Source of the DNA: Candidatus Micrarchaeota archaeon
GTDB lineage: Archaea > Micrarchaeota > Micrarchaeia > Micrarchaeales > CABMGC01
DNA length: 64,000 nt
NCBI GenBank assembly: GCA_021797745.1
Contig: JAJZZD010000001.1
Coordinates: 197,459 to 261,458 of the forward strand
Direction: 5' to 3'
The notes beneath the pieces are model-generated. The model did no database searches, was not told the origin of the DNA, and was given only the letters and a program-made list of their open reading frames with translations. Made by a program: the position numbers and the translations under genes. This document shows, in pieces, positions 1 through 64,000 of the stretch (positions are counted from its first letter, which is position 1; every line of letters starts with the position of its first letter).

Positions 1-757
1 ATATTTTCTTTGCCCTTTCAATAACTTTCTTTTTAACTTTTGAAGGTAAAGAAGCCCAGCGGTCTCCAAATAAAAATGAAAACAGTTTATATGAAGATAC
101 AGAGTTTATGAAATTTCCTTTCCTGTCAAAACACGGCGTAATGTCTATTTTTGACTCAATTTCCTCGCTGTAGTAAGGAATTCTGCATTTCCTCAAAGCG
201 AATTTTAATAAAGTTCCAGTTGTTTTGCCTCCGCCTACTAATCTCTTCAATTGTGTGTGCGGACTCTTTTCACTTCTTATTACAATTACTGCCACGCCCC
301 CAGAATTGAGTAATTTGTAAATTTTATTTAGTGGGTTGCCCCTCTTTTTCGTTTTCCAGCCTTTAATAAAATAAAGCGAATTAAGTGCAAGTATCACATC
401 TGCTTTTTTCGGCTTGCACGAATTCGCTTCAAATTTTTTAATGTATGCTTGTGTAATTTTCTTTTCAAGATGCGCCTCTCTGGCGTGTTGCATGAATTTT
501 TTGTACATCGTTTTCGAAGGGTCCACATACTCTATTTCAATTAGCCTCTTTATTTTTGAGTCCAGATTCTTGATTATTTCAAGATCACCATCGCCGTTTC
601 CTCCCCCTATGCATAGCACTTTCAAATTTTCTTTTCGACGCATATTGTTGAGCATTATCGAAATATGTCTGCTTGCAACCTTTTTTTGGTCGGTGTGGCT
701 TAGGTAATTTTCGTAAAAATCCGAGCGATTGCCAAAAAAGGATTTTACATCTTTCAT
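1..757 (-). CDS. class I SAM-dependent methyltransferase, partial (C-terminus lies beyond window start)
   Basis: Own translation of the minus strand from ATG at 757: MKDVKSFFGNRSDFYENYL...KVLCIGGGNGDGDLEII (GxGxG SAM motif I)...ADVILALNSLYF...LNSGGVAVIVI. The frame stays open to position 1. It is absent from the ORF track because no stop lies in the window. Confidence 0.6.
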   Translation of the reverse strand, partial: MKDVKSFFGNRSDFYENYLSHTDQKKVASRHISIMLNNMRRKENLKVLCIGGGNGDGDLEIIKNLDSKIKRLIEIEYVDPSKTMYKKFMQHAREAHLEKKITQAYIKKFEANSCKPKKADVILALNSLYFIKGWKTKKRGNPLNKIYKLLNSGGVAVIVIRSEKSPHTQLKRLVGGGKTTGTLLKFALRKCRIPYYSEEIESKIDITPCFDRKGNFINSVSSYKLFSFLFGDRWASLPSKVKKKVIERAKKI

Positions 758-765
758 AAACGTTC

Positions 766-1485
766 CTATTTAATTAGAGTAGTGCAGTGTTCTTCGTCGA
801 ATTGTGTATCGAAATCGCCCTTTAATAAATTATTGCCGTTCACTATGTAAGTTGCCACGTTTTTATTGACCGCGTATCTCAGTCTTCTTATTTTATCGCG
901 CATTCCTCCTTTTATGTATGAAAACTTTTCGTAGTCATCTGCTTTGAATGATTTTATTGTATTACTGCTCTTGTCGAGTATTCCGTTTGTATCTGTTGCA
1001 ACGATCAATTTAGATGTCCCATACGCTGCTATATATGCTGCGATGGTGTCACTGGATATTGTACAAAATAAAATATTTTTATCAAGTGTGCATCCGCCCA
1101 TAGTTATAATTGGCATTTTTTTAATTGCTTTTTCATTATACCATGAAATTTCATGGCTTCTTTTGTTTCCTTTCGTTTCTTTTATGAATAAAGCCAAAGC
1201 GCTAATCACATTTACATTGATTTTATCTCTTATGAGCTTAAACCTATCTTCAGTTAATTTTGTTATTCTTTCAAATCCCTGTATCCGAATATTGAGAGGG
1301 CCTTTCGAATTCAAATTAAAATCGTTTGTGATTTTGTGCAGATTAGACCCACAGCCAAGCACAAAAACCAAATTTTTTCCTAAGTTCTTGGTGAATACTT
1401 TATAAAGTTTAAGCAGCTTTGCTGTATCTAATTCGTTGTTTTTTTTATACAAAAGTGAACCTCCTATTTTCACTACAGTTTTCAT
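766..1485 (-). CDS. ipk: isopentenyl phosphate kinase (amino-acid-kinase fold)
   Basis: 239 aa with N-terminal VKIGGS, GCGSNLH and VATDTNGI motifs of the amino acid kinase family. It is adjacent to two prenyl diphosphate synthases. Confidence 0.75.
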   Translation of the reverse strand: MKTVVKIGGSLLYKKNNELDTAKLLKLYKVFTKNLGKNLVFVLGCGSNLHKITNDFNLNSKGPLNIRIQGFERITKLTEDRFKLIRDKINVNVISALALFIKETKGNKRSHEISWYNEKAIKKMPIITMGGCTLDKNILFCTISSDTIAAYIAAYGTSKLIVATDTNGILDKSSNTIKSFKADDYEKFSYIKGGMRDKIRRLRYAVNKNVATYIVNGNNLLKGDFDTQFDEEHCTTLIK

Positions 1486-1504
1486 TTAATCAGCACTTAG
1501 GTAG

Positions 1505-2590
1505 CTATTTATTTCTTTTAACTATCGCGCTGAACGAATCTCTTGCTATATTTTTGACATTTGACTCGGCAATATGTTCTGTAAGCTTATTAAAAGATTC
1601 AAGTGCATCATTTCCCATTCTTTCTGCCTCTTTCTGTGCATAGTCTATAGATCCCAGTTCTTTAAATGCAGATAAAACAAATTGCACATCTTTTTCAGTC
1701 TTATTTTTTCTATCTTTTGCGTATATCTCCTTTAGTTTTTTCAAAGTTTCAGTTGATGCGTTTTGAACCGCATGCCATAAAATTATTGTTTTGACCCCCT
1801 CTCTGACATCATTTCCTACTGATTTTCCTAGAACTTCGTCAGTTGATGCGCAATCTAGTATATCATCTTTTATCTGAAATGCATTGCCTATTGGAATGCC
1901 GTATTCTTTTATTTTCTCTACTTCTTGATTGTCGGCTTCTGCAATTATTGCTCCTTGCTGCATAGGTCCGTATACACTATAACAAGCAGATTTTGCATGT
2001 ATTGATTGATAATAGTCTTCTGGAGTAAATTTTGTTATATCTTTGATTTCTGTAGTGAGCCGAATATCGTAGTATTGACCTATGTGCGTAGTCTTCATTA
2101 TTTCATATAACTTATCGATATATCTTTTTTTAGTTTCTTTATTCATTTTTTCAGTTACATCATAAGTCATTCTCCACATTATCGTGTGCAGTAAATCTCC
2201 TGCAGTAATTGCATACACCGGCCCATAAAGAACGTGGGCTGCAGGCAGTCCTCTGCGCAGCGTATTATTGTCCATCCAATCATCATGCATCAGGAAATAA
2301 TCTTCCGAGATTTGTTGCACTGCAGCAGGCAATAATGTGCGTTCTTCATTTCCACCATAGAGCAAATTCCAGAGAACTACATATGCAGGTCTTCTATATT
2401 GCCCTTTTCTATCTACGTAAGAGCGCACCATTTTTATGAACTCTGTTGGCTCGCCTTCTGGCATGTAGTCTACTAATTTGGCATATATTTTATCCTTGTA
2501 GAAACCTACAAAATCATTGAACGTAACTATATCTTTCAAAGCACTGGCGTTCTGATTAACCATTATACCACCATCATATTTTAACGCCAA
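1505..2590 (-). CDS. trans-polyprenyl diphosphate synthase (GGPP/GFPP synthase-like)
   Basis: 361 aa with Asp-rich motifs LMHDDWMDNNTLRRG and FQIKDDILD. Confidence 0.85.
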   Translation of the reverse strand: MALKYDGGIMVNQNASALKDIVTFNDFVGFYKDKIYAKLVDYMPEGEPTEFIKMVRSYVDRKGQYRRPAYVVLWNLLYGGNEERTLLPAAVQQISEDYFLMHDDWMDNNTLRRGLPAAHVLYGPVYAITAGDLLHTIMWRMTYDVTEKMNKETKKRYIDKLYEIMKTTHIGQYYDIRLTTEIKDITKFTPEDYYQSIHAKSACYSVYGPMQQGAIIAEADNQEVEKIKEYGIPIGNAFQIKDDILDCASTDEVLGKSVGNDVREGVKTIILWHAVQNASTETLKKLKEIYAKDRKNKTEKDVQFVLSAFKELGSIDYAQKEAERMGNDALESFNKLTEHIAESNVKNIARDSFSAIVKRNK

Positions 2591-2681
2591 CCTACATATA
2601 AATAAGTATTGAATCTATGCTAACTGACGAAGCCCTGCACACCAATTAAAAACCCTGTGTTTTTGATATCGTGATGATAGC

Positions 2682-3773
2682 ATGAGCAAAGACGTAAACG
2701 AAGAAGAAAATATCGCTGATTATCTCAAGCGAAGAGCATCTGATGTAAATAATGCAATAGACAAATACTTGAACGATGCAACGTCTTCAAGAAATCTTGA
2801 TGCAATTTTGGGAAAAAGCGGATACAAATACGATTCAGAAGCCATAAGAAAAAGCATAGTCGAACCATCAAATTATCTTTTCAAGCAAGGCGGCAAGAGG
2901 CTGCGGCCCGTACTAATGCTTACTATAATAGACGCACTCGGAAAGGACTCTGACAATTATATTGAGTTTTCAATAATTCCTGAAATAATACACACTGGCA
3001 CGCTCATACATGACGATATGGAAGATAACTCCAAAGTAAGACGGTCCGGAGCAGCTGTTCACGTAAAATACGGAAATGATGTTGCCTTGAATCTAGGAGA
3101 TTTCATGTTCTATTTCCCAATGCTTGCATTATTAAAAAGCGATAAAATAGACGACTCTGAAAAGCAAAAAGTACTTGACATTTACATAAGCGATATGATG
3201 AAGATAGGTTTAGGACAGGCAACAGACCTTGCATGGCACAATGGCCAGGTAAATCCTGCACACATCACTGAAGAAAAATATCTGCAAATGGTACACTCAA
3301 AAACAGGAGTTCTTTTAGGAATGGCTGCCAAATTTGGCGGAGTATTTGGAGGTGCTAACGATAAAGCCATAGAATCATTAGGAACTTTTGCATCAACAAT
3401 AGGCGTGGCGTTCCAAATCCAAGATGATCTGTTAAACATATATCCAAGCGGAGTTTCTGAAAGCAAAGGCGGCGTGGGTGACGATATAACCGAAGGGAAA
3501 ATTACGCTTTTGGTAATACATGCTCTTCAACATTCTAATGACTCTGATAAAAAACGACTTGTTGAAATATTGAGTTTGCACACTGGAGATAAAAAACTAA
3601 TTAACGAAGCAATAAACATAATAGACAAATCCGGGGCCAAGGAATATGTTCAAAAGAAGAGCGCGCAGCTTGTGCAAGACGCATGGAACGACGTAAGTAA
3701 GAATATTCCTGAATCATATGCCAAAAACAAACTTAAGCAAATCGCAGAATTCGTAATACAAAGAAGCATCTAA
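2682..3773 (+). CDS. trans-polyprenyl diphosphate synthase (second paralogue)
   Basis: 363 aa with Asp-rich motifs LIHDDMEDNSKVRRSG and FQIQDDLLN, plus the KRLRP motif. Confidence 0.85.
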   Translation: MSKDVNEEENIADYLKRRASDVNNAIDKYLNDATSSRNLDAILGKSGYKYDSEAIRKSIVEPSNYLFKQGGKRLRPVLMLTIIDALGKDSDNYIEFSIIPEIIHTGTLIHDDMEDNSKVRRSGAAVHVKYGNDVALNLGDFMFYFPMLALLKSDKIDDSEKQKVLDIYISDMMKIGLGQATDLAWHNGQVNPAHITEEKYLQMVHSKTGVLLGMAAKFGGVFGGANDKAIESLGTFASTIGVAFQIQDDLLNIYPSGVSESKGGVGDDITEGKITLLVIHALQHSNDSDKKRLVEILSLHTGDKKLINEAINIIDKSGAKEYVQKKSAQLVQDAWNDVSKNIPESYAKNKLKQIAEFVIQRSI

Positions 3774-4444
3774 CTTAATTTTTCATTAACGTCATATTTG
3801 CAATTTTTATTTATCGGGCAGTTTTCGCACAAAGGTTCCTTTTTGCAGTAGTTCTTCGCCAGCTCAACGAACTGCGCATGGAAATCCTTGTACAAAGTTA
3901 CGTCAGTTTGTATCTTTTCCTGTATCAGTTTCTGCAGGTTCTGATACTCCAGCTCCTTTTCCTTAAATCCATACACTCTGCCCATTATCCTTTTTGTGTA
4001 CGCGTCTATCACAAATACCGGTTTTTCCGCCGCATAAAGGATTATCGAATCAGCAGTTTCATTCCCTATCCCATTTAATGAAAGAAGTTCCTTCCTGAGC
4101 TCCTTTTCATTCTTTCTGAACATCTTGTCCAGCGTTCCGTATCTTTTAATTACGTGCGATGCAAATCCTTTCAGTCGCGATGCTTTTTGTTTGTAGAAAC
4201 CGCTAGGCCTTATCAGCTCTTCTAAGTATGCAGTTTTGCATGCTGCGATTTTGCTTATGCTGAGCACGTTTTCTTCCTTCAGATTTTTGATTGCCTTCTC
4301 TACGTTTTTCCAGCTTGTGTTCTGGGTAAGAATTGCCCCTATCACAATTTCGTCCTTAGTTTCGCCCGGCCACCAGTTCAGGAATCCAAACCTCGATTTC
4401 ATGGTCAGGTAAAGCCTTCCTAATTTCACCGTTTTTGCTTTCAT
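3770..4444 (-). CDS. endonuclease III-related HhH-GPD base-excision repair protein
   Basis: 224 aa with the helix-hairpin-helix segment LNGIGNETADSIILYA and a C-terminal Cys cluster CKKEPLCENCPINKNC (4Fe-4S loop type). Confidence 0.75.
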   Translation of the reverse strand: MKAKTVKLGRLYLTMKSRFGFLNWWPGETKDEIVIGAILTQNTSWKNVEKAIKNLKEENVLSISKIAACKTAYLEELIRPSGFYKQKASRLKGFASHVIKRYGTLDKMFRKNEKELRKELLSLNGIGNETADSIILYAAEKPVFVIDAYTKRIMGRVYGFKEKELEYQNLQKLIQEKIQTDVTLYKDFHAQFVELAKNYCKKEPLCENCPINKNCKYDVNEKLS

Positions 4445-4479
4445 GCGATCCTGCCGAAGTTAAAAATCAGAAGCAGACT

Positions 4480-4944
4480 CTATATCTTTAGCTCTCCGGA
4501 TTCGACTTTCTTCATTGCCTCCAGCGCCGGCATGCCCTCAACAGTTACGCCCATGCTCTTGCACGTTCCTATCACTTGCTTTATCTTCGCCTTGTCGCCG
4601 CCGTAGAGCGAGGCTTCCTTCGATTTTATTATTTTCTTGAGCTGGTCTATTGTTATGTTTCCTATTATCTCATCTTTTGCCTTCGCGCCCTTCTGCACGC
4701 CTATCTCCTTGAATATCAGCGCGCTCGTCGGAGGCAGTCCCACTTCTATCCTGTAACTCTTAGTGCTAGAATCTACAAGCACCTTCACAGGTATCTTTAT
4801 GCCTGAAAACATGTTTGTCTGCGCATTTATGTCTGCGATTATTTTCGCTACGTTTACTCCCAGCGGTCCTAGCGCAGGTCCGAAAGGCGGCCCGCTTGTC
4901 GCCTTTCCTCCCTCTATCAATCCGTTTATTGTTATCTCTCCCAT
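4480..4944 (-). CDS. rpl11: 50S ribosomal protein L11 (uL11)
   Basis: 154 aa with the GKATSGPPFGPALGPLGVN signature. It lies directly downstream of spt5. Confidence 0.95.
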   Translation of the reverse strand: MGEITINGLIEGGKATSGPPFGPALGPLGVNVAKIIADINAQTNMFSGIKIPVKVLVDSSTKSYRIEVGLPPTSALIFKEIGVQKGAKAKDEIIGNITIDQLKKIIKSKEASLYGGDKAKIKQVIGTCKSMGVTVEGMPALEAMKKVESGELKI

Positions 4945-4945
4945 T

Positions 4946-5398
4946 TCAGCTACCTGGTTTTTCAGCTTTTTTGATGACCCTCGCAGTGTTCGCCTTTGTA
5001 GTCACAGGTATAGGCACAGCGACGTCCATAAGCTCTACAGTGATTTCATCTTTTGTCTGCGCTATCTTTATTACCTTTGCCTTATACCCTTTGAAAGGCC
5101 CTCCTGTGAACTCGATCTCGTCGTTAATGCCTATTTCCTGGCTCGACGCCTTGACCTCGAGCATCCTTGTCAGGTCCTCTTCGCCCAGCGGTTTGGGAAG
5201 CATGCCTTTTACATGCGGCTCGTCCATTATCAGGTTTCTTACAGTATTCTCGTCATTTGCCTCGACTATCAGATAGCCTCTCATTCCCTCTGACAGTACG
5301 ATTGAATAAATATCTGCATTGGATTTCTCCGACTTATTCTGAAGTATGTCTGCCGTAATCCTTTCCTGGCTCGATGTTACCCTTACTACATAATACAC
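4946..5398 (-). CDS. spt5: transcription elongation factor Spt5 (NusG)
   Basis: 150 aa with an NGN domain followed by a KOW motif (GPFKGYKAKVIKI). GTG start. Shows the spt5-rpl11 synteny. Confidence 0.9.
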   Translation of the reverse strand: MYYVVRVTSSQERITADILQNKSEKSNADIYSIVLSEGMRGYLIVEANDENTVRNLIMDEPHVKGMLPKPLGEEDLTRMLEVKASSQEIGINDEIEFTGGPFKGYKAKVIKIAQTKDEITVELMDVAVPIPVTTKANTARVIKKAEKPGS

Positions 5399-5562
5399 TT
5401 AATTCACTTTTATTCCGCAGATATCTTCTTGGTTTTTCTGTGCCTTTATTCAGTATTTAAAACTGCCGTAACTATGTTAATACATAATAAAAAGGCAATA
5501 TATAGAGATTCTTTAAATTTAAAAAGACATATGCAGGCCAGACCTGCTGCTGTGATTGCGTG

Positions 5563-6555
5563 ATGGGCGTTAAAGTGAATGAGAAAAATGCTGAGCGGGT
5601 GAAACGCTACCTTATGCATAAAAATATTTTCGACACGCACCTACGGGTTTTCCGTAAGGGCGGTTTCATCTATTTTCCAATTGGCAAAGCATCAGCAGAT
5701 GCGAGCATGACAATAAAAGAAATGGGCGGAACGATGTTAAACGCAAAATTCGGAAGCCAGGGCACGCAGGGGCTCGGGAAAATGCCTAACAAAGACATTG
5801 CAAAATCCTACGACATACTAGGAAACATTGCCGTTCTTGGCTGCAAGCCAGAGTACGCTAAAAAGCTTGCGTCAATCGTGCTGAAAAGCAACAAAAGAGT
5901 AAAGACCGTTCTTCTCAAAGGCGGTGCAGTAAGCGGCAGATACAGAACTAGAAAATACGTCTTCGTGTCAGGAACCAGGAATTTCATAGCCGACTACCGG
6001 GAAAACGGATGCTCGTTCAGGTTCGATGTAAGGAAGGTTTTCTTTTCGCCGCGGCTCTCGTTCGAAAGAAACAGGATAGCCTGCGCGTCTAGGAACGGCG
6101 AAAACGTAATGGTGATGTTTGCCGGCGTTGGCCCCTTTGCAATAGAAATCGCAAACAAAAACAAGGAGTCTAAGGTCGTTGCCATAGAGCTCAACAAAAC
6201 AGCATATAAATATCTCCTTGAAAACATAGCTCTCAACAAAACAGGCAATGTTTCTGCTGAACTCGGCGATGTCAAAAAGCTTGCAGTAAAGTACGAAGGC
6301 TTTGCTGACAGGATAGTGATGCCCCTGCCTAAAACGTCTTCGCATTTCTTGGATTCTGCGCTTGCTGTAGCGAGGAAAAAATGCATAATACATTACTATA
6401 CCTTCTGCGGTTACGATGAGAAGGAGCACCGCGTGTCGGAGATAAAAAAGTCAGTAGAAGCTGAAAAGCGGAAGTTCAGGCTTCTGAAGCTCCGGGTTGT
6501 GCGGCCATATTCCAGAAGCACTGTCGAGATAGTGATAGATTTTGCAGTTTACTGA
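5563..6555 (+). CDS. trm5: tRNA (guanine37-N1)-methyltransferase Trm5/Taw2 family
   Basis: About 330 aa with the Met-10+ type motifs FRFDVRKVFFSPRLSFERNRIA and VMVMFAGVGPFAIEIA. Confidence 0.8.
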   Translation: MGVKVNEKNAERVKRYLMHKNIFDTHLRVFRKGGFIYFPIGKASADASMTIKEMGGTMLNAKFGSQGTQGLGKMPNKDIAKSYDILGNIAVLGCKPEYAKKLASIVLKSNKRVKTVLLKGGAVSGRYRTRKYVFVSGTRNFIADYRENGCSFRFDVRKVFFSPRLSFERNRIACASRNGENVMVMFAGVGPFAIEIANKNKESKVVAIELNKTAYKYLLENIALNKTGNVSAELGDVKKLAVKYEGFADRIVMPLPKTSSHFLDSALAVARKKCIIHYYTFCGYDEKEHRVSEIKKSVEAEKRKFRLLKLRVVRPYSRSTVEIVIDFAVY

Positions 6556-6613
6556 AAAGCCTAGAGGAAACTACCGATAAATGTATAAATATACCCAATG
6601 ATAATAAACATCG

Positions 6614-9280
6614 ATGCGAATACAGACAGCTCTCGAGTTCCTGCTCACGTATTCCTGGGCATTTGTGATAATAGGACTTGCTGTTGCCGTAGTGTTCCTG
6701 ACCATAATGAGCCCGATACAGGGCACAACCGTTTCGCCGTCATACTGCTACATAGAACCGTCACTTCCATGCTCGCAGGCCGCGATAGTGTCCAATTCAA
6801 ACTCAACCCAGTTCTACGTGGTATTCCAGAACAACCTCGGAATTACGATGCAATTCCAGTCTGATGCGTTGGAAGTTGTGCCTTCTATAAACCTAAACAA
6901 GAGCACCGGCAGCTGCTATCCGAGCACAGCGCCGCAGGGCGCAATAGTGACGTGCAATGCCACGATAAGCAGCAAACCAACGGCGCTTGGGGCGCAATTC
7001 AACCCCACATTCACTATTAACTACGAGCTGTGCTCACCTACCTGCGTAAAAAACACATACGGAACAACTGGCACGGCTGTGACGTTCTCTAGGCCTTTGT
7101 CTTCGTTCGTTTTAGTCAGTCTTTTCGTTAACCCTTCAGGTGCTGGCAAGGTCGCGCTCAACGGAGTTCAGTATCCGAGCGGGTCCAATGTGCTTCTGTC
7201 ACTCGGCACACACTACACGCTTTACGCAGTGAATAACCCCCGCTATACGTTCAGTTCCTGGGCGTGCAGCGGAACCGGCTGCTATTCGGGCTCTAACCAG
7301 ATGTTTACGCTAGTCGTCAACAACGCGATGACCGAGACTGCAGAATTCACATCTACTTCTTCTTCAACGTCTTCAACAACTTCTTCCACAGTTTCGTCCA
7401 CAACTTCTACAAGCACAACTTCGACCTCAACATCGTCCACTGCGACTACCACAGTTCCAAGCACTTACATCTACGCCGTAGGAAGCTACCCAAATGCCAG
7501 TGCTATTGGGTCCATGACTAACTCGACTTACTTTGCGGGGTTGGGAAGCGGCGGTATTGGCGCATGGACGCAGACCGCAACGCTTCCGATAAAATTCAAC
7601 CCAGGGCACGGATGCAACATATACAACAACTACATATATTGCGTCGGATTTGCGCCGACCGGAGGCAGCAACAACTTGTCCTTTTACGCTCCTATATCGA
7701 GTTCAGGCATAGGTTCATGGCAATCTACAACGCGCATTCCATATATAAACGGCAGCATAGTTGTCTTGATGAACAATCAAGGATGTTCGATATTCAATGG
7801 TTATATTTACTGCATTGGTGCAGAAACACAAGGAACTTACGTAAACATTTATGCTCCAGTTTCGAGTTCGGGAATCGGCGGCTGGTCTGAAACCTCTTCT
7901 TTTCCGAGCCAGACAGGAGGCGGATACGAAACTTCATGCGCAGTAAATCCAAGCTACATATACTGCGTCGGATTAGGTGGCTTCAACAACTCTTATTACG
8001 CCGGATTGGGGAGCTCTGGAATAGAAGCTTGGACAAAAACTACTCCTTACCCATTGGCGGCGACCGGTGGAGAAACGAGCTGCACGATTTACAACGGTTA
8101 CATTTATTGCATTGATTCTGGAGTTCAGCCGCACAACCAGTCATATTACGCTTCCGTGTCGAGTCAGGGGATAGGCGCCTGGGAAAAGACTACAAGTTAC
8201 CCGCTGGGTTCATCTAACAAACTGGACAGCATAAGCTGCGACATATACAACGGTTACATTTACTGCATTGGCGGGACCACGGATAATGTACATTCTGCAG
8301 CCTACTATGCTCCGGTTTCGAGTTCTGGAATAGGCAGCTGGCAAAGCACAACACAGTTCCCAGGCGGGCTCATCAATGCATGGGCCGAGGTATCAGGATA
8401 CGGAGGCGGTGGGCTGTTTAGCGGGGGAGGACTATCAACCGGAACTACCACAACTTCAACATCGACTAGCACAACAAGCACGTCATCCACATCGACGTCA
8501 TCCACATCGACGTCATCCACATCGACGACAGTAACGTCAACCACAACATCAACAACTACAACTACCAGTGTCACGTCATCTTCGACTTCAACTACAACTA
8601 CAATAACGTGGTCTGTTACTCTGTCATCCTCTGGTACACAGACCTGTGATAACCAAGTCGCATATCTTACAGCCACTGCAAGTCAAACAGTCACAGGTAC
8701 ACCATATGACATATTCATCTATAATGGCACCCATATCGTAGCGACTTGTACAACAGGAAGCACTTGCAGCTTTACCTTTGTTGCAGAAAGCCAGGCAGCT
8801 ACTATAAGTAGTTACTCTTTCACTGCAACAATCGGCAACAGTCAAAAAACTGTTGCAACAAGTAGTCAAGTCACTGAATTGACATATCCAGCAACAGCAG
8901 TAACTATAAGCAACACTAACGACCCATTTGCCGGTACCATATCACAAGTTTATAATTCAGGTAACAGCAAAGGAGTAATATCTACAGGAATAAGCGTTAC
9001 TGCTCAAGACTACTACTGTACTTCACAGAACCTTGTTAACGGAGCATGTACTTCTTGGACGTATGCCTCGGCTTCGCAGACAACAGATTCAAATGGTGCA
9101 TTTTCCATATCTTTGCCTTCGGGCGCAGAGATTGGAACATGGTGCGTTAATGCTACTTCGCAATCCCCTTATTGCTCGTACTTTCAGGATGGCGGCACTA
9201 CAAATACGAATCCGGCCGGTACTTATCCTGATGCTCCGACTATCTGCTTCACATATAGCGGGCCAGAAGTGCCTCCTTAA
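6614..9280 (+). CDS. large surface protein: class III (pilin-type) leader, B-repeat-like module, six Kelch-like repeats, two Ser/Thr linkers, C-terminal domain
   Basis: 888 aa. The N-terminus is MRIQTALEFLLTYSWAFVIIGLAVAVVFL. Six repeats have xYIYC[VI]G...YYAP[VI]SSSGIG.W..T (first and fifth blades deviate: YIYAVG, YIYCID). Poly-Ser/Thr tracts are coded at about 7345-7460 and 8440-8605. Confidence 0.85.
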   Translation: MRIQTALEFLLTYSWAFVIIGLAVAVVFLTIMSPIQGTTVSPSYCYIEPSLPCSQAAIVSNSNSTQFYVVFQNNLGITMQFQSDALEVVPSINLNKSTGSCYPSTAPQGAIVTCNATISSKPTALGAQFNPTFTINYELCSPTCVKNTYGTTGTAVTFSRPLSSFVLVSLFVNPSGAGKVALNGVQYPSGSNVLLSLGTHYTLYAVNNPRYTFSSWACSGTGCYSGSNQMFTLVVNNAMTETAEFTSTSSSTSSTTSSTVSSTTSTSTTSTSTSSTATTTVPSTYIYAVGSYPNASAIGSMTNSTYFAGLGSGGIGAWTQTATLPIKFNPGHGCNIYNNYIYCVGFAPTGGSNNLSFYAPISSSGIGSWQSTTRIPYINGSIVVLMNNQGCSIFNGYIYCIGAETQGTYVNIYAPVSSSGIGGWSETSSFPSQTGGGYETSCAVNPSYIYCVGLGGFNNSYYAGLGSSGIEAWTKTTPYPLAATGGETSCTIYNGYIYCIDSGVQPHNQSYYASVSSQGIGAWEKTTSYPLGSSNKLDSISCDIYNGYIYCIGGTTDNVHSAAYYAPVSSSGIGSWQSTTQFPGGLINAWAEVSGYGGGGLFSGGGLSTGTTTTSTSTSTTSTSSTSTSSTSTSSTSTTVTSTTTSTTTTTSVTSSSTSTTTTITWSVTLSSSGTQTCDNQVAYLTATASQTVTGTPYDIFIYNGTHIVATCTTGSTCSFTFVAESQAATISSYSFTATIGNSQKTVATSSQVTELTYPATAVTISNTNDPFAGTISQVYNSGNSKGVISTGISVTAQDYYCTSQNLVNGACTSWTYASASQTTDSNGAFSISLPSGAEIGTWCVNATSQSPYCSYFQDGGTTNTNPAGTYPDAPTICFTYSGPEVPP
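8481..8525. repeat. perfect 15-bp tandem repeat x3 (cgtcatccacatcga) inside the second Ser/Thr linker
   Basis: Read directly from the sequence: three identical consecutive 15-mers, in frame, encoding repeated STSTS-type units. Confidence 0.9.
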
Positions 9281-9326
9281 ATGACCATCAGGGTCGAGCT
9301 AAAACCAAACAAGCATTAACTTGCTG

Positions 9327-9333
9327 TTTTTTT
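9327..9333 (+). terminator. oligo-T tract downstream of the 888-aa gene
   Basis: A run of seven T residues 47 nt after the stop codon. Archaeal terminators are typically oligo-T. Confidence 0.35.
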
Positions 9334-9384
9334 GATTACGAAGCGCCTGACACGATAATGCCAACCAATTTCGTCGCTCTTTGA

Positions 9385-9808
9385 GACTGTTGAAAATTTA
9401 AATAGCCCTCGGTTCCGCTGATGCGAAAGCGTTTTCATTTTTTCTATGCGGCAAAAGGTATTCAAGACTCTCTTTGATTACGTGAAAGTGAACTCCAAAT
9501 TTGTGCACGAATCAAAGTTTGTAGCCGATTCCGCCCACGATTCCGCGGACTTTCGTTCCGTATTATTCAAAAACGGAATAGTTCCTGTAATTGCAATAAA
9601 TAGCAGGGAACACTGCATGCCATCCAAACTCAAGGCCCTGATTACATAAAAGGAGGCGCTATAGAAAGGTTCTTCTCGGACAAAATCAGTTATTTCATCG
9701 ATTGTTGACCTTGGGGACGCGTCAGCAGAGAAAAATATGACTCAAGGACCTGTTTACGCACAACACGTCCCGTTATTTGAATGTTCTGCAATAGGATTTT
9801 CAACAGTC
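9385..9808. mobile_element. degraded IS5/IS4-like element (MITE-sized remnant) bounded by 13-bp perfect inverted repeats
   Basis: gactgttgaaaat at 9385-9397 is the exact reverse complement of attttcaacagtc at 9796-9808. The interior holds transposase C-terminal fragments in more than one frame. Confidence 0.7.
9446..9800 (+). pseudogene. DDE transposase (IS5/IS4-like) C-terminal remnant, frameshifted
   Basis: The 9446-9649 ORF has FVADSAHDSADFRSVLFKNGIVPVIAINSRE (DxxYDS...IP.N type). The following frames read GGAIERFFSDKI and RVSREKYD (IERFF...RYEK-like tail), interrupted by stops. Confidence 0.6.
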
Positions 9809-9831
9809 CCCCTGCTCGAGTAATGCTATAT

Positions 9832-9839
9832 ATTTAAAT
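9832..9839 (+). promoter_or_regulatory. TATA-like box (atttaaat) upstream of the small pilin gene
   Basis: An AT-rich box about 33-40 nt upstream of the GTG start at 9872. It sits just outside the right inverted repeat of the IS remnant. Confidence 0.35.
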
Positions 9840-9871
9840 TCTTAACCCTTCTATAGAAAGTAGGCGATAAT

Positions 9872-10444
9872 GTGAATCAAGGAAAGAATTACAGAAAGAA
9901 TTCCAACGCTAAGGCACAGTCGGCAATGGAATACCTGATGACCTACGGATGGGCGATTCTGATAATGGGTGTCGTACTTGCGGCACTATTTGCTCTTGGT
10001 CTCTTCAACGGCGGGATAGCAAGCTTCTCCGATACGTGCATAGCGATATCTGGTTTTACCTGCTCAGCTCCTGTCCTTCATAATGGTAACTTCACGGCCA
10101 CACTGGGTCAGGCAACAGGATCAGGATGGACTAGCGGCAACTTCATATTCGTAGTAGGAGGAGGGACGCCGACGAACACGATAGTCAGCGGCGGCAACAC
10201 AGTCGTTTCCGGATGCATAGCTTCTGCCGGAGCGCTTAACAGCGGCGGAACTATTTCTGCGACGTTCAACGTGATAGGACAGTTCAACACCACAACCGGC
10301 CAGTTGCGATGCACAGGAGGTCCGCTTTCAACGGCCATAGGGCATACGTACAGCGGTGCAATCTGGGCGATATACGTTTCTTCAAGTTTGAGCTCAGCGA
10401 CGCAGATACAGCAGGTAGCTACAGTAACACTTAAGGCAACGTAA
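9872..10444 (+). CDS. archaeal type IV pilin-like protein (class III signal peptide)
   Basis: 190 aa. The N-terminus is ...NAKAQSAMEYLMTYGWAILIMGVVLAALFAL, a canonical prepilin-peptidase-type leader plus hydrophobic helix. The remainder is Gly/Ser/Thr rich. GTG start. Confidence 0.85.
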   Translation: MNQGKNYRKNSNAKAQSAMEYLMTYGWAILIMGVVLAALFALGLFNGGIASFSDTCIAISGFTCSAPVLHNGNFTATLGQATGSGWTSGNFIFVVGGGTPTNTIVSGGNTVVSGCIASAGALNSGGTISATFNVIGQFNTTTGQLRCTGGPLSTAIGHTYSGAIWAIYVSSSLSSATQIQQVATVTLKAT

Positions 10445-10465
10445 CCGTTTTGGCTGCTTTGCCTT

Positions 10466-10486
10466 CTTTTTCTTTTTTTCTTTTTT
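10466..10486 (+). terminator. oligo-T rich tract downstream of the pilin gene
   Basis: Sequence cttttt cttttttt cttttttc with T7 and T6 runs, within 45 nt of the stop. Confidence 0.4.
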
Positions 10487-10612
10487 CAGTATTTTTATGT
10501 ACGATCAATATAGTTAGCAACATAACGACGAATTTAAATATTCGAGAGTACATAATACTCGCGAAAGTGGATTGGCACGGCTGAACAAACGCAAATACAG
10601 GATACTGAAGAA

Positions 10613-10813
10613 TTGAATATCGCAATAGACCATTTAGAGAAGGCAATAAAAGCGCTTTTGAGCGTAGAAAACCACAAAACATATCCTTCTGATACCAAAC
10701 TTAAGAAGAGCTTTATAAAAAGAGAAGAGAAGCTGCTCAAGCAGCTGAAAGAAGGCAAACTAAAGATGCATACTTATAAGAGCTTCTCAGATTTTGATAA
10801 ATCAATAGGCTGA
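10613..10813 (+). CDS. possible antitoxin partner of the decayed RelE-like gene (hypothetical)
   Basis: A 66-aa charged ORF with TTG start that ends 8 nt before the RelE-like pseudogene. The call rests on position only. Confidence 0.3.
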   Translation: MNIAIDHLEKAIKALLSVENHKTYPSDTKLKKSFIKREEKLLKQLKEGKLKMHTYKSFSDFDKSIG

Positions 10814-10821
10814 GGCAACAC

Positions 10822-11084
10822 ATGTACGCCTTTTCGCTCTCAGACGAACTTAGCAACATACTGAAGAAAATGAAAAATAAAGACAGAGCAACGTATGAAT
10901 GAATAGGTAAAAAATTGCAGAGCTCTGCGAAAATCCGCGTATGGCAAAACCGATGACCGCTAGCCTGAAAGGTACATGGCGTGTTCACGTTGGTCCATTC
11001 GTTCTATTCTTTAGGATAAATGAGAACGAGAAAAAGCTTGAATTCTATGATTTCGTGCATCATGATGAAGCTTATGAAAGATAG
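10822..11084 (+). pseudogene. RelE/ParE-family toxin, disrupted by stop and frameshift
   Basis: Own translation. Frame 1 gives MYAFSLSDELSNILKKMKNKDRATYE then a stop. A shifted frame continues KIAELCENPRMAKPMTASLKGTWRVHVGPFVLFFRINENEKKLEFYDFVHHDEAYER, which is the RelE-type layout. Confidence 0.65.
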
Positions 11085-11119
11085 AACTTTGTCAGCATAT
11101 AGCCTTTCATAATCTCTCT

Positions 11120-12055
11120 TTATTTTGCCTTAGTAGCTTCTTTTAATTCTTCTCTGATTTTCAGTGATTCGATTAATTCATTCGGGCTCAAAAGGGGCTT
11201 CCTTAATCTCTCGTTGTCCTCTGTAGCTATCCTCGGGCATGCAGTATTAACAAATGCGTCGAATTCCATCATGTTGTTTATCGACTCGAAATCGAAGGTA
11301 TTGGATACGAGTATCGCTGCCTTAAGGCCATGCGTCTCTATCCTGTTTTTGAGCAGCTTGGCTATCTGCATGTTGAACTGCCCGTTCTTCGTGCTTACCA
11401 GTATTCCGAACCTCTTGGAATTGAGAGCGCTCATCACTTTTCCCCTGCTCTTTTTCTTGTATTTGTCACGCAGCTGGTCTATGAACTCTGCCCTGTTCTG
11501 GAATGGGTCTATTGCTAAAAACGGTTTGGTGGTCTGCAGCAGCGCGCCGACTGGATGAAACATCCCTCCGCCGAAATAAACAAAAGCGTCCACATTTTTA
11601 TCCAGTGACATTACGTTTCCCACGTCGCAGCCGAGTATCTGCCCTTCTTTCTTTGCGAAGCCGTTGGGCTTGTTGAATGTGACCTCTTTACCGTTATTCT
11701 CAAAAAACAGTTTTATGTCATTAAGCTGGTGGACGTGCTGTATTGTCGTCATAATGCATATTTTCTTGAAACCTTTTAAAAGAGGAAGTGACTTTTCCAG
11801 CACATTTAGCTGCGCATCGACATGATATTCGACGTATTCTACGTTGAAGTCAACATGGTGGAATTCAGCGTGACCGAAATGCACAAGCTTGTCGGCGCCT
11901 ATGTGCTTTGCCTCGTCTATTGCCAGGTCGCATGCTCCGAACGTTGGCGAAGCCGAGATAAAAACCTCATTTCCCTCTTTCTCGAGCTTTGTTGCATATT
12001 CGAGGGCGTACTGCTTCAGGCCCTCAGGAAACTGCAATAGGATTCGCATTGCCAT
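11120..12055 (-). CDS. dph2: 2-(3-amino-3-carboxypropyl)histidine synthase (diphthamide biosynthesis Dph2)
   Basis: About 311 aa: MAMRILLQFPEGLKQYALEYA...ASPTFGACDL...HFGHAEF, the Dph2 family pattern. Confidence 0.85.
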   Translation of the reverse strand: MAMRILLQFPEGLKQYALEYATKLEKEGNEVFISASPTFGACDLAIDEAKHIGADKLVHFGHAEFHHVDFNVEYVEYHVDAQLNVLEKSLPLLKGFKKICIMTTIQHVHQLNDIKLFFENNGKEVTFNKPNGFAKKEGQILGCDVGNVMSLDKNVDAFVYFGGGMFHPVGALLQTTKPFLAIDPFQNRAEFIDQLRDKYKKKSRGKVMSALNSKRFGILVSTKNGQFNMQIAKLLKNRIETHGLKAAILVSNTFDFESINNMMEFDAFVNTACPRIATEDNERLRKPLLSPNELIESLKIREELKEATKAK

Positions 12056-12647
12056 CACTAGAACTTTGTTCAGAATCTATTTCTTCCTTTCCTGTTTCCC
12101 CGCTTATCTTAAGCTTAGCGATGGGATTGGTCTCTTTGACAGAAACATAGTAAGAACCTGATAGCTTCAAAGACGCCCTCTTCATGGCAGCTTTGGCTAT
12201 GTCCCTGCGGTCTTTGTTTACCCTTATTTCAAATACTGGCTGATTTTCAAAGACACGGGCCGCTACTGCAGTAGGCCTGCCGAATGCATTGGACATTCCC
12301 TGCGACACCCTGTCTGCGCCTGCACCGGTCGCGAACTTCTTTTCCCTGAGAACATTGTGCGGGTATGTTATTACCTTGAAATAATATGCTCCGGGTATTT
12401 CCTTTTCCAGCAGCTTGTTTGCGCTCTGCCTTGCCGCTTCAAGAGCATTGCTCCTAAGCTGGACTCTCTGCCTGGAATTAAGCGTGAATATCAAATCATA
12501 TTTATCGCTGTATGTGCCCATGTTGAATATGAGCAGGCTGGTATGCGGCAGCGCCTTGATGAAATTCTTGCGCGGCTTTCTCACTGAGTACCTGCTCCAT
12601 GCCTGGCTATTTAACGTCCTGGTGGACCTTCCTGGCCTTATCTTCAT
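12024..12647 (-). CDS. rpl10e: 50S ribosomal protein L10e (uL16)
   Basis: 207 aa: MKIRPGRSTRTLNSQAWSRYSVRKPRKNFIKALP... An acidic C-terminal extension overlaps the dph2 start by about 32 nt. Confidence 0.9.
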   Translation of the reverse strand: MKIRPGRSTRTLNSQAWSRYSVRKPRKNFIKALPHTSLLIFNMGTYSDKYDLIFTLNSRQRVQLRSNALEAARQSANKLLEKEIPGAYYFKVITYPHNVLREKKFATGAGADRVSQGMSNAFGRPTAVAARVFENQPVFEIRVNKDRRDIAKAAMKRASLKLSGSYYVSVKETNPIAKLKISGETGKEEIDSEQSSSDGNANPIAVS

Positions 12648-12813
12648 GTAAATTCACCTAGCTGCCTTGTAAATGTCCTAGAACAAGGAATGCGAATTAT
12701 GATATGTTTCATAAGGTTTATTAGCTTTTTCGCGCCCCTCCTGCACGCCATGCGCACGCCGCATGTCACGTTTCCATCTTGTGACCGCGTTGTTATACAC
12801 AAATATTTATATA

Positions 12814-12848
12814 TTTATCTAAGTAAAATATATTTACTTAAGTAAATG
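12814..12848 (+). promoter_or_regulatory. AT-rich promoter region with two TAAGTAAA-containing half-repeats upstream of the translocation-like operon
   Basis: tttatctaagtaaaat (12814-12829) and ttacttaagtaaat (about 12834-12847) precede the ATG at 12854. The 16-mer recurs exactly at 63159-63174. Confidence 0.35.
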
Positions 12849-12853
12849 ATGTT

Positions 12854-13264
12854 ATGCAACAAGCCCGTGGCTCAAAAGGCGCAAGCCGCTCTGCCGTAGC
12901 GTTCATGTCAATCCTTTTCAGGATTCCCCTGCTAATGGCTCTGCTTCTCGTTAAGAGCGCCTACTCGTATTCTGGCACCGCGACGCATTTCTCAGCGCTT
13001 GACATAGTCACTACTCTAACTTCGATACAGGCAGTTCTTGCGCGCATAGGGCCGCTGCTCAGCGCCGTGCTTTTCATAGTCGCCGGGATATTCTACGCGC
13101 TAGGCCAGCTGTTTCCGCCCCAGAAAAGAGCGACTTTCCAGTCGACAGCATTCGACATCATAATCGGCGCGATAATAATAGCAGCGATATCAATAGCGTC
13201 AAACGGCCTTGCAGCGGCATCGACTAATTTGCTGTCAAACGTGACGGCAAACGTCATTTCCTGA
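12854..13264 (+). CDS. VirB2/TrbC/CedA1-like pilin candidate (signal-type N-terminus plus two hydrophobic helices)
   Basis: 136 aa. The basic N-terminus and hydrophobic leader end in ...LLLVKSAYSYSG. Helices IGPLLSAVLFIVAGIFYALGQLF and AFDIIIGAIIIAAISIASNGLAAA are joined by the loop PPQKRATFQS. The call is by architecture only. Confidence 0.55.
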   Translation: MQQARGSKGASRSAVAFMSILFRIPLLMALLLVKSAYSYSGTATHFSALDIVTTLTSIQAVLARIGPLLSAVLFIVAGIFYALGQLFPPQKRATFQSTAFDIIIGAIIIAAISIASNGLAAASTNLLSNVTANVIS

Positions 13265-13316
13265 GACTTCCCTGTAATCAGAGGTTTGCAATTCATCAAT
13301 ACCCTTAAGTGTTTGC

Positions 13317-14339
13317 ATGTCTGCTTTTCCATTCGGTGCTGGCGGCTATAGCATATGCGTACTCGTCATAAGCATAATGGTCGCAGCCGGGGGGATAATC
13401 CTCGGATTTGGCTATGTTTTTAACGACAAGCGGTTCAAGGAATTCGGCAAAAACGAGCTGGTGCAGAGCGCAATAAACGGGGCGCTTGTCGGCGGTTTCA
13501 TGCTCATGTTCGCAAACGGCGGCATAGTTACAACGGCAGTAAATTCACTGGCGTTGCAGAATGGCACTGCAGTTAACTGTCCAGGCGCCCTGTCAGCGAA
13601 CGCTGCCATATGCTTTGCGTATAACTATCTCGTGTCGCCGCAGCCGTACACGTTCATGGGCAGCACGAACATATCAGTGATGGACTACGTTATAATACTG
13701 ATGCCTGTGCTCTACCTTCTTTATGCCGTGCTCGGGCTGTTCAGCGTATTCCTGGCGCCAATTCTGTCTCAGATAAAGTACGTAACCCAGGCGCTGACCA
13801 CAGTGGCAATAAGTGCGTCAGTGCAGGCCGCAGTGCTGACATTCATAGCTGCCAGCACACTAACCCTGATACTGCCGACTGGCCTTCTGCTACGTACATT
13901 CCTTCCCACGAGAAAGCTGGGCGGATTCCTCATAGCGCTGTCAATAGGATTTTACGTGATATTCCCGCTGTCGTATGTTTTCAATGCGGCAATATTGAAC
14001 AGCTACTCTTTGTCTGCGTACAACTCCACAAACGAGGTCACGCTAATGTCTTCAAACATACAGAACACTGCATTGCAGGACTACAACTCCACGCGTATCG
14101 TGAGCCAGGCTGCCAACCAGAGCGTGCAGGAGGCGCTGCATCCTTTTTCGTCGTTTGCGAGCGACATCGTCAATGCAATGTTCGGCTTCATGCAGAAGAT
14201 ATTCAACCTCATCGCCTTCCTTATACTTTATGCGTTCATACTGCCCGTTTTCAGCCTTGTGATTACCGGCATATCAATAAGGGAACTTTCGCGGCTTTTC
14301 GGCTCCGAAGGCATTAATTTCAAGTTGGGGGTGGTTTGA
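13317..14339 (+). CDS. polytopic membrane protein (about six TM segments), VirB6/TrbL/CedA-like by position and topology
   Basis: 340 aa with repeated long hydrophobic stretches, for example VMDYVIILMPVLYLLYAVLGLFSVFLAPIL and IFNLIAFLILYAFILPVFSLVITGISI. Its stop abuts the next start. Confidence 0.5.
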   Translation: MSAFPFGAGGYSICVLVISIMVAAGGIILGFGYVFNDKRFKEFGKNELVQSAINGALVGGFMLMFANGGIVTTAVNSLALQNGTAVNCPGALSANAAICFAYNYLVSPQPYTFMGSTNISVMDYVIILMPVLYLLYAVLGLFSVFLAPILSQIKYVTQALTTVAISASVQAAVLTFIAASTLTLILPTGLLLRTFLPTRKLGGFLIALSIGFYVIFPLSYVFNAAILNSYSLSAYNSTNEVTLMSSNIQNTALQDYNSTRIVSQAANQSVQEALHPFSSFASDIVNAMFGFMQKIFNLIAFLILYAFILPVFSLVITGISIRELSRLFGSEGINFKLGVV

Positions 14340-15047
14340 ATGAAATCAGTTTCCGATAAAATTTTTGCATACCTTTTTTATTCAGCATCGCTGGCAGTTC
14401 TTCTTGCTTATGCTTATGCGCAGAATCTGTATCTGCTGGCGTTTTCTTCGATGCTGCTTGCCCTGTCAGCCATTTACCTCAATGCGGGCAGCATTGTCAA
14501 CAATATGCTGTTCAGGCGCCAGCTCGTATCAAACCACAGCGGCGTATACGCCCTCGACATGGATATGAAGTCTGCGGTTAAGGACATTGGCAGCGGCTTC
14601 AGGGCGGTGTCTGCCGCAAGGTTGCTGCTGAAAGAAGAAATAAGCTCAGAAAAGATAAGCGCCGCGATTGCCAAGGCCGAGCTGCCTTTCGAGTACATAG
14701 TGCGGCTGCGCAACATAGACGCAAGGCGCTTTCTCGAAGGCCTGGAAACTAGGAAGAGAATGAAGGAAATAGCAATAGCTAAGACTGACCCAAAGCAATA
14801 CGCGAAGCTCAACGCAGCCCGACGCGAACTCGAAGCCATAAAAAGCGAGATGAATAAAGTGTCGGGTTCAAGACCTACTGAAATAGAAGTGGTATTGCGC
14901 GCATTCGCAGAGAATCTAGACGCGCGCACTGCAGCGCGCGAGTCCCGCTCATGCCTCGAAAACATGGTCGTATTGTTTTCCGGAGCCATAGACTTCGAGT
15001 GCGAAATGTTAAACGGCCAGGACCTGCTTGATGAAATCGGTGATTGA
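14340..15047 (+). CDS. membrane-anchored protein (N-terminal TM hairpin plus soluble helical domain), possible VirB3/VirB4 N-terminal part
   Basis: 235 aa. The TM hairpin is IFAYLFYSASLAVLLAYAYAQNLYLLAFSSMLLALSAIYL. It ends with a TGA immediately followed by the ATPase ORF. Confidence 0.5.
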   Translation: MKSVSDKIFAYLFYSASLAVLLAYAYAQNLYLLAFSSMLLALSAIYLNAGSIVNNMLFRRQLVSNHSGVYALDMDMKSAVKDIGSGFRAVSAARLLLKEEISSEKISAAIAKAELPFEYIVRLRNIDARRFLEGLETRKRMKEIAIAKTDPKQYAKLNAARRELEAIKSEMNKVSGSRPTEIEVVLRAFAENLDARTAARESRSCLENMVVLFSGAIDFECEMLNGQDLLDEIGD

Positions 15048-16208
15048 TTGGAGTCGCGCTTTGCAAACATCTATCCCGCCTCTGACGCAGCAAAACTGCT
15101 CCGCGCTCCCGTAAGGAAGATTCCGCGCGCAGCGCAGTTTTTGTCCTCTTCCATGCAATGCGTGTTCTTAGGATGCACGACCTCCGGCAGTATGCCTTAC
15201 TTCCTTGACTTCGGGGAATTGATGAACCCGCACATATTCATTTGCGGGATGACTGGCAGCGGAAAAACTTTCCTGATGAAGAACCTTATGGTTAAATTGA
15301 ATCTTTTCTCAGAGGCCGCGCTCGTAATACTGGATTTCACAGGCGAATACGCAGAATTCTCTGCCATGGCAAACGGCTTGCCCACAGGATTTGCCGAAGT
15401 TAAGGACTCGCTTCTGCAGAATAAGCATTCAATATTGTACGTAAGCCTAACGCAGATAAATTCTGATGCAGAAAAGGCAGATGCCGCATCGCGCGTTCTT
15501 GAGCAGGCAGTTTCCTACATGAGGCATTCCATATGCAGCGGCGTAAGGCTGTTCGTGATGCTCGATGAGGCATGGAAGGTTATAGGAAATACGCCGTCAT
15601 TCGAAATTCTTCTCAGGGAGGGTAGGAAATACGGCACCGGATTGATACTTGCTTCGCAGCTGATAGAAGACGTCAGCTTTTCAATGCTTAACAACGTAGC
15701 AACCATCTTCGTATTCAGGCTCCAGAACAAAACAGTTCTTGACAGGCTGGCACAGAACTATCTGCTCAGCCAGGAGCACGTCAATGCAATACAGAATTTT
15801 ACGCAGGGCAACTGCCTAGTTTTGCAGGTCTGCAAATCTGGTGAGAAAAGGTCCTTTTCAATCAAGAAGGTTGCAGGCATAGAACTTGAGCGCGTTTTCA
15901 GGATATCGTTAGGTGTAGGCATGTTGGAGATAGAAGAGACAAGGTTCGAAAATGCGATAAGGAATCTGTGCGGCCAGAACTGCTCGGAGATAATCAGGGT
16001 TCTCAGGGAACGAGACACAGTTGAGCTTAGCGACCTTATCGTGCTGCTTGTCAAGGGCGGTGCAGACCGTAGAGAGCTACTTGTCGGTATGCGTAAACTC
16101 GGAGTAGGCGATTCTGAGCTGGCAGAAGCTTTCGCGCGTGCGGTTTCCGCGATAGATAAAGGCACACGGCATGAACGGGATGTTTCACAGGATGTTTCAA
16201 ATGTTTAA
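15048..16208 (+). CDS. VirB4/HerA/CedB-like P-loop ATPase (FtsK-HerA superfamily)
   Basis: 386 aa with Walker A ICGMTGSGKTFLMKNL, Walker B FVMLDEAWKV, then LREGRKYGTGLILASQLIEDV. The start is uncertain: TTG at 15048 or ATG at 15153. Confidence 0.75.
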   Translation: MESRFANIYPASDAAKLLRAPVRKIPRAAQFLSSSMQCVFLGCTTSGSMPYFLDFGELMNPHIFICGMTGSGKTFLMKNLMVKLNLFSEAALVILDFTGEYAEFSAMANGLPTGFAEVKDSLLQNKHSILYVSLTQINSDAEKADAASRVLEQAVSYMRHSICSGVRLFVMLDEAWKVIGNTPSFEILLREGRKYGTGLILASQLIEDVSFSMLNNVATIFVFRLQNKTVLDRLAQNYLLSQEHVNAIQNFTQGNCLVLQVCKSGEKRSFSIKKVAGIELERVFRISLGVGMLEIEETRFENAIRNLCGQNCSEIIRVLRERDTVELSDLIVLLVKGGADRRELLVGMRKLGVGDSELAEAFARAVSAIDKGTRHERDVSQDVSNV

Positions 16209-16902
16209 AAACGGCACAGCTATGAAAATAAAGAGCAAGAGCCTGCTGTTCAGCAGGCTATGCATAGACGCCAGGCTTGCATCAAGCATGCGAGCCGTGG
16301 AAAAGACGCTCTCCTTTTTTCCCAATCTTTCACAGACGCGCACAGGCGGCAAGCTGTGCTATTATATGTCAAACGGCGATCCCGACTGCTTTTACCTTCT
16401 TGAGTTGGGCAGGGATGCAATTTTCATGTCAATATGCTCAGTCTCGTCGCCCACGTACTACCTGAATGACGCGCTTCTGAAACTGCTCGAAATAATGCAC
16501 ATGCTAAATTCAGACTATGAGATTTATGCTAACAGCCTTTACCCTTATCTTATCTTCGCGCTCTCGGGTATGCAGATTGAAAAATATTCCAATATTCTTA
16601 ATAAGAACGAAGCATGCCGCTTAGACCGCGATGCAGACCTGATACTTGCCGGCAGGATAAATTCCCTTGTAAAAGAGAAAGAGGCGTACAAAGGCATCAA
16701 CAGCAGGGCGATGGAAAGAATAGAGTGCCTCACTGCGAAATTGCTTGTATTTGAAAGCAGGTCTGACCCCAGCGTAAGCCGCATTTCGAAGAGCCTGGGG
16801 CTTGAGGCTGAAGAGCTGAGAAAAATGCTGTTGCGCATGCCCAGATTCGGGTACAAAGCCATTTACAAGACCTCCGACGCTTTCGAGCTGGTGAAGCTAT
16901 GA
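16171..16902 (+). CDS. hypothetical protein (operon member, no recognised family)
   Basis: 243 aa, overlaps the end of the ATPase gene. Alternative in-frame starts run up to 16222. The C-terminal segment SVSRISKSLGLEAEELRKMLLRM could be a helix-turn-helix, which is speculative. Confidence 0.5.
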   Translation: MNGMFHRMFQMFKNGTAMKIKSKSLLFSRLCIDARLASSMRAVEKTLSFFPNLSQTRTGGKLCYYMSNGDPDCFYLLELGRDAIFMSICSVSSPTYYLNDALLKLLEIMHMLNSDYEIYANSLYPYLIFALSGMQIEKYSNILNKNEACRLDRDADLILAGRINSLVKEKEAYKGINSRAMERIECLTAKLLVFESRSDPSVSRISKSLGLEAEELRKMLLRMPRFGYKAIYKTSDAFELVKL

Positions 16903-17519
16903 GCTTTTCGTCGTTTTTCTCGTTTGCCGCCCCGCTTGTTCCAATAGCCCTGGGCATGTCAGCGTTCCTGTTGCTTAGGCGGCTCCGCATCGGCGGGAAA
17001 AAGTTCAGGATACGGACAGAACCGCGGAAGGAGACGACAGATTCTTCCAGGGCAAAAGACAGCAGCATGCGCGAAATGGTTGACACGCTGCAGAAATATT
17101 TCGTATGCAGGCTGCCTGTCAGGAGTTCCGAGCTTCGGGAATACAACGGCATATGCAATGCCCATGGCGAAAAGTTCTTCGGGAATTTCCGGGACATGAG
17201 GCACGCAATATTTCTACGCGAGGCCTATGACTCGCTGATGATTGGGGGCTACGCCGGAGACGCGCTGAGCAGCATGTCATGCGGCAGGGGAATATGCGAC
17301 CTGGCATTCGACAAGCTTGGCCTTGTAGACATCCGCGACAGGCAGCTGGCGCTGCGTTTCAAGAATAACTACAAAAGCCGCATAACGATTTTCGCGCGCT
17401 CTAACGAAGAATTGCTCAGGGTGCTGTTTTCAAACAGAAAAGAGTCTGCGATAATCATGGCATACCTTGCAGATTATAAAATAGATATTTTTGATTCACA
17501 TGATAAACATGATAACTGA
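16899..17519 (+). CDS. hypothetical protein with an N-terminal TM helix (operon member)
   Basis: 206 aa: MSFSSFFSFAAPLVPIALGMSAFLLLRRL then a soluble region. It has an ATGA overlap with the preceding ORF. Confidence 0.5.
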   Translation: MSFSSFFSFAAPLVPIALGMSAFLLLRRLRIGGKKFRIRTEPRKETTDSSRAKDSSMREMVDTLQKYFVCRLPVRSSELREYNGICNAHGEKFFGNFRDMRHAIFLREAYDSLMIGGYAGDALSSMSCGRGICDLAFDKLGLVDIRDRQLALRFKNNYKSRITIFARSNEELLRVLFSNRKESAIIMAYLADYKIDIFDSHDKHDN

Positions 17520-17709
17520 CATTTTCCTTGGCTTCGCAAAGTTGGCCATAGCGTTCAGCGGGCTTGCGGCAAGCGCAATGATGTGCCTAGTTATAGGAAA
17601 GCAGCTTTCATCCCGCGATTTCCAGTTCGGCGTCACTTTCGTAAAGGAAGCCCTTTGCTTCTCATTCGTTTTCCTTATTTCATTCATTATTTTCCTGGCG
17701 TTTCGATGA
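17500..17709 (+). CDS. small two-TM membrane protein (CedA1/A2-sized)
   Basis: About 69 aa: MINMITDIFLGFAKLAIAFSGLAASAMMCLVIG...ALCFSFVFLISFIIFLAF. It overlaps the end of the previous ORF. Confidence 0.45.
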   Translation: MINMITDIFLGFAKLAIAFSGLAASAMMCLVIGKQLSSRDFQFGVTFVKEALCFSFVFLISFIIFLAFR

Positions 17710-17981
17710 GGGACCTGAGAAGCATATACAAACGCAGAGGCGATGCCCAGGCAGCGCTAGTTTATTTGAGTTCTTCCCTTGGATTTGTCTCGGCCGGATT
17801 TTCGTTCATGTACCTGGCATTCAGGGCCATTCCGCTGCCAGTTGCGGCTTTTGCAGCGGCAATCATTATGCTCTTAACGCATTTTGCATGCAAGAACAGC
17901 GAAGCGTCGAGTGCCATCATTGTAGTATCAGCAGCGTCAATAAATATCGCCATATTCATTACACTCTACCTTCTGTTCTAA
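17706..17981 (+). CDS. small multi-TM membrane protein
   Basis: 91 aa from ATG at 17706, with an ATGA overlap with the previous stop: MRDLRSIYKRRGDAQAALVYLSSSLGFVSAGFSFMYLAF...IIVVSAASINIAIFITLYLLF. The 5-prime extension in the ORF track looks non-coding. Confidence 0.45.
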   Translation: MRDLRSIYKRRGDAQAALVYLSSSLGFVSAGFSFMYLAFRAIPLPVAAFAAAIIMLLTHFACKNSEASSAIIVVSAASINIAIFITLYLLF

Positions 17982-18198
17982 GGAATTACACGCCTATCAT
18001 GCATGCTGCGGAGCTATTCTGTTCCGGCTACGGCGCAAAGTTCAACAAAAACATTTAAATACATTGCCGAGACAAAAGTAAATGCAATTCTTGGGCGTAT
18101 TTCCCATCGGGAAAGCCCTTTTACAGCATCGGAATTGGAAGGATTTACAACAAGTTAATTCATAGTACATCATATTCGTACTTAATACAAGTGATATA

Positions 18199-19476
18199 AT
18201 GGCAGAAAAACCACACCTGAATTTGATCTTCATAGGTCACATAGCACACGGAAAGTCTACTACAGTAGGAAGGCTGATGTACGAGAGCGGAGCAGTTAGC
18301 GAGCAGGAGCTTAACAAACTTAAAGACGAAGCCAAGAGGCTGAACCTGGCAACGTTCGAGTTCGCATATGTCATGGACGAGCTTAAGGAAGAGAGAGAAA
18401 GAGGGCTTACAATCGACATAGCGCACAAGGAATTCCAAACCCCGAAGTATTATTTCACAATCATAGACGCGCCTGGCCACAAGGACTTCGCAAAGAACAT
18501 GATCACTGGAGCCAGCCAAGCAGATGCTGCAGTTCTTGTAGTCTCGATGGCTGAAGGAGAAAGAATCCAGCCTCAGACCAGAGAGCACGCTTATTTGGCA
18601 AGGGTTCTCGGAATCCCGCAGATAATAGTCGGAATGAACAAGATAGACCGAATCAATTACGACAAAGCGCAATACGAAGAAGTCAAAGCGCAGGTAGGAA
18701 CTCTATTGAAGACAGTAGGATATGATATTTCCAAGGTTCTTTTCGTACCTTATTCTGCACTGCAGGGAGACAATGTATCAAAGCCTTCTGATAAAATGTC
18801 GTGGTACACCGGGCCTACTCTTATAGCGTCGCTCGACACGCTGACAGTCCCTCCTAAGCCAACAGAGAAACCTCTAAGGCTTCCTGTACAAGACGTTTTC
18901 AGCATATCTGGATTCGGGACAGTTCCTGTGGGAAAGGTGGAGACTGGCGTAATGAAGCCAGGGGACCCAATTATTATAATGCCCGCCGGAATAAAGACGG
19001 AATGCAAGAGCATAGAAATGCACCACAAGCAGCTGCAGAAGGCAGAGCCTGGAGACAACATAGGATTCAACATAAAAGATGTGGACAAGAAAGACGTGCA
19101 CAGAGGCGATGTAATAGGCCCGGCAAGCAACCCGCCAAGCGTGGCACAGGAATTCACTGCGCAGATAGTGGTGATCAACCACCCTACTGCAATAGCCCCT
19201 GGCTACACACCGGTAGTGCACATACACACTGCTCAGGTCGCATCTACAATAACTGAAATACTCGAAAAGAAGGACCCTAAAACTGGCCAGACCCTGCAAA
19301 AGAACCCTGAATTCATAAAGACTGGAGACGTTGCGGTCGTAAAGGTAAGACCGTCGAAGCCTCTTGTAGTGGAGAAATTCAGCGACTTCCCGCAGTTGGG
19401 ACGATTTGCAGTAAGAGACATGGGCCAGACTGTTGCAGCAGGAGTCGTACTTGACGTGGTAAAGAGGACGGCTTAA
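18199..19476 (+). CDS. tuf: translation elongation factor EF-1 alpha
   Basis: 425 aa with GHIAHGKST, DAPGHKDF and NKID GTPase motifs and full-length EF-1alpha similarity. Confidence 0.97.
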   Translation: MAEKPHLNLIFIGHIAHGKSTTVGRLMYESGAVSEQELNKLKDEAKRLNLATFEFAYVMDELKEERERGLTIDIAHKEFQTPKYYFTIIDAPGHKDFAKNMITGASQADAAVLVVSMAEGERIQPQTREHAYLARVLGIPQIIVGMNKIDRINYDKAQYEEVKAQVGTLLKTVGYDISKVLFVPYSALQGDNVSKPSDKMSWYTGPTLIASLDTLTVPPKPTEKPLRLPVQDVFSISGFGTVPVGKVETGVMKPGDPIIIMPAGIKTECKSIEMHHKQLQKAEPGDNIGFNIKDVDKKDVHRGDVIGPASNPPSVAQEFTAQIVVINHPTAIAPGYTPVVHIHTAQVASTITEILEKKDPKTGQTLQKNPEFIKTGDVAVVKVRPSKPLVVEKFSDFPQLGRFAVRDMGQTVAAGVVLDVVKRTA

Positions 19477-19781
19477 TGCCAATCGCAAGAATAAAATTGA
19501 TAAGCGTTACGCAGTTTGCTGCACGTGACATTGCGAAGCAGATTGTAGACATCGCGAAGAACATAGGCATAAAGTACAAAGGCCCTATTCCGCTGCCTAC
19601 TAGGCATATGCGGATAGGAACAAGGAAGACGCCGTGTGGCGATGGTTCGCATACCTACGACCACTGGGAGATGCGCGTTCACAAATGGCTCGTAGAAATC
19701 GACGGAAGCGACCAAGCGCTGAGGCAGGTCATGCACATACCTGTGCCAGATTCAGTGCAGATAGAAATAAGCCTGTCGTAA
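19476..19781 (+). CDS. rps10: 30S ribosomal protein S10 (uS10)
   Basis: 101 aa: ARIKLISV...KGPIPLPT. Shows tuf-rps10 synteny, and its start overlaps the tuf stop. Confidence 0.93.
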   Translation: MPIARIKLISVTQFAARDIAKQIVDIAKNIGIKYKGPIPLPTRHMRIGTRKTPCGDGSHTYDHWEMRVHKWLVEIDGSDQALRQVMHIPVPDSVQIEISLS

Positions 19782-19949
19782 TCTGTGATTTGGCCTGATT
19801 TAATCACACAAAAATATAAACAAAAGCAAATAAAATGCAGGACAAAAAATATTTGCGATTGTGGCAATTGCGGCAATTGCCGCAGTAGCTTCAGTGAGAA
19901 ACAAAATCTTCATAGGAAAATGTGTTTATTCCATGCCATTTTAGCAAAA

Positions 19950-21149
19950 TCAGAATGTTTTGTATTTTCCCAGCGACAAATCAAGCGAGAACTTTCCTAT
20001 GTTTTCGAGCCAATTCTCTGCAATGTAATTTGACTTGCTTTTTATGTTCTCGAAGTTGGCGCCTTTTTCAACAATCAGGTTGATGTTCAGATTGAGCGGG
20101 TCGTCAATCTTGTGCCCTATCTGCGAAAGCACGGCTATGTTGCACTCGTTTATCTGCGGGTACTCCTTTGCAACCTGCGCGGAGAGCTCGCGCGCCAGCA
20201 CATTGTAAATTTTTCCTATGTGATTTACCGGGTTCTTTCCTGCTGCTGCTTCGAGGCTCATCTGGCGGAACGGCGTTATTAAGCCGTTTACCCTGTTTCC
20301 TCTGCCAACTTCGCCATCGTCTCCGGATTCGCAGCTAAGTCCTGATTTGGTCAGATACGCATCCTCATTTTCTTCTGCGTCTCCAGTATTGACGAATATC
20401 CTTACCTCTCTTTCTGTAAGCTTCTTAGCTATGTTGGACACGTCCTTAGCCACCAATTCCTTGTACTTTGTGTATTCCTCAATGCTCTTTACGAATTTTG
20501 CTACAAATGCTATCGCAATCGTAAGAACTATCCTGTCGCCATCCCGCATACCCATGACTTTTATGTCCTCGCCCACTGCCGGAATTTTCCTTTTATAGTC
20601 CTTGCCATTGAGGAAATGCTCGGTCTCTAGGACAAGCCTTTCCGTCTCAGTGAGCGGTGCAAAGCCTATTCCGAAAGAGGTGTCGTTTGCCAAAGGCACG
20701 CCATTGCCGCGGGTGAATATGCTGTTCAAATCCTCGCTGCCCTTCCTGATTTTCGACTCTATTTTAACCTCTTTTTCCAAATCAAGGAACCTGCTGTTAT
20801 CCTTCAGGTATTTTTCTGCCACGCGTTCGGCTATGTCGTTTACCTCTATTTTCCTGTTTTCGAACTTTTCCGTAGCCCTTCCTGTAACTATCACCTCTAT
20901 TTTATTCGTTATTTCCCCCCCTCCAAACCATGTATCCGATGAGCCGCCGATTATGAGCCCTTTGTCGACGTTGTGATGCAGTATCACCCCGAACTTGCCT
21001 ATGTATTCCCTGCACAGAGCATGGCTCACTTCATCGCAGATTCCATCTATGAGGCTGTCAGGATGCCCTATGCCTTTCCGTTCTACATATTCTATCTGCT
21101 GTTCCTCGAGCGGCTTAGAACTTATTTTGTTTATCGAAATATTGGCCAT
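19950..21149 (-). CDS. S-adenosylmethionine synthetase, archaeal type
   Basis: 399 aa: ...VERKGIGHPDSLIDGICD..., matching the archaeal MAT family over its full length. Confidence 0.9.
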   Translation of the reverse strand: MANISINKISSKPLEEQQIEYVERKGIGHPDSLIDGICDEVSHALCREYIGKFGVILHHNVDKGLIIGGSSDTWFGGGEITNKIEVIVTGRATEKFENRKIEVNDIAERVAEKYLKDNSRFLDLEKEVKIESKIRKGSEDLNSIFTRGNGVPLANDTSFGIGFAPLTETERLVLETEHFLNGKDYKRKIPAVGEDIKVMGMRDGDRIVLTIAIAFVAKFVKSIEEYTKYKELVAKDVSNIAKKLTEREVRIFVNTGDAEENEDAYLTKSGLSCESGDDGEVGRGNRVNGLITPFRQMSLEAAAGKNPVNHIGKIYNVLARELSAQVAKEYPQINECNIAVLSQIGHKIDDPLNLNINLIVEKGANFENIKSKSNYIAENWLENIGKFSLDLSLGKYKTF

Positions 21150-21225
21150 GCAATCAGCTGCGTTATTTTTGGCACGTAAAGTTTATATATAATATTTTAT
21201 GCATTAAATATTACCAACAGTAATT

Positions 21226-21825
21226 GTGGTGCAGATGAACGGTTTCAAAACGCTGAACGAAATCTCATCAAGCATAAGGTCGACGAGAAGAACACTGGGG
21301 ATAAGCCAAAAGGCGCTAGCGGCTTATCTGGGAATAAGCCAAAGCACGATAGCACGGCTTGAGAGCGACATAGATTCACTGAATCCCAGTTATCGTATGG
21401 TGTTCAACGTAATTGAAGCGCTGAACGAGCTCGGCGAGAGGTCAAAAGCAGAAGCCTTCACGGATAAAACCGCCAAGGAAGTGATGCACAGGAAAGTCGT
21501 CTTTTGCAGGGACACAGATACTATAAAATTTGCGCTGGAGCTCATAAAGGACAAAGACTTTTCGCAGCTGCCCGTGTTAAACCGTTCAGGCAGCGTGGTT
21601 GGAACAGTTTACCAGAAAAATCTGCTCATGGCGCACATGAATAATACTGAAAACAGGAAGAAACGCGTGTCTGAAATATTGGATCCGGCGCTGCCGCAGA
21701 TAGACGAGAATACTCCTATAAGAAAATTAAAATCGCTAATGGAAGGCTACGATGCCATATTGGTGACAGAAAAAGGAAAACTAAAAGGCATAATTTCAGT
21801 TTTTGATATGCTGCGCGTGCTCTGA
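21226..21825 (+). CDS. XRE-type HTH plus CBS-pair domain regulator
   Basis: 199 aa. The HTH is LGISQKALAAYLGISQSTIARLES, followed by two CBS-like repeats (...VMHRKVVFC..., ...AILVTEKGKLKGIISVFDML). The start may be ATG at 21235. Confidence 0.75.
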   Translation: MVQMNGFKTLNEISSSIRSTRRTLGISQKALAAYLGISQSTIARLESDIDSLNPSYRMVFNVIEALNELGERSKAEAFTDKTAKEVMHRKVVFCRDTDTIKFALELIKDKDFSQLPVLNRSGSVVGTVYQKNLLMAHMNNTENRKKRVSEILDPALPQIDENTPIRKLKSLMEGYDAILVTEKGKLKGIISVFDMLRVL

Positions 21826-21846
21826 CGTTTATGCCGAAATTCGCTT

Positions 21847-22422
21847 TCAGCGCACCCTTGCGGCCCAGCGCCAGAGTCGCAGTTCGCTTTTTGCAGCATT
21901 TTTATCTCCAAAGTCAAAGACTCTTTTCGGGTTAACTTCGCTGACACTGACCTTGTCCTTGCCGCGCAACGCGCTAAATAAAGAAGCATGTATGTCATTA
22001 TTTGCGTCTACTACCAATTCCTTCTGCACTGCAGCTACTGGAAGGATGCCGCCGTTCGCCGAAAGTATTGAATTTTTAGGCATTTTCATGCCTCCTGCTA
22101 TGATCAGAAAGCATCCATCCAAAATTATCATTTCTTTTGACAAAGCCTGTTCGTATTGTGAAAAAATCTCCCTTGCGCTTGCTCGTAAGTAAATAATATT
22201 GACTTTTCCTGGGTCTAGCGGATTCTTTGACAGCGTTTCAATTATCTCATTATCTTGATCGGGCTTTTCCTGCACTACGAACTTTCTGGCGCCCGCATGG
22301 GCAAAAGCATCTACGCATGCATTTACCAAAGGTACCAAAGCAGGCCCATAAGGCACGAGTCTTGTGCTTGGAGACAGAATAACGACTTGCGCGTTGCTGA
22401 TATTCATAAATTCCAGCTTCAT
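21847..22422 (-). CDS. hypothetical protein
   Basis: The ORF-track frame trimmed to MKLEFMNISNAQVVILSP... (191 aa). No family recognised. Confidence 0.45.
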   Translation of the reverse strand: MKLEFMNISNAQVVILSPSTRLVPYGPALVPLVNACVDAFAHAGARKFVVQEKPDQDNEIIETLSKNPLDPGKVNIIYLRASAREIFSQYEQALSKEMIILDGCFLIIAGGMKMPKNSILSANGGILPVAAVQKELVVDANNDIHASLFSALRGKDKVSVSEVNPKRVFDFGDKNAAKSELRLWRWAARVR

Positions 22423-22535
22423 GTTCCTCAATTCCTCTGCGTTGGCTGCATATTTACGCTTTTTTCTATTTTTGTCAGCACGACAATAATATTTATTATA
22501 TCTTCGCAGACTTATCACGATAGCAGGTCGATAAA

Positions 22536-22682
22536 ATGGCTAATCAAGGGGCAGGCGGAGGATGCGAGTGCGGAGGCGCATGTCTGTGCGGCTGCACAGG
22601 CGGATGCAGGTGCAAGGCAAATTGCTCGTGCGGCTGCACGTGCGGTGAAAGAAAGCGGAACAGGGGAGTTTACAATGTTTAA
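22536..22682 (+). CDS. metallothionein-like Cys/Gly-rich micro-protein (48 aa)
   Basis: Own translation: MANQGAGGGCECGGACLCGCTGGCRCKANCSCGCTCGERKRNRGVYNV, with 11 Cys arranged mostly as CxC. It is below the ORF-track length cutoff. The overlapping 148-aa track ORF in another frame looks spurious. Confidence 0.55.
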   Translation: MANQGAGGGCECGGACLCGCTGGCRCKANCSCGCTCGERKRNRGVYNV

Positions 22683-22693
22683 GCGTGTTGATT

Positions 22694-22834
22694 ATGACTG
22701 AAATGCTCGAATGCGGATGCAAAATAGAAAAAAGAAAATTCATAGTGGGTGTGCACTGCAAAATGTCTGGCTGCGAGGAATGCAACCTTATGCCTAAAAT
22801 ACATCCTTTCAGTACCGGAAAGCTCATACCGTGA
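22694..22834 (+). CDS. small Cys/His-rich protein (46 aa), zinc-ribbon-like
   Basis: Own translation: MTEMLECGCKIEKRKFIVGVHCKMSGCEECNLMPKIHPFSTGKLIP. It starts 11 nt after the previous micro-ORF. Confidence 0.4.
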   Translation: MTEMLECGCKIEKRKFIVGVHCKMSGCEECNLMPKIHPFSTGKLIP

Positions 22835-23015
22835 ACAAGCGCGAAGCGCTATTGTAGCTTCGACACGAGTGCAAAGCCACTGCCAGTTCCATATATGACA
22901 TTTGACGTTCCCTATTTCGTCAAAAATAGGCAGATGCAAATTGTCCATTTCACAGATGGCTAACTGTGGGAGTAAATTTAAAAAGCTATCTTCATTAGTA
23001 GTAATCAGTGGTCAG

Positions 23016-23402
23016 ATGGCTAAGAAAAACTCAATGGGTTTAGCAGGAGGAGTCCTGCTGTTTGTAGGGTCTTTGATATACCTGTACGTATTCTTCTTTG
23101 CGTGGTACGCAGCAGGCCTGTCAAACGCAGCGGCATTGGCCGCACCCTGGCTAAGCGCAGCTTCGTTCCTGGCGCCGTTCGTTATTGCTTTTGCAGTAAT
23201 TAGCGCGATTGCCCTGTTCTTCATGGGCATAGGAATGATGGCAGGAAAGATGTCCGGCGACAAGGAAAAGATGGCAGTGTGGAAATTCCTGATACTGGGC
23301 GGCATGACAATGCTGATCCTTACTGGCGTAGGGCAGTACTTCTATGCCGTAGTGGTAGGATTCGTCCTGACGTATCTCGGCGCAACAATAGCCGAAATGT
23401 AG
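23016..23402 (+). CDS. hypothetical four-TM membrane protein
   Basis: 128 aa from ATG at 23016: MAKKNSMGLAGGVLLFVGSLIYLYVFFFAWYAAG... Confidence 0.5.
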   Translation: MAKKNSMGLAGGVLLFVGSLIYLYVFFFAWYAAGLSNAAALAAPWLSAASFLAPFVIAFAVISAIALFFMGIGMMAGKMSGDKEKMAVWKFLILGGMTMLILTGVGQYFYAVVVGFVLTYLGATIAEM

Positions 23403-23416
23403 AAAGGGAAACGCTG

Positions 23417-23454
23417 TTTTTTGTTTCTCTTTTTTCTTTTTTTCTTTTTATTTC
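23417..23454 (+). terminator. long T-rich tract after the membrane protein gene
   Basis: Sequence ttttttgtttctcttttttctttttttctttttattt. Confidence 0.4.
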
Positions 23455-23607
23455 AAGCCCTTAGCTGCGATTTCGCAGCTTTCATTTTTCCTGCTACAAA
23501 AGCAACTCCCAAAATCTTGGCGGCACGCTCGTTCAGAACAGGCAATGTAATCCATAACTTCAAGGCCACTCTATTTCTTCAGACGTGCTCATCGCTTTCT
23601 AAAAATC

Positions 23608-23734
23608 CGCCAGGGTAGGGATTTGAACCCTAAAGCCCCGAAGGGCACTGGTTGGCTTGTTTTCGCATCATCTTGTTTCAGCTCTTGAGAAAAAAACTCA
23701 AGACCAGCGCGTTACCAGATTCTGCCACCCTGGC
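23608..23734 (-). tRNA. tRNA-Ser(UGA) with a 43-nt intron at the canonical 37/38 position
   Basis: Hand fold of the reverse complement. Acceptor GCCAGGG/CCCTGGC, anticodon stem CTGGT/ACCAG, loop CUUGAG-intron-A, long variable arm TGCCCTTCGGGGC, T arm TAGGG-TTCAAAT-CCCTA. Intron at 23654-23696; it contains ctcaaga complementary to the anticodon region. Confidence 0.85.
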
Positions 23735-23783
23735 ATGAACTTATTCCGTATCTGCATTATAAAAACTATTTCGTTTACTGTTT

Positions 23784-24527
23784 TCACTGCATCTCATAGA
23801 ATAGTCTTTTGTAGCTATCGAGCGTTCCGATGTCAACCCAGTTTCCGCTCGACTGCACAAACGCCTTTACCTTTGTCTTCTCAGTTAAATACCTGACGAA
23901 GTTTCCCATGCTATCTACATTGTTCTTGCCGTCCACGTAATCTCTCAGTATTTTGATCACGTCCTTGGAATAAAAGTATATGCCCGTACTAACAAGTGAT
24001 GACATAGGATGTTCGGGCTTTTCCTCAAAAGATTCCACGTATGTATCTTTTCCCACTTTAAGTACCCCGAAGCGCTTAGCGCTGTCGAGAGATTTCACGT
24101 CATAAGAAACTATGCTCGGCACTTTGTTTGCAGCCATTTCTTCAAATAAGCTTTTGATGTCGAATGTATAGAAATTGTCACCCGCGACAACAAAGAAGCC
24201 GTCATTTATTCCTGCCTGTTCCACCGCGTAGTTAAGGCCTTTTATTGCACCGAACTTTGTTTCGTTGCTCGATGTCGGCTCTATGACGAGCGTAATCTTT
24301 TTCTTGTATCCTGCACGCGTTTTTAACTCTGCGAGATACCTGAACTGGTTTTCAAATTTCTGATTTGCCGACACGACCACTTCGTCAATCACTTCAATTT
24401 TTTCCAGGTCCTGCAATATGTAGTCTAAAAGCGGCCTCCCTTTTAAAGTAAGAAGCGGTTTTGCTATGAATTCGCTCAAAGGCTCAAGTCTTTTTGCAAA
24501 ACCCCCGCACATAACTATTGCTTTCAT
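23784..24527 (-). CDS. sugar-phosphate nucleotidyltransferase (NTP transferase family)
   Basis: 247 aa with MKAIVMCGGFAKRLEPLSEFIAKPLL, the G-x-G-x-R-L type motif. Confidence 0.8.
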   Translation of the reverse strand: MKAIVMCGGFAKRLEPLSEFIAKPLLTLKGRPLLDYILQDLEKIEVIDEVVVSANQKFENQFRYLAELKTRAGYKKKITLVIEPTSSNETKFGAIKGLNYAVEQAGINDGFFVVAGDNFYTFDIKSLFEEMAANKVPSIVSYDVKSLDSAKRFGVLKVGKDTYVESFEEKPEHPMSSLVSTGIYFYSKDVIKILRDYVDGKNNVDSMGNFVRYLTEKTKVKAFVQSSGNWVDIGTLDSYKRLFYEMQ

Positions 24528-24557
24528 TCAAACCAGCTTCTTCAGCGATTCTACAGT

Positions 24558-25439
24558 CTAAAAATCCATGGGTCCTTCGACAAGTGGTCCCTTGTGATAC
24601 TTTTTAATTGCGTCTTTAAACTCTTTTGCTTCTTCGCTTGCAGTAAAGGCATTTTCAGTAAAGCAATCATCAAGCAACCGCCCGAAACTTTTTTTGTACT
24701 GTTCGTCAAGCGTGTTAAACTTATTGTTAGCGTCATCCAATCCATTTAATAGTTCTGGTTTTTTTGCCTCAGCATCGATGTAATTCTGCGCACTTAATGC
24801 TGCGTAGTCTTTCACGTAGCTGGTCTTCTTGCCATTGACTTTCAGTGCGGTGTAATCGACCTTTAACTTCCCGCTTTGAATATTGCCAAACAGCGTTTTC
24901 GTTTTTGCTTCTTCTGGGAATTTTTCAGATAATGTTCCTGCTTCTTTCTGCGCAGCTTCAAATTCCTTTTTTATTCCAACTAATGCATTGCAAGCTTTCA
25001 TCAGCGCCTCGTCAGGTATGTGATATCTATTTGCTATCTTTGTGATAATCTCTCCAAATGTTGTCGGTTTTTCTTCGTCTTTCTTAAGCGCATCCTTTAA
25101 CTCCTCTTTTACTGACTGATCATTTAACTTCTCTTTTTCTGAGTGATCAAGGAATAAGCCGAGAATGATTATGTACTTGCGCATTTTTGGGGAGTACCCA
25201 GACGCGACTTGTTCTTCGTTATTCAACTCTTTTGCCAGGCATGCCATGTATTTTGTTTTTTTGTTGCTTGCATACTGCTCGTAATTTTTACTGAAGAAAA
25301 GTATGCTTTCCTTGATTAAGTCACTGAATTTTTCAGCATTTCCGGCTTTTGCCCCATCCGCCAAAGAGAGCAAGTGGTCAAGTCCGCAATTGCCTTCTTT
25401 TGCTCCTTGCGTTCCAATCATTCCTTTCAGTTCGGGCAT
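24558..25439 (-). CDS. hypothetical protein (Lys/Glu-rich, visibly AT-rich gene)
   Basis: 293-aa ORF with no recognised family. Confidence 0.5.
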   Translation of the reverse strand: MPELKGMIGTQGAKEGNCGLDHLLSLADGAKAGNAEKFSDLIKESILFFSKNYEQYASNKKTKYMACLAKELNNEEQVASGYSPKMRKYIIILGLFLDHSEKEKLNDQSVKEELKDALKKDEEKPTTFGEIITKIANRYHIPDEALMKACNALVGIKKEFEAAQKEAGTLSEKFPEEAKTKTLFGNIQSGKLKVDYTALKVNGKKTSYVKDYAALSAQNYIDAEAKKPELLNGLDDANNKFNTLDEQYKKSFGRLLDDCFTENAFTASEEAKEFKDAIKKYHKGPLVEGPMDF

Positions 25440-25512
25440 AATACCACTTTGTATGAATGTGTATGAATGGTCAAAATATAGTTTATAATCATTTCTCGTG
25501 TTTTTATCCGAT

Positions 25513-25998
25513 TCACGCTTTCCTTACAAGCCTCCTTCCTGTCATCATATTGTTCGCCGCCTCGTAAATCGAGTATTTTTTGATTACCCTCGCCTTTATC
25601 ATGTCAAGCTCCTCGCTCTTTGCCCCAGTTGAACTTTCTATATGTCTTAGTTTGTTGGCGTACGCATTGAATGCCATCTTGGCAGATGCGAGCGCATCGC
25701 GCTCGTGCAGATTGCTTACGTATTTCTCTGCAATTACCTTCTTTTTGCTGACGCTTATGTCTGTACTCGGAACAAACAGGACTGCGTCGAATACAGCGGA
25801 AAGCTTAGACACAAGCGAATTTGCCTTTTCCTTGTCACTGCTTATCACTACAGGAAACCCTGCCTCTTGTATCTCATTCACGAACCATGCCATTCCTACG
25901 TATCTTCCAGTCTTGACTTTTACTATGCCCCCGTCTAGGTCAAGGCAGGCAATGGCCGAAGTTTTTCCCGGGTCTATGCCAACTATGAGATGTTTCAT
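25513..25998 (-). CDS. DUF460-like protein (predicted RNase H-fold)
   Basis: 162 aa from MKHLIVGIDPGKTSAIACLDLDGGIV...GFPVVISSDKEKANSLVSKLSAVFDAVLFVP. The pattern is as I recall it for archaeal DUF460. Confidence 0.55.
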   Translation of the reverse strand: MKHLIVGIDPGKTSAIACLDLDGGIVKVKTGRYVGMAWFVNEIQEAGFPVVISSDKEKANSLVSKLSAVFDAVLFVPSTDISVSKKKVIAEKYVSNLHERDALASAKMAFNAYANKLRHIESSTGAKSEELDMIKARVIKKYSIYEAANNMMTGRRLVRKA

Positions 25999-26023
25999 CA
26001 AATCAGTGGTATCTACTGCAGAA

Positions 26024-27055
26024 TCAGCTATTACATACTGAACTATTCGCATAGCATATCGCATCCTGCAGTGTCTGCGGAATGGCTAAATACTGACAGT
26101 TTACCACTGCAATAGGCACTTGATTTATGCTGTAAAACTTGCCGAACAGCTCCTGGTTGCTTATCTTGTCTGCTGCAGTAGCAAGGCAGCTGCTTAGTGC
26201 ACCTGCTCCGAACGTAGAATTGGCAAGCGAGGACAGCGTGCCTGGTGATATGTAGCCGTTCTGTAGCACAGAACCTGCTGCTGACGCAAACTTGGTGAAA
26301 TTCGCTCTTCCGTAAGCGCAGAAAAGATACTGCGACAGCGCGCTCGCATTCGCAAATCCGTGTATATTTGCTACCGCCTGCGTTGCGGGGCTGTCAAGCA
26401 TGTAAACTGATATGTTTACCCTGCCTGCAAGCCTGCTCTCAAGCGCCGTGGCGTTAAGCAGGCTGGCTATTCCTCCTATTGCATAAGGGTCTGTGAAAAG
26501 ATAGACTTGAAGCGGGTTTTCTGTGCTGCACGCGGCAGAATTCTGAATTTTCACAGTTCCCAGCGCAGCGACAGAGTAATTTCCCAGCGCAGCTGGCTTT
26601 GCAATCTGCTCAAGTGGGGTAATCTGCATGGTATTGGTGTCACTTATTAACATGGAAACAACGAATGTTTGGTTGTTCTGGGGGTTTTTTGCCGGTATGC
26701 TGACAAGCCACTCTTTAGAAGCATTTATGTAATAAAGTTTTGCCGCAGAAACGTTGGAAATGTACGGAAGCAGCGACAGCGTTCCGTTCACGTTCATGTA
26801 GCCTGCAACGAACCTTTCTGCAACCCCTAGGATCTGCGATTGATTATGCGTGGCCAACATGACATTTGCTGATGAATTTGTAGAGTTCCTGGCTGCCAAT
26901 TTCATGCCGCTAGTGGTCACTAAAAGGAGTGCCCCGAGGAGCAGTATCACTATGAGCAGTGATATATGTATTCCGTCAAGGCCTCCGAACCTGCCAATGG
27001 GCCTTATTATTATCCTTGGCTCTGGAGCTGCCTTATTGTTTTTGTTTTCTTTCAT
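26024..27055 (-). CDS. membrane-anchored extracellular protein with many N-x-S/T sequons; possible DsbA-like fold lacking CxxC
   Basis: 343 aa with a single N-terminal TM (ISLLIVILLLGALLLV). LQVYLFTDPYAIGG sits where DsbA-type proteins carry CxxC, and the C-terminus has INQVPIAVVN. Confidence 0.55.
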   Translation of the reverse strand: MKENKNNKAAPEPRIIIRPIGRFGGLDGIHISLLIVILLLGALLLVTTSGMKLAARNSTNSSANVMLATHNQSQILGVAERFVAGYMNVNGTLSLLPYISNVSAAKLYYINASKEWLVSIPAKNPQNNQTFVVSMLISDTNTMQITPLEQIAKPAALGNYSVAALGTVKIQNSAACSTENPLQVYLFTDPYAIGGIASLLNATALESRLAGRVNISVYMLDSPATQAVANIHGFANASALSQYLFCAYGRANFTKFASAAGSVLQNGYISPGTLSSLANSTFGAGALSSCLATAADKISNQELFGKFYSINQVPIAVVNCQYLAIPQTLQDAICYANSSVCNS

Positions 27056-27088
27056 GCTTTCACTTAAGCTTACATCGTATCAAGCGTG

Positions 27089-27205
27089 CGGGCCCGGCGG
27101 GATTATCATACATAAAGCATTATTAAATTAAATGCTTCGCATATTTTGAACCCGCGACCTCCGCCTTAGGACGGCATCGCTCTATCCAAGCTGAGCTACG
27201 GACCC
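27089..27205 (-). tRNA. tRNA-Arg(CCU) with a 42-nt intron inside the T-loop (non-canonical position)
   Basis: Hand fold. GGGTCCG-TA-GCTC-AGCTTGGATA-GAGC-G-ATGCC-GTCCTAA-GGCGG-AGGTC-GCGGG-[TTCAAA..intron..T]-CCCGC-CGGGCCC-G. The T-loop plus intron occupy 27102-27150. The intron has an AAGCATT/AATGCTT hairpin. Confidence 0.75.
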
Positions 27206-27269
27206 TGTGATAAGTTTGCCAGCAATTCTATTTATACTTTTTCTATCGCCTGCAGATTACCCATGCGTT

Positions 27270-29195
27270 TCACATTGATTCAATAGGCTCTACTCCTAGC
27301 AATCTTAGCATGTTTCCCATGGCATGCATAGCCGAATATACTATTGCAAGCCTGATATTCTTGCTTTCGCCTCCTTTTATCACTTGATTTCTCTCATAAA
27401 AAGCGCTGAACGTTGAGCTGAGGTCCAACAGGTAATCGGTGATTACGTTCGGCCTGTACTCGTTGGCCGATTTTTCGGCAATGTCCTGTGCCATGCTGAT
27501 TAGTTTTATGACTTTGAATTCATCATTGTTTATAAATCCGTAATCCCTGGCTTCTAATTGTGTTTCTTCATATGCCGCCTTGCCGAGTATGCTCCTTGCA
27601 CGTGCATACATGTACATTACATACGGCCCGCTGTTCGCCTCGAAGTTGAGCGCGCGCTCCCACGAAAAATCGATTTTCTTTTCAGGCCCAACGCGCAAAT
27701 ATTCGAACCTTATTGCAGACAACGCGATGGCCTTAGCCACTTCGTCAGTATTTTTCTTGCCAGAAATCTTCTTGCTGCTCTCTACTTTCTCCTTGGCTTT
27801 TGCCGTTGTTTCCCTGAGCAGGTCGTCTGCCGTGTAATTTTTCTCGCTGCTAAGCCAGGTACCCGACCTTCCGCTCAGGTCTTTTCCCCCTATTTCCACT
27901 ATCGCGTACGCGACGTGAGTCAGATTGCTAGCAGAATCCGCTGAACCAGTTAGCTTGAGCAGCGCTTTGACTGTGGATTGCTCATGGCTCTGCCTCATAT
28001 CTATTATGTTTATTACCTTTTTCGCATTTCCAAAGCCTCTTTTTTCCCCACTTTTCGAGCTAGAGTACAGACATGCCCCATTTGGCTGTTTTTGAATGAT
28101 CTGAGAGTATGAGAAGCTGTCTTTAAGCAGGCCGAATTTCCATAGATGGAATGCAAAATCCTTCATTGCATAAGTTGCCACGCCGTTGCTTCTTATCAAT
28201 ACCTTGTACCTTTCCTCAGGGTTTTCGAATTCTTTTGAAATATCCTTTACCTGTTTCAGGTCAAGTGCCAATGTCCCTTTGTACTTCTCTTCTTCAGGGG
28301 TTATTACTGCGCCTTTTGCCTTTGCCAGGTCAACTGCAGCTCCGAGAAGCTTGGCAGCGACTATGTCGCTTTCCCATATCAACACATTATGGTAAACCTT
28401 GTAGTTGAATGCAGTTTCGTACTGCGCCAGTACGCATTTCTCGCTTATGGATCTTGACAGCCTAGCCTCATCCGTGTTTCCCTGCTCCATTTTTTTAAGT
28501 ATCGTTTCAATTTCTTCTTTTACCCCATCTTTTTCCAGCGCCTTGTTCACCTCTACGTACAGCTCTCCCAAAAATTGGTCGTATTTTTTATTCTGCGCAT
28601 TTTTGCTGCCAAGATGGATATGCCCCCAAACCAATTCGGCAACCTGCAGACCCAGGTCGTCAATGTAGTCTTCCCTTTCTACACTGTAACCGCAAAATGC
28701 CAGAATGTTCGCGAGAGAGTCGCCGAGCAAGAGGTTTCGCAGATGGCCCACATGAAGCGGCTTTGTCGGGTTTACTGCCGGGTATTCTATTAATGTTTTC
28801 TCGCCTTTGCCTAAATTGCTTGAGCCATAAAATTCTTTTTCATCAATTACCGTCTCGATAACCGACTTGGAATAAGCAACCCTGTCAAAAACAGAGTTCA
28901 AATATCCTGAGCTCTCAGTGAATTCTTTTATGAGCTGTGTTCTCTTCATATGCCTAAGTATGTGCTGTGCTACCTCGTGTGGTGATTTGCCATACTGTTT
29001 GGCAATCCTGAAAGCCATAGAAGAGCTGAGGTCGCCGAATTCCTGCGAAGATACGTTTATGCTGTTCCAAAAATCTATTCGTTCCAATCTCGCTTCCTCA
29101 AACTCTGTTTTTGCTGCATTTTCTAACTGCGTAACGAACTCTTCCTTTGCCAAATACATAAGACTGGGCAACAAATCACCTCGCGTTTTTGTCAA
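27270..29195 (-). CDS. argS: arginyl-tRNA synthetase
   Basis: 641 aa with class I HVGHLRN (HIGH-type) and a DALR-type anticodon-binding C-terminus ending in M. The start may be the internal M at 29159. Confidence 0.9.
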   Translation of the reverse strand: MTKTRGDLLPSLMYLAKEEFVTQLENAAKTEFEEARLERIDFWNSINVSSQEFGDLSSSMAFRIAKQYGKSPHEVAQHILRHMKRTQLIKEFTESSGYLNSVFDRVAYSKSVIETVIDEKEFYGSSNLGKGEKTLIEYPAVNPTKPLHVGHLRNLLLGDSLANILAFCGYSVEREDYIDDLGLQVAELVWGHIHLGSKNAQNKKYDQFLGELYVEVNKALEKDGVKEEIETILKKMEQGNTDEARLSRSISEKCVLAQYETAFNYKVYHNVLIWESDIVAAKLLGAAVDLAKAKGAVITPEEEKYKGTLALDLKQVKDISKEFENPEERYKVLIRSNGVATYAMKDFAFHLWKFGLLKDSFSYSQIIQKQPNGACLYSSSKSGEKRGFGNAKKVINIIDMRQSHEQSTVKALLKLTGSADSASNLTHVAYAIVEIGGKDLSGRSGTWLSSEKNYTADDLLRETTAKAKEKVESSKKISGKKNTDEVAKAIALSAIRFEYLRVGPEKKIDFSWERALNFEANSGPYVMYMYARARSILGKAAYEETQLEARDYGFINNDEFKVIKLISMAQDIAEKSANEYRPNVITDYLLDLSSTFSAFYERNQVIKGGESKNIRLAIVYSAMHAMGNMLRLLGVEPIESM

Positions 29196-30153
29196 ATCTC
29201 TTTAGAACTACTGGAATATAATTGACTACGTCGCTTGCAAATATGTGCGTGCCCATTTTCTTAGCGAGTGCGTCTCCTATGTATGAATGCAGGTAAACGC
29301 CTGCGCTTGCGGCCTGGAAACTGGTGCAGCCAGTGGCAAGATAGCCGCCTATTATGCCAGCAAGAACGTCGCCTGTTCCCATGGTCGCCAAAGCCGACGT
29401 TTTCGCCTTGTTTATCTTTACTGAGTAGCCGTCGGTTATGATCGTAACGTGTCCCTTTAGCACGATTACTGAGTTAGTTCTGATTGCAGCCCTAGTTGCA
29501 GCTTCGATTCTTCCTCTGATGTTTCTCCCCTCCGGAGGCGCAAATCCTGTCAGGGCCTTGAATTCTTTGTCGTGCGGAGTCAGAATGGAGTTCTTGTTCA
29601 GCCTTTTTTTCATGTACTTCAAAGAGCGTATGCCATCTGCGTCTATTACCATTTTCATATTCTTGCCGATTGCATAATCAATCAGCCTTGCCGCAAATCT
29701 CATAGGCGGCACATTCTTTGTGCCTATTCCCATGCCTATCACTAAAGCTGTCGAGCGGTCCATCCATTCCCTCAACACTTTTTTCTCCTTATCCGTGCTC
29801 TCGCTTATGTAGCTCTTTCCCAACGTCCTTACAATCATGTTCTGAGTAAGTTTTTCTACAGCATTTTTAATCGAGCTTGGAACAAAAAGGCATGCATATC
29901 CAGTACCTATGCGCAATCCTGCAAGAAGGTTATAAACTGAATTTCCCACAGCCGCAGAAACGCCGTAATAATCATTGCTGCCAGAAACAACAACCAGGCT
30001 TCCCAGTTCGCCTTTGCTTGCAAAGAGGCTTCGCGGCTGCGCCGCGGCCTTAAGGTCTTTGGCTGACGTGGCCTGTACTCTGTATTTAATGTTCGGAATT
30101 GATTTTTTGCCGCTTGCAAACAATTTTAAGTTTTGCATGGTACTAATCCACAT
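29176..30153 (-). CDS. nnrD: NAD(P)H-hydrate dehydratase (YjeF C-terminal carbohydrate kinase family)
   Basis: GTGDVLAGIIGGYLA motif. The start is trimmed to M16 to avoid overlap with the divergent gene, so it is uncertain. Confidence 0.75.
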   Translation of the reverse strand: MWISTMQNLKLFASGKKSIPNIKYRVQATSAKDLKAAAQPRSLFASKGELGSLVVVSGSNDYYGVSAAVGNSVYNLLAGLRIGTGYACLFVPSSIKNAVEKLTQNMIVRTLGKSYISESTDKEKKVLREWMDRSTALVIGMGIGTKNVPPMRFAARLIDYAIGKNMKMVIDADGIRSLKYMKKRLNKNSILTPHDKEFKALTGFAPPEGRNIRGRIEAATRAAIRTNSVIVLKGHVTIITDGYSVKINKAKTSALATMGTGDVLAGIIGGYLATGCTSFQAASAGVYLHSYIGDALAKKMGTHIFASDVVNYIPVVLKRFDKNAR

Positions 30154-30190
30154 TATATCTTTAATAATATCTTCAATGCGGTGCTCTTTA

Positions 30191-31042
30191 ATGGTCAAGG
30201 TCTACAAATCGAGGGACGGAAAGGAGCTTATAGTATACCTTCCATTTGAAGTGGTAAAAAAACTGGGGATAGAAAACGGCGACGAAGTCGACTTTTTGAA
30301 ATTCAATGACAAAGCATTCATTTTCGCGAAGAAGGCGGATATAATCAACATCGCAACTGGCAAAATGCCAATGGGCAGGCAGGAAAATGTAGCTGCGAAG
30401 GGAGGTAGCCTTACATTCGCCGAAATCGGAGTATTAAAGAAACTCGACACGCTCAGGTATCCTGTAAGAAATATTGCCAACGTAAGCAAGATTCTTAACG
30501 ACACTGAAGAAAAGATACTGGCGCAGCTGCTGAAGAAAAAAATCGTATCGCTGTATACTGATGAAAAAAGGAAGGAGGAGCTTTACAGCATACCGAAGAA
30601 CATATACAACAGTTTCCTTCTGAGAAAGAAAACCGAAGAAGCAAATACCGTTAAAGCAGCAGAGCCGGTGAAAATAACGCAGAGTGCTGTCTTGCCGAAT
30701 ATCGAGAACGACAACATAACAAAGCTCGAGAAAGACGGGTATGTGGTAATAGCCACAGAAGCAGAAGCATCTGCCGTCTCAATCGCACTGGAAGCAAGCA
30801 TAAGGCAGGGCAAGGTCATAGGAATAAGAGCGTTCAACAAGAAATACTACATAATGTTACGAAGCATGTTCGACAGGAACAGTGCAAAACTGCTCAAGGA
30901 GCTTAGAGACGGTCCTAAGCCCATATCCGAGCTTGTGAAGAGAACCGGCCTTGAAGAGGATGCGCTGCGCACCATGCTCTATGTGATGCTTGAGCAAGGA
31001 GATGTGAGCGAGAACAGAAAGGACACGTTTGCTTTGGTGTGA
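30191..31042 (+). CDS. AbrB/SpoVT-like N-terminal domain protein with a probable winged-helix C-terminus
   Basis: 283 aa from MVKVYKSRDGKELIVYLPFEVVKKLGIENGDEVDF. The C-terminus reads ...LRDGPKPISELVKRTGLEEDALRTMLYVMLEQGDV. Confidence 0.55.
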   Translation: MVKVYKSRDGKELIVYLPFEVVKKLGIENGDEVDFLKFNDKAFIFAKKADIINIATGKMPMGRQENVAAKGGSLTFAEIGVLKKLDTLRYPVRNIANVSKILNDTEEKILAQLLKKKIVSLYTDEKRKEELYSIPKNIYNSFLLRKKTEEANTVKAAEPVKITQSAVLPNIENDNITKLEKDGYVVIATEAEASAVSIALEASIRQGKVIGIRAFNKKYYIMLRSMFDRNSAKLLKELRDGPKPISELVKRTGLEEDALRTMLYVMLEQGDVSENRKDTFALV

Positions 31043-31062
31043 CTTGGCGGAATCGGGCGTTG

Positions 31063-31218
31063 CTACGCCAATGCCAAGAAGTGGTCTGCAACCATGACAA
31101 TTATCGAAAATAGCACCACGAACGCCACTACAAGCCTTACATTCATCTTCGGCCCTTTTTCTGGCGCATCGTAGAAACTCAGTATGCCTGCCTGCTGCTG
31201 AGGTGTTGATAGAGCCAT
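31063..31218 (-). CDS. preprotein translocase subunit Sec61-beta (SecG, archaeal)
   Basis: Own translation, 51 aa: MALSTPQQQAGILSFYDAPEKGPKMNVRLVVAFVVLFSIIVMVADHFLALA. This is the typical Sec61-beta layout. It is below the ORF-track cutoff. Confidence 0.65.
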   Translation of the reverse strand: MALSTPQQQAGILSFYDAPEKGPKMNVRLVVAFVVLFSIIVMVADHFLALA

Positions 31219-31282
31219 GACATCATTATTAGCAAATTTATTTGGCGTGTTTAATTATTAAACTTTTGCGCGTGCAGCCAAT

Positions 31283-32845
31283 TCACTGTATTACTGAAGT
31301 AGCCTTGACTCTGTTTCCGTCATACGCGTATTTTCCTTCACGCGTCTTTTCATCATATCCTATTAGCTTAAAGCCGTTCATGTCTGATTTCTCTCCTAGC
31401 AATTCCTTATCCATATTCATTCTGTTTCCCTTGCTTTCATGCTCCTCTACTTCGATTAAACTTTTGTGAAGCTGCCTGTATTCCCCTACGCTAAGTTCTC
31501 TGCCCCTTTGAAGGGAGCTTATGTCAACTAGTTTTCTAGTAAGTTCGCTTCCCGGTTCACTTAGCATTTCTCCGCTAAAAACGCTTGTGCCCGAGCCGCT
31601 GCCATAAGACGCAAATATTATTTGTTTTTTCTTTTTTGCGTAAGTAAGAAGGCTTGCCGTTGCAACCCACATCGAGCTGTTGTAAGAGTTTCCTACCTGA
31701 GACGGCAATTTGAGGGAATATTCCAGTCCTATGCGCTCTTTGAAATCAGCATATATTTTAGGGTTTTTTTCTCTTAGCTGTTTGTGATAACTCCAGAGCG
31801 CTGTTATATCAGCGTCTGCAGCAAGATGCTCTGCCATGCCCCCATCTCCGTTAGCGTCCTTGTGCTTATTTGCAGACTTCCTTACTAACGCAAGCGCACT
31901 TTTTTCTCCGCCTATCGGCTCTTTTATTCCAAGCTCATTCTCTAACCCCAGTAGTGCACTTGGACTATTTTTTCTTAGCCAATGCATGAGCAAAAATGAC
32001 GATAGGTAAATGGGTTCTTTAGCAAAGGGTACATGGCTTATTACATAGAAATCATCAGGCAGTTTGGAGCGTTCTTCATAGTGCTCCAATGCGCTCCCTA
32101 TATTCATAACATAGTTTATTTCAGACCCTACGCCACTAGACACATGAGGCGTATGCTCATTAGATTTGTAAAAATCATTCGAAGGGACATTGTAATGTGA
32201 CACATTGCGGTTCATCTTTATAAGCAATGGGTCTTGTGTTACAAAAAGCAAAGTAGAAGCTGCGCCCTGTGTTGTTTCAGCACTTTTAGCTTTTTCGTTA
32301 TCGTAAAGTGCAATGTCGGAACCTATTACAATTGCGCTCTTTATTTGGCCGGCTCTAATCGCCGCAACAGACAAATTCAATGTTTTTGCTTCTGCAGTAC
32401 ATGCGAATTTCATTTCCAATGAATCTGCATGTTTTAATGATCTGAGAACATTTTTTACGAAAACGCTTTTTCCGTCGTCTTTATTTTTAACATGCAAATC
32501 ATATAATACAGGTTCAACTATTTCTAGCATCAAATTTGATCCAGGCTTACTTCCTTCCCTGCTAGTTTCGGTAGCAAAATAAATTGCTCCTATTCCATAC
32601 TGCTCTATTTTTTGTCGGAGCTCTGGTATTTCGTATGCATTGTCTATAAATTTTAAGAAATTGTTTGCAGCTAAGGTAACAAAGTTGTCCGAATGACCAG
32701 GAAACCTGAATTGATTTACCATTAATCCTTTAGTCACTTTTCCTTCTTCGAAACCCATGTGTTCAGCAATGGTTTTCGCAGTTACTGTATACGGAGGCAC
32801 TTCAATGCCAATATAGTTTATTCCCACATCCTCTTCGCCGGTCAT
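31283..32845 (-). CDS. hydroxymethylglutaryl-CoA synthase-like condensing enzyme (long form)
   Basis: 520 aa with YFATETSREGSKPG (catalytic Glu region), KFACTAEAKTL (Cys), ISHVPFAKEP (His) and GNSYNSSMWVATASLL. Confidence 0.75.
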   Translation of the reverse strand: MTGEEDVGINYIGIEVPPYTVTAKTIAEHMGFEEGKVTKGLMVNQFRFPGHSDNFVTLAANNFLKFIDNAYEIPELRQKIEQYGIGAIYFATETSREGSKPGSNLMLEIVEPVLYDLHVKNKDDGKSVFVKNVLRSLKHADSLEMKFACTAEAKTLNLSVAAIRAGQIKSAIVIGSDIALYDNEKAKSAETTQGAASTLLFVTQDPLLIKMNRNVSHYNVPSNDFYKSNEHTPHVSSGVGSEINYVMNIGSALEHYEERSKLPDDFYVISHVPFAKEPIYLSSFLLMHWLRKNSPSALLGLENELGIKEPIGGEKSALALVRKSANKHKDANGDGGMAEHLAADADITALWSYHKQLREKNPKIYADFKERIGLEYSLKLPSQVGNSYNSSMWVATASLLTYAKKKKQIIFASYGSGSGTSVFSGEMLSEPGSELTRKLVDISSLQRGRELSVGEYRQLHKSLIEVEEHESKGNRMNMDKELLGEKSDMNGFKLIGYDEKTREGKYAYDGNRVKATSVIQ

Positions 32846-32973
32846 GCAGTTTAATTGACTATGCGTCTTTAAAAAGAGACGAAGTAAGGTTCGTCAAACC
32901 GCTTATTTGCTATTTACTGCAGTTTGCTAATCTGCATGCTGCTTAAAGTTTTTTTCTTAAATAAATTATCAAA

Positions 32974-34149
32974 TTGCAAATAAAGCGCAGGGGTTATTCC
33001 ATAATAAGTAACAAGGTTAAAGCAAGCACGGCTCTAATAATAATGATAGGAATAGTAAGCCTGTTTGCCGACTATACTTACGAAGGCGGCAGGAGCATAC
33101 TGCCACAATTCTTCACGACAACGCTAGGAGGATCGGTATTCCTTCTTGGCATCGTGCTTGGCGCAGCCGAATTTTTTGGATACGCGTTCAGACTCGTGAG
33201 CGGCAAAATCGCTGACAAGACCCATGGCTACTGGATCCTGATATTCTTAGGCTATGCTATGAACCTTTTTGCATTGCCCCTGCTCGCAATTACAGGAAAT
33301 TACATACTCGCAATATTCCTCATATTTGCCGAGCGGGTTGGAAAAGGAATCCGTGCCCCGCCAAAAGATTACATAATATCTGAAGTTGCTGAAGAAGGCA
33401 AGATGGGAAAGGCGTTTGCAATAAACGAAATACTTGATCAAACCGGAGCGATTCTAGGGCCGCTATCAGTATCGCTGATTCTGCTTTACGAAAGCAGCTA
33501 CCGCGCCGCTTTCGCATTCCTTGCAATACCAGCAACAGTTGCAATCGCATTCCTAGTAATAGTTTTCATCAAGTACACAAGATTAAAACAGAGAAAAACT
33601 GTAGCGCGTCAGTTAAGCATCATGCCATTCAGGAAATTTGTAATATACTCAATCGCAATTGCTGCTAGCGCAGCAGGCACATACCAGGTTTCCTTCATGC
33701 TTGTGACTGCACAGGGAGTACTCAGCACATATCTGATACCGCTGATATTTCTTGTCGCGATGGCCGGTGAAGGAATATTCGGATTTGCATTCGGTCTGTT
33801 GTACGACCGCATTGGTAGAAAACTTGTTTATCTTGGCTTGCTGTTTTCGCTTTCAATACCTATTTTGCTGCTTGGATTCGGGCTTTATTTCCTGTTCCTT
33901 GGCGCCCTGATGCTTGGTGCGGCAACAGGAATACAAGACACAGTAATGAGGTCAGTAGTGGGAAGCAGAATAAAGAAAGAAAAAAGAGGATACGCATTTG
34001 GCGTATTTAATGCGCTTTATGGATTTGGACTTATGGCGTCATCAATAACCGTAGGCTATCTGTTCTACTCACTGCCAGACATACTGATTTATGTTGTGGC
34101 AATGCAGACTATGGCATTCATTGCCCTGTCTATTTCGTTTAAGGAATAA
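32974..34149 (+). CDS. MFS transporter
   Basis: 391 aa with about 12 hydrophobic segments and the SGKIADK loop motif. TTG start. Confidence 0.7.
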   Translation: MQIKRRGYSIISNKVKASTALIIMIGIVSLFADYTYEGGRSILPQFFTTTLGGSVFLLGIVLGAAEFFGYAFRLVSGKIADKTHGYWILIFLGYAMNLFALPLLAITGNYILAIFLIFAERVGKGIRAPPKDYIISEVAEEGKMGKAFAINEILDQTGAILGPLSVSLILLYESSYRAAFAFLAIPATVAIAFLVIVFIKYTRLKQRKTVARQLSIMPFRKFVIYSIAIAASAAGTYQVSFMLVTAQGVLSTYLIPLIFLVAMAGEGIFGFAFGLLYDRIGRKLVYLGLLFSLSIPILLLGFGLYFLFLGALMLGAATGIQDTVMRSVVGSRIKKEKRGYAFGVFNALYGFGLMASSITVGYLFYSLPDILIYVVAMQTMAFIALSISFKE

Positions 34150-34225
34150 TTGCCGTTAAGCATATTCTATTATGTAAACGCCTTAGATGCAAGCGCTGCA
34201 CGCCTTCGCGCAGCAGGAAATAAAC

Positions 34226-35524
34226 TCATATTATTTTCTGGCCGGGCCTATGCATGTTTTTGTACGCCCAGAACACTCCTGCTGTAGAAGCAACATTAGT
34301 AAGCAGCATGACCAAGAACATCATGTCTAAAAACCCGGGTATTGTTATGCCGTAAGCAAGAGGCAGCGTGGCAACTATTGCAGGGGAAATTCCTCTGGCA
34401 ACATCAAACGATACTATCCTTCTCATAACTGAACTTTTTTCTGCATCTTTTGGTATGTACTCATTTAGCATATTTGAAAAAAGCGACCGTATGAGTATGA
34501 CAACCAAAGTCAAACCTACTGCAGCTGCAATAAGGAAATATGTCAATTCGGATACGCTGAACAGCATGCCTATGTAAACGAAAAAGAAAGTGCTTGTAAA
34601 GAAAACAATCTCTCTCTGATAGTCGTATATGTAGTTTACGTCAGGGTTTGAAAAGTATTTTTCAAAAAAGTCTCCCACTGCCTTTTTCGCCTTGCCATAC
34701 CTGTCTTTTAAGTTTATTTCATTTCTTTTGAACCTATTGCTGCCTATATTAGAAAATACAATTCCGAATATGAATATTGTGAATGCACCGCTAAAATTCA
34801 GCTGCTGCGCTATGCCATAAATTGCTATTACCATAGTTATGGTCAGCATCCACATGTATTCTTTGCTGTATTCTTTGAACTTCTTTAGCAGGTATAGCAT
34901 AACAAATGCAAATCCAATTCCCATAAGAAGCGAGCCGAAAATAACTCCAATGACAAGATATGCGACGCCTTGCAGGGTTATGCCCGAACCTACAAGCAGC
35001 CCGAATAGCAGAATAGGAACCACAAGCTGCAGAGAATCGCTTGCGACGCCTTCATATATCAGCGTTGTGCCAAGGTCCGTAGGTGCTTTTGTGAGCCTCA
35101 TTAGCGTAGGAACTATTATGCTGCTAGGTCCTGCAAGCGCAAAGCCAAATATGAACGCCTCTATCAGATTCCACTGAAATATGAGCAGGGCCAGCAACGA
35201 AAGCGCGATACCCGTGACTATCGCAACTATGAACGTGAATTTCGTAGCTTTGACTATTACTCTGCTGAGCTTGAATACGTTTATATTCATTCCAACGTCG
35301 AAAAGGATGAATGCCACAGCCACTGCGGTTATGAAAGGCGTAAGCGAAGCGATAGTGCTTCCAGGTCCTGTGTTCACGATATTCAGCAAAGGCCCGACTG
35401 CAAGGCCTATGAGCATCAGCGGAAGTATGTTTGTTATCTTGAGCTTGTCAAAGAACACATTAAGCAGAAATCCGAAAAATGCGACAGCGGCAATGAACAT
35501 GAAAATAATGTTTACGCTTATCAT
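34226..35524 (-). CDS. cation:proton antiporter (CPA/Na-H exchanger family)
   Basis: 432 aa polytopic membrane protein whose N-terminal region is typical of Na_H exchanger proteins. Assigned by overall pattern. Confidence 0.6.
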   Translation of the reverse strand: MISVNIIFMFIAAVAFFGFLLNVFFDKLKITNILPLMLIGLAVGPLLNIVNTGPGSTIASLTPFITAVAVAFILFDVGMNINVFKLSRVIVKATKFTFIVAIVTGIALSLLALLIFQWNLIEAFIFGFALAGPSSIIVPTLMRLTKAPTDLGTTLIYEGVASDSLQLVVPILLFGLLVGSGITLQGVAYLVIGVIFGSLLMGIGFAFVMLYLLKKFKEYSKEYMWMLTITMVIAIYGIAQQLNFSGAFTIFIFGIVFSNIGSNRFKRNEINLKDRYGKAKKAVGDFFEKYFSNPDVNYIYDYQREIVFFTSTFFFVYIGMLFSVSELTYFLIAAAVGLTLVVILIRSLFSNMLNEYIPKDAEKSSVMRRIVSFDVARGISPAIVATLPLAYGITIPGFLDMMFLVMLLTNVASTAGVFWAYKNMHRPGQKII

Positions 35525-35566
35525 AATCTTCTTTTCAACTGACTTCTTAAGAAATTTAAACCTGCG

Positions 35567-35899
35567 TTAATGTCCAAGGCGCCGATTTTGATCATTCACT
35601 GAACAAACTGTCCGGTTCTTTCTATGTTCTACTCTTAGCAAATACGATTTAGTACCTTCAACGGCATAAATCAATCTATATGGTTTAATGTAAACTATTC
35701 GTTCGCTTTTCAAATCAAATCTTAATGGCTTGCCAATGTCAGGATTTTCTACTATTTTTGCTATCTGCTTTTTGATTCTTTCTTTGAAAGAACTATCTTT
35801 CAGTTTCCTTACTTCTTCTTCTTTGAAAGAACTATCTTTCAGTTTCCTTACTTCTTCTTCGAAAGTATTAGTCCAGATAACTTCCGTTATAGCTACCAT
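35567..35899 (-). CDS. RelE/ParE-family toxin carrying an in-frame 13-aa tandem duplication
   Basis: 110 aa: ...FEEEVRKLKDSSFKEEEVRKLKDSSFKERIKKQIAKIVENPDIGKPL...YRLIYAVEG... Confidence 0.7.
   Translation of the reverse strand: MVAITEVIWTNTFEEEVRKLKDSSFKEEEVRKLKDSSFKERIKKQIAKIVENPDIGKPLRFDLKSERIVYIKPYRLIYAVEGTKSYLLRVEHRKNRTVCSVNDQNRRLGH
35782..35859. repeat. perfect 39-bp tandem duplication (2 copies) inside the RelE-like gene
   Basis: ctttgaaagaactatctttcagtttccttacttcttctt occurs at 35782-35820 and again at 35821-35859. Confidence 0.9.
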
Positions 35900-36165
35900 G
35901 TTGCCAGCTCCTTTAGGAAAGCATTCTTGCTTAGTTTATGGGAGTTGCCTGCTTCTATCTCACTCCAGGCCTTTCTTGCTTCTTCTAACTCCTCTAAATC
36001 TTCCTTAAGGATGGGATTATCGATTCTTTTTAGCAGAATAACCCTGCCCGTAGCCTTTAGTGCGAATAGTGTACCTTCCTTTATCTTCAATTTTGCCCTA
36101 ATTCTTTTAGGCAGTACAATCTGACCTTTTGAACTCATTTTAGTTACTTCAACTTCTGTTTCCAT
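35893..36165 (-). CDS. AbrB/MazE/SpoVT-family antitoxin
   Basis: 90 aa with KMSSKGQIVLPKRIRAKLKIKEGTLF. It overlaps the toxin start by 7 nt. Confidence 0.75.
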   Translation of the reverse strand: METEVEVTKMSSKGQIVLPKRIRAKLKIKEGTLFALKATGRVILLKRIDNPILKEDLEELEEARKAWSEIEAGNSHKLSKNAFLKELATW

Positions 36166-36278
36166 AATAGTAAGATAATCTTACTGATATAAAAATATAT
36201 GCCAACATGCGTCCCACGTCACGCGAGGATTAGTTTTAGCGCCAAATGATAGTATTTATGTCTAGAAATTAATCTACT

Positions 36279-36536
36279 TTACAGTAATTTATTGAATTCG
36301 TCTACTGACAAATCAACTTCTTTTATTATAGTCCTTACCATACCTCTTCCTATTGGCCTGTGCGCAGGAACCACAATCACGTTTTCAGGATTCCTTTCTC
36401 CAAAAACAGAAATATACTTGCCTTTGTTGTCAAGTTGCATTACAATATGACTACCGCGCTGATGGTTAATGACATATCCAATACTGACCAAAGCTTTGAG
36501 TACTTTATCATAGTTCAGAGGCAGAAGCCTAGACAC
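36279..36536 (-). CDS. hicA: HicA-family toxin
   Basis: 85 aa: ...KVLKALVSIGYVINHQRGSHIVM...VPAHRPIGRGMVRTIIKEVDLSVDEF. Confidence 0.7.
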   Translation of the reverse strand: MSRLLPLNYDKVLKALVSIGYVINHQRGSHIVMQLDNKGKYISVFGERNPENVIVVPAHRPIGRGMVRTIIKEVDLSVDEFNKLL

Positions 36537-36744
36537 TTACCTGCACCATCTCAACAGGGATAGGATCTCCGTGCTTTTTCAACGATTCAAGATATGCTTG
36601 TATTGCCTCTTTAACATTCTTCATAAGCTCTTTCTTGGTCTTACCCTCAGTCGCGCATCCTGGCAAATCAGGTACTTTAGCCACATACATGCCGTCTTCG
36701 TCTTTTTCCACTATTACTGTGAATCTAATTGTCATTGTTACCAT
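36529..36744 (-). CDS. hicB: HicB-family antitoxin (UPF0150-like)
   Basis: 71 aa: FTVIVEKDEDGMYVAKVPDLPGCATEGKTKKELMKNVKEAIQAYLE. It overlaps hicA by 8 nt. Confidence 0.7.
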   Translation of the reverse strand: MVTMTIRFTVIVEKDEDGMYVAKVPDLPGCATEGKTKKELMKNVKEAIQAYLESLKKHGDPIPVEMVQVSV

Positions 36745-36805
36745 TGTCTATTACTCAATGTGTGCTTATAATTATTGTGTTCGCCGCGCGTCTCTCGACC
36801 CAAGC

Positions 36806-36859
36806 TGCTTTTCTTTTTGTTTTGCGCTAAAGAGTTAGGTATTAGAATGGAGGCACAGG
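36806..36859. repeat. 54-bp direct repeat, copy A (contains a 12-nt copy of the tRNA-Val 3-prime end)
   Basis: tgcttttctttttgttttgcgctaaagagttaggtattagaatggaggcacagg is identical to 37613-37666. Confidence 0.9.
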
Positions 36860-36977
36860 TCATACGACGCAAGGTGAGGGTTATTTTTAGTGGCGAATGA
36901 TGGTAAATAATAGTAAATAATTTGTTAGAAATTTTCCTCCATTAACCTACGCGCCAAAGGCCAAAGTTGTAGGAACG

Positions 36978-36985
36978 TTTAAATA
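36978..36985 (+). promoter_or_regulatory. TATA-like box (tttaaata) upstream of the orphan ORF
   Basis: It lies 32 nt upstream of the ATG at 37017, consistent with a short or absent leader. Confidence 0.35.
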
Positions 36986-37016
36986 CCGAGAAAATTCAAT
37001 AAATATCTGCGATAAA

Positions 37017-37604
37017 ATGGCTATTAAAAAAGCACGAAAAATAGTTGAAGTATTATTCTCAGATGAACGTGTAGTTGCATCTGAAGCACAGAGCGTAATA
37101 CCAACGGGATACAGACAGGCTACTTTAGAAGAAGTTGCTTTGAGCTACAGATATGTTGCTACGTTTATACAGAAATTACATGATATAGGCCCGGCTTGGA
37201 CGTCAAAGAAAAGACTAAAAAGTTCAGAATATCAGCAAATACACGATGATGGATCACAGTCAAAGATAGATAGAGATACCTACTACTCACTTCCTCCAGA
37301 AAAGAGATCATATCACTATCCCGGAAGCGGCTCTGTGGCCGTGGGCGTCTACGACTACGACGACTGGAACAGGAGGTTGAGCGTTGACGCTGACGTCAGG
37401 GCTTCCGACGGTGCGCGGGTGGCATACGTGAAAGCCGAGCCAAGCCAACGTGTTTCGAATGGTGCCGAGTATATTCCAAAGAAGATTGTTAGTGCTGCCG
37501 AAAAGCAGCTAGCACAACTCGAAGGGAGCCCTCTAATAAACCAAGGACAGGTTTCTGCATTGAGGACACTTGTAGATGTGGCTAAGAGGCAGAAGCGTCA
37601 GTAA
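37017..37604 (+). CDS. hypothetical protein (orphan, bracketed by the 54-bp direct repeats)
   Basis: 195-aa ORF. Its central part is visibly more GC-rich than its neighbours. No family recognised. Confidence 0.5.
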   Translation: MAIKKARKIVEVLFSDERVVASEAQSVIPTGYRQATLEEVALSYRYVATFIQKLHDIGPAWTSKKRLKSSEYQQIHDDGSQSKIDRDTYYSLPPEKRSYHYPGSGSVAVGVYDYDDWNRRLSVDADVRASDGARVAYVKAEPSQRVSNGAEYIPKKIVSAAEKQLAQLEGSPLINQGQVSALRTLVDVAKRQKRQ

Positions 37605-37612
37605 TAAAATAA

Positions 37613-37666
37613 TGCTTTTCTTTTTGTTTTGCGCTAAAGAGTTAGGTATTAGAATGGAGGCACAGG
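37613..37666. repeat. 54-bp direct repeat, copy B (overlaps the 3-prime end of tRNA-Val)
   Basis: Identical to 36806-36859. Its last 12 nt are the reverse complement of the tRNA acceptor 3-prime strand. Confidence 0.9.
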
Positions 37667-37725
37667 GAATCGGACCCAGGCTTGCGCCGTGTAAAGGCGC
37701 CGTCCTACCATTAGACTATGCCTCC
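37655..37725 (-). tRNA. tRNA-Val(UAC)
   Basis: Hand fold. GGAGGCA-TA-GTCT-AATGGTA-GGAC-G-GCGCC-TTTACAC-GGCGC-AAGC-CTGGG-TCCGATT-CCCTG-TGCCTCC-A. In my fold the T arm has a T-T mismatch and an unusual TCCGATT loop. Confidence 0.7.
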
Positions 37726-37730
37726 TTATT

Positions 37731-39026
37731 TTATCTTGCATGTGCTTTGCAGAATTCGTTTATTTTATTAATTGCATCTGCTAATATTTCTTTTGTTGCC
37801 GCTGAAACCAGTCTTGCATGCCCTTCTGATCCGAATCCCTTGCCGCTTGTGAGGTAAACCCCTTTTTCCTTAAGCAGCTTTTCCACAAATGCTCCGCTGC
37901 TCCTTAGATTCAATTGCTTAATGTCTATTTTGGGAAATATGTAAAACGCCCCGCGCGGTTCTATTGCGTGCACATACTCGTTTTCATTCAGCAGCTTCGT
38001 GGCAAAGTGCACCCTGTTTTCTATGCTTGCAACCATCTTCCTCAACGCCTTTTCGTGCGCTTTTCTGTTGTTTATTGCATCTGCAAAAGCATACTGAGCA
38101 GGCGTGTTTGCGCTTAGCCGCATATCGCAGAAGTCAGTAAATTTCTTTCTCAACTCATTGCTTAGTTTGTCTTCCTCTGGCAGCACCATGTATCCTATTC
38201 TTATCCCGGGCGCGTCAAATACCTTTGACGCACCGTTAAGTATCATGTGCGGTATTCCTTTTGCCAATTGAGCTATGCTTGTGAACTTGGCGCCATTGTA
38301 CACTATTTCATCATAAATTTCATCGCTTATTAGGAATATGCCATGGTCTTTAGCAAATTCCACAACATCTTCCAATGTTTTCCGGTCAAGCACGCTGCCT
38401 GTTGGATTGTTCGGGTTCGTTATGAGCATGTACTTTACCTTGCGCGCCATGCCTCTGTTCTTTCTGAACATGCTTTCTATTTTGTCCCTATCAAGATCCC
38501 AGTTGCGGCTTTCATCATAATCGTGTACATATACTGTACCTCCGTAAAACCTGAGGAATGGCATGTATGAAGAGTAATAGGGCTTGAACATGAGCGCAGC
38601 GTCTCCGTAGTTTATCATGGCTGCATTCATGAAGTTTAATGCCTCGCTTACTCCCTGAGTGACAATGGCTTTTTCAGGGCCAAATCGCACGCCATAAAGC
38701 CTTTTGTACCTGTTCGATATCGCTTCCCTGAGCTCGTTTATGCCGGTTGGCTGAGCATAAAACGTCTTACCAGATTTCAATGACTTTACATAAGCGTCTA
38801 TGAAATATTTCGGCGTTTTGAAGTATATCGCCAGATCTCCTCTATTAAGCCAGATGACCTTTTTACCCTTTTTTTCAATCGACCTCGCAAGAGCGTCATA
38901 CTCATGCAGAGGCGCGTAAGCGAATCTGCTTCTTTCCGACAAGAAATTTGTTTGCTTTTTCAAGTATTCACCATTTTTCAGTCTTGATTTGTTTCGCTCT
39001 TTATTTTTCAGCAAACTCTGCTTCAT
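37731..39026 (-). CDS. class I/II PLP-dependent aminotransferase (aspartate/alanine type)
   Basis: 431 aa with NPNNPTGSV, SDEIYDEIVY and SKVFDAPGIRIGY (PLP lysine). Confidence 0.8.
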   Translation of the reverse strand: MKQSLLKNKERNKSRLKNGEYLKKQTNFLSERSRFAYAPLHEYDALARSIEKKGKKVIWLNRGDLAIYFKTPKYFIDAYVKSLKSGKTFYAQPTGINELREAISNRYKRLYGVRFGPEKAIVTQGVSEALNFMNAAMINYGDAALMFKPYYSSYMPFLRFYGGTVYVHDYDESRNWDLDRDKIESMFRKNRGMARKVKYMLITNPNNPTGSVLDRKTLEDVVEFAKDHGIFLISDEIYDEIVYNGAKFTSIAQLAKGIPHMILNGASKVFDAPGIRIGYMVLPEEDKLSNELRKKFTDFCDMRLSANTPAQYAFADAINNRKAHEKALRKMVASIENRVHFATKLLNENEYVHAIEPRGAFYIFPKIDIKQLNLRSSGAFVEKLLKEKGVYLTSGKGFGSEGHARLVSAATKEILADAINKINEFCKAHAR

Positions 39027-39666
39027 CTATTATGTATCTGCCTATATTGTGCTGTAAAACTTTATGTGCCTTCTTTATTTCAATCTTTTTCTTGAAAAGC
39101 GGCGCGTCAAGAACGAAGCTCTCGGCCTCGCCGCCCTCGAAGAGCATATTTATCTGATATTTTTTGTGCACTTCCTCGAGCCTTTTTATCATTTTTTTGT
39201 CTATTCTTTCTCCCAGGAAAGTTTCGTCAAGGCCCTCTGCCGATACCGATGTTATTATTGCAGTGTATTTCTCGGCTATTTCGTTCAATTCAGTAATCGG
39301 GTCTATATGCCATAGCGGAGCAACGTTCTCTATTTTATTCCTTTTCGCTATCGCCGCAATCCTGTCAAACTGGTATTTGCTGTACGTGGCTCCTGTCACA
39401 AGCAGTTTTACATTATTTTTAACAAGCACCTCTTCGAGATCTTTTAGCTCCTCTTCCTTTACACCTTCAGTGTATGCGAAGATGTGCTTGAGTCCCATTG
39501 CTTCTGCCTGAATTTCCGTAAGGTCCACATTTGGCCAGTGGAACATGTAGCTTTCTTCACTCGTGGGCTTTATCGTTATCAGTGCATCTATATTGACGCC
39601 TGACTCAATTGCCTTGTGGAGTGCAAGCGTAGAGTCTTTGCCCCCGCTGAATAAACATGCGTTCAT
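39001..39666 (-). CDS. dph6: diphthine-ammonia ligase-like ATP pyrophosphatase (Dph6 / MJ0570 family)
   Basis: 221 aa with the PP-loop MNACLFSGGKDSTLALHKA. Confidence 0.75.
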   Translation of the reverse strand: MNACLFSGGKDSTLALHKAIESGVNIDALITIKPTSEESYMFHWPNVDLTEIQAEAMGLKHIFAYTEGVKEEELKDLEEVLVKNNVKLLVTGATYSKYQFDRIAAIAKRNKIENVAPLWHIDPITELNEIAEKYTAIITSVSAEGLDETFLGERIDKKMIKRLEEVHKKYQINMLFEGGEAESFVLDAPLFKKKIEIKKAHKVLQHNIGRYIIDEAEFAEK

Positions 39667-39835
39667 TAAATACCTTTCTAATTTACATTTTTAATATTTG
39701 AATCTTCTTTCGTACTCTTTATGCGAGAACCACTCTGAAATCACTGATACAATTTCTATATTATTCCCTCGTAGAGTATGAACCAATCGCCAGCCTTCAG
39801 GTAAATTAAGCTTCCTTAAATTATCTATTGAAAAC

Positions 39836-40129
39836 TCACGATTCCAAACCCTTTCCCCTGGATTCTTTTATTCTTTCTGGATTCCATAGCCAAGTAACGG
39901 TTTTGTCCTTTTCAACGTATACCTTTCCAGAATATTCCAAGTAGTCTATGACAGTAATATAAGTATTCCACATAACCTTCTTAGGCAACAATCGCCATAT
40001 TTGAGCCACAGTTTTATCGCTTTTGTATTTGTAGAGCGCTTTCTCTATCATTAATACTGTATCCAGCGTAGGAGACCGCGCTAGCTTATTGGGTTTGAAT
40101 ACCGCCATCTGCTTCTGCATATGTATCAA
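39836..40129 (-). CDS. hypothetical protein
   Basis: 97-aa ORF, followed in another frame by a RelE-like C-terminal remnant (see findings). Confidence 0.4.
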   Translation of the reverse strand: MIHMQKQMAVFKPNKLARSPTLDTVLMIEKALYKYKSDKTVAQIWRLLPKKVMWNTYITVIDYLEYSGKVYVEKDKTVTWLWNPERIKESRGKGLES

Positions 40130-40300
40130 ATGATATAGTAATCAATTGATATGTAGATTACTGTCTTTGGATAGGTGCGGCATGCATATCGCAGGTCCAC
40201 TAACTTGGCGACTTGGCTGCCAAATTCGCCTACGCTGTTTTATCGGCAACATAAACAGCCGCGAATAAAAGGTTAATAATTTCGCAGTAGATTAAATTTA

Positions 40301-40552
40301 TTGGATGATTTTATGGTATATGAACCCGAAGGAAAAGGAAAGCTTGTAGGAGATTATGCAAAAATGGAGAAAATGGCCACTGACATAGGCAAAATGCAGA
40401 ATGACCTGCTTATCGCAAAGAAGAAATTAGCAAAGGAGCCAAATCTTGACTTTACTGCAGAGCTTATGTCAGAACTTGATTATATTTATAAAAATCTGGG
40501 AGATGCAGCTACGAGATTGGAGCGCGCCAGGAAAATGCTTAAAGAATTATGA
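40301..40552 (+). CDS. hypothetical small helical protein
   Basis: 83-aa ORF with TTG start or ATG at 40313. Charged, coiled-coil-like composition. Confidence 0.35.
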   Translation: MDDFMVYEPEGKGKLVGDYAKMEKMATDIGKMQNDLLIAKKKLAKEPNLDFTAELMSELDYIYKNLGDAATRLERARKMLKEL

Positions 40553-40561
40553 ACGGCTTGC

Positions 40562-41182
40562 CTATGCGTTCTCCCTTTCCAGTTTCTTCTTCGTGTGCTT
40601 CAGAGCGGAGAACGTGTCCCTGTCCAATTCCTCGAGACGCATGGCTATGTACTTTTCCTGCGCCTTCATTCTTGGAATTACCACGTAATCGAGCGCGTTC
40701 ACCCTTCTCTTTGTCTTGTCTATTTCCATTACCAGCTTCTTTAGCCCCTGTTCCATCTGCGCAACGTCTATTATAGAGTTTATTACTTCTGTGAATGCGC
40801 TGTTGACGTCGTCGACAGCCGCGTTTGTAGAAAGAAGGTTGTAAGGCAGCGTCTCTGCCTCTGTCTTTTCTATCTCTGGTATTTTTACTCCCATTATGTT
40901 CTTTATGCGCATGCCTATCGGATTCCTCTTGTTTATCTGCATAGCCATTTCCTCAAGCTCGAAGTTGCCAACGTAAACGTTCGCTATCTTCACTCTTTCG
41001 TAAGCGTCAGAGAGTATCGCGTAAAGCTTGCTCCTGCCTGTCTTCGACTGCTTCAGCAGCTTTAGGAATTCCATCACCAGCACTTCCCTTTTCTTTTTCA
41101 GAATGTCGTATCCTTTCCTTGCCTGAACTGCGGATTTCCTCAGGTTTATCAGGTTTATCCTTGTAGGGTTTATCTGCGGCAT
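40562..41182 (-). CDS. atpD: A-type ATP synthase subunit D
   Basis: 206 aa: MPQINPTRINLINLRKSAVQARKGYDILKKKREVL... Last gene of the operon. Confidence 0.9.
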   Translation of the reverse strand: MPQINPTRINLINLRKSAVQARKGYDILKKKREVLVMEFLKLLKQSKTGRSKLYAILSDAYERVKIANVYVGNFELEEMAMQINKRNPIGMRIKNIMGVKIPEIEKTEAETLPYNLLSTNAAVDDVNSAFTEVINSIIDVAQMEQGLKKLVMEIDKTKRRVNALDYVVIPRMKAQEKYIAMRLEELDRDTFSALKHTKKKLERENA

Positions 41183-41260
41183 TTCAACACTTCACATTTC
41201 GTACTTCGCGTTTCACTTCTTACCTTACTTCTTATTTCATTTCTTATTACACTTATTATC

Positions 41261-42667
41261 TCACTTCTTCTCAACTGCTTCATCCTCTTTTTTCCTCTTG
41301 TAGTATTTCTCCACATGCTCTTTCTTGATTCTCGTGAGGTGCTCTTCCGGAAGTGCGGACAGAAGCTCCCAGCCTAGGTCCAATGTCTGGAATATGTCCC
41401 TTCTTTCATAGAATCCCTGCTTAAGGAACCTGTTCTCGAAATCATCTCCGAACTTCAAATAGTCCTTGTCTTCTTGGCTCAGCGCCTCTGTTCCCACTAT
41501 TGAGCTCAGGCTTTTTGCTTCCTGAGACCTTGCGTAAGCCCCGAACAGCTGATCTGCCACGCCTCTGTGGTCCTCCCTCGTTTTCCCTGCTCCTATCCCG
41601 TTGTTCATTAGCCTGGAGAGGCTGGGAAGCGGGTTTATTGGCGGGTATATGTTTTTGTTTGCCAGGTCCCTGCTCAGATAAATCTGGCCCTCTGTTATGT
41701 AGCCTGTTAAGTCAGGTATTGGATGAGTTATGTCGTCACCGGGCATTGTCACGACATTGAGCTGCGTTATGCTGCCCTTTTTGCCTCTTATTATTCCTGC
41801 ACGCTCGAATATGCTTGCGAGGTCAGTGTACATGTAACCAGGGTATCCTCTTCTGCCTGGCACCTCTTCCCTTGCGCTCGAGAGTTCGCGCAAAGCCTCT
41901 GCATAGTTTGTCATGTCGTTCAATATCACAAGAACGTGCATGTCTTTTTTGTATGCCAAAAATTCCGCTGTAGTGAGCGCTATCCTAGGCGTAATTATTC
42001 TCTCAATGCTCGGGTCGTCTGCAAGGTTGATGAATGCGACTGTCTTGCTCAATGCACCTGTTTTCCTGAACTCGTTCGTGAAATAAAGATAGTCGTCGTA
42101 CGTTATGCCTATGCCTGCAAACACTACTGCGAAGCTTTCCTCCTTATTCCTTACGCTCGCCTGCCTTGTGATTTGCGCCACTAGCCTGTTGTGCTGGAGC
42201 CCTGATGATGAAAACAGAGGCAGCTTCTGTCCTCTAACCAGGGTGTTCATCCCGTCTATCGAAGAAATGCCCGTTTCTATGAAGTCGCTTGGAACTGCCC
42301 TTGCTGTTGGATTCATCGGTTCCCCGTTTATGTCAAGCTTTTCCTCATATGCTATCTTGCTTCCACCGTCCCTTGGCTCTCCCTTGCCGTCGAAAATGCG
42401 GCCGAGCATCCCCTCGCTCACACCTGTGTTAAATGTATCTCCAAGGAAACTGACGCTCGTGCTTTTTATGTTTATTCCGTTGGTTGGTCCAAAAACCTGC
42501 ACGATCGCATGCTCCCTGCTTGTGTCTAGCACCTGGCCCAGCCTGATCTCGCCGTTCTGCAGTTTTATTTTCACTATTTCATTATACGCGGCTTTTCCTA
42601 CCTTGCCCACGACAACAAGCGGTCCTGCAACGCTTTCTATCGAACTGTATTCAACTTCAAATTTCAT
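41261..42667 (-). CDS. atpB: A-type ATP synthase subunit B
   Basis: 468 aa with full-length similarity to the regulatory B subunit (...[15 protein letters not shown]...). Confidence 0.95.
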
Positions 42668-42675
42668 AAGAACAC

Positions 42676-44484
42676 CTATTTATTTTCCTCAGCGGCAACC
42701 TTCTGTTCTGCTTTATTTCCAGTTTCCGGCTGCTGGCCCAGTATGAGCGCTTTTACCTCGCCGTCTATCTGCTTCCTTATCTCGGAACACGATTTTTCGA
42801 TATCCTGTTCCTTTATGTCCTTGATTCTTCCCAATGCAGTGCGCGATTTCATCTTCTGGATTGAATCTATTTTTGCGCCGCTCGCTATGAGCTCGTTTAT
42901 TTTCCTGCCATAGTAAAGGATTGTGCTTAGCATTAGACTTTGTTTCTTCATGCTCGTGTATGCATCTACCTCGTCGAATGCGCTCTGCCTCAAAAAGCTC
43001 TCCCTTATCATTCTTCCCAGTTCCAGTACCGCGCGCTGATTATCAGGAAGCGCGTCTTCCCCTACTAACTGCACTATGTTCTTCAGTTCAGCCTCAGTTT
43101 GCAGCACCCGCATGGCCTCGTCCCTGTCCGAGGTGAACGTTTCCGAGACATGTTCAGTGTACCACTTTTCCAGCTGCTCAGTATACAGAGAATAGCTTCT
43201 CAGCCAGTCTATTGCAGGGAAGTGCCTTGAGTACGCGAGTGCGGAGTCGAGTGACCAGAACGTTTTCACCACGCGCAGCGTTCCCTGCGACACAGGCTCT
43301 GAAAGGTCACCTCCGGGCGGAGACACAGCGCTGACAAGCGTAGCCGAGCCTATTTTACCAGACAAAGCCACCACCTTTCCCGCCCTTTCGTAATATTCTG
43401 CCAATCGCTTAGCAAGGTATGCAGGGTATCCTTCTTCTCCAGGCATCTCCTCGAGCCTGGCGGATATTTCCCTCATTGCCTCCGCCCATCTCGAAGTTGA
43501 ATCGGCCATAACAGCTACATTGTAACCCATATCTCTGAAGTATTCTGCAATCGTTATGCCCGTGTATATGCTGGCTTCGCGGGCAGCGACCGGCATGTTG
43601 CTTGTGTTCGCTATCAGAACAGTCCTCTCCATGAGCGGCAGTCCGCTCTTTGGGTCCTTGAGCTCCGGGAATTCGTTAAGCACGTCGCTCATCTCGTTTC
43701 CGCGCTCTCCGCAGCCCACATACACGACTATGTCAGCGTCGCTCCACTTGGCAAGCTGGTGCTCGAAAACCGTTTTGCCAGTTCCGAATCCGCCAGGTAT
43801 TGCCGCCACTCCTCCCTTTGCCACGGGGAAAAACGTGTCGCTGATTCTCTGGCCTGTTATCAGCGGCTCATTTGTCTCAACCTTCTTCTGGAATTTGGCT
43901 GCTTTCCTTGCAGACCTCTTCTGCATCATCGTTATTTTTATTTTGTTTTCATTCTTTCCTGTTTTGACCTCCGCGACGGTTTCCTCGACAGTGAAATTGC
44001 CTTCTTTTATGCTTTCAATTGTTCCTTCGATGCCTTCGGGGATGAGTATGTAATGCTTAACAAGGCCTGTTTCCTGCACATAGCCTATTATGCTGCCCTC
44101 GCCTATGCGCGCGCCTTTTTTGGCAGTAGGTATGAATTTCCATTTCTTCTTCCTGTCTATCGGGTCTGCGACTATGCCTCTTCCTATGAAGTCGCCGCTC
44201 TTTTTCTTTATGACTTCCAAAGGTCTTTGGATTCCATCGTATATGTTCTTCATTATGCCTGGACCCAGTTCGACAGACAAAGGCAGGAACGTCGATTCTA
44301 CCGGCTCTTCAGGCGTAAGGCCTGAGGTATCTTCATACACCTGCACAACTGCCTTGTCCCCCCTGAGCTGGATTATCTCACCGATCAGCTTGTCCTTTCC
44401 TACCTTCACCACGTCATACATGCTGCTTCCGAGCATGCCATAAGCTATCACGAGCGGCCCTGAAATTCTTTCTATAGCTCCCAA
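42676..44484 (-). CDS. atpA: A-type ATP synthase catalytic subunit A
   Basis: 602 aa with P-loop [10 protein letters not shown] and ...[10 protein letters not shown]... No intein-sized insertion. Confidence 0.95.
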
Positions 44485-44552
44485 TCAATCACCAATTCCT
44501 AATTCATAATTCTTAATTCTTGATTCATAATTGTAAAATAATAGGTCATAAA

Positions 44553-44900
44553 TCATATGTTCGCACCGACGTCAATTCCTATCGCCCTCATGATAAGAGT
44601 CCTGAGCGTTTCCTCGTATGTTGTCTGTTCGTCGTAATCGGGTATCTCCACTACAAGTGGCATTGTGCTTATTGAAAGTTCCTCCTTAAGTTTCCTGTTG
44701 CGTATCGCTTTCGCTATTTTAGAAGTAACTATCAATATCCCGACATCGTCTTTTTTCATGTCCGCCTCCAATTCCTTTTCTGCTTCGTCCATGTTTTCAG
44801 GTGCGTGCGTTTCGACAACGCCGGCAAGCTTAGCTCCGAGCGAAAGCTCCTTGCTTCCCACTACGACAATGTGATATTTTTTTTCGCCTACTGTTTCCAT
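44553..44900 (-). CDS. atpF: A-type ATP synthase subunit F
   Basis: 115 aa: IVVVGSKELSLGAKLAGV... Assigned partly by position in the operon. Confidence 0.85.
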   Translation of the reverse strand: METVGEKKYHIVVVGSKELSLGAKLAGVVETHAPENMDEAEKELEADMKKDDVGILIVTSKIAKAIRNRKLKEELSISTMPLVVEIPDYDEQTTYEETLRTLIMRAIGIDVGANI

Positions 44901-45946
44901 GTCATCAGCTCTGAGAGCTCCTCCTGGCTCAACCCGTATGCCTTGCTGTTTATGGCTATGCGCAGCGCATAAACCTCTATCTCTTTCATGTAAACGTAAG
45001 CAAGCAGAGTGCCGAACGATAGCATGGAGTGTTTCAGCAGCTTCATGCCCTCCTGCAGAACCCTGTTCTTCATAGCTATTTCGAACGCAATCAGATGCCT
45101 GTTCTTCCTGTACTGCACCAGGCTACGCTTCATGTCAAATTCCTTTATCTCTGATACAAAACTCTCAACGTCGCTAGTGCCATTGTACAGCTGCATTAGC
45201 TGCTGTATGTTTGTGCTTCCGTTTTCGATCAGGCTGTTTTCCACAGCGTTGAATTTTATGCCGAGCCTTTTTGCCCTTATGAGCAGCATCAGATTGACAG
45301 AGTCTATGTCCTTTTTTATGATTCTCGCAGATTCGCTGTTTATCCTGCGCAGCGCAAGTATCGCTTTTGACAGCGTTGCGTAATAGCCCTTGTCGATTGC
45401 GAAAAGTGCGTCGTCAGCGTAGTGCGTTTTCTTGTACGACTCAACTGCCTGGTGAAGTATGCTCCTGTAAGGCGAGTTTATCTCAAGCCTTGAAATTATT
45501 CCCTCAACACTGTCTTCGCGCATTGCATCCCTTATCGCCGCCTTGCCGTACTGCCCGAAATCGACCACGAATTCCTCTATGTCTTCGTAATTTTTCTTCT
45601 TGTCCTTTGCCTCTATTGCAAGCTTTATGTTGTAGAGCGCGTACTTTCCTAGTATGCTCCTCATTATTTTCCTCTCGCCCACCGGGGCTATCCTGATTAA
45701 TTTTCCAAGACTCCTTGCCATGTTGCCGCTAAGTGCAAAGTCGACGTGTCTGCGCCTTATGTTTACCCCGCCGAAGGTTTCGAGGTCGCCCCTGTAATCT
45801 GTCTGTAGTAGTTTAGTTATCACTGCGCCCACTTCCTTGGCAGAAATGAGTTCGTTCATAGTTTTCGCATCTATGAGCCGCGACTCCATTACCTTTACTC
45901 TTGCGGTTGAATAACCGTAACGCACTGCTGCGCTTGAACCCAACAT
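44888..45946 (-). CDS. atpC: A-type ATP synthase subunit C
   Basis: 352 aa with the N-terminus YGYSTARVKVMESRLI typical of AtpC (V-type d). Confidence 0.85.
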   Translation of the reverse strand: MLGSSAAVRYGYSTARVKVMESRLIDAKTMNELISAKEVGAVITKLLQTDYRGDLETFGGVNIRRRHVDFALSGNMARSLGKLIRIAPVGERKIMRSILGKYALYNIKLAIEAKDKKKNYEDIEEFVVDFGQYGKAAIRDAMREDSVEGIISRLEINSPYRSILHQAVESYKKTHYADDALFAIDKGYYATLSKAILALRRINSESARIIKKDIDSVNLMLLIRAKRLGIKFNAVENSLIENGSTNIQQLMQLYNGTSDVESFVSEIKEFDMKRSLVQYRKNRHLIAFEIAMKNRVLQEGMKLLKHSMLSFGTLLAYVYMKEIEVYALRIAINSKAYGLSQEELSELMTWKQ

Positions 45947-45954
45947 TTCTTTAC

Positions 45955-46668
45955 CTATTTTTTGTTTTTATTTTTCTTAGCCGTCGGCTTCGCCTTCATT
46001 TTTATCTTTATCTTCGGCTTTTCAGATGCCTTTGCATGCCCTGTTCGCTTTTTTGCCTTTGCGGCACGCTTCGGTTCGGCATGCCGAGCTTCGCCCCTTG
46101 TGCCAAACATCGCCCTCTCAGCTTCTCTCCTTGAGAAATCGGAGTATTTCTCTGCAAGTTCAGATGCATCGATTACTATCTTTATCCTTTTATCTTTGGA
46201 ATAGAGCGCAGCCTTGCCCTTTGTGCGCGCAGGCTCTATCACTTCCTGGAGTTTTTCCTTCTTCGGAAGCACGTCGCTGCTTGCGCTTACTACAAAGTCG
46301 CTTATCCCCATGCCTTCGAACTGCTTTATCGCAGCTTCAATGAGCCTTTTCATATTCTCCGGCTTTGAAAGCCGGGCTGCAACTTTAGCATTCACTTTTT
46401 TGACTGCATTGTCAATAGCGTATGATTTGGCATCCGAAACAAGGAGCTTTGCAGTCAGTTCGGCATCTGCTCTTCCTTCGGCAAGTATTCTGCGTTTCTC
46501 GGCGTCAGCAGACGCTTTTGCGTCTGCAAGTATCTTCTCGGCAGCTTTTTTAGCCTCTCCGATTATGCTCCTGCTCTCAGAATCAGCCTCTTTCGCGATA
46601 TCCTCTGCTTTCTTTTCCGCCTCCTTCTCAATGTCTTTTTCCATCGCCTCAAGCGACATAAAACTCAC
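45955..46668 (-). CDS. atpE: A-type ATP synthase subunit E with a Lys-rich C-terminal tail
   Basis: 237 aa. A long N-terminal helix rich in A/E/K is followed by a globular part. The last 40 or so residues read KRAAKAKKRTGHAKASEKPKIKIKMKAKPTAKKNKNKK. Confidence 0.8.
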   Translation of the reverse strand: MSFMSLEAMEKDIEKEAEKKAEDIAKEADSESRSIIGEAKKAAEKILADAKASADAEKRRILAEGRADAELTAKLLVSDAKSYAIDNAVKKVNAKVAARLSKPENMKRLIEAAIKQFEGMGISDFVVSASSDVLPKKEKLQEVIEPARTKGKAALYSKDKRIKIVIDASELAEKYSDFSRREAERAMFGTRGEARHAEPKRAAKAKKRTGHAKASEKPKIKIKMKAKPTAKKNKNKK

Positions 46669-46721
46669 CTACGATTTTTGCGATTCGGCAACGCTATAAA
46701 GCTGCAAAATGCCTTTGCAGT

Positions 46722-46958
46722 TTATATTATGCCCGCAGAAATCATCACAAGTATCGCGACTACGAATCCGAATATCAGCAGCGTTTCGGGCAATACGAGG
46801 AACAAAAGCGCGATTCCCATGTTCTCCTTGTTCTCCGCAATCGAGCCAAGTCCTGCGGCTCCGATGCCTGACTGCGCCAATCCTGTTCCTATTGCTCCTC
46901 CCGCTATTGCAATTCCTGCTCCTATTGCTGCTATTGCAGCATTTGGGTCTATTGTCAT
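46722..46958 (-). CDS. atpK: A-type ATP synthase proteolipid subunit K (c)
   Basis: 78 aa, two helices, Gly-rich AIGAGIAIAGGAIGTG and the ion-binding LPET motif. Confidence 0.9.
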   Translation of the reverse strand: MTIDPNAAIAAIGAGIAIAGGAIGTGLAQSGIGAAGLGSIAENKENMGIALLFLVLPETLLIFGFVVAILVMISAGII

Positions 46959-46993
46959 ATCAAAACCTTTTCATTCAAATTTTTAAGCACGTT

Positions 46994-48901
46994 TCATTTC
47001 TCTTTTGTGCGGACGCGTTTTTCTGCAAACGGCCTGAACCTTATTCCATTGCCTATGTAAAACTTCGAGAAGAATTCAACGAAGTTAAGCCTTACCCCCT
47101 GAACTATCCCTTCGAATATTGCCAGAATCATGTTCAGAAAGTGAAGGGCAATGAAAATGATTGTGTAAACTATAAAAAGCAATATCCCGCCGCTCATGTT
47201 TGGCGTAAACGCCTGATCGATGAGCAACGCGATGATCACGCTCCCAAGCCCGAAGCCCATGATTCGCGTGTAGCTAAGCGGGTGCGTAATTAGATTAGTA
47301 AGTTCGCTTGCCTCCTGGCCGCTGAGAATCGCAGTCAGCAACAATGCTGCTATCGCCAATATGCCAGTGTATTCCGCAACGGCATAATTGAACTGGCCGA
47401 AGAATGTTGCGCTCAGCGCTATAGTGCCGAGCACTATCGCTGCAATTGAAGTGAGCTTGCTGTAAGCCAGCTTGGTGTGCCCGCGGTTCTTGTTGTTGAT
47501 GAATCCGAAAAGCAGCCCGATGCATACTTGTATTATTCCGAATATTACTGTAATCGATATTATTGTTGTAACGCTGCCGAGCCAGTTGAATCCCTTGAAT
47601 CCAGGGATGAGGTATTGGTCAAGCCCGAAGCCGAAGTACTGGTTGGAAATAATTCCGAAGAATATAGCTGATATCGAAGTAATCTGCCATATCTTTGCTG
47701 CGTTGTGCACAAGTCCTTCAGGGTCGGTTATTTTTGCGACGTATGTCACGAACAACAGCGATAAAAGTCCGTATCCTGCATCGGTGACCATCAGCCCGTA
47801 GAATATCGCGAACGAGAATATGAATATCCACGTTGGGTCTATCTCGTCGCTGCGGGGTACTGAAAAGAAGTTGACAAGATAGTCGAACGGCTGAAGAAAT
47901 TTAGGGCGGCCAAGAAGAGTAGGTGCAAGCTCATCGTCTTCAACTTTTTCTATCAGGTATTTGCCATTCGTAGCCGCCTTTATCGAGCTTTCAAAACTGT
48001 TGACTTGTTTTGCCGGGACCCAGCCCTCTACAACAAACGCCGATTCTGTTTTTTTGAATATGGCACTGACCTCGCTTCTCTCAAGTTCTATCTCAAGCAT
48101 CTCTTTGATGCCCGCAAGCTTTGAATAATGCTCATTGGCAAGTTTTAGCAGCTCTCCGTTGAGCCTTTTCTCTTCATTCGCGTGCTCCTTCAGCCTCCTG
48201 TCGGCAAATCCGGCAACTTCGTGCGCGGTTCCGTCAAGGTATTTGGCATGCAAGTCAATCTCATTCGCGATTGTTTTCTCCACGCTGTCGCTCAGCTTGT
48301 CCGATTTAGGATATGCGATTACTACCAGGCTGTTGCCTTTCGCTGCCGGTTTTATCTCATAATCGATGTTCTGTTTCTCCTTCCTGGTCTCATTCAAGAA
48401 TTCCTTCAGCTGCTTTTTGCCGAGTTCGAACGCCCTGTATTCCACTGTTTCGCTCCTGAAATAAGAGAAAGGTATCTTGAAAGAATAAAACAGGAGAGCA
48501 GTTTTCTTCGCTGATTCGAGCTCTTTTTTGTCTTCGCCCAATTCCCTTAGGCGGTCATCAATCGAGTAAATCGTGCTTATTTCCTTGCCTTCTAGGGCGT
48601 ATTTTAAAAGTTTGCCGATTTCTATAGTTTCTGACATTTCCGACTTTTCGACTTTTTCGATTCTCGGGCCTTTTTTCCCGTGCTTAACTTTCGCTTCCTT
48701 CAGAATCGAAAGCGCGCCGCTTACCTTAATCAGAGCGTCGGAAATCTCGGCCGTGCCTTCTGAAGGCTTATCGTCATTTAATTCAAGCGTGCTGTTCCTC
48801 AGGTCCATGGCTCCTGCCTGGTGCATGTTTTTTATTACGTTTTTCTTGTCCTTTTCAAGGCAGATGACTCTTAGCTTGCTCATTCGCTCTGTTCTAAACA
48901 T
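46994..48901 (-). CDS. atpI: A-type ATP synthase subunit I (a)
   Basis: 635 aa with a soluble N-terminal half and a multi-TM C-terminal half. Confidence 0.9.
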   Translation of the reverse strand: MFRTERMSKLRVICLEKDKKNVIKNMHQAGAMDLRNSTLELNDDKPSEGTAEISDALIKVSGALSILKEAKVKHGKKGPRIEKVEKSEMSETIEIGKLLKYALEGKEISTIYSIDDRLRELGEDKKELESAKKTALLFYSFKIPFSYFRSETVEYRAFELGKKQLKEFLNETRKEKQNIDYEIKPAAKGNSLVVIAYPKSDKLSDSVEKTIANEIDLHAKYLDGTAHEVAGFADRRLKEHANEEKRLNGELLKLANEHYSKLAGIKEMLEIELERSEVSAIFKKTESAFVVEGWVPAKQVNSFESSIKAATNGKYLIEKVEDDELAPTLLGRPKFLQPFDYLVNFFSVPRSDEIDPTWIFIFSFAIFYGLMVTDAGYGLLSLLFVTYVAKITDPEGLVHNAAKIWQITSISAIFFGIISNQYFGFGLDQYLIPGFKGFNWLGSVTTIISITVIFGIIQVCIGLLFGFINNKNRGHTKLAYSKLTSIAAIVLGTIALSATFFGQFNYAVAEYTGILAIAALLLTAILSGQEASELTNLITHPLSYTRIMGFGLGSVIIALLIDQAFTPNMSGGILLFIVYTIIFIALHFLNMILAIFEGIVQGVRLNFVEFFSKFYIGNGIRFRPFAEKRVRTKEK

Positions 48902-48925
48902 CGAGAAACCTTGGCAGTTATTTTT

Positions 48926-49264
48926 TCATTCTGAGAGTATGTGTTTTGCCGCTTCTTCGGCAATCCTACTCGTTTCTTTATCGTTCAGTTTTGCGTTTTT
49001 GTATTTTGCGGCTTCCTTCTTCGCTTCAGAAATAATTCCTTCTTTCAATTCATTGACATCTTGCTCAGCCTTCTTGGCTTCCTCGACTTTTGTCTCCTTG
49101 GCCTTAGCTTCTGCGTCAAAAATCAGCCTGTTTGCCTGCTCCTTCGCGGAGCTTATCTTGCCCTCCTTATTCTTTGCAGCCTTGTCGGCGATTTCTTTTG
49201 CTTCTTGTTCACTTTCCTGTATCTTTTTGATCGACTCTTCATTCATCAGAACACCAGAATTCAC
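48926..49264 (-). CDS. atpH: A-type ATP synthase subunit H
   Basis: 112 aa, A/E/K-rich helical protein. First gene of the H-I-K-E-C-F-A-B-D operon. Confidence 0.75.
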   Translation of the reverse strand: MNSGVLMNEESIKKIQESEQEAKEIADKAAKNKEGKISSAKEQANRLIFDAEAKAKETKVEEAKKAEQDVNELKEGIISEAKKEAAKYKNAKLNDKETSRIAEEAAKHILSE

Positions 49265-49470
49265 TTCCTATTTGCATATGTTGTTTTTAATACTTTACTG
49301 AGTTGGCAAATATGTGGCTTTGACATATGAAACTGTTTGAGAGATTGAAACAGCCACCGAATGGGCATTCGCTCAAAAAGTCGCGTTACAAAATAACGAA
49401 ATTGTGCAAATAAATTGATTTATATAAAAAAGTATAAATATGGGGAAATGCACTAAGTAGGTGTGATAAA

Positions 49471-50466
49471 ATGAGCGGAGGAATGCGTGACCGAAATCAG
49501 GGAGAGCCTGGGGCTATAAAACCTGAGGCTATAAAAACATTAGAAGATAAGATAATTGAGGAGTTCAACACATTCGGTAAGGACACCAACCGAAACGAAC
49601 TGATCGAAAACATGCTTGATTATGCCACGCGTTACTTAGATTTAAGCTATCGAATCGGCTTTTATTATTTCATGAGCAATCCCTCAGTATATGATGCACT
49701 ATCGAGCAATACCTCACTGCATAATGAAGCACTATTAAATGCCGATATTGGACTAAAGCCCGTTTTTCATTATTCCGTATTTGCTTATTTTTTGAAATGT
49801 GAAACGCGAGAAAATGTCTTTGCTGTAGCCCAAAAATTATTAGAGAATAGTTCAACTGCTGACCCATTTATGAAGCAGTTAGCCGAGTCGTTGGAAAAGG
49901 ACAAAAATAGCACAGAAACGCAGCCGTTTACGGAAATTATCGGTAATTTGAATGAATTGAGGAAGCAAGTACCATTGCAGAATTTGCAAGAAATAGAGTC
50001 TGGTAGTGTTAAAAGTTTAATAGCAGGCATAGCAAATCAGTATGATAAAAGCCACCAAAAAACCATGTCTGATGCTTTAAGCAATCTATATAAAATTTCC
50101 GCAATTCCCAATCCTTCTTATTTCCCGATTGTGGCATTAGCATATGCATGTCCTGCTACAGTGAGCGCCTTTAAAGGCAAGAACCAGAAGGAATTAGAAA
50201 AAATACTGGCCGGTATGTATCTTTACGAACTATTCGACTTGCTGACAAAGCACGCTACAGAAAAATATCTCAATATTGAGCAATTTTTAAACGAGCTTAA
50301 AGAAGTAAAAGATAAATATCCGGAAGATACGTGGGTTAAATCGTTTTATGAGTGGCTAACAGCCGGTGCAGAAACTTATAATGCTGGTAAAAAACTTAAC
50401 AGCGCGTCGGCCGAACAAAAAAAATACAGCAAGAAAGGACTGATAAATACCACCTGTGCGAGTTGA
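49471..50466 (+). CDS. hypothetical protein (visibly AT-rich gene)
   Basis: 331-aa ORF with no recognised family. Confidence 0.5.
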   Translation: MSGGMRDRNQGEPGAIKPEAIKTLEDKIIEEFNTFGKDTNRNELIENMLDYATRYLDLSYRIGFYYFMSNPSVYDALSSNTSLHNEALLNADIGLKPVFHYSVFAYFLKCETRENVFAVAQKLLENSSTADPFMKQLAESLEKDKNSTETQPFTEIIGNLNELRKQVPLQNLQEIESGSVKSLIAGIANQYDKSHQKTMSDALSNLYKISAIPNPSYFPIVALAYACPATVSAFKGKNQKELEKILAGMYLYELFDLLTKHATEKYLNIEQFLNELKEVKDKYPEDTWVKSFYEWLTAGAETYNAGKKLNSASAEQKKYSKKGLINTTCAS

Positions 50467-50709
50467 TTTTAGAAGAAAATGAACTTATTAAAAACGTGCA
50501 CAGGCCATAGCGTGCTTTCAGGGCAAGTCTTTCTTTGCTACGTTCCAGTAGCGTATACTGCTACTTGGAAATATCCTGTTGGAGATGTATTTCTAGCACT
50601 CCTTGTCGCGCGCTTTGCATGCGTCTTTGTCAAATTATATAAATAGACTATATCAGTCGCGTGTTACTTTTTCAGGTACGTTTCTGAAGTGTTTTTCTGT
50701 TGCCGCGTC

Positions 50710-50835
50710 TTACTGTTTCTGATTCTCTAATGAGAACTGCCAAAACGGCTTTACGCCGATCTTGCGTTTATTCAGCTCTTTAATCACACCATCGCCTGGC
50801 ATTGTAAGCACATTAAGCATATCTTCCTCACGCAT
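50710..50835 (-). CDS. possible 41-aa micro-ORF (hypothetical)
   Basis: Own translation: MREEDMLNVLTMPGDGVIKELNKRKIGVKPFWQFSLENQKQ. It lies 35 nt downstream of a 14-bp palindrome in an otherwise empty 455-bp spacer. Confidence 0.2.
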   Translation of the reverse strand: MREEDMLNVLTMPGDGVIKELNKRKIGVKPFWQFSLENQKQ

Positions 50836-50869
50836 ATTGTAGCATATGACACGAAAATGTATTAATTTA

Positions 50870-50883
50870 TGTCACATGTGACA
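50870..50883. promoter_or_regulatory. perfect 14-bp palindrome tgtcacatgtgaca (operator-like)
   Basis: Read directly from the sequence. A related half-site atgacac lies at 50846-50852. Confidence 0.35.
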
Positions 50884-50921
50884 CAAAATAAAGATGCAAT
50901 CCATTGCGCAATGAATGCGCA

Positions 50922-51563
50922 CTATTTTGCATTGCTGCTCGGGCATATCTTGTTCAAAACGCACCTGTAGCACTCTTTTTTGCGTGCTTTGCATGTATCC
51001 CTGCCCAATTCTATGAGCAGATTTGAAACCTTTCCCCAGTCCTTCTTATCAAATATTTTCATAAGCCTCTGTTCTATTATTTCAGGCTTTTTGCTTCTTA
51101 TAAGCCAAAGCCTTCTTGCAGTCACATTAACATGGGTGTCAACGGCTATGCCCTCGTTTATTCCGTATGCTTCGTTAAGTATTACATTAGCCACCTTTCT
51201 GCCCACTCCCTGTAATCTTGTAAGCTCGGAAATTGACTTAGAGATCTTGCCATCATAGTATTTCAATATCTGGCCAGCTGTTTCTTTCAGATATTTTGCC
51301 TTTGTCTTGTAGTAGTTCAACCCATTCAGATAACTTCTCAGTGTTTTAAGGTCTGCGTGTGAATAGTCATAAAACGTTTTATACTTTCTGAATAAACTTT
51401 CAGTGGTTTTGTTCACCTGGTTGTCGTTGCACTGCGGCGACAGCAAAACGGCAACAAACAATTCAGTGTTGTTCCTGTGCCTAAGCTGCGTATGCAAATT
51501 GCTTCCATATCTTTCCTGCAGTTTGTCGAGCACCAAATCTGCGAACTTTCTGTCCATAAGCAA
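50922..51563 (-). CDS. nth: endonuclease III
   Basis: 213 aa with ELFVAVLLSPQCNDNQVN, HhH LTRLQGVGRKVANVILNEAYG and the FeS cluster CKARKKECYRCVLNKIC. Confidence 0.9.
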   Translation of the reverse strand: MLMDRKFADLVLDKLQERYGSNLHTQLRHRNNTELFVAVLLSPQCNDNQVNKTTESLFRKYKTFYDYSHADLKTLRSYLNGLNYYKTKAKYLKETAGQILKYYDGKISKSISELTRLQGVGRKVANVILNEAYGINEGIAVDTHVNVTARRLWLIRSKKPEIIEQRLMKIFDKKDWGKVSNLLIELGRDTCKARKKECYRCVLNKICPSSNAK

Positions 51564-51985
51564 GAAAGGTTTTTGATTAATAAAAAGGTTGTGTTCGCTA
51601 TCTGATCTTTTTTGACGTAAACGGAGAAAACAGCGTTAAGACTGCATGTCGAGATCGGTCGTTCAGGCCATTGTTTTGTACTCTTTTTTATGTCGACGCT
51701 TCTGATGGGCAGCATGCCTAGGATCACATCCTCAACCTTTACCCACACGCACCTGACTCCCTGCATCGCGTACATTTTCTTATGGCAGGATATGCCATAC
51801 TTGTATGTCGCAGCCTTGTTATCGAATGCCGAAAGAATGAACGGCGTGTGGCTTCCCACAAGCGGACCAGATATGAAATATCTGCTTATCCGCGGTTTCT
51901 CCTCGTCGAACATTATTACCTTTCTCGCCCGTGCTGAGCTCTCCTCAAAGCCCTTCGTCTGCGTAAGGTCTTCGAAGAATGTCAT
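51413..51985 (-). CDS. hypothetical protein; the last 50 or so codons overlap nth in another frame
   Basis: 190-aa ORF. The 3-prime tail downstream of 51563 is Cys-rich and junk-like, so the true end is uncertain. Confidence 0.4.
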   Translation of the reverse strand: MTFFEDLTQTKGFEESSARARKVIMFDEEKPRISRYFISGPLVGSHTPFILSAFDNKAATYKYGISCHKKMYAMQGVRCVWVKVEDVILGMLPIRSVDIKKSTKQWPERPISTCSLNAVFSVYVKKDQIANTTFLLIKNLSCLWTESSQIWCSTNCRKDMEAICIRSLGTGTTLNCLLPFCCRRSATTTR

Positions 51986-52064
51986 GAGCGACGGCTGCTT
52001 CTGGGCGAAGTCGTGGTAGTATGCTAGGTATCAATTTATTACGCATTGTTTGCAATATTAAATC

Positions 52065-52892
52065 ATGCTCAGGAGACCTGCAGTTTCAGGTTCGTTTTAT
52101 CCATCCGAAGCCGGAGAAGTTGAGGCCATGCTAGGCCGCTTCATCGACGAAGCCGAATTGGAATTCAAGGTTTCGCATCCGAAGGCATTCGTCGCACCGC
52201 ATGCAGGCTACATATATTCAGGGTATGTTGCGGCATATGCATACAAGGCTCTGCGAGACTATTCCTACAAGAATAAAATAGACACGTTCGTGGTAATAGG
52301 CCCTAACCATTACGGAACTTCAAAGTTTGCTACAGTGTCTCTTGCAGACTGGGAAACACCGTTGGGTCTTGCGGAGAACGACATTGAAATGTCCAAGGAA
52401 ATCGCATCATTCAGCAGCAAGTTCTCAACCAATGAAAACGAAGAGGCACAGGAGCATTCAGTAGAGGTGCAGATTCCCTTCCTTCAATTCCTGTTCAAAA
52501 ATCCCATGTTTTGTTTTATCTGCATGAGCAACCAATCACTCGGAGCAAGCAAAATAGTATGCGACGCCGTGCTGCACGCAGGCCGGAAATCGAACAGGAA
52601 AATAATGGTAATTGCAAGTTCCGATTTCAATCACTACGAATCTGCCAGCGTGGCAAAAGTGAAAGATGGTCCGGAGCTCGATGCAATAGAAAAGCTAGAC
52701 GAGAAAAAGCTCTACAGTGCGCTTCAGGAAACTGGCGATACCGCCTGCGGCTTCGGTCCTATAAGTGCAGCGATTCAGTACGCAAAAGCCGAAGGGGCCA
52801 GCAAAGGCATTCTGTTAAGATACGGAAATTCTGGGGACGTAACCAATGACTATGGCTCGGTTGTTGCTTATGCAGGTATTGCGTTTGAATGA
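52065..52892 (+). CDS. MEMO1-family protein (AmmeMemoRadiSam system protein B)
   Basis: 275 aa: RRPAVSGSFYPSEAGEV...FVAPHAGYIYSGYVAAYAYKAL. Confidence 0.85.
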   Translation: MLRRPAVSGSFYPSEAGEVEAMLGRFIDEAELEFKVSHPKAFVAPHAGYIYSGYVAAYAYKALRDYSYKNKIDTFVVIGPNHYGTSKFATVSLADWETPLGLAENDIEMSKEIASFSSKFSTNENEEAQEHSVEVQIPFLQFLFKNPMFCFICMSNQSLGASKIVCDAVLHAGRKSNRKIMVIASSDFNHYESASVAKVKDGPELDAIEKLDEKKLYSALQETGDTACGFGPISAAIQYAKAEGASKGILLRYGNSGDVTNDYGSVVAYAGIAFE

Positions 52893-52934
52893 GCCTTGTG
52901 CCAAAATCCTGACAAATTTAATAAATAGTTATTT

Positions 52935-53162
52935 TCATCTCTGAGTTAAAACAGGTTCCGCGCTCGCAATAAGGATATGGGCAGCCGTCTGCATACTCTT
53001 CATTTTCCTGTCATTGAGCTCGGAGATGGCAACACCTATTGCAGAATTAAGCTCATCTACGGAGCCTATTGCGTCCATCAGCACGTGGTCTTTTTTGACC
53101 CTGAGGCTGTTTATCGTGCCAGTGTAACCGAGATCCCCGTTTCCAGTATAAAATTTCGTCAT
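52935..53162 (-). pseudogene. PduO-type ATP:cob(I)alamin adenosyltransferase, N-terminal fragment only
   Basis: 75 aa from MTKFYTGNGDLGYTGTINSLRVKKDHVLMDAIGSVDELNSAIGVAI... then stop. Full-length family members are roughly twice as long or more. Confidence 0.5.
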
Positions 53163-53291
53163 ATGCAGCACAAAGTAAATGGCACTCAAATAATTATTAA
53201 CTTTAGCCCGGGCATATGACCTTGAAATTGCTTTTAGGCTAGTTGAGCGGCAATTAGATAGCAATAAATTCCTTGGTTGTGCAATAAGCGC

Positions 53292-53804
53292 ATGGCAGTA
53301 AACCCAAAAGACGTAGAAGCAGTAAATAAGATACTCTGGCCCGACGAAAAGGTCGAGATTACCGTTAGGCAGAGGCACGTCGGTCCAGGAGGTTCAATTA
53401 CAACTCCTACTTCTGTGATAGCTACTGACAAACGCGTCATAATATTGAACCGGGCAAGCTTCGGCATACGCCAGGATTACGAAGCGATTCCATACTCGCA
53501 GATTGCCAGCGTAAGGCTGGAACACGGCGTAATATCGTCTTCGGTTTATGTGCGAGTGATGGGCTACGATGTTGACAAAGGCCTTCTTAAGAACGGAAGG
53601 CAGGAAGGAGAGATTGACGGCTTGAACAACAAGGATGCGCAGGAGCTTGCAGACTACATAAACAGAAAGGTCGGCGATCTGCAAAGCGGCGCAAACGTGC
53701 AACAATCGGCAGATACAGGTAGCGTTTATTGCACAAAATGCGGTTCTCCAAATCCTGCATCTGCCAAGTTCTGCGCCCATTGCGGTGCTAAATTGCAAAT
53801 TTAA
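53292..53804 (+). CDS. bacterial-type PH domain protein with a C-terminal zinc ribbon
   Basis: About 170 aa with LWPDEKVEITVRQ...VIATDKRVIILNR...IPYSQIASVRLEHG (YdbT/bPH-like) and CTKCGSPNPASAKFCAHCG. Confidence 0.6.
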   Translation: MAVNPKDVEAVNKILWPDEKVEITVRQRHVGPGGSITTPTSVIATDKRVIILNRASFGIRQDYEAIPYSQIASVRLEHGVISSSVYVRVMGYDVDKGLLKNGRQEGEIDGLNNKDAQELADYINRKVGDLQSGANVQQSADTGSVYCTKCGSPNPASAKFCAHCGAKLQI

Positions 53805-53838
53805 CGGAGCGACTTAGTTAGCCTAACAAATTGGTTCG

Positions 53839-54906
53839 ATGAAATATTACCTTAAGTGCATATGCTGCAGTTCAGAATACGCAAGCAGCTACAATCGGCA
53901 GATATGCAGCAAATGCAATGGCATACTTGAAGTTTTTTACGAAGGCAAATTTTCAGATGTTCGTGCAAAAGGAACTGATTTCTGGGCGTATGAAAAATTC
54001 TTGCCAAAATGCCAATATGTCCACTTCAAAATCGGAGGCACGGGCCTGATAAAAAGCAAAGAATCTAACAATCTTTTTCTTAAATTAGAAACAGAAAATC
54101 CTACAAAGTCGTTCAAAGACAGAGGCACTGTAATAGAAATAGGTAAGGCGCTCGAATACAAATACAAGGAGGTGGTGTGCGCTTCAACAGGAAACATGGC
54201 GTATTCTGTGGCGCACTACGCCAGCCTTTCAGGCATAAAGGCCACGGTTTTCATAAGTGACGATGCGAATCCCGACAAGATAAAACTGATCTCAGGAGTC
54301 GAGGGCACTGAAATACTGCCTGTGAAAGGCGATTTTGTCATGGCACAGCAGAAGGCAATGGAATACACAAAGAGAATGAATGGGGAAGCGTTTCTAGTAG
54401 GTGATTACTGCTACAGAAAGGAAGGGCAGAAGACGCTGGCATATGAACTGGCTGACCAAATGCAAGACATGACCCATGTGATAATTCCAGTGGGCAACGC
54501 CACGCTTATAAGTGCAGTGTTCAAGGCCTTCAAGGAATTGCAGACAACAAAAAAACTCAAAAGACTGCCAAAGATAATTGCTGTGCAGGCAAAGGATTGC
54601 AGCCCCCTGGTAAAAGCATTTAATTCGTCGCAAAGGATAGAATACCAAATGCCCAAGACAAAGGCGGACGCAATAGCCGTAGGATTCCCCGGATACGGCG
54701 AGCAGGCCATGCAGGCGCTAAGGGAGACAAAAGGTTCTGCAGTCACAGTAACTGATTCTGAAATGCAGAAAGAGCAGAAGTCATTCAACAATACATACGG
54801 ACGTGTTGCCGAGCTTGCGGGTGTCGCAAGCATGGCTGCTTACAGAAAAATAAAGTTTTCAGAAAGTGACAAGGTAGTTGCAGTAATAAGCGGTGGCAAC
54901 GTATAA
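53839..54906 (+). CDS. thrC: threonine synthase
   Basis: 355 aa with an N-terminal Cys4 ribbon (CICC...CSKC) and the PLP lysine motif NPTKSFKDRGT. Confidence 0.85.
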   Translation: MKYYLKCICCSSEYASSYNRQICSKCNGILEVFYEGKFSDVRAKGTDFWAYEKFLPKCQYVHFKIGGTGLIKSKESNNLFLKLETENPTKSFKDRGTVIEIGKALEYKYKEVVCASTGNMAYSVAHYASLSGIKATVFISDDANPDKIKLISGVEGTEILPVKGDFVMAQQKAMEYTKRMNGEAFLVGDYCYRKEGQKTLAYELADQMQDMTHVIIPVGNATLISAVFKAFKELQTTKKLKRLPKIIAVQAKDCSPLVKAFNSSQRIEYQMPKTKADAIAVGFPGYGEQAMQALRETKGSAVTVTDSEMQKEQKSFNNTYGRVAELAGVASMAAYRKIKFSESDKVVAVISGGNV

Positions 54907-54932
54907 CCTTTCCAGCAACATTCTTATTTTTT

Positions 54933-55658
54933 TTATTTGGCCGCTTTTGCCAGCGCCTCAAGCGCCGTTTTTGCCGCTATGCTTACCTTCTTCTCAAGGT
55001 CTTTATGCGTCATAAGCGCAGTGTGCTTAACAACATTGTCGCTAACGACTAACAGAGCAGCTGTTTTTATTCCCTTAAGCTTGCCGAGCATGAAAAGCGT
55101 GGCAGTCTCCATGTCTATTGCGCCGTTTCCATATTTTTCCAATTCCCTTGCTTTTTTGACGCTCAGTGAAAAGAAAGAATCCGAGCTGTATACGTTGGTG
55201 TGCTTGCACTTTATTTTCTTTTCATTCAATGCATCGACAAGCATCCTCGAAAGCTCGAAGTCAGGGGTCTGCGCGAGCGAGATCCCGTGTAGTGTGCTAT
55301 CTAGATAGTGGGTTATAGTTCCGCCGTGCGAATAAGAAGCTCCTTCAGCCAGCACAAAATCGCCTATCTTTATATCCGCTTCCAGCGCGCCGCATGTGCC
55401 AAGCCTTATAATTTTCCTAGCTCCAAGCGCAATAAGCTCCTCTATTGCTATTGCAGCCGAAGGCTGCCCTATTCCGTGGCATGCGAGCGTCACCCTTCTG
55501 CCATCGAATTTGCCGGTATATACTATAAATCCCCTGTTTGAGCTTACCAGTCTTGCGCCTTTGAGCATACGCGCAAGTGCATTTATGCGCTCCGGGTCCC
55601 CTCCTATTACCACGTTTTCGGCTATATCTCCAGGTTTCGCCTTTATGAATATTGACAT
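54933..55658 (-). CDS. nucleoside phosphorylase (PNP/UDP family 1)
   Basis: 241 aa: ...VVIGGDPERINALA...TLACHGIGQPSAAIAIEELI...GTCGAL...DMETATL. Confidence 0.8.
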   Translation of the reverse strand: MSIFIKAKPGDIAENVVIGGDPERINALARMLKGARLVSSNRGFIVYTGKFDGRRVTLACHGIGQPSAAIAIEELIALGARKIIRLGTCGALEADIKIGDFVLAEGASYSHGGTITHYLDSTLHGISLAQTPDFELSRMLVDALNEKKIKCKHTNVYSSDSFFSLSVKKARELEKYGNGAIDMETATLFMLGKLKGIKTAALLVVSDNVVKHTALMTHKDLEKKVSIAAKTALEALAKAAK

Positions 55659-55754
55659 GCAACGACCCTCTGATTTTTACGACCGTATACTTGATTATAT
55701 AGATTCATAAATTCACGTGCGTAAATTATATGGCTATTGTAAAAGGTACTGCGA

Positions 55755-56960
55755 ATGACAAATGACAAGCTTAACATATCTGTGATAGTCCTGGACACTA
55801 TGCGCGCTGACATATTTTATGACATGCTAAAAAAAGACAGGAGTTCAGTGTTCTCGGAATTTTACAAAGTGGAAAAATGCATATCGCCTGAATCGTGGAC
55901 GCTTCCTGCACATGCATCTCTTTTCACAGGCATGTACCCGAGCCAGCATGGCTGCCACGAAAGCAGAACTGTAAAAGCCCTTGACATAGAACAGATAAAG
56001 CTAAGGAAAAAAACAATAGTGACTGAGTTAAAGAACAAAGGCTACAAAACCTACGGGATTTCGGCAAACCCTTATCTGCATCCAGTCTACGGATTTGATG
56101 AATTCGATGTTTTCAAAGAGGAATCTTATTTTACCGACAACTTCGGCAGCGTGTTCGAGGTATCAGAAAAGCTTAAGCCCCTGATTGCGAAATACAGGAA
56201 CGTTTATGGCGCAAATGCCCTGAAAATATCGATAGCGATGCTTAAAGAAGACCCTAACCTATTCCTAGAAACTGCAGCCACAAGTCTGTTTCCCACTTTC
56301 ATGTCGGTTTTCAAAAAGTTGAAGGCAAAGGCCATAGAAGGATGGCCTCTGGAAAAGGGCGGTAAGAATATAGTGAAAAACATAAAGGAAACGAAATTCA
56401 AAGAGCCTTTCTTCCTTTTCGCCAACTTCATGGAAGCGCACGAGCCGTATGTAGGCAAGAAAGGCAAGGACTTCAACTGGCCTACTCCTTTCATGATAAA
56501 AAAAACAGAACCCGAATTGGTACGGCTCTGGAAAAAGCTTTACATCAAGGCGTCTAAGAAAGCATACAATTATGGAATAAAAACCGCCGAGACGTTGCTC
56601 AGCAGGTTCGGGGAAAATCAGATGATAATAATCACTTCTGACCATGGTCAGTGTTTCGGAGAGCACGGATTCATAGGTCACGGCACAATGCTGTATGACG
56701 AAATCGTAAGGGTGCCGCTCATTATCCATATTCCAAGTTCTTTCAGGTCAGAAAAGTCAAAGCAGTCCTCATCGCTCGTCAACATAAAGCAGTTCATCAT
56801 GTCTGCGCTTGGCGGGGAGGAAAATGCCGCTGCGAAATTATACAGCAAAGAGGTTTTCGCGCAGAGTTTCGGGATACCTGCAAACCTGTCTGGCATAAAG
56901 GGAATAGACAAAAACAAGGTAAGGGCAGGCGAAACAGTGAAAACTAGGAAATTCAAATAG
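55755..56960 (+). CDS. alkaline-phosphatase-superfamily hydrolase (sulfatase / nucleotide pyrophosphatase-like)
   Basis: 401 aa with VIVLDTMRAD, SWTLPAHASLFTGMYPSQHG (Thr at the nucleophile-like position) and ITSDHGQCFGEHG. Confidence 0.7.
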   Translation: MTNDKLNISVIVLDTMRADIFYDMLKKDRSSVFSEFYKVEKCISPESWTLPAHASLFTGMYPSQHGCHESRTVKALDIEQIKLRKKTIVTELKNKGYKTYGISANPYLHPVYGFDEFDVFKEESYFTDNFGSVFEVSEKLKPLIAKYRNVYGANALKISIAMLKEDPNLFLETAATSLFPTFMSVFKKLKAKAIEGWPLEKGGKNIVKNIKETKFKEPFFLFANFMEAHEPYVGKKGKDFNWPTPFMIKKTEPELVRLWKKLYIKASKKAYNYGIKTAETLLSRFGENQMIIITSDHGQCFGEHGFIGHGTMLYDEIVRVPLIIHIPSSFRSEKSKQSSSLVNIKQFIMSALGGEENAAAKLYSKEVFAQSFGIPANLSGIKGIDKNKVRAGETVKTRKFK

Positions 56961-58185
56961 CATTCACTATTCCTATTCCGCAGAACGCGCCGCCGCTGTA
57001 TAAAATGAATCTTCCGAGTTCCCTTGTGACGTCGTAATTTTCGACAGGAATTTTCCTGCTAATTAAAATTTCCGCATTTACTGCCTCTAAGAAACGCGGT
57101 TTTGTGCTTTTTTCTTTTTCTCCGGTTACAGTGTTGAGTACATTGCTGATTTTGATCCATTTGCAGCCTATGTCTATTCCGTTGAATTTAATCATTAGTT
57201 TATTTCCTATTTTCCCAGTCACAAAAATCAGCGATTTCAAGGAATCGGTTATCCTGGGCTTGTCGTTTATGCTCGATATCACTGTTCCTCTTAATTCTGA
57301 ATTTATTTTATTGCTTAAAGCCAGAGCAACATTTTCTCCTACTTCTGCATTTTTTACTTTTTTACCTTTAACTGTAATATCTTTAGCAATCGCTTCCTCC
57401 CCTATAGGTTCGAACACCAGCTTTTCGCCGGTTTTCAAACTTCCTGACACTATTTTGCCCGCGACCAGCTTATTTTCTGCATCAAGAGCTCCCTGCACAA
57501 TTATTCTGAGAGGGCCTTCCTTTTTCTCTTCTTCAGATTTCGCGTTGGCATAGAGCGCCTCTAGAAGGGCATTTCCTTTATACCACTTCATATTGCTGCT
57601 TTTTTTAACAAGATTTTCCCCTTTGTATGCAGAAATAGGGACAAAATTAACATTCTCTTTTGAAAATCCAATTTTTTCTATGAAGGTCATTAAGCCTTTT
57701 TTTATGTTGTCAAACGTTTCCTTGGAATATCCCGCAAGGTCCATTTTGTTTACCGCTACGATGAGTTTGTTTATGCCGAGCATCCTCGCTATGAACAAAT
57801 GCCTTTTTGTCTGGTCCTTTATTCCTTCGCCTTTCTTTGCAGATACGAGCAGAAGGGCAATTTCTCCATAAGAGGCTCCACTTATCATGTTTTTTATTAG
57901 TTCTTCGTGACCAGGCACATCAATGAGGGCGAAAGCAAGGTCTTTGTGCTTTATCTCCGCTCTTGTTGTATCAATTGTCATTTCGTTTTCTCTTTCTTCA
58001 GAAAAACTATCCAATATGAATGCCGGTTCAAATCGTTTGTGCAACTTTTTGCTGTAAGTTTCTGCCTCCTGCATTCTGACTTTTGTTGCAGCCCCTGTCC
58101 GCATAAGCAGACTTCCGATTAAAGTTGATTTTCCATGGTCTTTATGGCCTAACAATGCAATGTTAATGACTTTCAAGTTAATCAC
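56953..58185 (-). CDS. cysN: CysN-like GTPase (sulfate adenylyltransferase subunit 1 / EF-1alpha paralogue)
   Basis: 410 aa with GHKDHGKSTLIG, DVPGHEELIKNM and VNKMDL. It lies immediately downstream of the cysD-like gene. Confidence 0.7.
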   Translation of the reverse strand: MINLKVINIALLGHKDHGKSTLIGSLLMRTGAATKVRMQEAETYSKKLHKRFEPAFILDSFSEERENEMTIDTTRAEIKHKDLAFALIDVPGHEELIKNMISGASYGEIALLLVSAKKGEGIKDQTKRHLFIARMLGINKLIVAVNKMDLAGYSKETFDNIKKGLMTFIEKIGFSKENVNFVPISAYKGENLVKKSSNMKWYKGNALLEALYANAKSEEEKKEGPLRIIVQGALDAENKLVAGKIVSGSLKTGEKLVFEPIGEEAIAKDITVKGKKVKNAEVGENVALALSNKINSELRGTVISSINDKPRITDSLKSLIFVTGKIGNKLMIKFNGIDIGCKWIKISNVLNTVTGEKEKSTKPRFLEAVNAEILISRKIPVENYDVTRELGRFILYSGGAFCGIGIVNAI

Positions 58186-58236
58186 TGATGGACATTTAAT
58201 TTTAAGTTACCTAAAACGCACAAGCCGCATAGCCGT

Positions 58237-59028
58237 CTACATATAACCCAAAGACCTCAATCTGGCCATAACGTATTCCCTTTCTTTGTCCATGCTTCTG
58301 CCCGACCGCTCTTCTACTTTGGTTGTTTGAAGCTCTTTTATTATATCATCAACATTCTTTGCATTCGATTTCAAAGGTATAGTGCAGTGGGTGCAGCCAA
58401 GGCTTCTGTACCTGTATCCATTTCTCGAGAAATAAAGAGGATTAACAGGTATGTGTTCTTGCTTTATGTAATTCCACACGTCTATCTCGTTCCAGTCTAG
58501 AAGCGGGTGAACACGTACGTGGCCTTTCACCTCCATCTTGCTCGAGTAATCATCCCAAAGTTCAGCCGGCTGATTCTTGTAATTCCAGCGGAACTGCTCA
58601 TCCCTGGGCGACATGTACCTCTCTTTAGCACGTATGCCATGCTCGTCTCTTCGTATTGAAACTATCAGCGCATCAAATCCATATTCCTTCATTATCTTCT
58701 TCAAAGTTTCGGGTTTGTTCTTTCCGCAGCATGCCGAGCCGACAAGATCCGGCTTAATCTCGCTGTAACCTACTATCACTTTGAAGTTCCATTTTTTAGC
58801 CAGGTCCTGCCTGAATTTGTACGTTTCGGGGAAATCAATCCCGTTGTCTATATGAATTACTGGGAAAGGTATTTTTCCAAGAAAAGCTTTTCTGGCGAGC
58901 GCGAGCATTGTTGTGCTGTCCTTTCCCATGCTCCAGAGCGCAGCTATGTTCTTGAACTTGAGCTTTGCCTCACGGATTATGTAAATGCTCTTTTCCTCAA
59001 GCGCCTTCAGGTCCTGTTCTATCATCAT
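58237..59028 (-). CDS. cysD: CysD-like sulfate adenylyltransferase subunit 2 (PAPS reductase/ATP sulfurylase PP-loop family)
   Basis: 263 aa with LEEKSIYIIREA, WSMGKDSTTMLALARKAF, PVIHIDNG, RRDEHGIRAKERYMSPRD, VHPLLDWNEIDVWNYI, RSLGC and ERSGR. It is collinear with E. coli CysD as I remember it. Confidence 0.8.
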   Translation of the reverse strand: MMIEQDLKALEEKSIYIIREAKLKFKNIAALWSMGKDSTTMLALARKAFLGKIPFPVIHIDNGIDFPETYKFRQDLAKKWNFKVIVGYSEIKPDLVGSACCGKNKPETLKKIMKEYGFDALIVSIRRDEHGIRAKERYMSPRDEQFRWNYKNQPAELWDDYSSKMEVKGHVRVHPLLDWNEIDVWNYIKQEHIPVNPLYFSRNGYRYRSLGCTHCTIPLKSNAKNVDDIIKELQTTKVEERSGRSMDKEREYVMARLRSLGYM

Positions 59029-59318
59029 TCCACCTTGTTTAAAATCGAAAGTCCTATCAGGTTTATTGTCGCGCCCTCTATTTTCTTCCCCTCACGTTCA
59101 AACACCGGCACTTTTGCCACAAACTTTTTTTTTGAATCGAACAATTCGACATACGACCTGAGCAGGTCACTCTTCTTGTTGAGTTTTCCGTCTTCGAACT
59201 TGACGCTGTAATACTTTATGCCACTTTTCTTCAGCGCTGCGTCGAATTTCTTCCAGTTAGCTCTGCTTGGCTCCTTCCAAAGCGTGTCTGCCATCTCGCT
59301 TATTTTTTTAACTGCCAT
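59025..59318 (-). CDS. hypothetical protein (operon member upstream of cysD)
   Basis: 97 aa from MAVKKISEMADTLWKEPSRANWKKFDAALKK... It has an ATGA overlap with the cysD start. Confidence 0.45.
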   Translation of the reverse strand: MAVKKISEMADTLWKEPSRANWKKFDAALKKSGIKYYSVKFEDGKLNKKSDLLRSYVELFDSKKKFVAKVPVFEREGKKIEGATINLIGLSILNKVE

Positions 59319-59334
59319 GTTGACCACGTAAAAA

Positions 59335-59541
59335 TTAAGCATAACCAAGCGCATGCAGCTTTTCGATTACGTCTTTGTGGCTTTTGCTCTCCGGCCTGTC
59401 CGCCTCTATCAGGAATTCCCTGAGGAGGAACTGCACGTAATCAGATACGGAAGAAAAGCCAGTTCCCTGTATTTTCTTTTCCAATTTCTCGAACAGCTGT
59501 GCAGGTATTGTAATCGTTGTGTATTTCCTTTTTTCAGCCAT
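59335..59541 (-). CDS. ribbon-helix-helix (CopG-like) DNA-binding protein
   Basis: 68 aa from MAEKRKYTTITIPAQLFEKLEKKIQGTGFSSVSDYVQFLLREFL. Confidence 0.65.
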   Translation of the reverse strand: MAEKRKYTTITIPAQLFEKLEKKIQGTGFSSVSDYVQFLLREFLIEADRPESKSHKDVIEKLHALGYA

Positions 59542-59651
59542 AATGTTCAATAATGTTATAACATTATGATATAAAAAGGTTTGCAAAGCTCCCGCAAATG
59601 AAAGAAAATATAAAAAGAATAAGGCGCCGCCGCTGCGGCGCACAAAACCGA

Positions 59652-59792
59652 TTAGCCTCCTATCTTAAACATCTTTGTCCCGCAGACGGAACATGTCCCT
59701 GTCGCTGCCTTCTTTCCGTTCTTCATGGTTACTTCCTTAGGGTCCTTCATCTCCCGTTTAGCCTTGCACTTAACACAATATGCTTCTACCAT
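59652..59792 (-). CDS. small zinc-ribbon protein (DUF5679-like)
   Basis: Own translation, 46 aa: MVEAYCVKCKAKREMKDPKEVTMKNGKKAATGTCSVCGTKMFKIGG. It is below the ORF-track cutoff. Confidence 0.6.
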   Translation of the reverse strand: MVEAYCVKCKAKREMKDPKEVTMKNGKKAATGTCSVCGTKMFKIGG

Positions 59793-60050
59793 ATTATCGC
59801 CAATTACATAGTGTCATATCAATATTAAAATACATAGGTAAAACGCGCAAACGCAGGTCTCAAGCAAATAGCCTTAAATACCTTGCATGCATCAAACGTC
59901 TTAGATAAAAAGTGAAAGTGATGCCTTTCCAAACAGGATTGTGAGGTTATATTCGTTTTCTAGTTACTTGCAGTGCTATTTTAAATTCTCATTTTCTATT
60001 CTTATTTCAAGATTAGTTTACTATTTACCTTTCTGCTCAATGGTGTAATT

Positions 60051-61766
60051 ATGAAAATACTGCAATTAGACGTGAACAGCGTAAAATTCGAGCTGGTTAA
60101 ACCTGAGGCAAGCGTGTATGAGGAATACAAAGACAAGGGAGGAAGCGCAGAAAATGCGTTGTTGCTTCTCACAAGCGTTGAAAAAGGAGACAGCAACTCG
60201 ATTGCGGAAAATGCGGTTAGAGATGCGCTAAAGTTTGCAAAGAAGCAGGGGGTAAAGAAAATTGTCATATATCCTTTCGCTCATTTGAGCAGCAATCTTT
60301 CCGGACTCGACGACGCAATGGGCATTCTTAAGCACATGTGCGAATTTGCCGAGAAAAACTCTGAAGGCATAGAAATAATGCACGCGCCTTTTGGCTGGAA
60401 CAAGAAGCTTTCGATAGAAATAAAGGGCCATCCGCTGGCGGAAGAAGCCAAGTCATATGCGGAGACGTCTGAGGAAGAGACCGAGGAGAAAGCAGGCGCG
60501 CACAGGAAAAAGGAGAAAAAAGTGGATTTGTCGATTGTTAAGAAAAGCGACTGGTCAGGATTGCCAAAAGAGGACCACAGGACCATAGGTGAAGAAATGG
60601 ACCTGTACAGCTTCCAGGAGATATCCCCTGCTATGGTATATTGGCACCCTAAGGGATGGATCATCTACCAGGAACTGGTGAAGTTCCTGCGCGAAAAAGA
60701 AGCGGAATACGGCTATCGGGAGCTAAGCACGCCTAGCATGGCTAACATAGCCCTTTGGCATGTCAGCGGGCACTATGAGCACTACAGAGATAATATGTTC
60801 TCAATAGATTCAGCTCTGGGAGACCTGGGCCTTAAGCCGATGAACTGCCCTTCTACTATAATGATATACAGGTCAAGGAAATGGAGCTACAAGGAGCTGC
60901 CTTTCAGGACCGCGATATTCGACAGGATATACAGGAGCGAGCTCAGTGGTGCGGTAACGGGTTTATTCAGGGTGAAGGAGCTTACGCAGGACGACGGGCA
61001 TCTGTTCGTCAGGGAAGACCAGATAGGAGACGAGGTAAAGCTGCTTTTGAAGATGGTGAACGACATTTACAACACGTTCGGCATGAAATACACCGCAAAG
61101 CTGTCCACAATGCCTGACGACCACATGGGCACTGTGGAGTTTTGGGACAAGGCAACCGGTTTGCTGAAAAAAGCCCTTGACGTTAACGGCATAAAGTATG
61201 AGATAAAGGAAAAAGAGGGCGCTTTCTACGGGCCGAAAATAGACTTCGATGTTTTCGATTCACAGGAAAGGGCATGGCAGCTTGCAACTATACAGCTGGA
61301 CTATCAGCTGCCGCAGCGCTTCAAACTTTCCTATACTGGCGAAGACGGCAAGGAGCACATGCCTGTGATGATACACAGGGCCATACTTGGCTCTCTTGAA
61401 AGGTTCATCGGCGTCATGGTGGAGCACTATCAGGGAAAATTCCCGACCTGGCTTGCGCCGGTGCAGGCAAGGATAATATCGGTTTCAGAGAAATCTAACA
61501 AATACGCAGAGGAAATATATTCTGAATTCAAAAAAGGAAAGCTGCGCGCAGAACTCGATGCCAGCGACAGGAAGATAGATTACAAGATACGCGAGGGAAT
61601 AATGTCCAAGGCGCCTTACCTGATAGTAATTGGCGAAAAGGAGCAGGCTGCACGAGAGATAACTGTAAGGAACAGGAAGGCCGTGCAGAAGAAATTCAAA
61701 GTGCCAGATTTTGTCAAAGGGCTGAGGGATGAGATAGAAAGCAGGTCCGGAGAACAGATATTCTGA
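60051..61766 (+). CDS. thrS: threonyl-tRNA synthetase (archaeal-type N-terminal editing domain)
   Basis: 571 aa with a class II core (HRTIGEEMDLYSFQE, FRVKELTQDDGHLF, HRAILGSLERFIG) and a C-terminal anticodon-binding domain. Confidence 0.92.
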   Translation: MKILQLDVNSVKFELVKPEASVYEEYKDKGGSAENALLLLTSVEKGDSNSIAENAVRDALKFAKKQGVKKIVIYPFAHLSSNLSGLDDAMGILKHMCEFAEKNSEGIEIMHAPFGWNKKLSIEIKGHPLAEEAKSYAETSEEETEEKAGAHRKKEKKVDLSIVKKSDWSGLPKEDHRTIGEEMDLYSFQEISPAMVYWHPKGWIIYQELVKFLREKEAEYGYRELSTPSMANIALWHVSGHYEHYRDNMFSIDSALGDLGLKPMNCPSTIMIYRSRKWSYKELPFRTAIFDRIYRSELSGAVTGLFRVKELTQDDGHLFVREDQIGDEVKLLLKMVNDIYNTFGMKYTAKLSTMPDDHMGTVEFWDKATGLLKKALDVNGIKYEIKEKEGAFYGPKIDFDVFDSQERAWQLATIQLDYQLPQRFKLSYTGEDGKEHMPVMIHRAILGSLERFIGVMVEHYQGKFPTWLAPVQARIISVSEKSNKYAEEIYSEFKKGKLRAELDASDRKIDYKIREGIMSKAPYLIVIGEKEQAAREITVRNRKAVQKKFKVPDFVKGLRDEIESRSGEQIF

Positions 61767-61872
61767 CTCTGATTTTGCATCCTGCAGCGCAGCCTTGCCG
61801 CGAGATACACGAAACCCTGTGCATGAAATGGCTGACAGCATGGTTTATATGCTATCAAATCAATAACATACT

Positions 61873-62263
61873 ATGAAAGAAATGCCAGATGGCCGCAGGA
61901 TGGCATTTGAAAAACGCGCATTTTACTCGATACTTTTAATATAGGTAGTGCTGATTATAGGCACCCTCGGTTCGTTTCATAGAAGGTTATTCTTTCATAG
62001 ACTCTTTCTATGCGATAAGCATGCTGGCGACAGGCGAGGGTCTGACCGCAGCTCCAGTCACGGCATTGGGCAAAATATTCGCTTCTGTAATGGCATTCGT
62101 GTCGATAGGTGCAGTGATATTCTCAATAATATTCGTTTTCGGCCCTCTTGTTAGCAAACTGCTGCACTTAGGCGAAAAGGAACTTAAAAAGGAAGAGAAG
62201 GCAATCAAAAAGGGCATCAAGATAATAGAGAAAGAGAAGCGCCTAAAGACCAAAGGCAAATGA
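61873..62263 (+). pseudogene. two-TM K-channel-like gene, disrupted (in-frame TAG at 61942 plus a frame change near 61965-61975)
   Basis: Frame 1 reads MKEMPDGRRMAFEKRAFYSILLI-stop-VVLIIGTLGSF. Frame 2 continues FIEGYSFIDSFYAISMLATGEGLTAAPVTALGKIFASVMAFVSIGAVIFSIIFVFGPLV, a pore helix, filter-like TGEG and an inner helix. The 62021-62263 ORF is the intact 3-prime part. Confidence 0.45.
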
Positions 62264-62299
62264 CTGCGTCTGGCCGGCTGCGCCGCGTGCCGTGGCTTC

Positions 62300-62575
62300 T
62301 TATTCATCGTTGTGCTCCGATTCCCATATCCTTGCGTTCATGGTCATGCGGAATTTCTTGAGCATCCCGGCGCGCTCATCCTCAACCCTAAGAAAGTAAT
62401 CCAGGAGCCTGCCTTTTTCAGTTTCTTCTTTGTCGCTTGTTCTGTACTTGTTTTTTATTTTTTCCTTCTGCGGTGCCCCCTGTTCCTGGCTTTCGATGGC
62501 GCGTGCCATGTGCTCTATTTCCCAGTCTTCGCCACGCTCAGCCTTTCTGTTTTTCTCTCCTGCCGTTGACCCCAT
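62300..62575 (-). CDS. hypothetical charged protein
   Basis: 91-aa ORF with no recognised family. Confidence 0.35.
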   Translation of the reverse strand: MGSTAGEKNRKAERGEDWEIEHMARAIESQEQGAPQKEKIKNKYRTSDKEETEKGRLLDYFLRVEDERAGMLKKFRMTMNARIWESEHNDE

Positions 62576-62689
62576 TCTACCTGCATATTGTGAAAGGCCA
62601 TGTATTTATTAATTTCTGTTATATTTTCCTACACTTGCCAATAGTATCTATATTTTTAATTTTAAATCCTGATTATATCTGGTGTCTTC

Positions 62690-63133
62690 ATGGCGGCAAA
62701 AAAGAGAAAGAGCAATCTGCCAGCAACTTTGGGCAAAGAAAACGCTTTCGCAGAAAGGAACGCCGGGAATATCAACAAGTTTTTCGGCAGCTTCGGAAAG
62801 TTTTTCAGTACACCGGTCAGATATGATGATTTCCACAAGCTTCCTGACGTTGTGCTTACTGACGAGGGCGATTCGTACAAGATAAAAGTAGATATTCCGG
62901 GTATGAGCTCAAATGATGTGAAGTTCAAGGTAGAAAAAAACCGCATAATAGTGACTGCTGAGGAAAAGAAGCAAAAAGAGGTGCAGGGCAAAGGGTATTT
63001 CTTCAGTGAAAAGAAAGCAGAAAGCTATTACCGGAGCATACCTCTGCCAAGCGAGGTATTGCCTAAAACTGCAAAAGCAGATTACGGTGTTAACAAGCTA
63101 GAAATCAACGTAAAGAAAGCGGACAAGAAGTAA
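62690..63133 (+). CDS. hsp20: small heat shock protein (Hsp20/alpha-crystallin)
   Basis: 147 aa: DVVLTDEGDSYKIKVDIPGMSSNDVKFKVEKNRIIVTAE...RSIPLPSEV...KADYGVNKLEINVKK. Confidence 0.9.
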   Translation: MAAKKRKSNLPATLGKENAFAERNAGNINKFFGSFGKFFSTPVRYDDFHKLPDVVLTDEGDSYKIKVDIPGMSSNDVKFKVEKNRIIVTAEEKKQKEVQGKGYFFSEKKAESYYRSIPLPSEVLPKTAKADYGVNKLEINVKKADKK

Positions 63134-63234
63134 ACTGCACGTAAAACAGGTTAATACTTTTATCTAAGTAAAATTTCCTAATATTTAAACACTTTTCCTT
63201 CCTATGTCTATAGAAGTTGCCATAGCGACGTCGT

Positions 63235-64000
63235 ATGGGTATAGCAAAGATTCTAGCGGGTTTTCCATGGCGCAAGGAAACGCGTCAAATAGGAAAAGGA
63301 ATCAGCACAACTAATTATTATACAACTGAAAATAGCCCAGATGCAGAGGAAAACTCAGGTGTGACTCCGGCAGTAGGAAAAGGCGAAGAAACGAAAACGG
63401 GCAACGTTATAGTTTTCGATACAGAAACATGCGGCCTTTCTCCTGACAAAAACGGTATTATCGCGTTAGGCGCGGTAAATCTCAGGACTGGCGAAACATT
63501 TTACGAGACTTGCCGTGTTGACCCAGGCACAATAATAGACCCACGTGCCCTGGCAGTCAACGGATTCAAAGAGCATGAGGCAAAGGACCCGACAAAGGAA
63601 ACGACAAAGGAACTGATAGAGCATTTCATAGCATGGTGCAAAGCCCAGAACGCCACTACACTAGCGGGCTACAACGTTGAATTCGATTTAAGGTTCCTTG
63701 CGCATGCCATGTTCAAATACGGCATAGACTGGCAGGGCAATCTGCCTATGCAATATGTGGATGCGGCAAAAGTGTATATGGAAGAGGTTTACAACAATGC
63801 ATCTCCAGATGTGCGTTCTGCACTGCGAAACGACATAATAAATGAATGGTCAGCGCTTCCGATAGGTTCTAAAGCGAAGCTAGACTTTGGATTAAAAAGC
63901 ATGCTTAAATCAGATGCCGGGGCTGGAGCGCGCCTCGGCTTAGGAGGCGGCGCGCACCTCTCGTTCTCTTTCACCAACGCGCAGTTCAAGAGCGCGTTGA
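63235..64000 (+). CDS. DEDD-family 3-5 exonuclease (DnaQ/RNase T-like), partial (runs off window end)
   Basis: Own translation from ATG at 63235: MGIAKILAGFPW...GNVIVFDTETCGLSPDKNGIIALGAV (Exo I)...LAGYNVEFDLRFL (Exo II). The frame stays open to 64000. It is absent from the ORF track because there is no stop. Confidence 0.7.
   Translation, partial: MGIAKILAGFPWRKETRQIGKGISTTNYYTTENSPDAEENSGVTPAVGKGEETKTGNVIVFDTETCGLSPDKNGIIALGAVNLRTGETFYETCRVDPGTIIDPRALAVNGFKEHEAKDPTKETTKELIEHFIAWCKAQNATTLAGYNVEFDLRFLAHAMFKYGIDWQGNLPMQYVDAAKVYMEEVYNNASPDVRSALRNDIINEWSALPIGSKAKLDFGLKSMLKSDAGAGARLGLGGGAHLSFSFTNAQFKSAL

Follow-up and report, generated by a model that had tools for sequence, protein, structure and literature searches.

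The Ced and Ted systems are domesticated type IV secretion systems (T4SSs), built from VirB2-, VirB6- and VirB4-like parts and lacking a relaxase (PMC9905601). CedD, a paralogue of CedB, is essential in Sulfolobales, where it is needed for DNA import, and both ATPases were earlier classed in the HerA clade (PMC11868833). In Patescibacteria, a chromosomal T4SS, with VirB2-like pilins detected by PF18895 and mostly without a relaxase, is reportedly needed for epibiotic growth (PMC12102498). Here we describe an eight-gene operon in 64,000 nucleotides of a Candidatus Micrarchaeota contig (the window). It probably derives from a T4SS, the conjugation machine, in a form of the Ced/Ted kind that has become fixed in the chromosome, is inherited vertically and marks the DPANN phylum Micrarchaeota as a signature; this confidence covers the identity of the machine, not its cargo. 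In the literature we found no description of such an operon in Micrarchaeota.

Layout and genomic setting of the operon

The operon (12854–17981) consists of eight genes, O1–O8 (ORF1–ORF8, in the same numbering), read from the window sequence as tightly packed on one strand (Table 1). The stop codon TGA of O2 is followed at once by the ATG of O3 (14337–14342), O3 and O4 likewise abut with zero spacing and share a reading frame with a single TGA between them, and ATGA overlaps connect O5 with O6 (16899–16902) and O7 with O8 (17706–17709). The coordinates and junctions given in a first-pass annotation, which had described eight same-strand ORFs with zero spacing or ATGA overlaps, were all reproduced, and the features it had listed (the leader and two helices of O1, the transmembrane (TM) hairpin of O3, the O4 motifs, and the small hydrophobic O7 and O8) were all seen; where it had counted about six TM segments in O2, we count 6–7 hydrophobic segments.

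Table 1 Genes of the operon and the region preceding it (positions in the window)
Feature	Position	Strand	Remarks
Promoter-like region, AT-rich	12800-12838	+	16-48 nt 5' of O1 start codon
O1	12854-13264	+	136 aa
O2	13317-14339	+	340 aa
O3	14340-15047	+	235 aa
O4	15048-16208	+	386 aa, start codon TTG
O5	16171-16902	+	243 aa as first delimited
O6	16899-17519	+	206 aa
O7	17491-17709	+	72 aa as first delimited
O8	17706-17981	+	91 aa

Judged by their conservation, O1–O8 are genuine genes and not chance ORFs, because dozens of genomes show homologues of O1–O7 arranged in this order, and O8 has counterparts by position. The more likely true start of O5 is the ATG at 16222, giving 226 aa, since homologues of about 225 aa start likewise; for O7 an ATG inside the listed ORF, at 17500 or 17509, is the probable start. 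For O4, the public annotation begins at an internal ATG and gives 338 aa, which looks truncated, because homologues of about 370 aa can be aligned from the TTG start. The gene calls of the public assembly omit O8 and have instead an ORF of 65 aa on the other strand. The AT-rich stretch 5' of O1, with the TATA-like elements TTTATATATTTA (12806–12817) and AAAATATATTTAC (12826–12838), is a putative archaeal promoter.

About 80 Micrarchaeota loci, among them those of the cultured ARM-1 and of one complete chromosome, preserve the order O1-O2-O3-O4-O5, and by these sequence comparisons the five-gene core is phylum-wide. The flanks are housekeeping genes that vary from lineage to lineage, an upstream arrangement with dph2 and rpl10e being common to 16–19 loci. 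Neither integrase, relaxase nor VirD4 was found in the window or within 10 kb on either side, no tRNA was found adjoining the operon, and close relatives were essentially not found on plasmids or viral contigs. The view that the operon is chromosomal and not a conjugative element, already taken in the first-pass annotation, agrees with the conserved order, the varying housekeeping flanks and the missing mobility genes, and its concern that a relaxase and VirD4 might lie just beyond the window was not borne out within those 10 kb. DNA-processing genes (HerA-NurA, Rad50, ParA/VirC1) were not found linked to the operon, unlike in Ted loci.

As had been suggested, the operon is more GC-rich than its surroundings (49.4% vs 43.8% in the remaining window), and it ranks first of 236 equal-length sliding windows. 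This excess is mild, and part of it is due to missing AT-rich spacers; GC3 is 0.52–0.63 for the operon genes, compared with 0.50–0.59 for most neighbours and 0.37 for one distant gene.

Pilin, membrane protein, divided ATPase and downstream components

O1 begins with a variable, signal-peptide-like leader of about 38 aa that ends in KSAYSYSG, followed by a conserved mature domain in which a basic loop (PPQKRATF) connects two hydrophobic helices. The window protein matches the Pfam family PF18895 (T4SS_pilin, E 0.0036), as do 28 of the 52 family members (best 3e-7), and 21 of 52 match PF04956 (TrbC/VirB2, best 1e-6). The top PDB match of the family profile is TrwL (8s6h, E 0.013), the VirB2 of plasmid R388, and spans the helix-loop-helix. 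These matches support the proposed assignment of O1 as a VirB2/TrbC-type prepilin. Some lineages (L068, L071, L081) have tandem pilin paralogues; homology between the pilin and the N-terminus of the channel, as reported for CedA1 and CedA, was not seen here.

O2 has 6–7 TM segments, a long helical hairpin, and an outward-facing loop in which two cysteines, C88 and C99, are invariant. None of the 63 family members has a Pfam match. When the AF2 model (pLDDT 83, pTM 0.75) is compared with the PDB by Foldseek, the top two matches are both TrwI/VirB6 of R388 (8rt9_F and 8rtd_L; probability 0.95 and 0.90, E 0.14–0.23, TM 0.37–0.43, rmsd about 11 Å), and every further match has a probability of 0.28 or less. 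Although this model-based match is weak in absolute terms, the suggestion that O2 is a VirB6-like polytopic membrane protein is not contradicted. The family comprises 2106 representative clusters at E <= 1e-3, and its named members among the matches listed are all Micrarchaeota.

O3, invariably directly upstream of O4 across loci, consists of an N-terminal TM hairpin and about 185 aa forming a cytoplasmic domain. Residues 18–218 of its family consensus align with positions 7–205 of the 590 in the CedB model (E 2.2e-6), and clade consensus sequences match the N-terminal part of a VirB4-family model (positions 126–242 of 894, E ~2e-3); the link to CedB rests on these consensus sequences and a few single matches, four to five individual members matching the two models weakly. 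O4 carries the Walker A motif GMTGSGKT, the Walker B motif MLDEAW, and REGRKYG...ASQ, and matches DUF87/HerA central, TrwB_AAD_bind and AAA_10 in Pfam. It has no N-terminal domain of its own, the HerA N-terminal barrel being missing. Among NCBIfam models, CedB scores best for each of the 33 O4 orthologues, from model positions 251–315 onward, with scores all far below the curated cutoffs (59 vs 700 bits for CedB). Since O3 falls on the TM and N-terminal part of CedB and O4 on its ATPase part, the motor appears to be split into two genes. The earlier VirB4/CedB-like reading of this pair is supported accordingly by the matching models: O4 as an FtsK-HerA superfamily P-loop ATPase, the motor module of a split CedB/VirB4-like ATPase, and O3, colinear in consensus with the N-terminal 205 positions of CedB, as its membrane-anchored N-terminal module. 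The PDB neighbours of O4 by sequence and by fold (AF2 model, pLDDT 89) include HerA, EccC, STIV B204 and VirB4 alike, HerA-type proteins first, and do not place O4 firmly in the VirB4 rather than the HerA clade, nor in the CedB clade. Some databases annotate the ATPase as 'conjugative DNA transfer family protein'. In many relatives a second ATPase, best matching CedD, stands beside the operon; none was found in this window.

O5 lies directly 3' of O4 in 76 of 84 loci and is predicted to be a soluble core component, with an N-terminal domain without known match, a coiled coil and a winged-helix-like C-terminus; no consistent Pfam family was found, and the weak PDB matches of its profile are consistently winged-helix (2xvc, E 0.002, also DeoR, FadR and Lrp types). 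O6 has a single N-terminal TM segment and homologues in 42 loci, every time after O5, the window protein itself having no family match; O7 is small, with two TM segments by hydropathy, and has homologues in 23 loci, following O6. O8, a small membrane protein with 2–3 TM segments, has no homologues by phmmer or jackhmmer; in about 20 loci O7 is followed by a hydrophobic ORF, about 92 aa long, and these positional counterparts have in common an N-terminal motif whose last residues are IYKR-like. Of the four downstream proteins once proposed to be lineage-specific, O6–O8 are predicted membrane proteins confined to one clade, but O5 belongs to the phylum-wide core.

Proposed working and competing explanations

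By homology, O1 would be a prepilin whose Sec-type leader would be cut near SAYS/YS; what stays in the membrane would be a VirB2-like pilin of about 97 aa with two helices. O2 would serve as platform or channel in the membrane, with the long helical hairpin and the disulfide-bonded loop on the outside, and O3 would tether the O4 ATPase, presumably a hexamer, beneath it, the two products jointly standing in for single-chain CedB/VirB4. ATP hydrolysis would power extraction of the pilin and its polymerisation into a pilus or tube, threading of a substrate through O2, or both. The presumably cytoplasmic O5 is a candidate adaptor for the substrate (DNA) or a regulator, O6–O8 may be clade-specific membrane accessories, and the CedD-like second ATPase would join the system in many relatives. 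The operon probably encodes a pilus or channel for passing DNA or other molecules from cell to cell, and its putative function would be the 'uptake or exchange' of the first-pass annotation. As substrate, DNA brought in from a neighbouring cell or exchanged with it is the leading but tentative suggestion, by analogy with the only archaeal relatives that have been tested. Each testable element of the minimal type IV secretion-like or Ced-like machine put forward at first pass either held or went uncontradicted.

The same machine might instead serve host interaction, the obligate episymbiont taking up proteins, lipids, nucleotides or other molecules from its host or supplying them to it, as an archaeal counterpart of the chromosomal, relaxase-less T4SS of Patescibacteria, whose PF18895 pilins provide a precedent (PMC12102498) and whose pilin arrays the tandem paralogues resemble. 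The operon is found phylum-wide in highly reduced genomes, amid housekeeping genes and with no link to DNA repair or DNA-damage genes, and cryo-tomography of the ARM-1 envelope at host contacts has revealed a 21-nm barrel complex of unassigned identity, although the ARM-1 nanotubes are ascribed to the host and not to the symbiont (PMC11329633). We consider this possible but rather doubtful, as the nearest relatives that have been tested, Ced and CedD, transport DNA and the winged-helix-like domain of O5 is compatible with DNA binding. An improbable variant is a VirB2-like filament for adhesion or aggregation, with no translocation. Pilin, platform and ATPase, the minimum for a filament, are all present, and the operon has neither coupling protein nor relaxase; however, all known VirB2-type filaments belong to translocation systems, and adhesion proteins of the type IV pilin-like kind are already present in the genome, one of them encoded 2.4 kb upstream of the operon. 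In addition, the conserved soluble O5 and the second motor ATPase of many relatives suggest substrate handling.

The DUF87/HerA match of O4 and its top PDB neighbours in sequence and fold, HerA of defence and repair systems, would be accounted for by a HerA/FtsK-type complex (in DNA repair, segregation or defence) with membrane partners that resemble VirB2 and VirB6 by chance. This is quite improbable: the HerA clade formerly included CedB and CedD themselves, O4 lacks the barrel and has no NurA, Sir2 or other HerA partner nearby, and three independent partners indicate a T4SS, namely the pilin HMM matches in more than half of the family, VirB6 as the top fold match of O2 and the correspondence of O3 to the CedB N-terminus. 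Least credible is an ordinary mobile element, with the operon left over from an integrated conjugative plasmid or forming a module of it; the slightly raised GC and the database label of the ATPase could be cited for this reading. Such a plasmid is largely refuted by the mobility genes missing from the window and 10 kb on each side, the housekeeping contexts throughout the phylum, with upstream synteny partly conserved, and the GC3 inside the host range; nor is there an adjoining tRNA or a close relative on plasmids or viral contigs.

Comparison with known systems

Among solved structures and sequences, the O4 core is closest to HerA-type hexameric ATPases (HerA-NurA in repair, HerA-Sir2 and HerA-DUF4297 in defence), but O4 has no N-terminal barrel and no nuclease or effector partner, its partners being membrane proteins of the T4SS kind. 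The preferred reading, a T4SS derivative of the Ced/Ted kind, has a close parallel in Ced (CedA, CedA1, CedA2, CedB, CedD and CedE of Sulfolobales and Desulfurococcales). Both are chromosomal, lack a relaxase, and combine a VirB2-like pilin of two helices with a polytopic protein like VirB6 and a HerA/VirB4-like ATPase associated with the membrane. Among curated models CedB scores best for O3, in its N-terminal part, and for O4, in its ATPase part; CedD is the best match of the second ATPase in relatives, and the extra small membrane proteins are comparable to CedA2. However, no component reaches orthologue-level similarity (the 59 vs 700 bits for CedB), the micrarchaeal ATPase is split across two genes, the pilin leader appears cleavable in most lineages whereas CedA1 is unprocessed, and pilin-to-channel homology was not detected. 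The micrarchaeal genes all lie in one operon, with the conserved soluble, winged-helix-like O5 and without a link to UV/DNA-damage genes or Ups pili, and the host is a DPANN episymbiont, not a free-living hyperthermophile.

Ted (TedC, TedA and TedB of Thermoproteales), compared by description, shares the chromosomal minimal set of pilin, channel and ATPase, a pilin signal peptide cleaved by signal peptidase I, and a pilin gene immediately 5' of the channel gene. In contrast, TedB is a full-length VirB4, and Ted loci often include ParA/VirC1-like, HerA and Rad50 genes. The T4SS of Patescibacteria (CPR) is likewise widespread and chromosomal in ultra-small episymbionts, mostly without relaxase, with VirB2-like pilins recognised by PF18895 and pilin gene arrays in some lineages; it is bacterial, derives from a conjugation system class of monoderm bacteria, and has a full-length VirB4 plus VirB3-, VirB6- and VirB8-like parts, whereas the archaeal system has a split CedB-like motor and other accessory proteins.

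From bacterial conjugative T4SSs (R388 Trw, Ti VirB/D4) the operon differs in having no recognised VirB1, B5, B7, B9, B10 or B11 homologue (VirB3 and VirB8 being outside the search), no VirD4 or relaxase, a location off mobile elements, and an archaeal, single-membrane envelope. It shares with them a homologous pilin, for which TrwL is the top solved-structure match, a VirB6-like fold in O2 (a weak match), and an ATPase with the DEAW Walker B and RK...Q motifs. In sum, the micrarchaeal operon appears to encode a pared-down relative of bacterial conjugation machinery, with pilin, membrane channel and split ATPase, in a tiny symbiotic archaeon.

Layout and conservation of the operon

The eight same-strand genes listed by the first-pass annotation, O1 to O8, are all read from the sequence as described (see table), as are the junctions claimed with them: a TGA followed directly by ATG at 14337-14342, and overlaps of the ATGA type at 16899-16902 and at 17706-17709. 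The translations contain the motifs given for O1 and O4, and hydropathy bears out the stated hydrophobic segments of the proteins. The cluster is also GC-richer, as had been claimed (49.4% versus 43.8%), and ranks first of 236 sliding windows of operon length. At third codon positions the operon genes (GC 0.52-0.63) are just slightly richer than most of their neighbours (0.50-0.59), so much of the excess comes from the close packing of the genes, with no AT-rich spacers between them. A foreign origin argued from GC content was rejected, given the similarity in third-position GC to neighbouring genes and the phylum-wide occurrence of the operon. An AT-rich, TATA-like stretch 16-48 nt upstream of O1 is a candidate promoter.

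Several gene starts need small corrections. At the O3/O4 junction (15045-15050), the two genes lie in one reading frame with zero spacing, separated by a single TGA that is followed by a TTG. This TTG, at 15048, is probably the true start of O4, rather than the internal ATG of the public gene call (338 aa), which probably lacks about 48 residues. O3 and O4 are overlapping genes in different reading frames elsewhere among the related genomes, and are thus separate proteins, not a read-through fusion. O5 probably starts at the ATG at 16222, and O7 at an internal ATG. O8 is uncalled in the public assembly, in which a 65-aa ORF is called on the opposite strand, and homologue searches detected no sequence homologue of it. 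In about 20 genomes, O7 is followed by a hydrophobic ORF of ~92 aa with a common N-terminal motif; these positional counterparts suggest that plus-strand O8 is a real gene.

Features of the window and of related loci (L numbers denote related genomic loci holding O4 homologues; the last column gives loci with a homologue)
Feature	Sequence	Coordinates	Strand	Description	Loci
O1	window	12854-13264	+	VirB2/TrbC-type pilin	70/84
O2	window	13317-14339	+	putative VirB6-like channel protein	71/84
O3	window	14340-15047	+	putative N-terminal module of the motor	79/84
O4	window	15048-16208	+	ATPase	84/84
O5	window	16171-16902	+	soluble protein	76/84
O6	window	16899-17519	+	membrane protein	42/84
O7	window	17491-17709	+	membrane protein	23/84
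O8	window	17706-17981	+	membrane protein	
65-aa public ORF call	window	17762-17959	-	opposite O8	
888-aa ORF	window	6614-9280	+	possible surface protein	
190-aa protein	window	9872-10444	+	type IV pilin-like signal peptide	
tuf	window	18199-19476			
Toxin-antitoxin pairs	window	about 35567-36744	-	HicA/HicB-like and MazE/ParE-like	
EF-1alpha-like gene	window	56953-58185	-	GTPase, additional to tuf	
ARM-1 operon	L057 (AP024486.1)	6963-11137		six-gene version	
CedD-like ATPase	L003	10790-13027		after the operon	
CedD-like ATPase	L006	11861-14113		after the operon	
Third ATPase	L058	15832-17556		downstream of the operon	
Tandem pilins	L068	6748-7975		three paralogues	

An ATPase-profile scan with one genome per species yielded loci for the best 80 of 184 confirmed relatives. 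Within these best 80, the labels are Micrarchaeota (a DPANN phylum), uncultured archaeon or Marsarchaeota, the single exception being a weak bacterial match; a complete 853-kb chromosome and the cultured Microcaldus variisymbioticus ARM-1 are included. The named homologues of the operon proteins are likewise nearly all from Micrarchaeota, Micrarchaeia or Micrarchaeaceae, with a few from Marsarchaeota and one bacterial. Homologues of each gene were counted by iterative HMM searches over all ORFs of 84 related loci (see table). Gene order and strand are always constant across these loci, and absent members are mostly accounted for by contig ends. From the counts and the order, O1 to O5 form a core of five genes present across the phylum, and O6 to O8 a tail confined to one clade. 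The four downstream proteins had been proposed to be lineage-specific, which holds for the three of the tail and fails for O5, a member of the core.

The flanks of the operon consist of housekeeping genes that vary between lineages. The upstream order of pilin-like gene, dph2 and rpl10e is common to 16-19 related loci, and tuf follows the operon only here, among the related loci examined. Like Ced and Ted, crenarchaeal DNA importers derived from type IV secretion, the operon is chromosomal and apparently inherited vertically, being present in ~80 Micrarchaeota genomes, where its flanks are housekeeping genes and partly syntenic. A 529,549-bp MAG contig (DAHWHL010000006.1, GCA_027335715.1) also encodes the window's proteins, at about 434,037-498,036, and metagenomes of acid mine drainage, mine tailings and sediment contain the same DNA. 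No reads or contigs of the source organism were present in the metatranscriptomes from the same study. In ARM-1, the operon encodes a 100-aa pilin that lacks a long leader, followed by proteins of 333, 242, 397, 176 and 143 aa, and is neighboured by NAD kinase/helicase genes on one side and a P-type ATPase gene on the other. As ARM-1 is cultured and carries the operon, it offers a ready experimental handle, and its orthologues are named candidate genes in a cultivable organism.

Pilin, channel and split motor

The proposal that O1 is a VirB2/TrbC-type pilin is upheld by the family as a whole. PF18895 (T4SS_pilin) matches 28 of the 52 members (best E 3e-7) and PF04956 (TrbC/VirB2) matches 21 of the 52 (best E 1e-6); O1 of the window alone gives a weak match to PF18895, scoring 17.8 bits where the Pfam cutoff is 26.6, and none in NCBIfam as a whole. 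Against all solved structures, the family profile matches best the R388 plasmid's VirB2 pilin, TrwL (E 0.013), with the helix-loop-helix aligned. The topology is that of a leader and two hydrophobic helices joined by a short basic loop. In the alignment the signal-peptide-like leader is variable and the mature domain conserved, and one deep lineage has a leaderless form of 81 aa. Both kinds of pilin thus occur, the processed kind known from Ted and the unprocessed kind known from Ced. We note that three loci (L068, L071 and L081) carry three tandem pilin paralogues before O3-O4-O5, each with a leader and cysteines, resembling the VirB2 gene arrays of Patescibacteria; a homologue of O2 was not detected at these loci.

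None of the 63 members of the O2 family matches Pfam, and NCBIfam as a whole has no match either; the profile found a helix of an ABC transporter alone in PDB and Pfam, which was judged spurious. The AlphaFold (AF2) model of O2 is confident (pLDDT 83), and its top two Foldseek matches, the sole notable PDB neighbours, are TrwI/VirB6 chains (probability 0.95 and 0.90), at a similarity that is weak in absolute terms (E 0.14, TM 0.37-0.43). The modelled fold favours a polytopic channel protein of the VirB6/TrbL type. The family, which comprises 2106 representative clusters at E <= 1e-3, has two invariant cysteines in the first outward loop.

O4 belongs to the FtsK-HerA superfamily of P-loop ATPases and carries a Walker B motif of the DEAW type. 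In all 33 orthologues tested, the best curated NCBIfam model is CedB, the VirB4/HerA-like ATPase of Ced, followed by defence-type HerA and VirB4-like models; the score stays below the CedB equivalog cutoff (59 versus 700 bits), and the other curated models of O4 are also far under theirs. An N-terminal domain is missing from O4 itself: only ~55 residues precede Walker A, and AF2 places just short secondary structure elements ahead of the P-loop core. The N-terminal barrel of HerA, a trait of HerA-NurA and of HerA defence systems, is lacking in O4, and no NurA, Sir2 or DUF4297 gene was found in the operon neighbourhood.

The missing N-terminal part appears to be supplied by O3. Single O3 sequences are nearly uninformative, yet 4-5 members match a CedB or VirB4-family model despite having no ATPase domain. 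Residues 18-218 of the family consensus align with positions 7-205 of the 590 of the CedB model (E 2.2e-6), the clade consensus sequences match the N-terminal part of a VirB4-family model, and the alignment of O4 to the CedB model begins at position 251. Taken together, O3 and O4 would thus make up one CedB-like protein, comprising a transmembrane segment, an N-terminal domain and an ATPase, split in two genes; the split is ancestral. The O3 profile found nothing beyond coiled-coil noise in PDB and Pfam, and a word-index homologue search returned the query itself alone. The earlier assignment of ORF3 plus ORF4 as VirB4/CedB-like is sustained in part: CedB is the best model for both halves, but VirB4 and HerA are not separated by the O4 profile in searches of PDB sequences, and Foldseek does not tell HerA, VirB4, EccC and viral packaging ATPases apart, with VirB4 structures ranking below HerA. 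Of the remaining proteins, O5 is soluble, with consistent weak profile matches of its C-terminal 50 residues to winged-helix domains, and O6 to O8 are small membrane proteins by hydropathy.

Chromosomal setting of the operon

The neighbourhood was surveyed by the precomputed Pfam annotation of every called gene in the window and 10 kb upstream and downstream. The genes encode ribosomal proteins, tRNA synthetases, A-type ATP synthase, EF-1alpha, S-adenosylmethionine synthetase and the like, plus two toxin-antitoxin pairs; integrase, relaxase and VirD4/TraG are absent throughout, and the sole tRNA gene is some 20 kb away from the operon, on its downstream side. A tblastn search of 72,556 plasmids with O4 gave 14 weak partial matches, all bacterial, and the viral contigs scanned gave 5 short P-loop matches only, with no close relative in either set. 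These results bear out the earlier view of a chromosomal apparatus among housekeeping genes, and a larger integrated plasmid extending beyond the window is not supported. A conjugative element, whether plasmid or integrative, was largely discounted, as only housekeeping genes and the two toxin-antitoxin pairs lie in the window and the 10 kb on either side.

Other genes of the window merit mention. The toxin-antitoxin pairs, flanked by a Na+/H+ exchanger gene on one side and housekeeping genes on the other, are its sole mobile-element-like genes. The second EF-1alpha-like gene is called as 383 aa, with the Pfam domains GTP_EFTU and GTP-eEF1A_C. The 888-aa ORF (883 aa in the public assembly) has an unusually high second-position GC content of 0.59, no Pfam match and a homologue in none of the related loci, and may be a lineage-specific surface protein. 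The 190-aa protein carries an archaeal class III signal peptide (…QSAMEYLMTYGWAILIM…) and has an orthologue in the flanks of 19 related loci, 15 of them with the order pilin-like gene, dph2, rpl10e, operon. It may form a second, type IV pilus-like surface structure tied to the operon, as Ups pili are to Ced; equally, the association may be plain synteny.

Function and comparison with known systems

The findings on the operon agree with a type IV secretion machine that has been domesticated and reduced to a minimum, as in Ced and Ted. Those two systems lack a relaxase and consist of VirB2-, VirB6- and VirB4-like parts (PMC9905601). In such a machine, the pilin O1 would be inserted into the membrane and processed, O2 would serve as platform or channel, and O3 would hold the O4 motor beneath O2. 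ATP hydrolysis would then power pilus growth and/or passage of a substrate, and O5 may act as an adaptor or regulator. By analogy with Ced, the most economical guess for the cargo is DNA, imported or exchanged. Ced and Ted have been shown to import DNA or exchange it among cells, and Ced responds to DNA damage by induction.

The main rival explanation is that the operon forms a conduit through which the symbiont interacts with its host, as the type IV secretion system on patescibacterial chromosomes does (PMC12102498). Such a conduit is favoured by the conservation of the operon throughout a phylum of symbionts with reduced genomes, and by the lack of repair genes linked to it. More specifically, the operon might be the DPANN counterpart of the patescibacterial system, i.e., a phylum-wide, vertically inherited channel exchanging DNA, nucleotides, lipids or proteins with hosts, which we consider possible and rather unlikely. 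If this were true, the products of the operon would be the pili-like connections or envelope docking complexes that cryo-tomography has shown at symbiont-host contacts, and bacterial CPR and archaeal DPANN, both ultra-small episymbionts, would each have independently domesticated conjugation machinery as a lifeline. We know of no molecular apparatus for host exchange in DPANN archaea such as Micrarchaeota, which are obligate episymbionts. A link to the intercellular nanotubes of ARM-1 was not adopted, because the authors assign the tubes to the host and their lumen exceeds that of VirB2-type pili.

We found no description of the system in Micrarchaeota or DPANN in open-access papers and bioRxiv preprints. 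In public annotation the ATPase is a 'HerA domain', 'ATP-binding' or 'conjugative DNA transfer family' protein and its partners are each a 'hypothetical protein'. Experimentally documented domesticated conjugation machines are so far from Crenarchaeota only, i.e., Ced and Ted, and domestication elsewhere was unreported according to the Ted paper (PMC9905601). As a domesticated derivative of this kind, the conserved single-operon version in Micrarchaeota would carry the principle over to DPANN archaea.

In Ced, two paralogous ATPases, CedB and CedD, act together. Of the 84 related loci, 36 have a second, soluble ATPase of 676-855 aa after the operon, encoded on its strand; none is encoded within the 64-kb window. 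The motifs of this second ATPase are GxPGTGKT (Walker A) and LEEAQ (Walker B), and its best curated match is CedD, a paralogue of CedB that Saccharolobus needs to import DNA (PMC11868833). Its ATPase domain is related to that of O4 (hhalign probability 91.5), the sole related pair when all families were compared against each other; neither pilin-channel homology between O1 and O2, of the CedA1/CedA kind, nor any match of O3 to the second ATPase's N-terminal domain was seen. At one locus (L058), a third ATPase of 574 aa lies about 5.7 kb downstream of the operon and outscores O4 against the CedD, CedB and VirB4 models (E 1e-16 to 3e-11).

In sum, the parts list is that of Ced and Ted and so already known; what is new is the lineage, the division of the motor, the layout as a single operon and the additional core subunit. 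The architecture is unusual in pairing a membrane-anchored N-terminal module with a bare ATPase and in conserving a winged-helix-like soluble core subunit, and the split motor and the O5-type subunit can inform the construction of minimal type IV secretion-like machines. The likeness to the chromosomal patescibacterial system suggests, by analogy, a common solution to an episymbiotic lifestyle.
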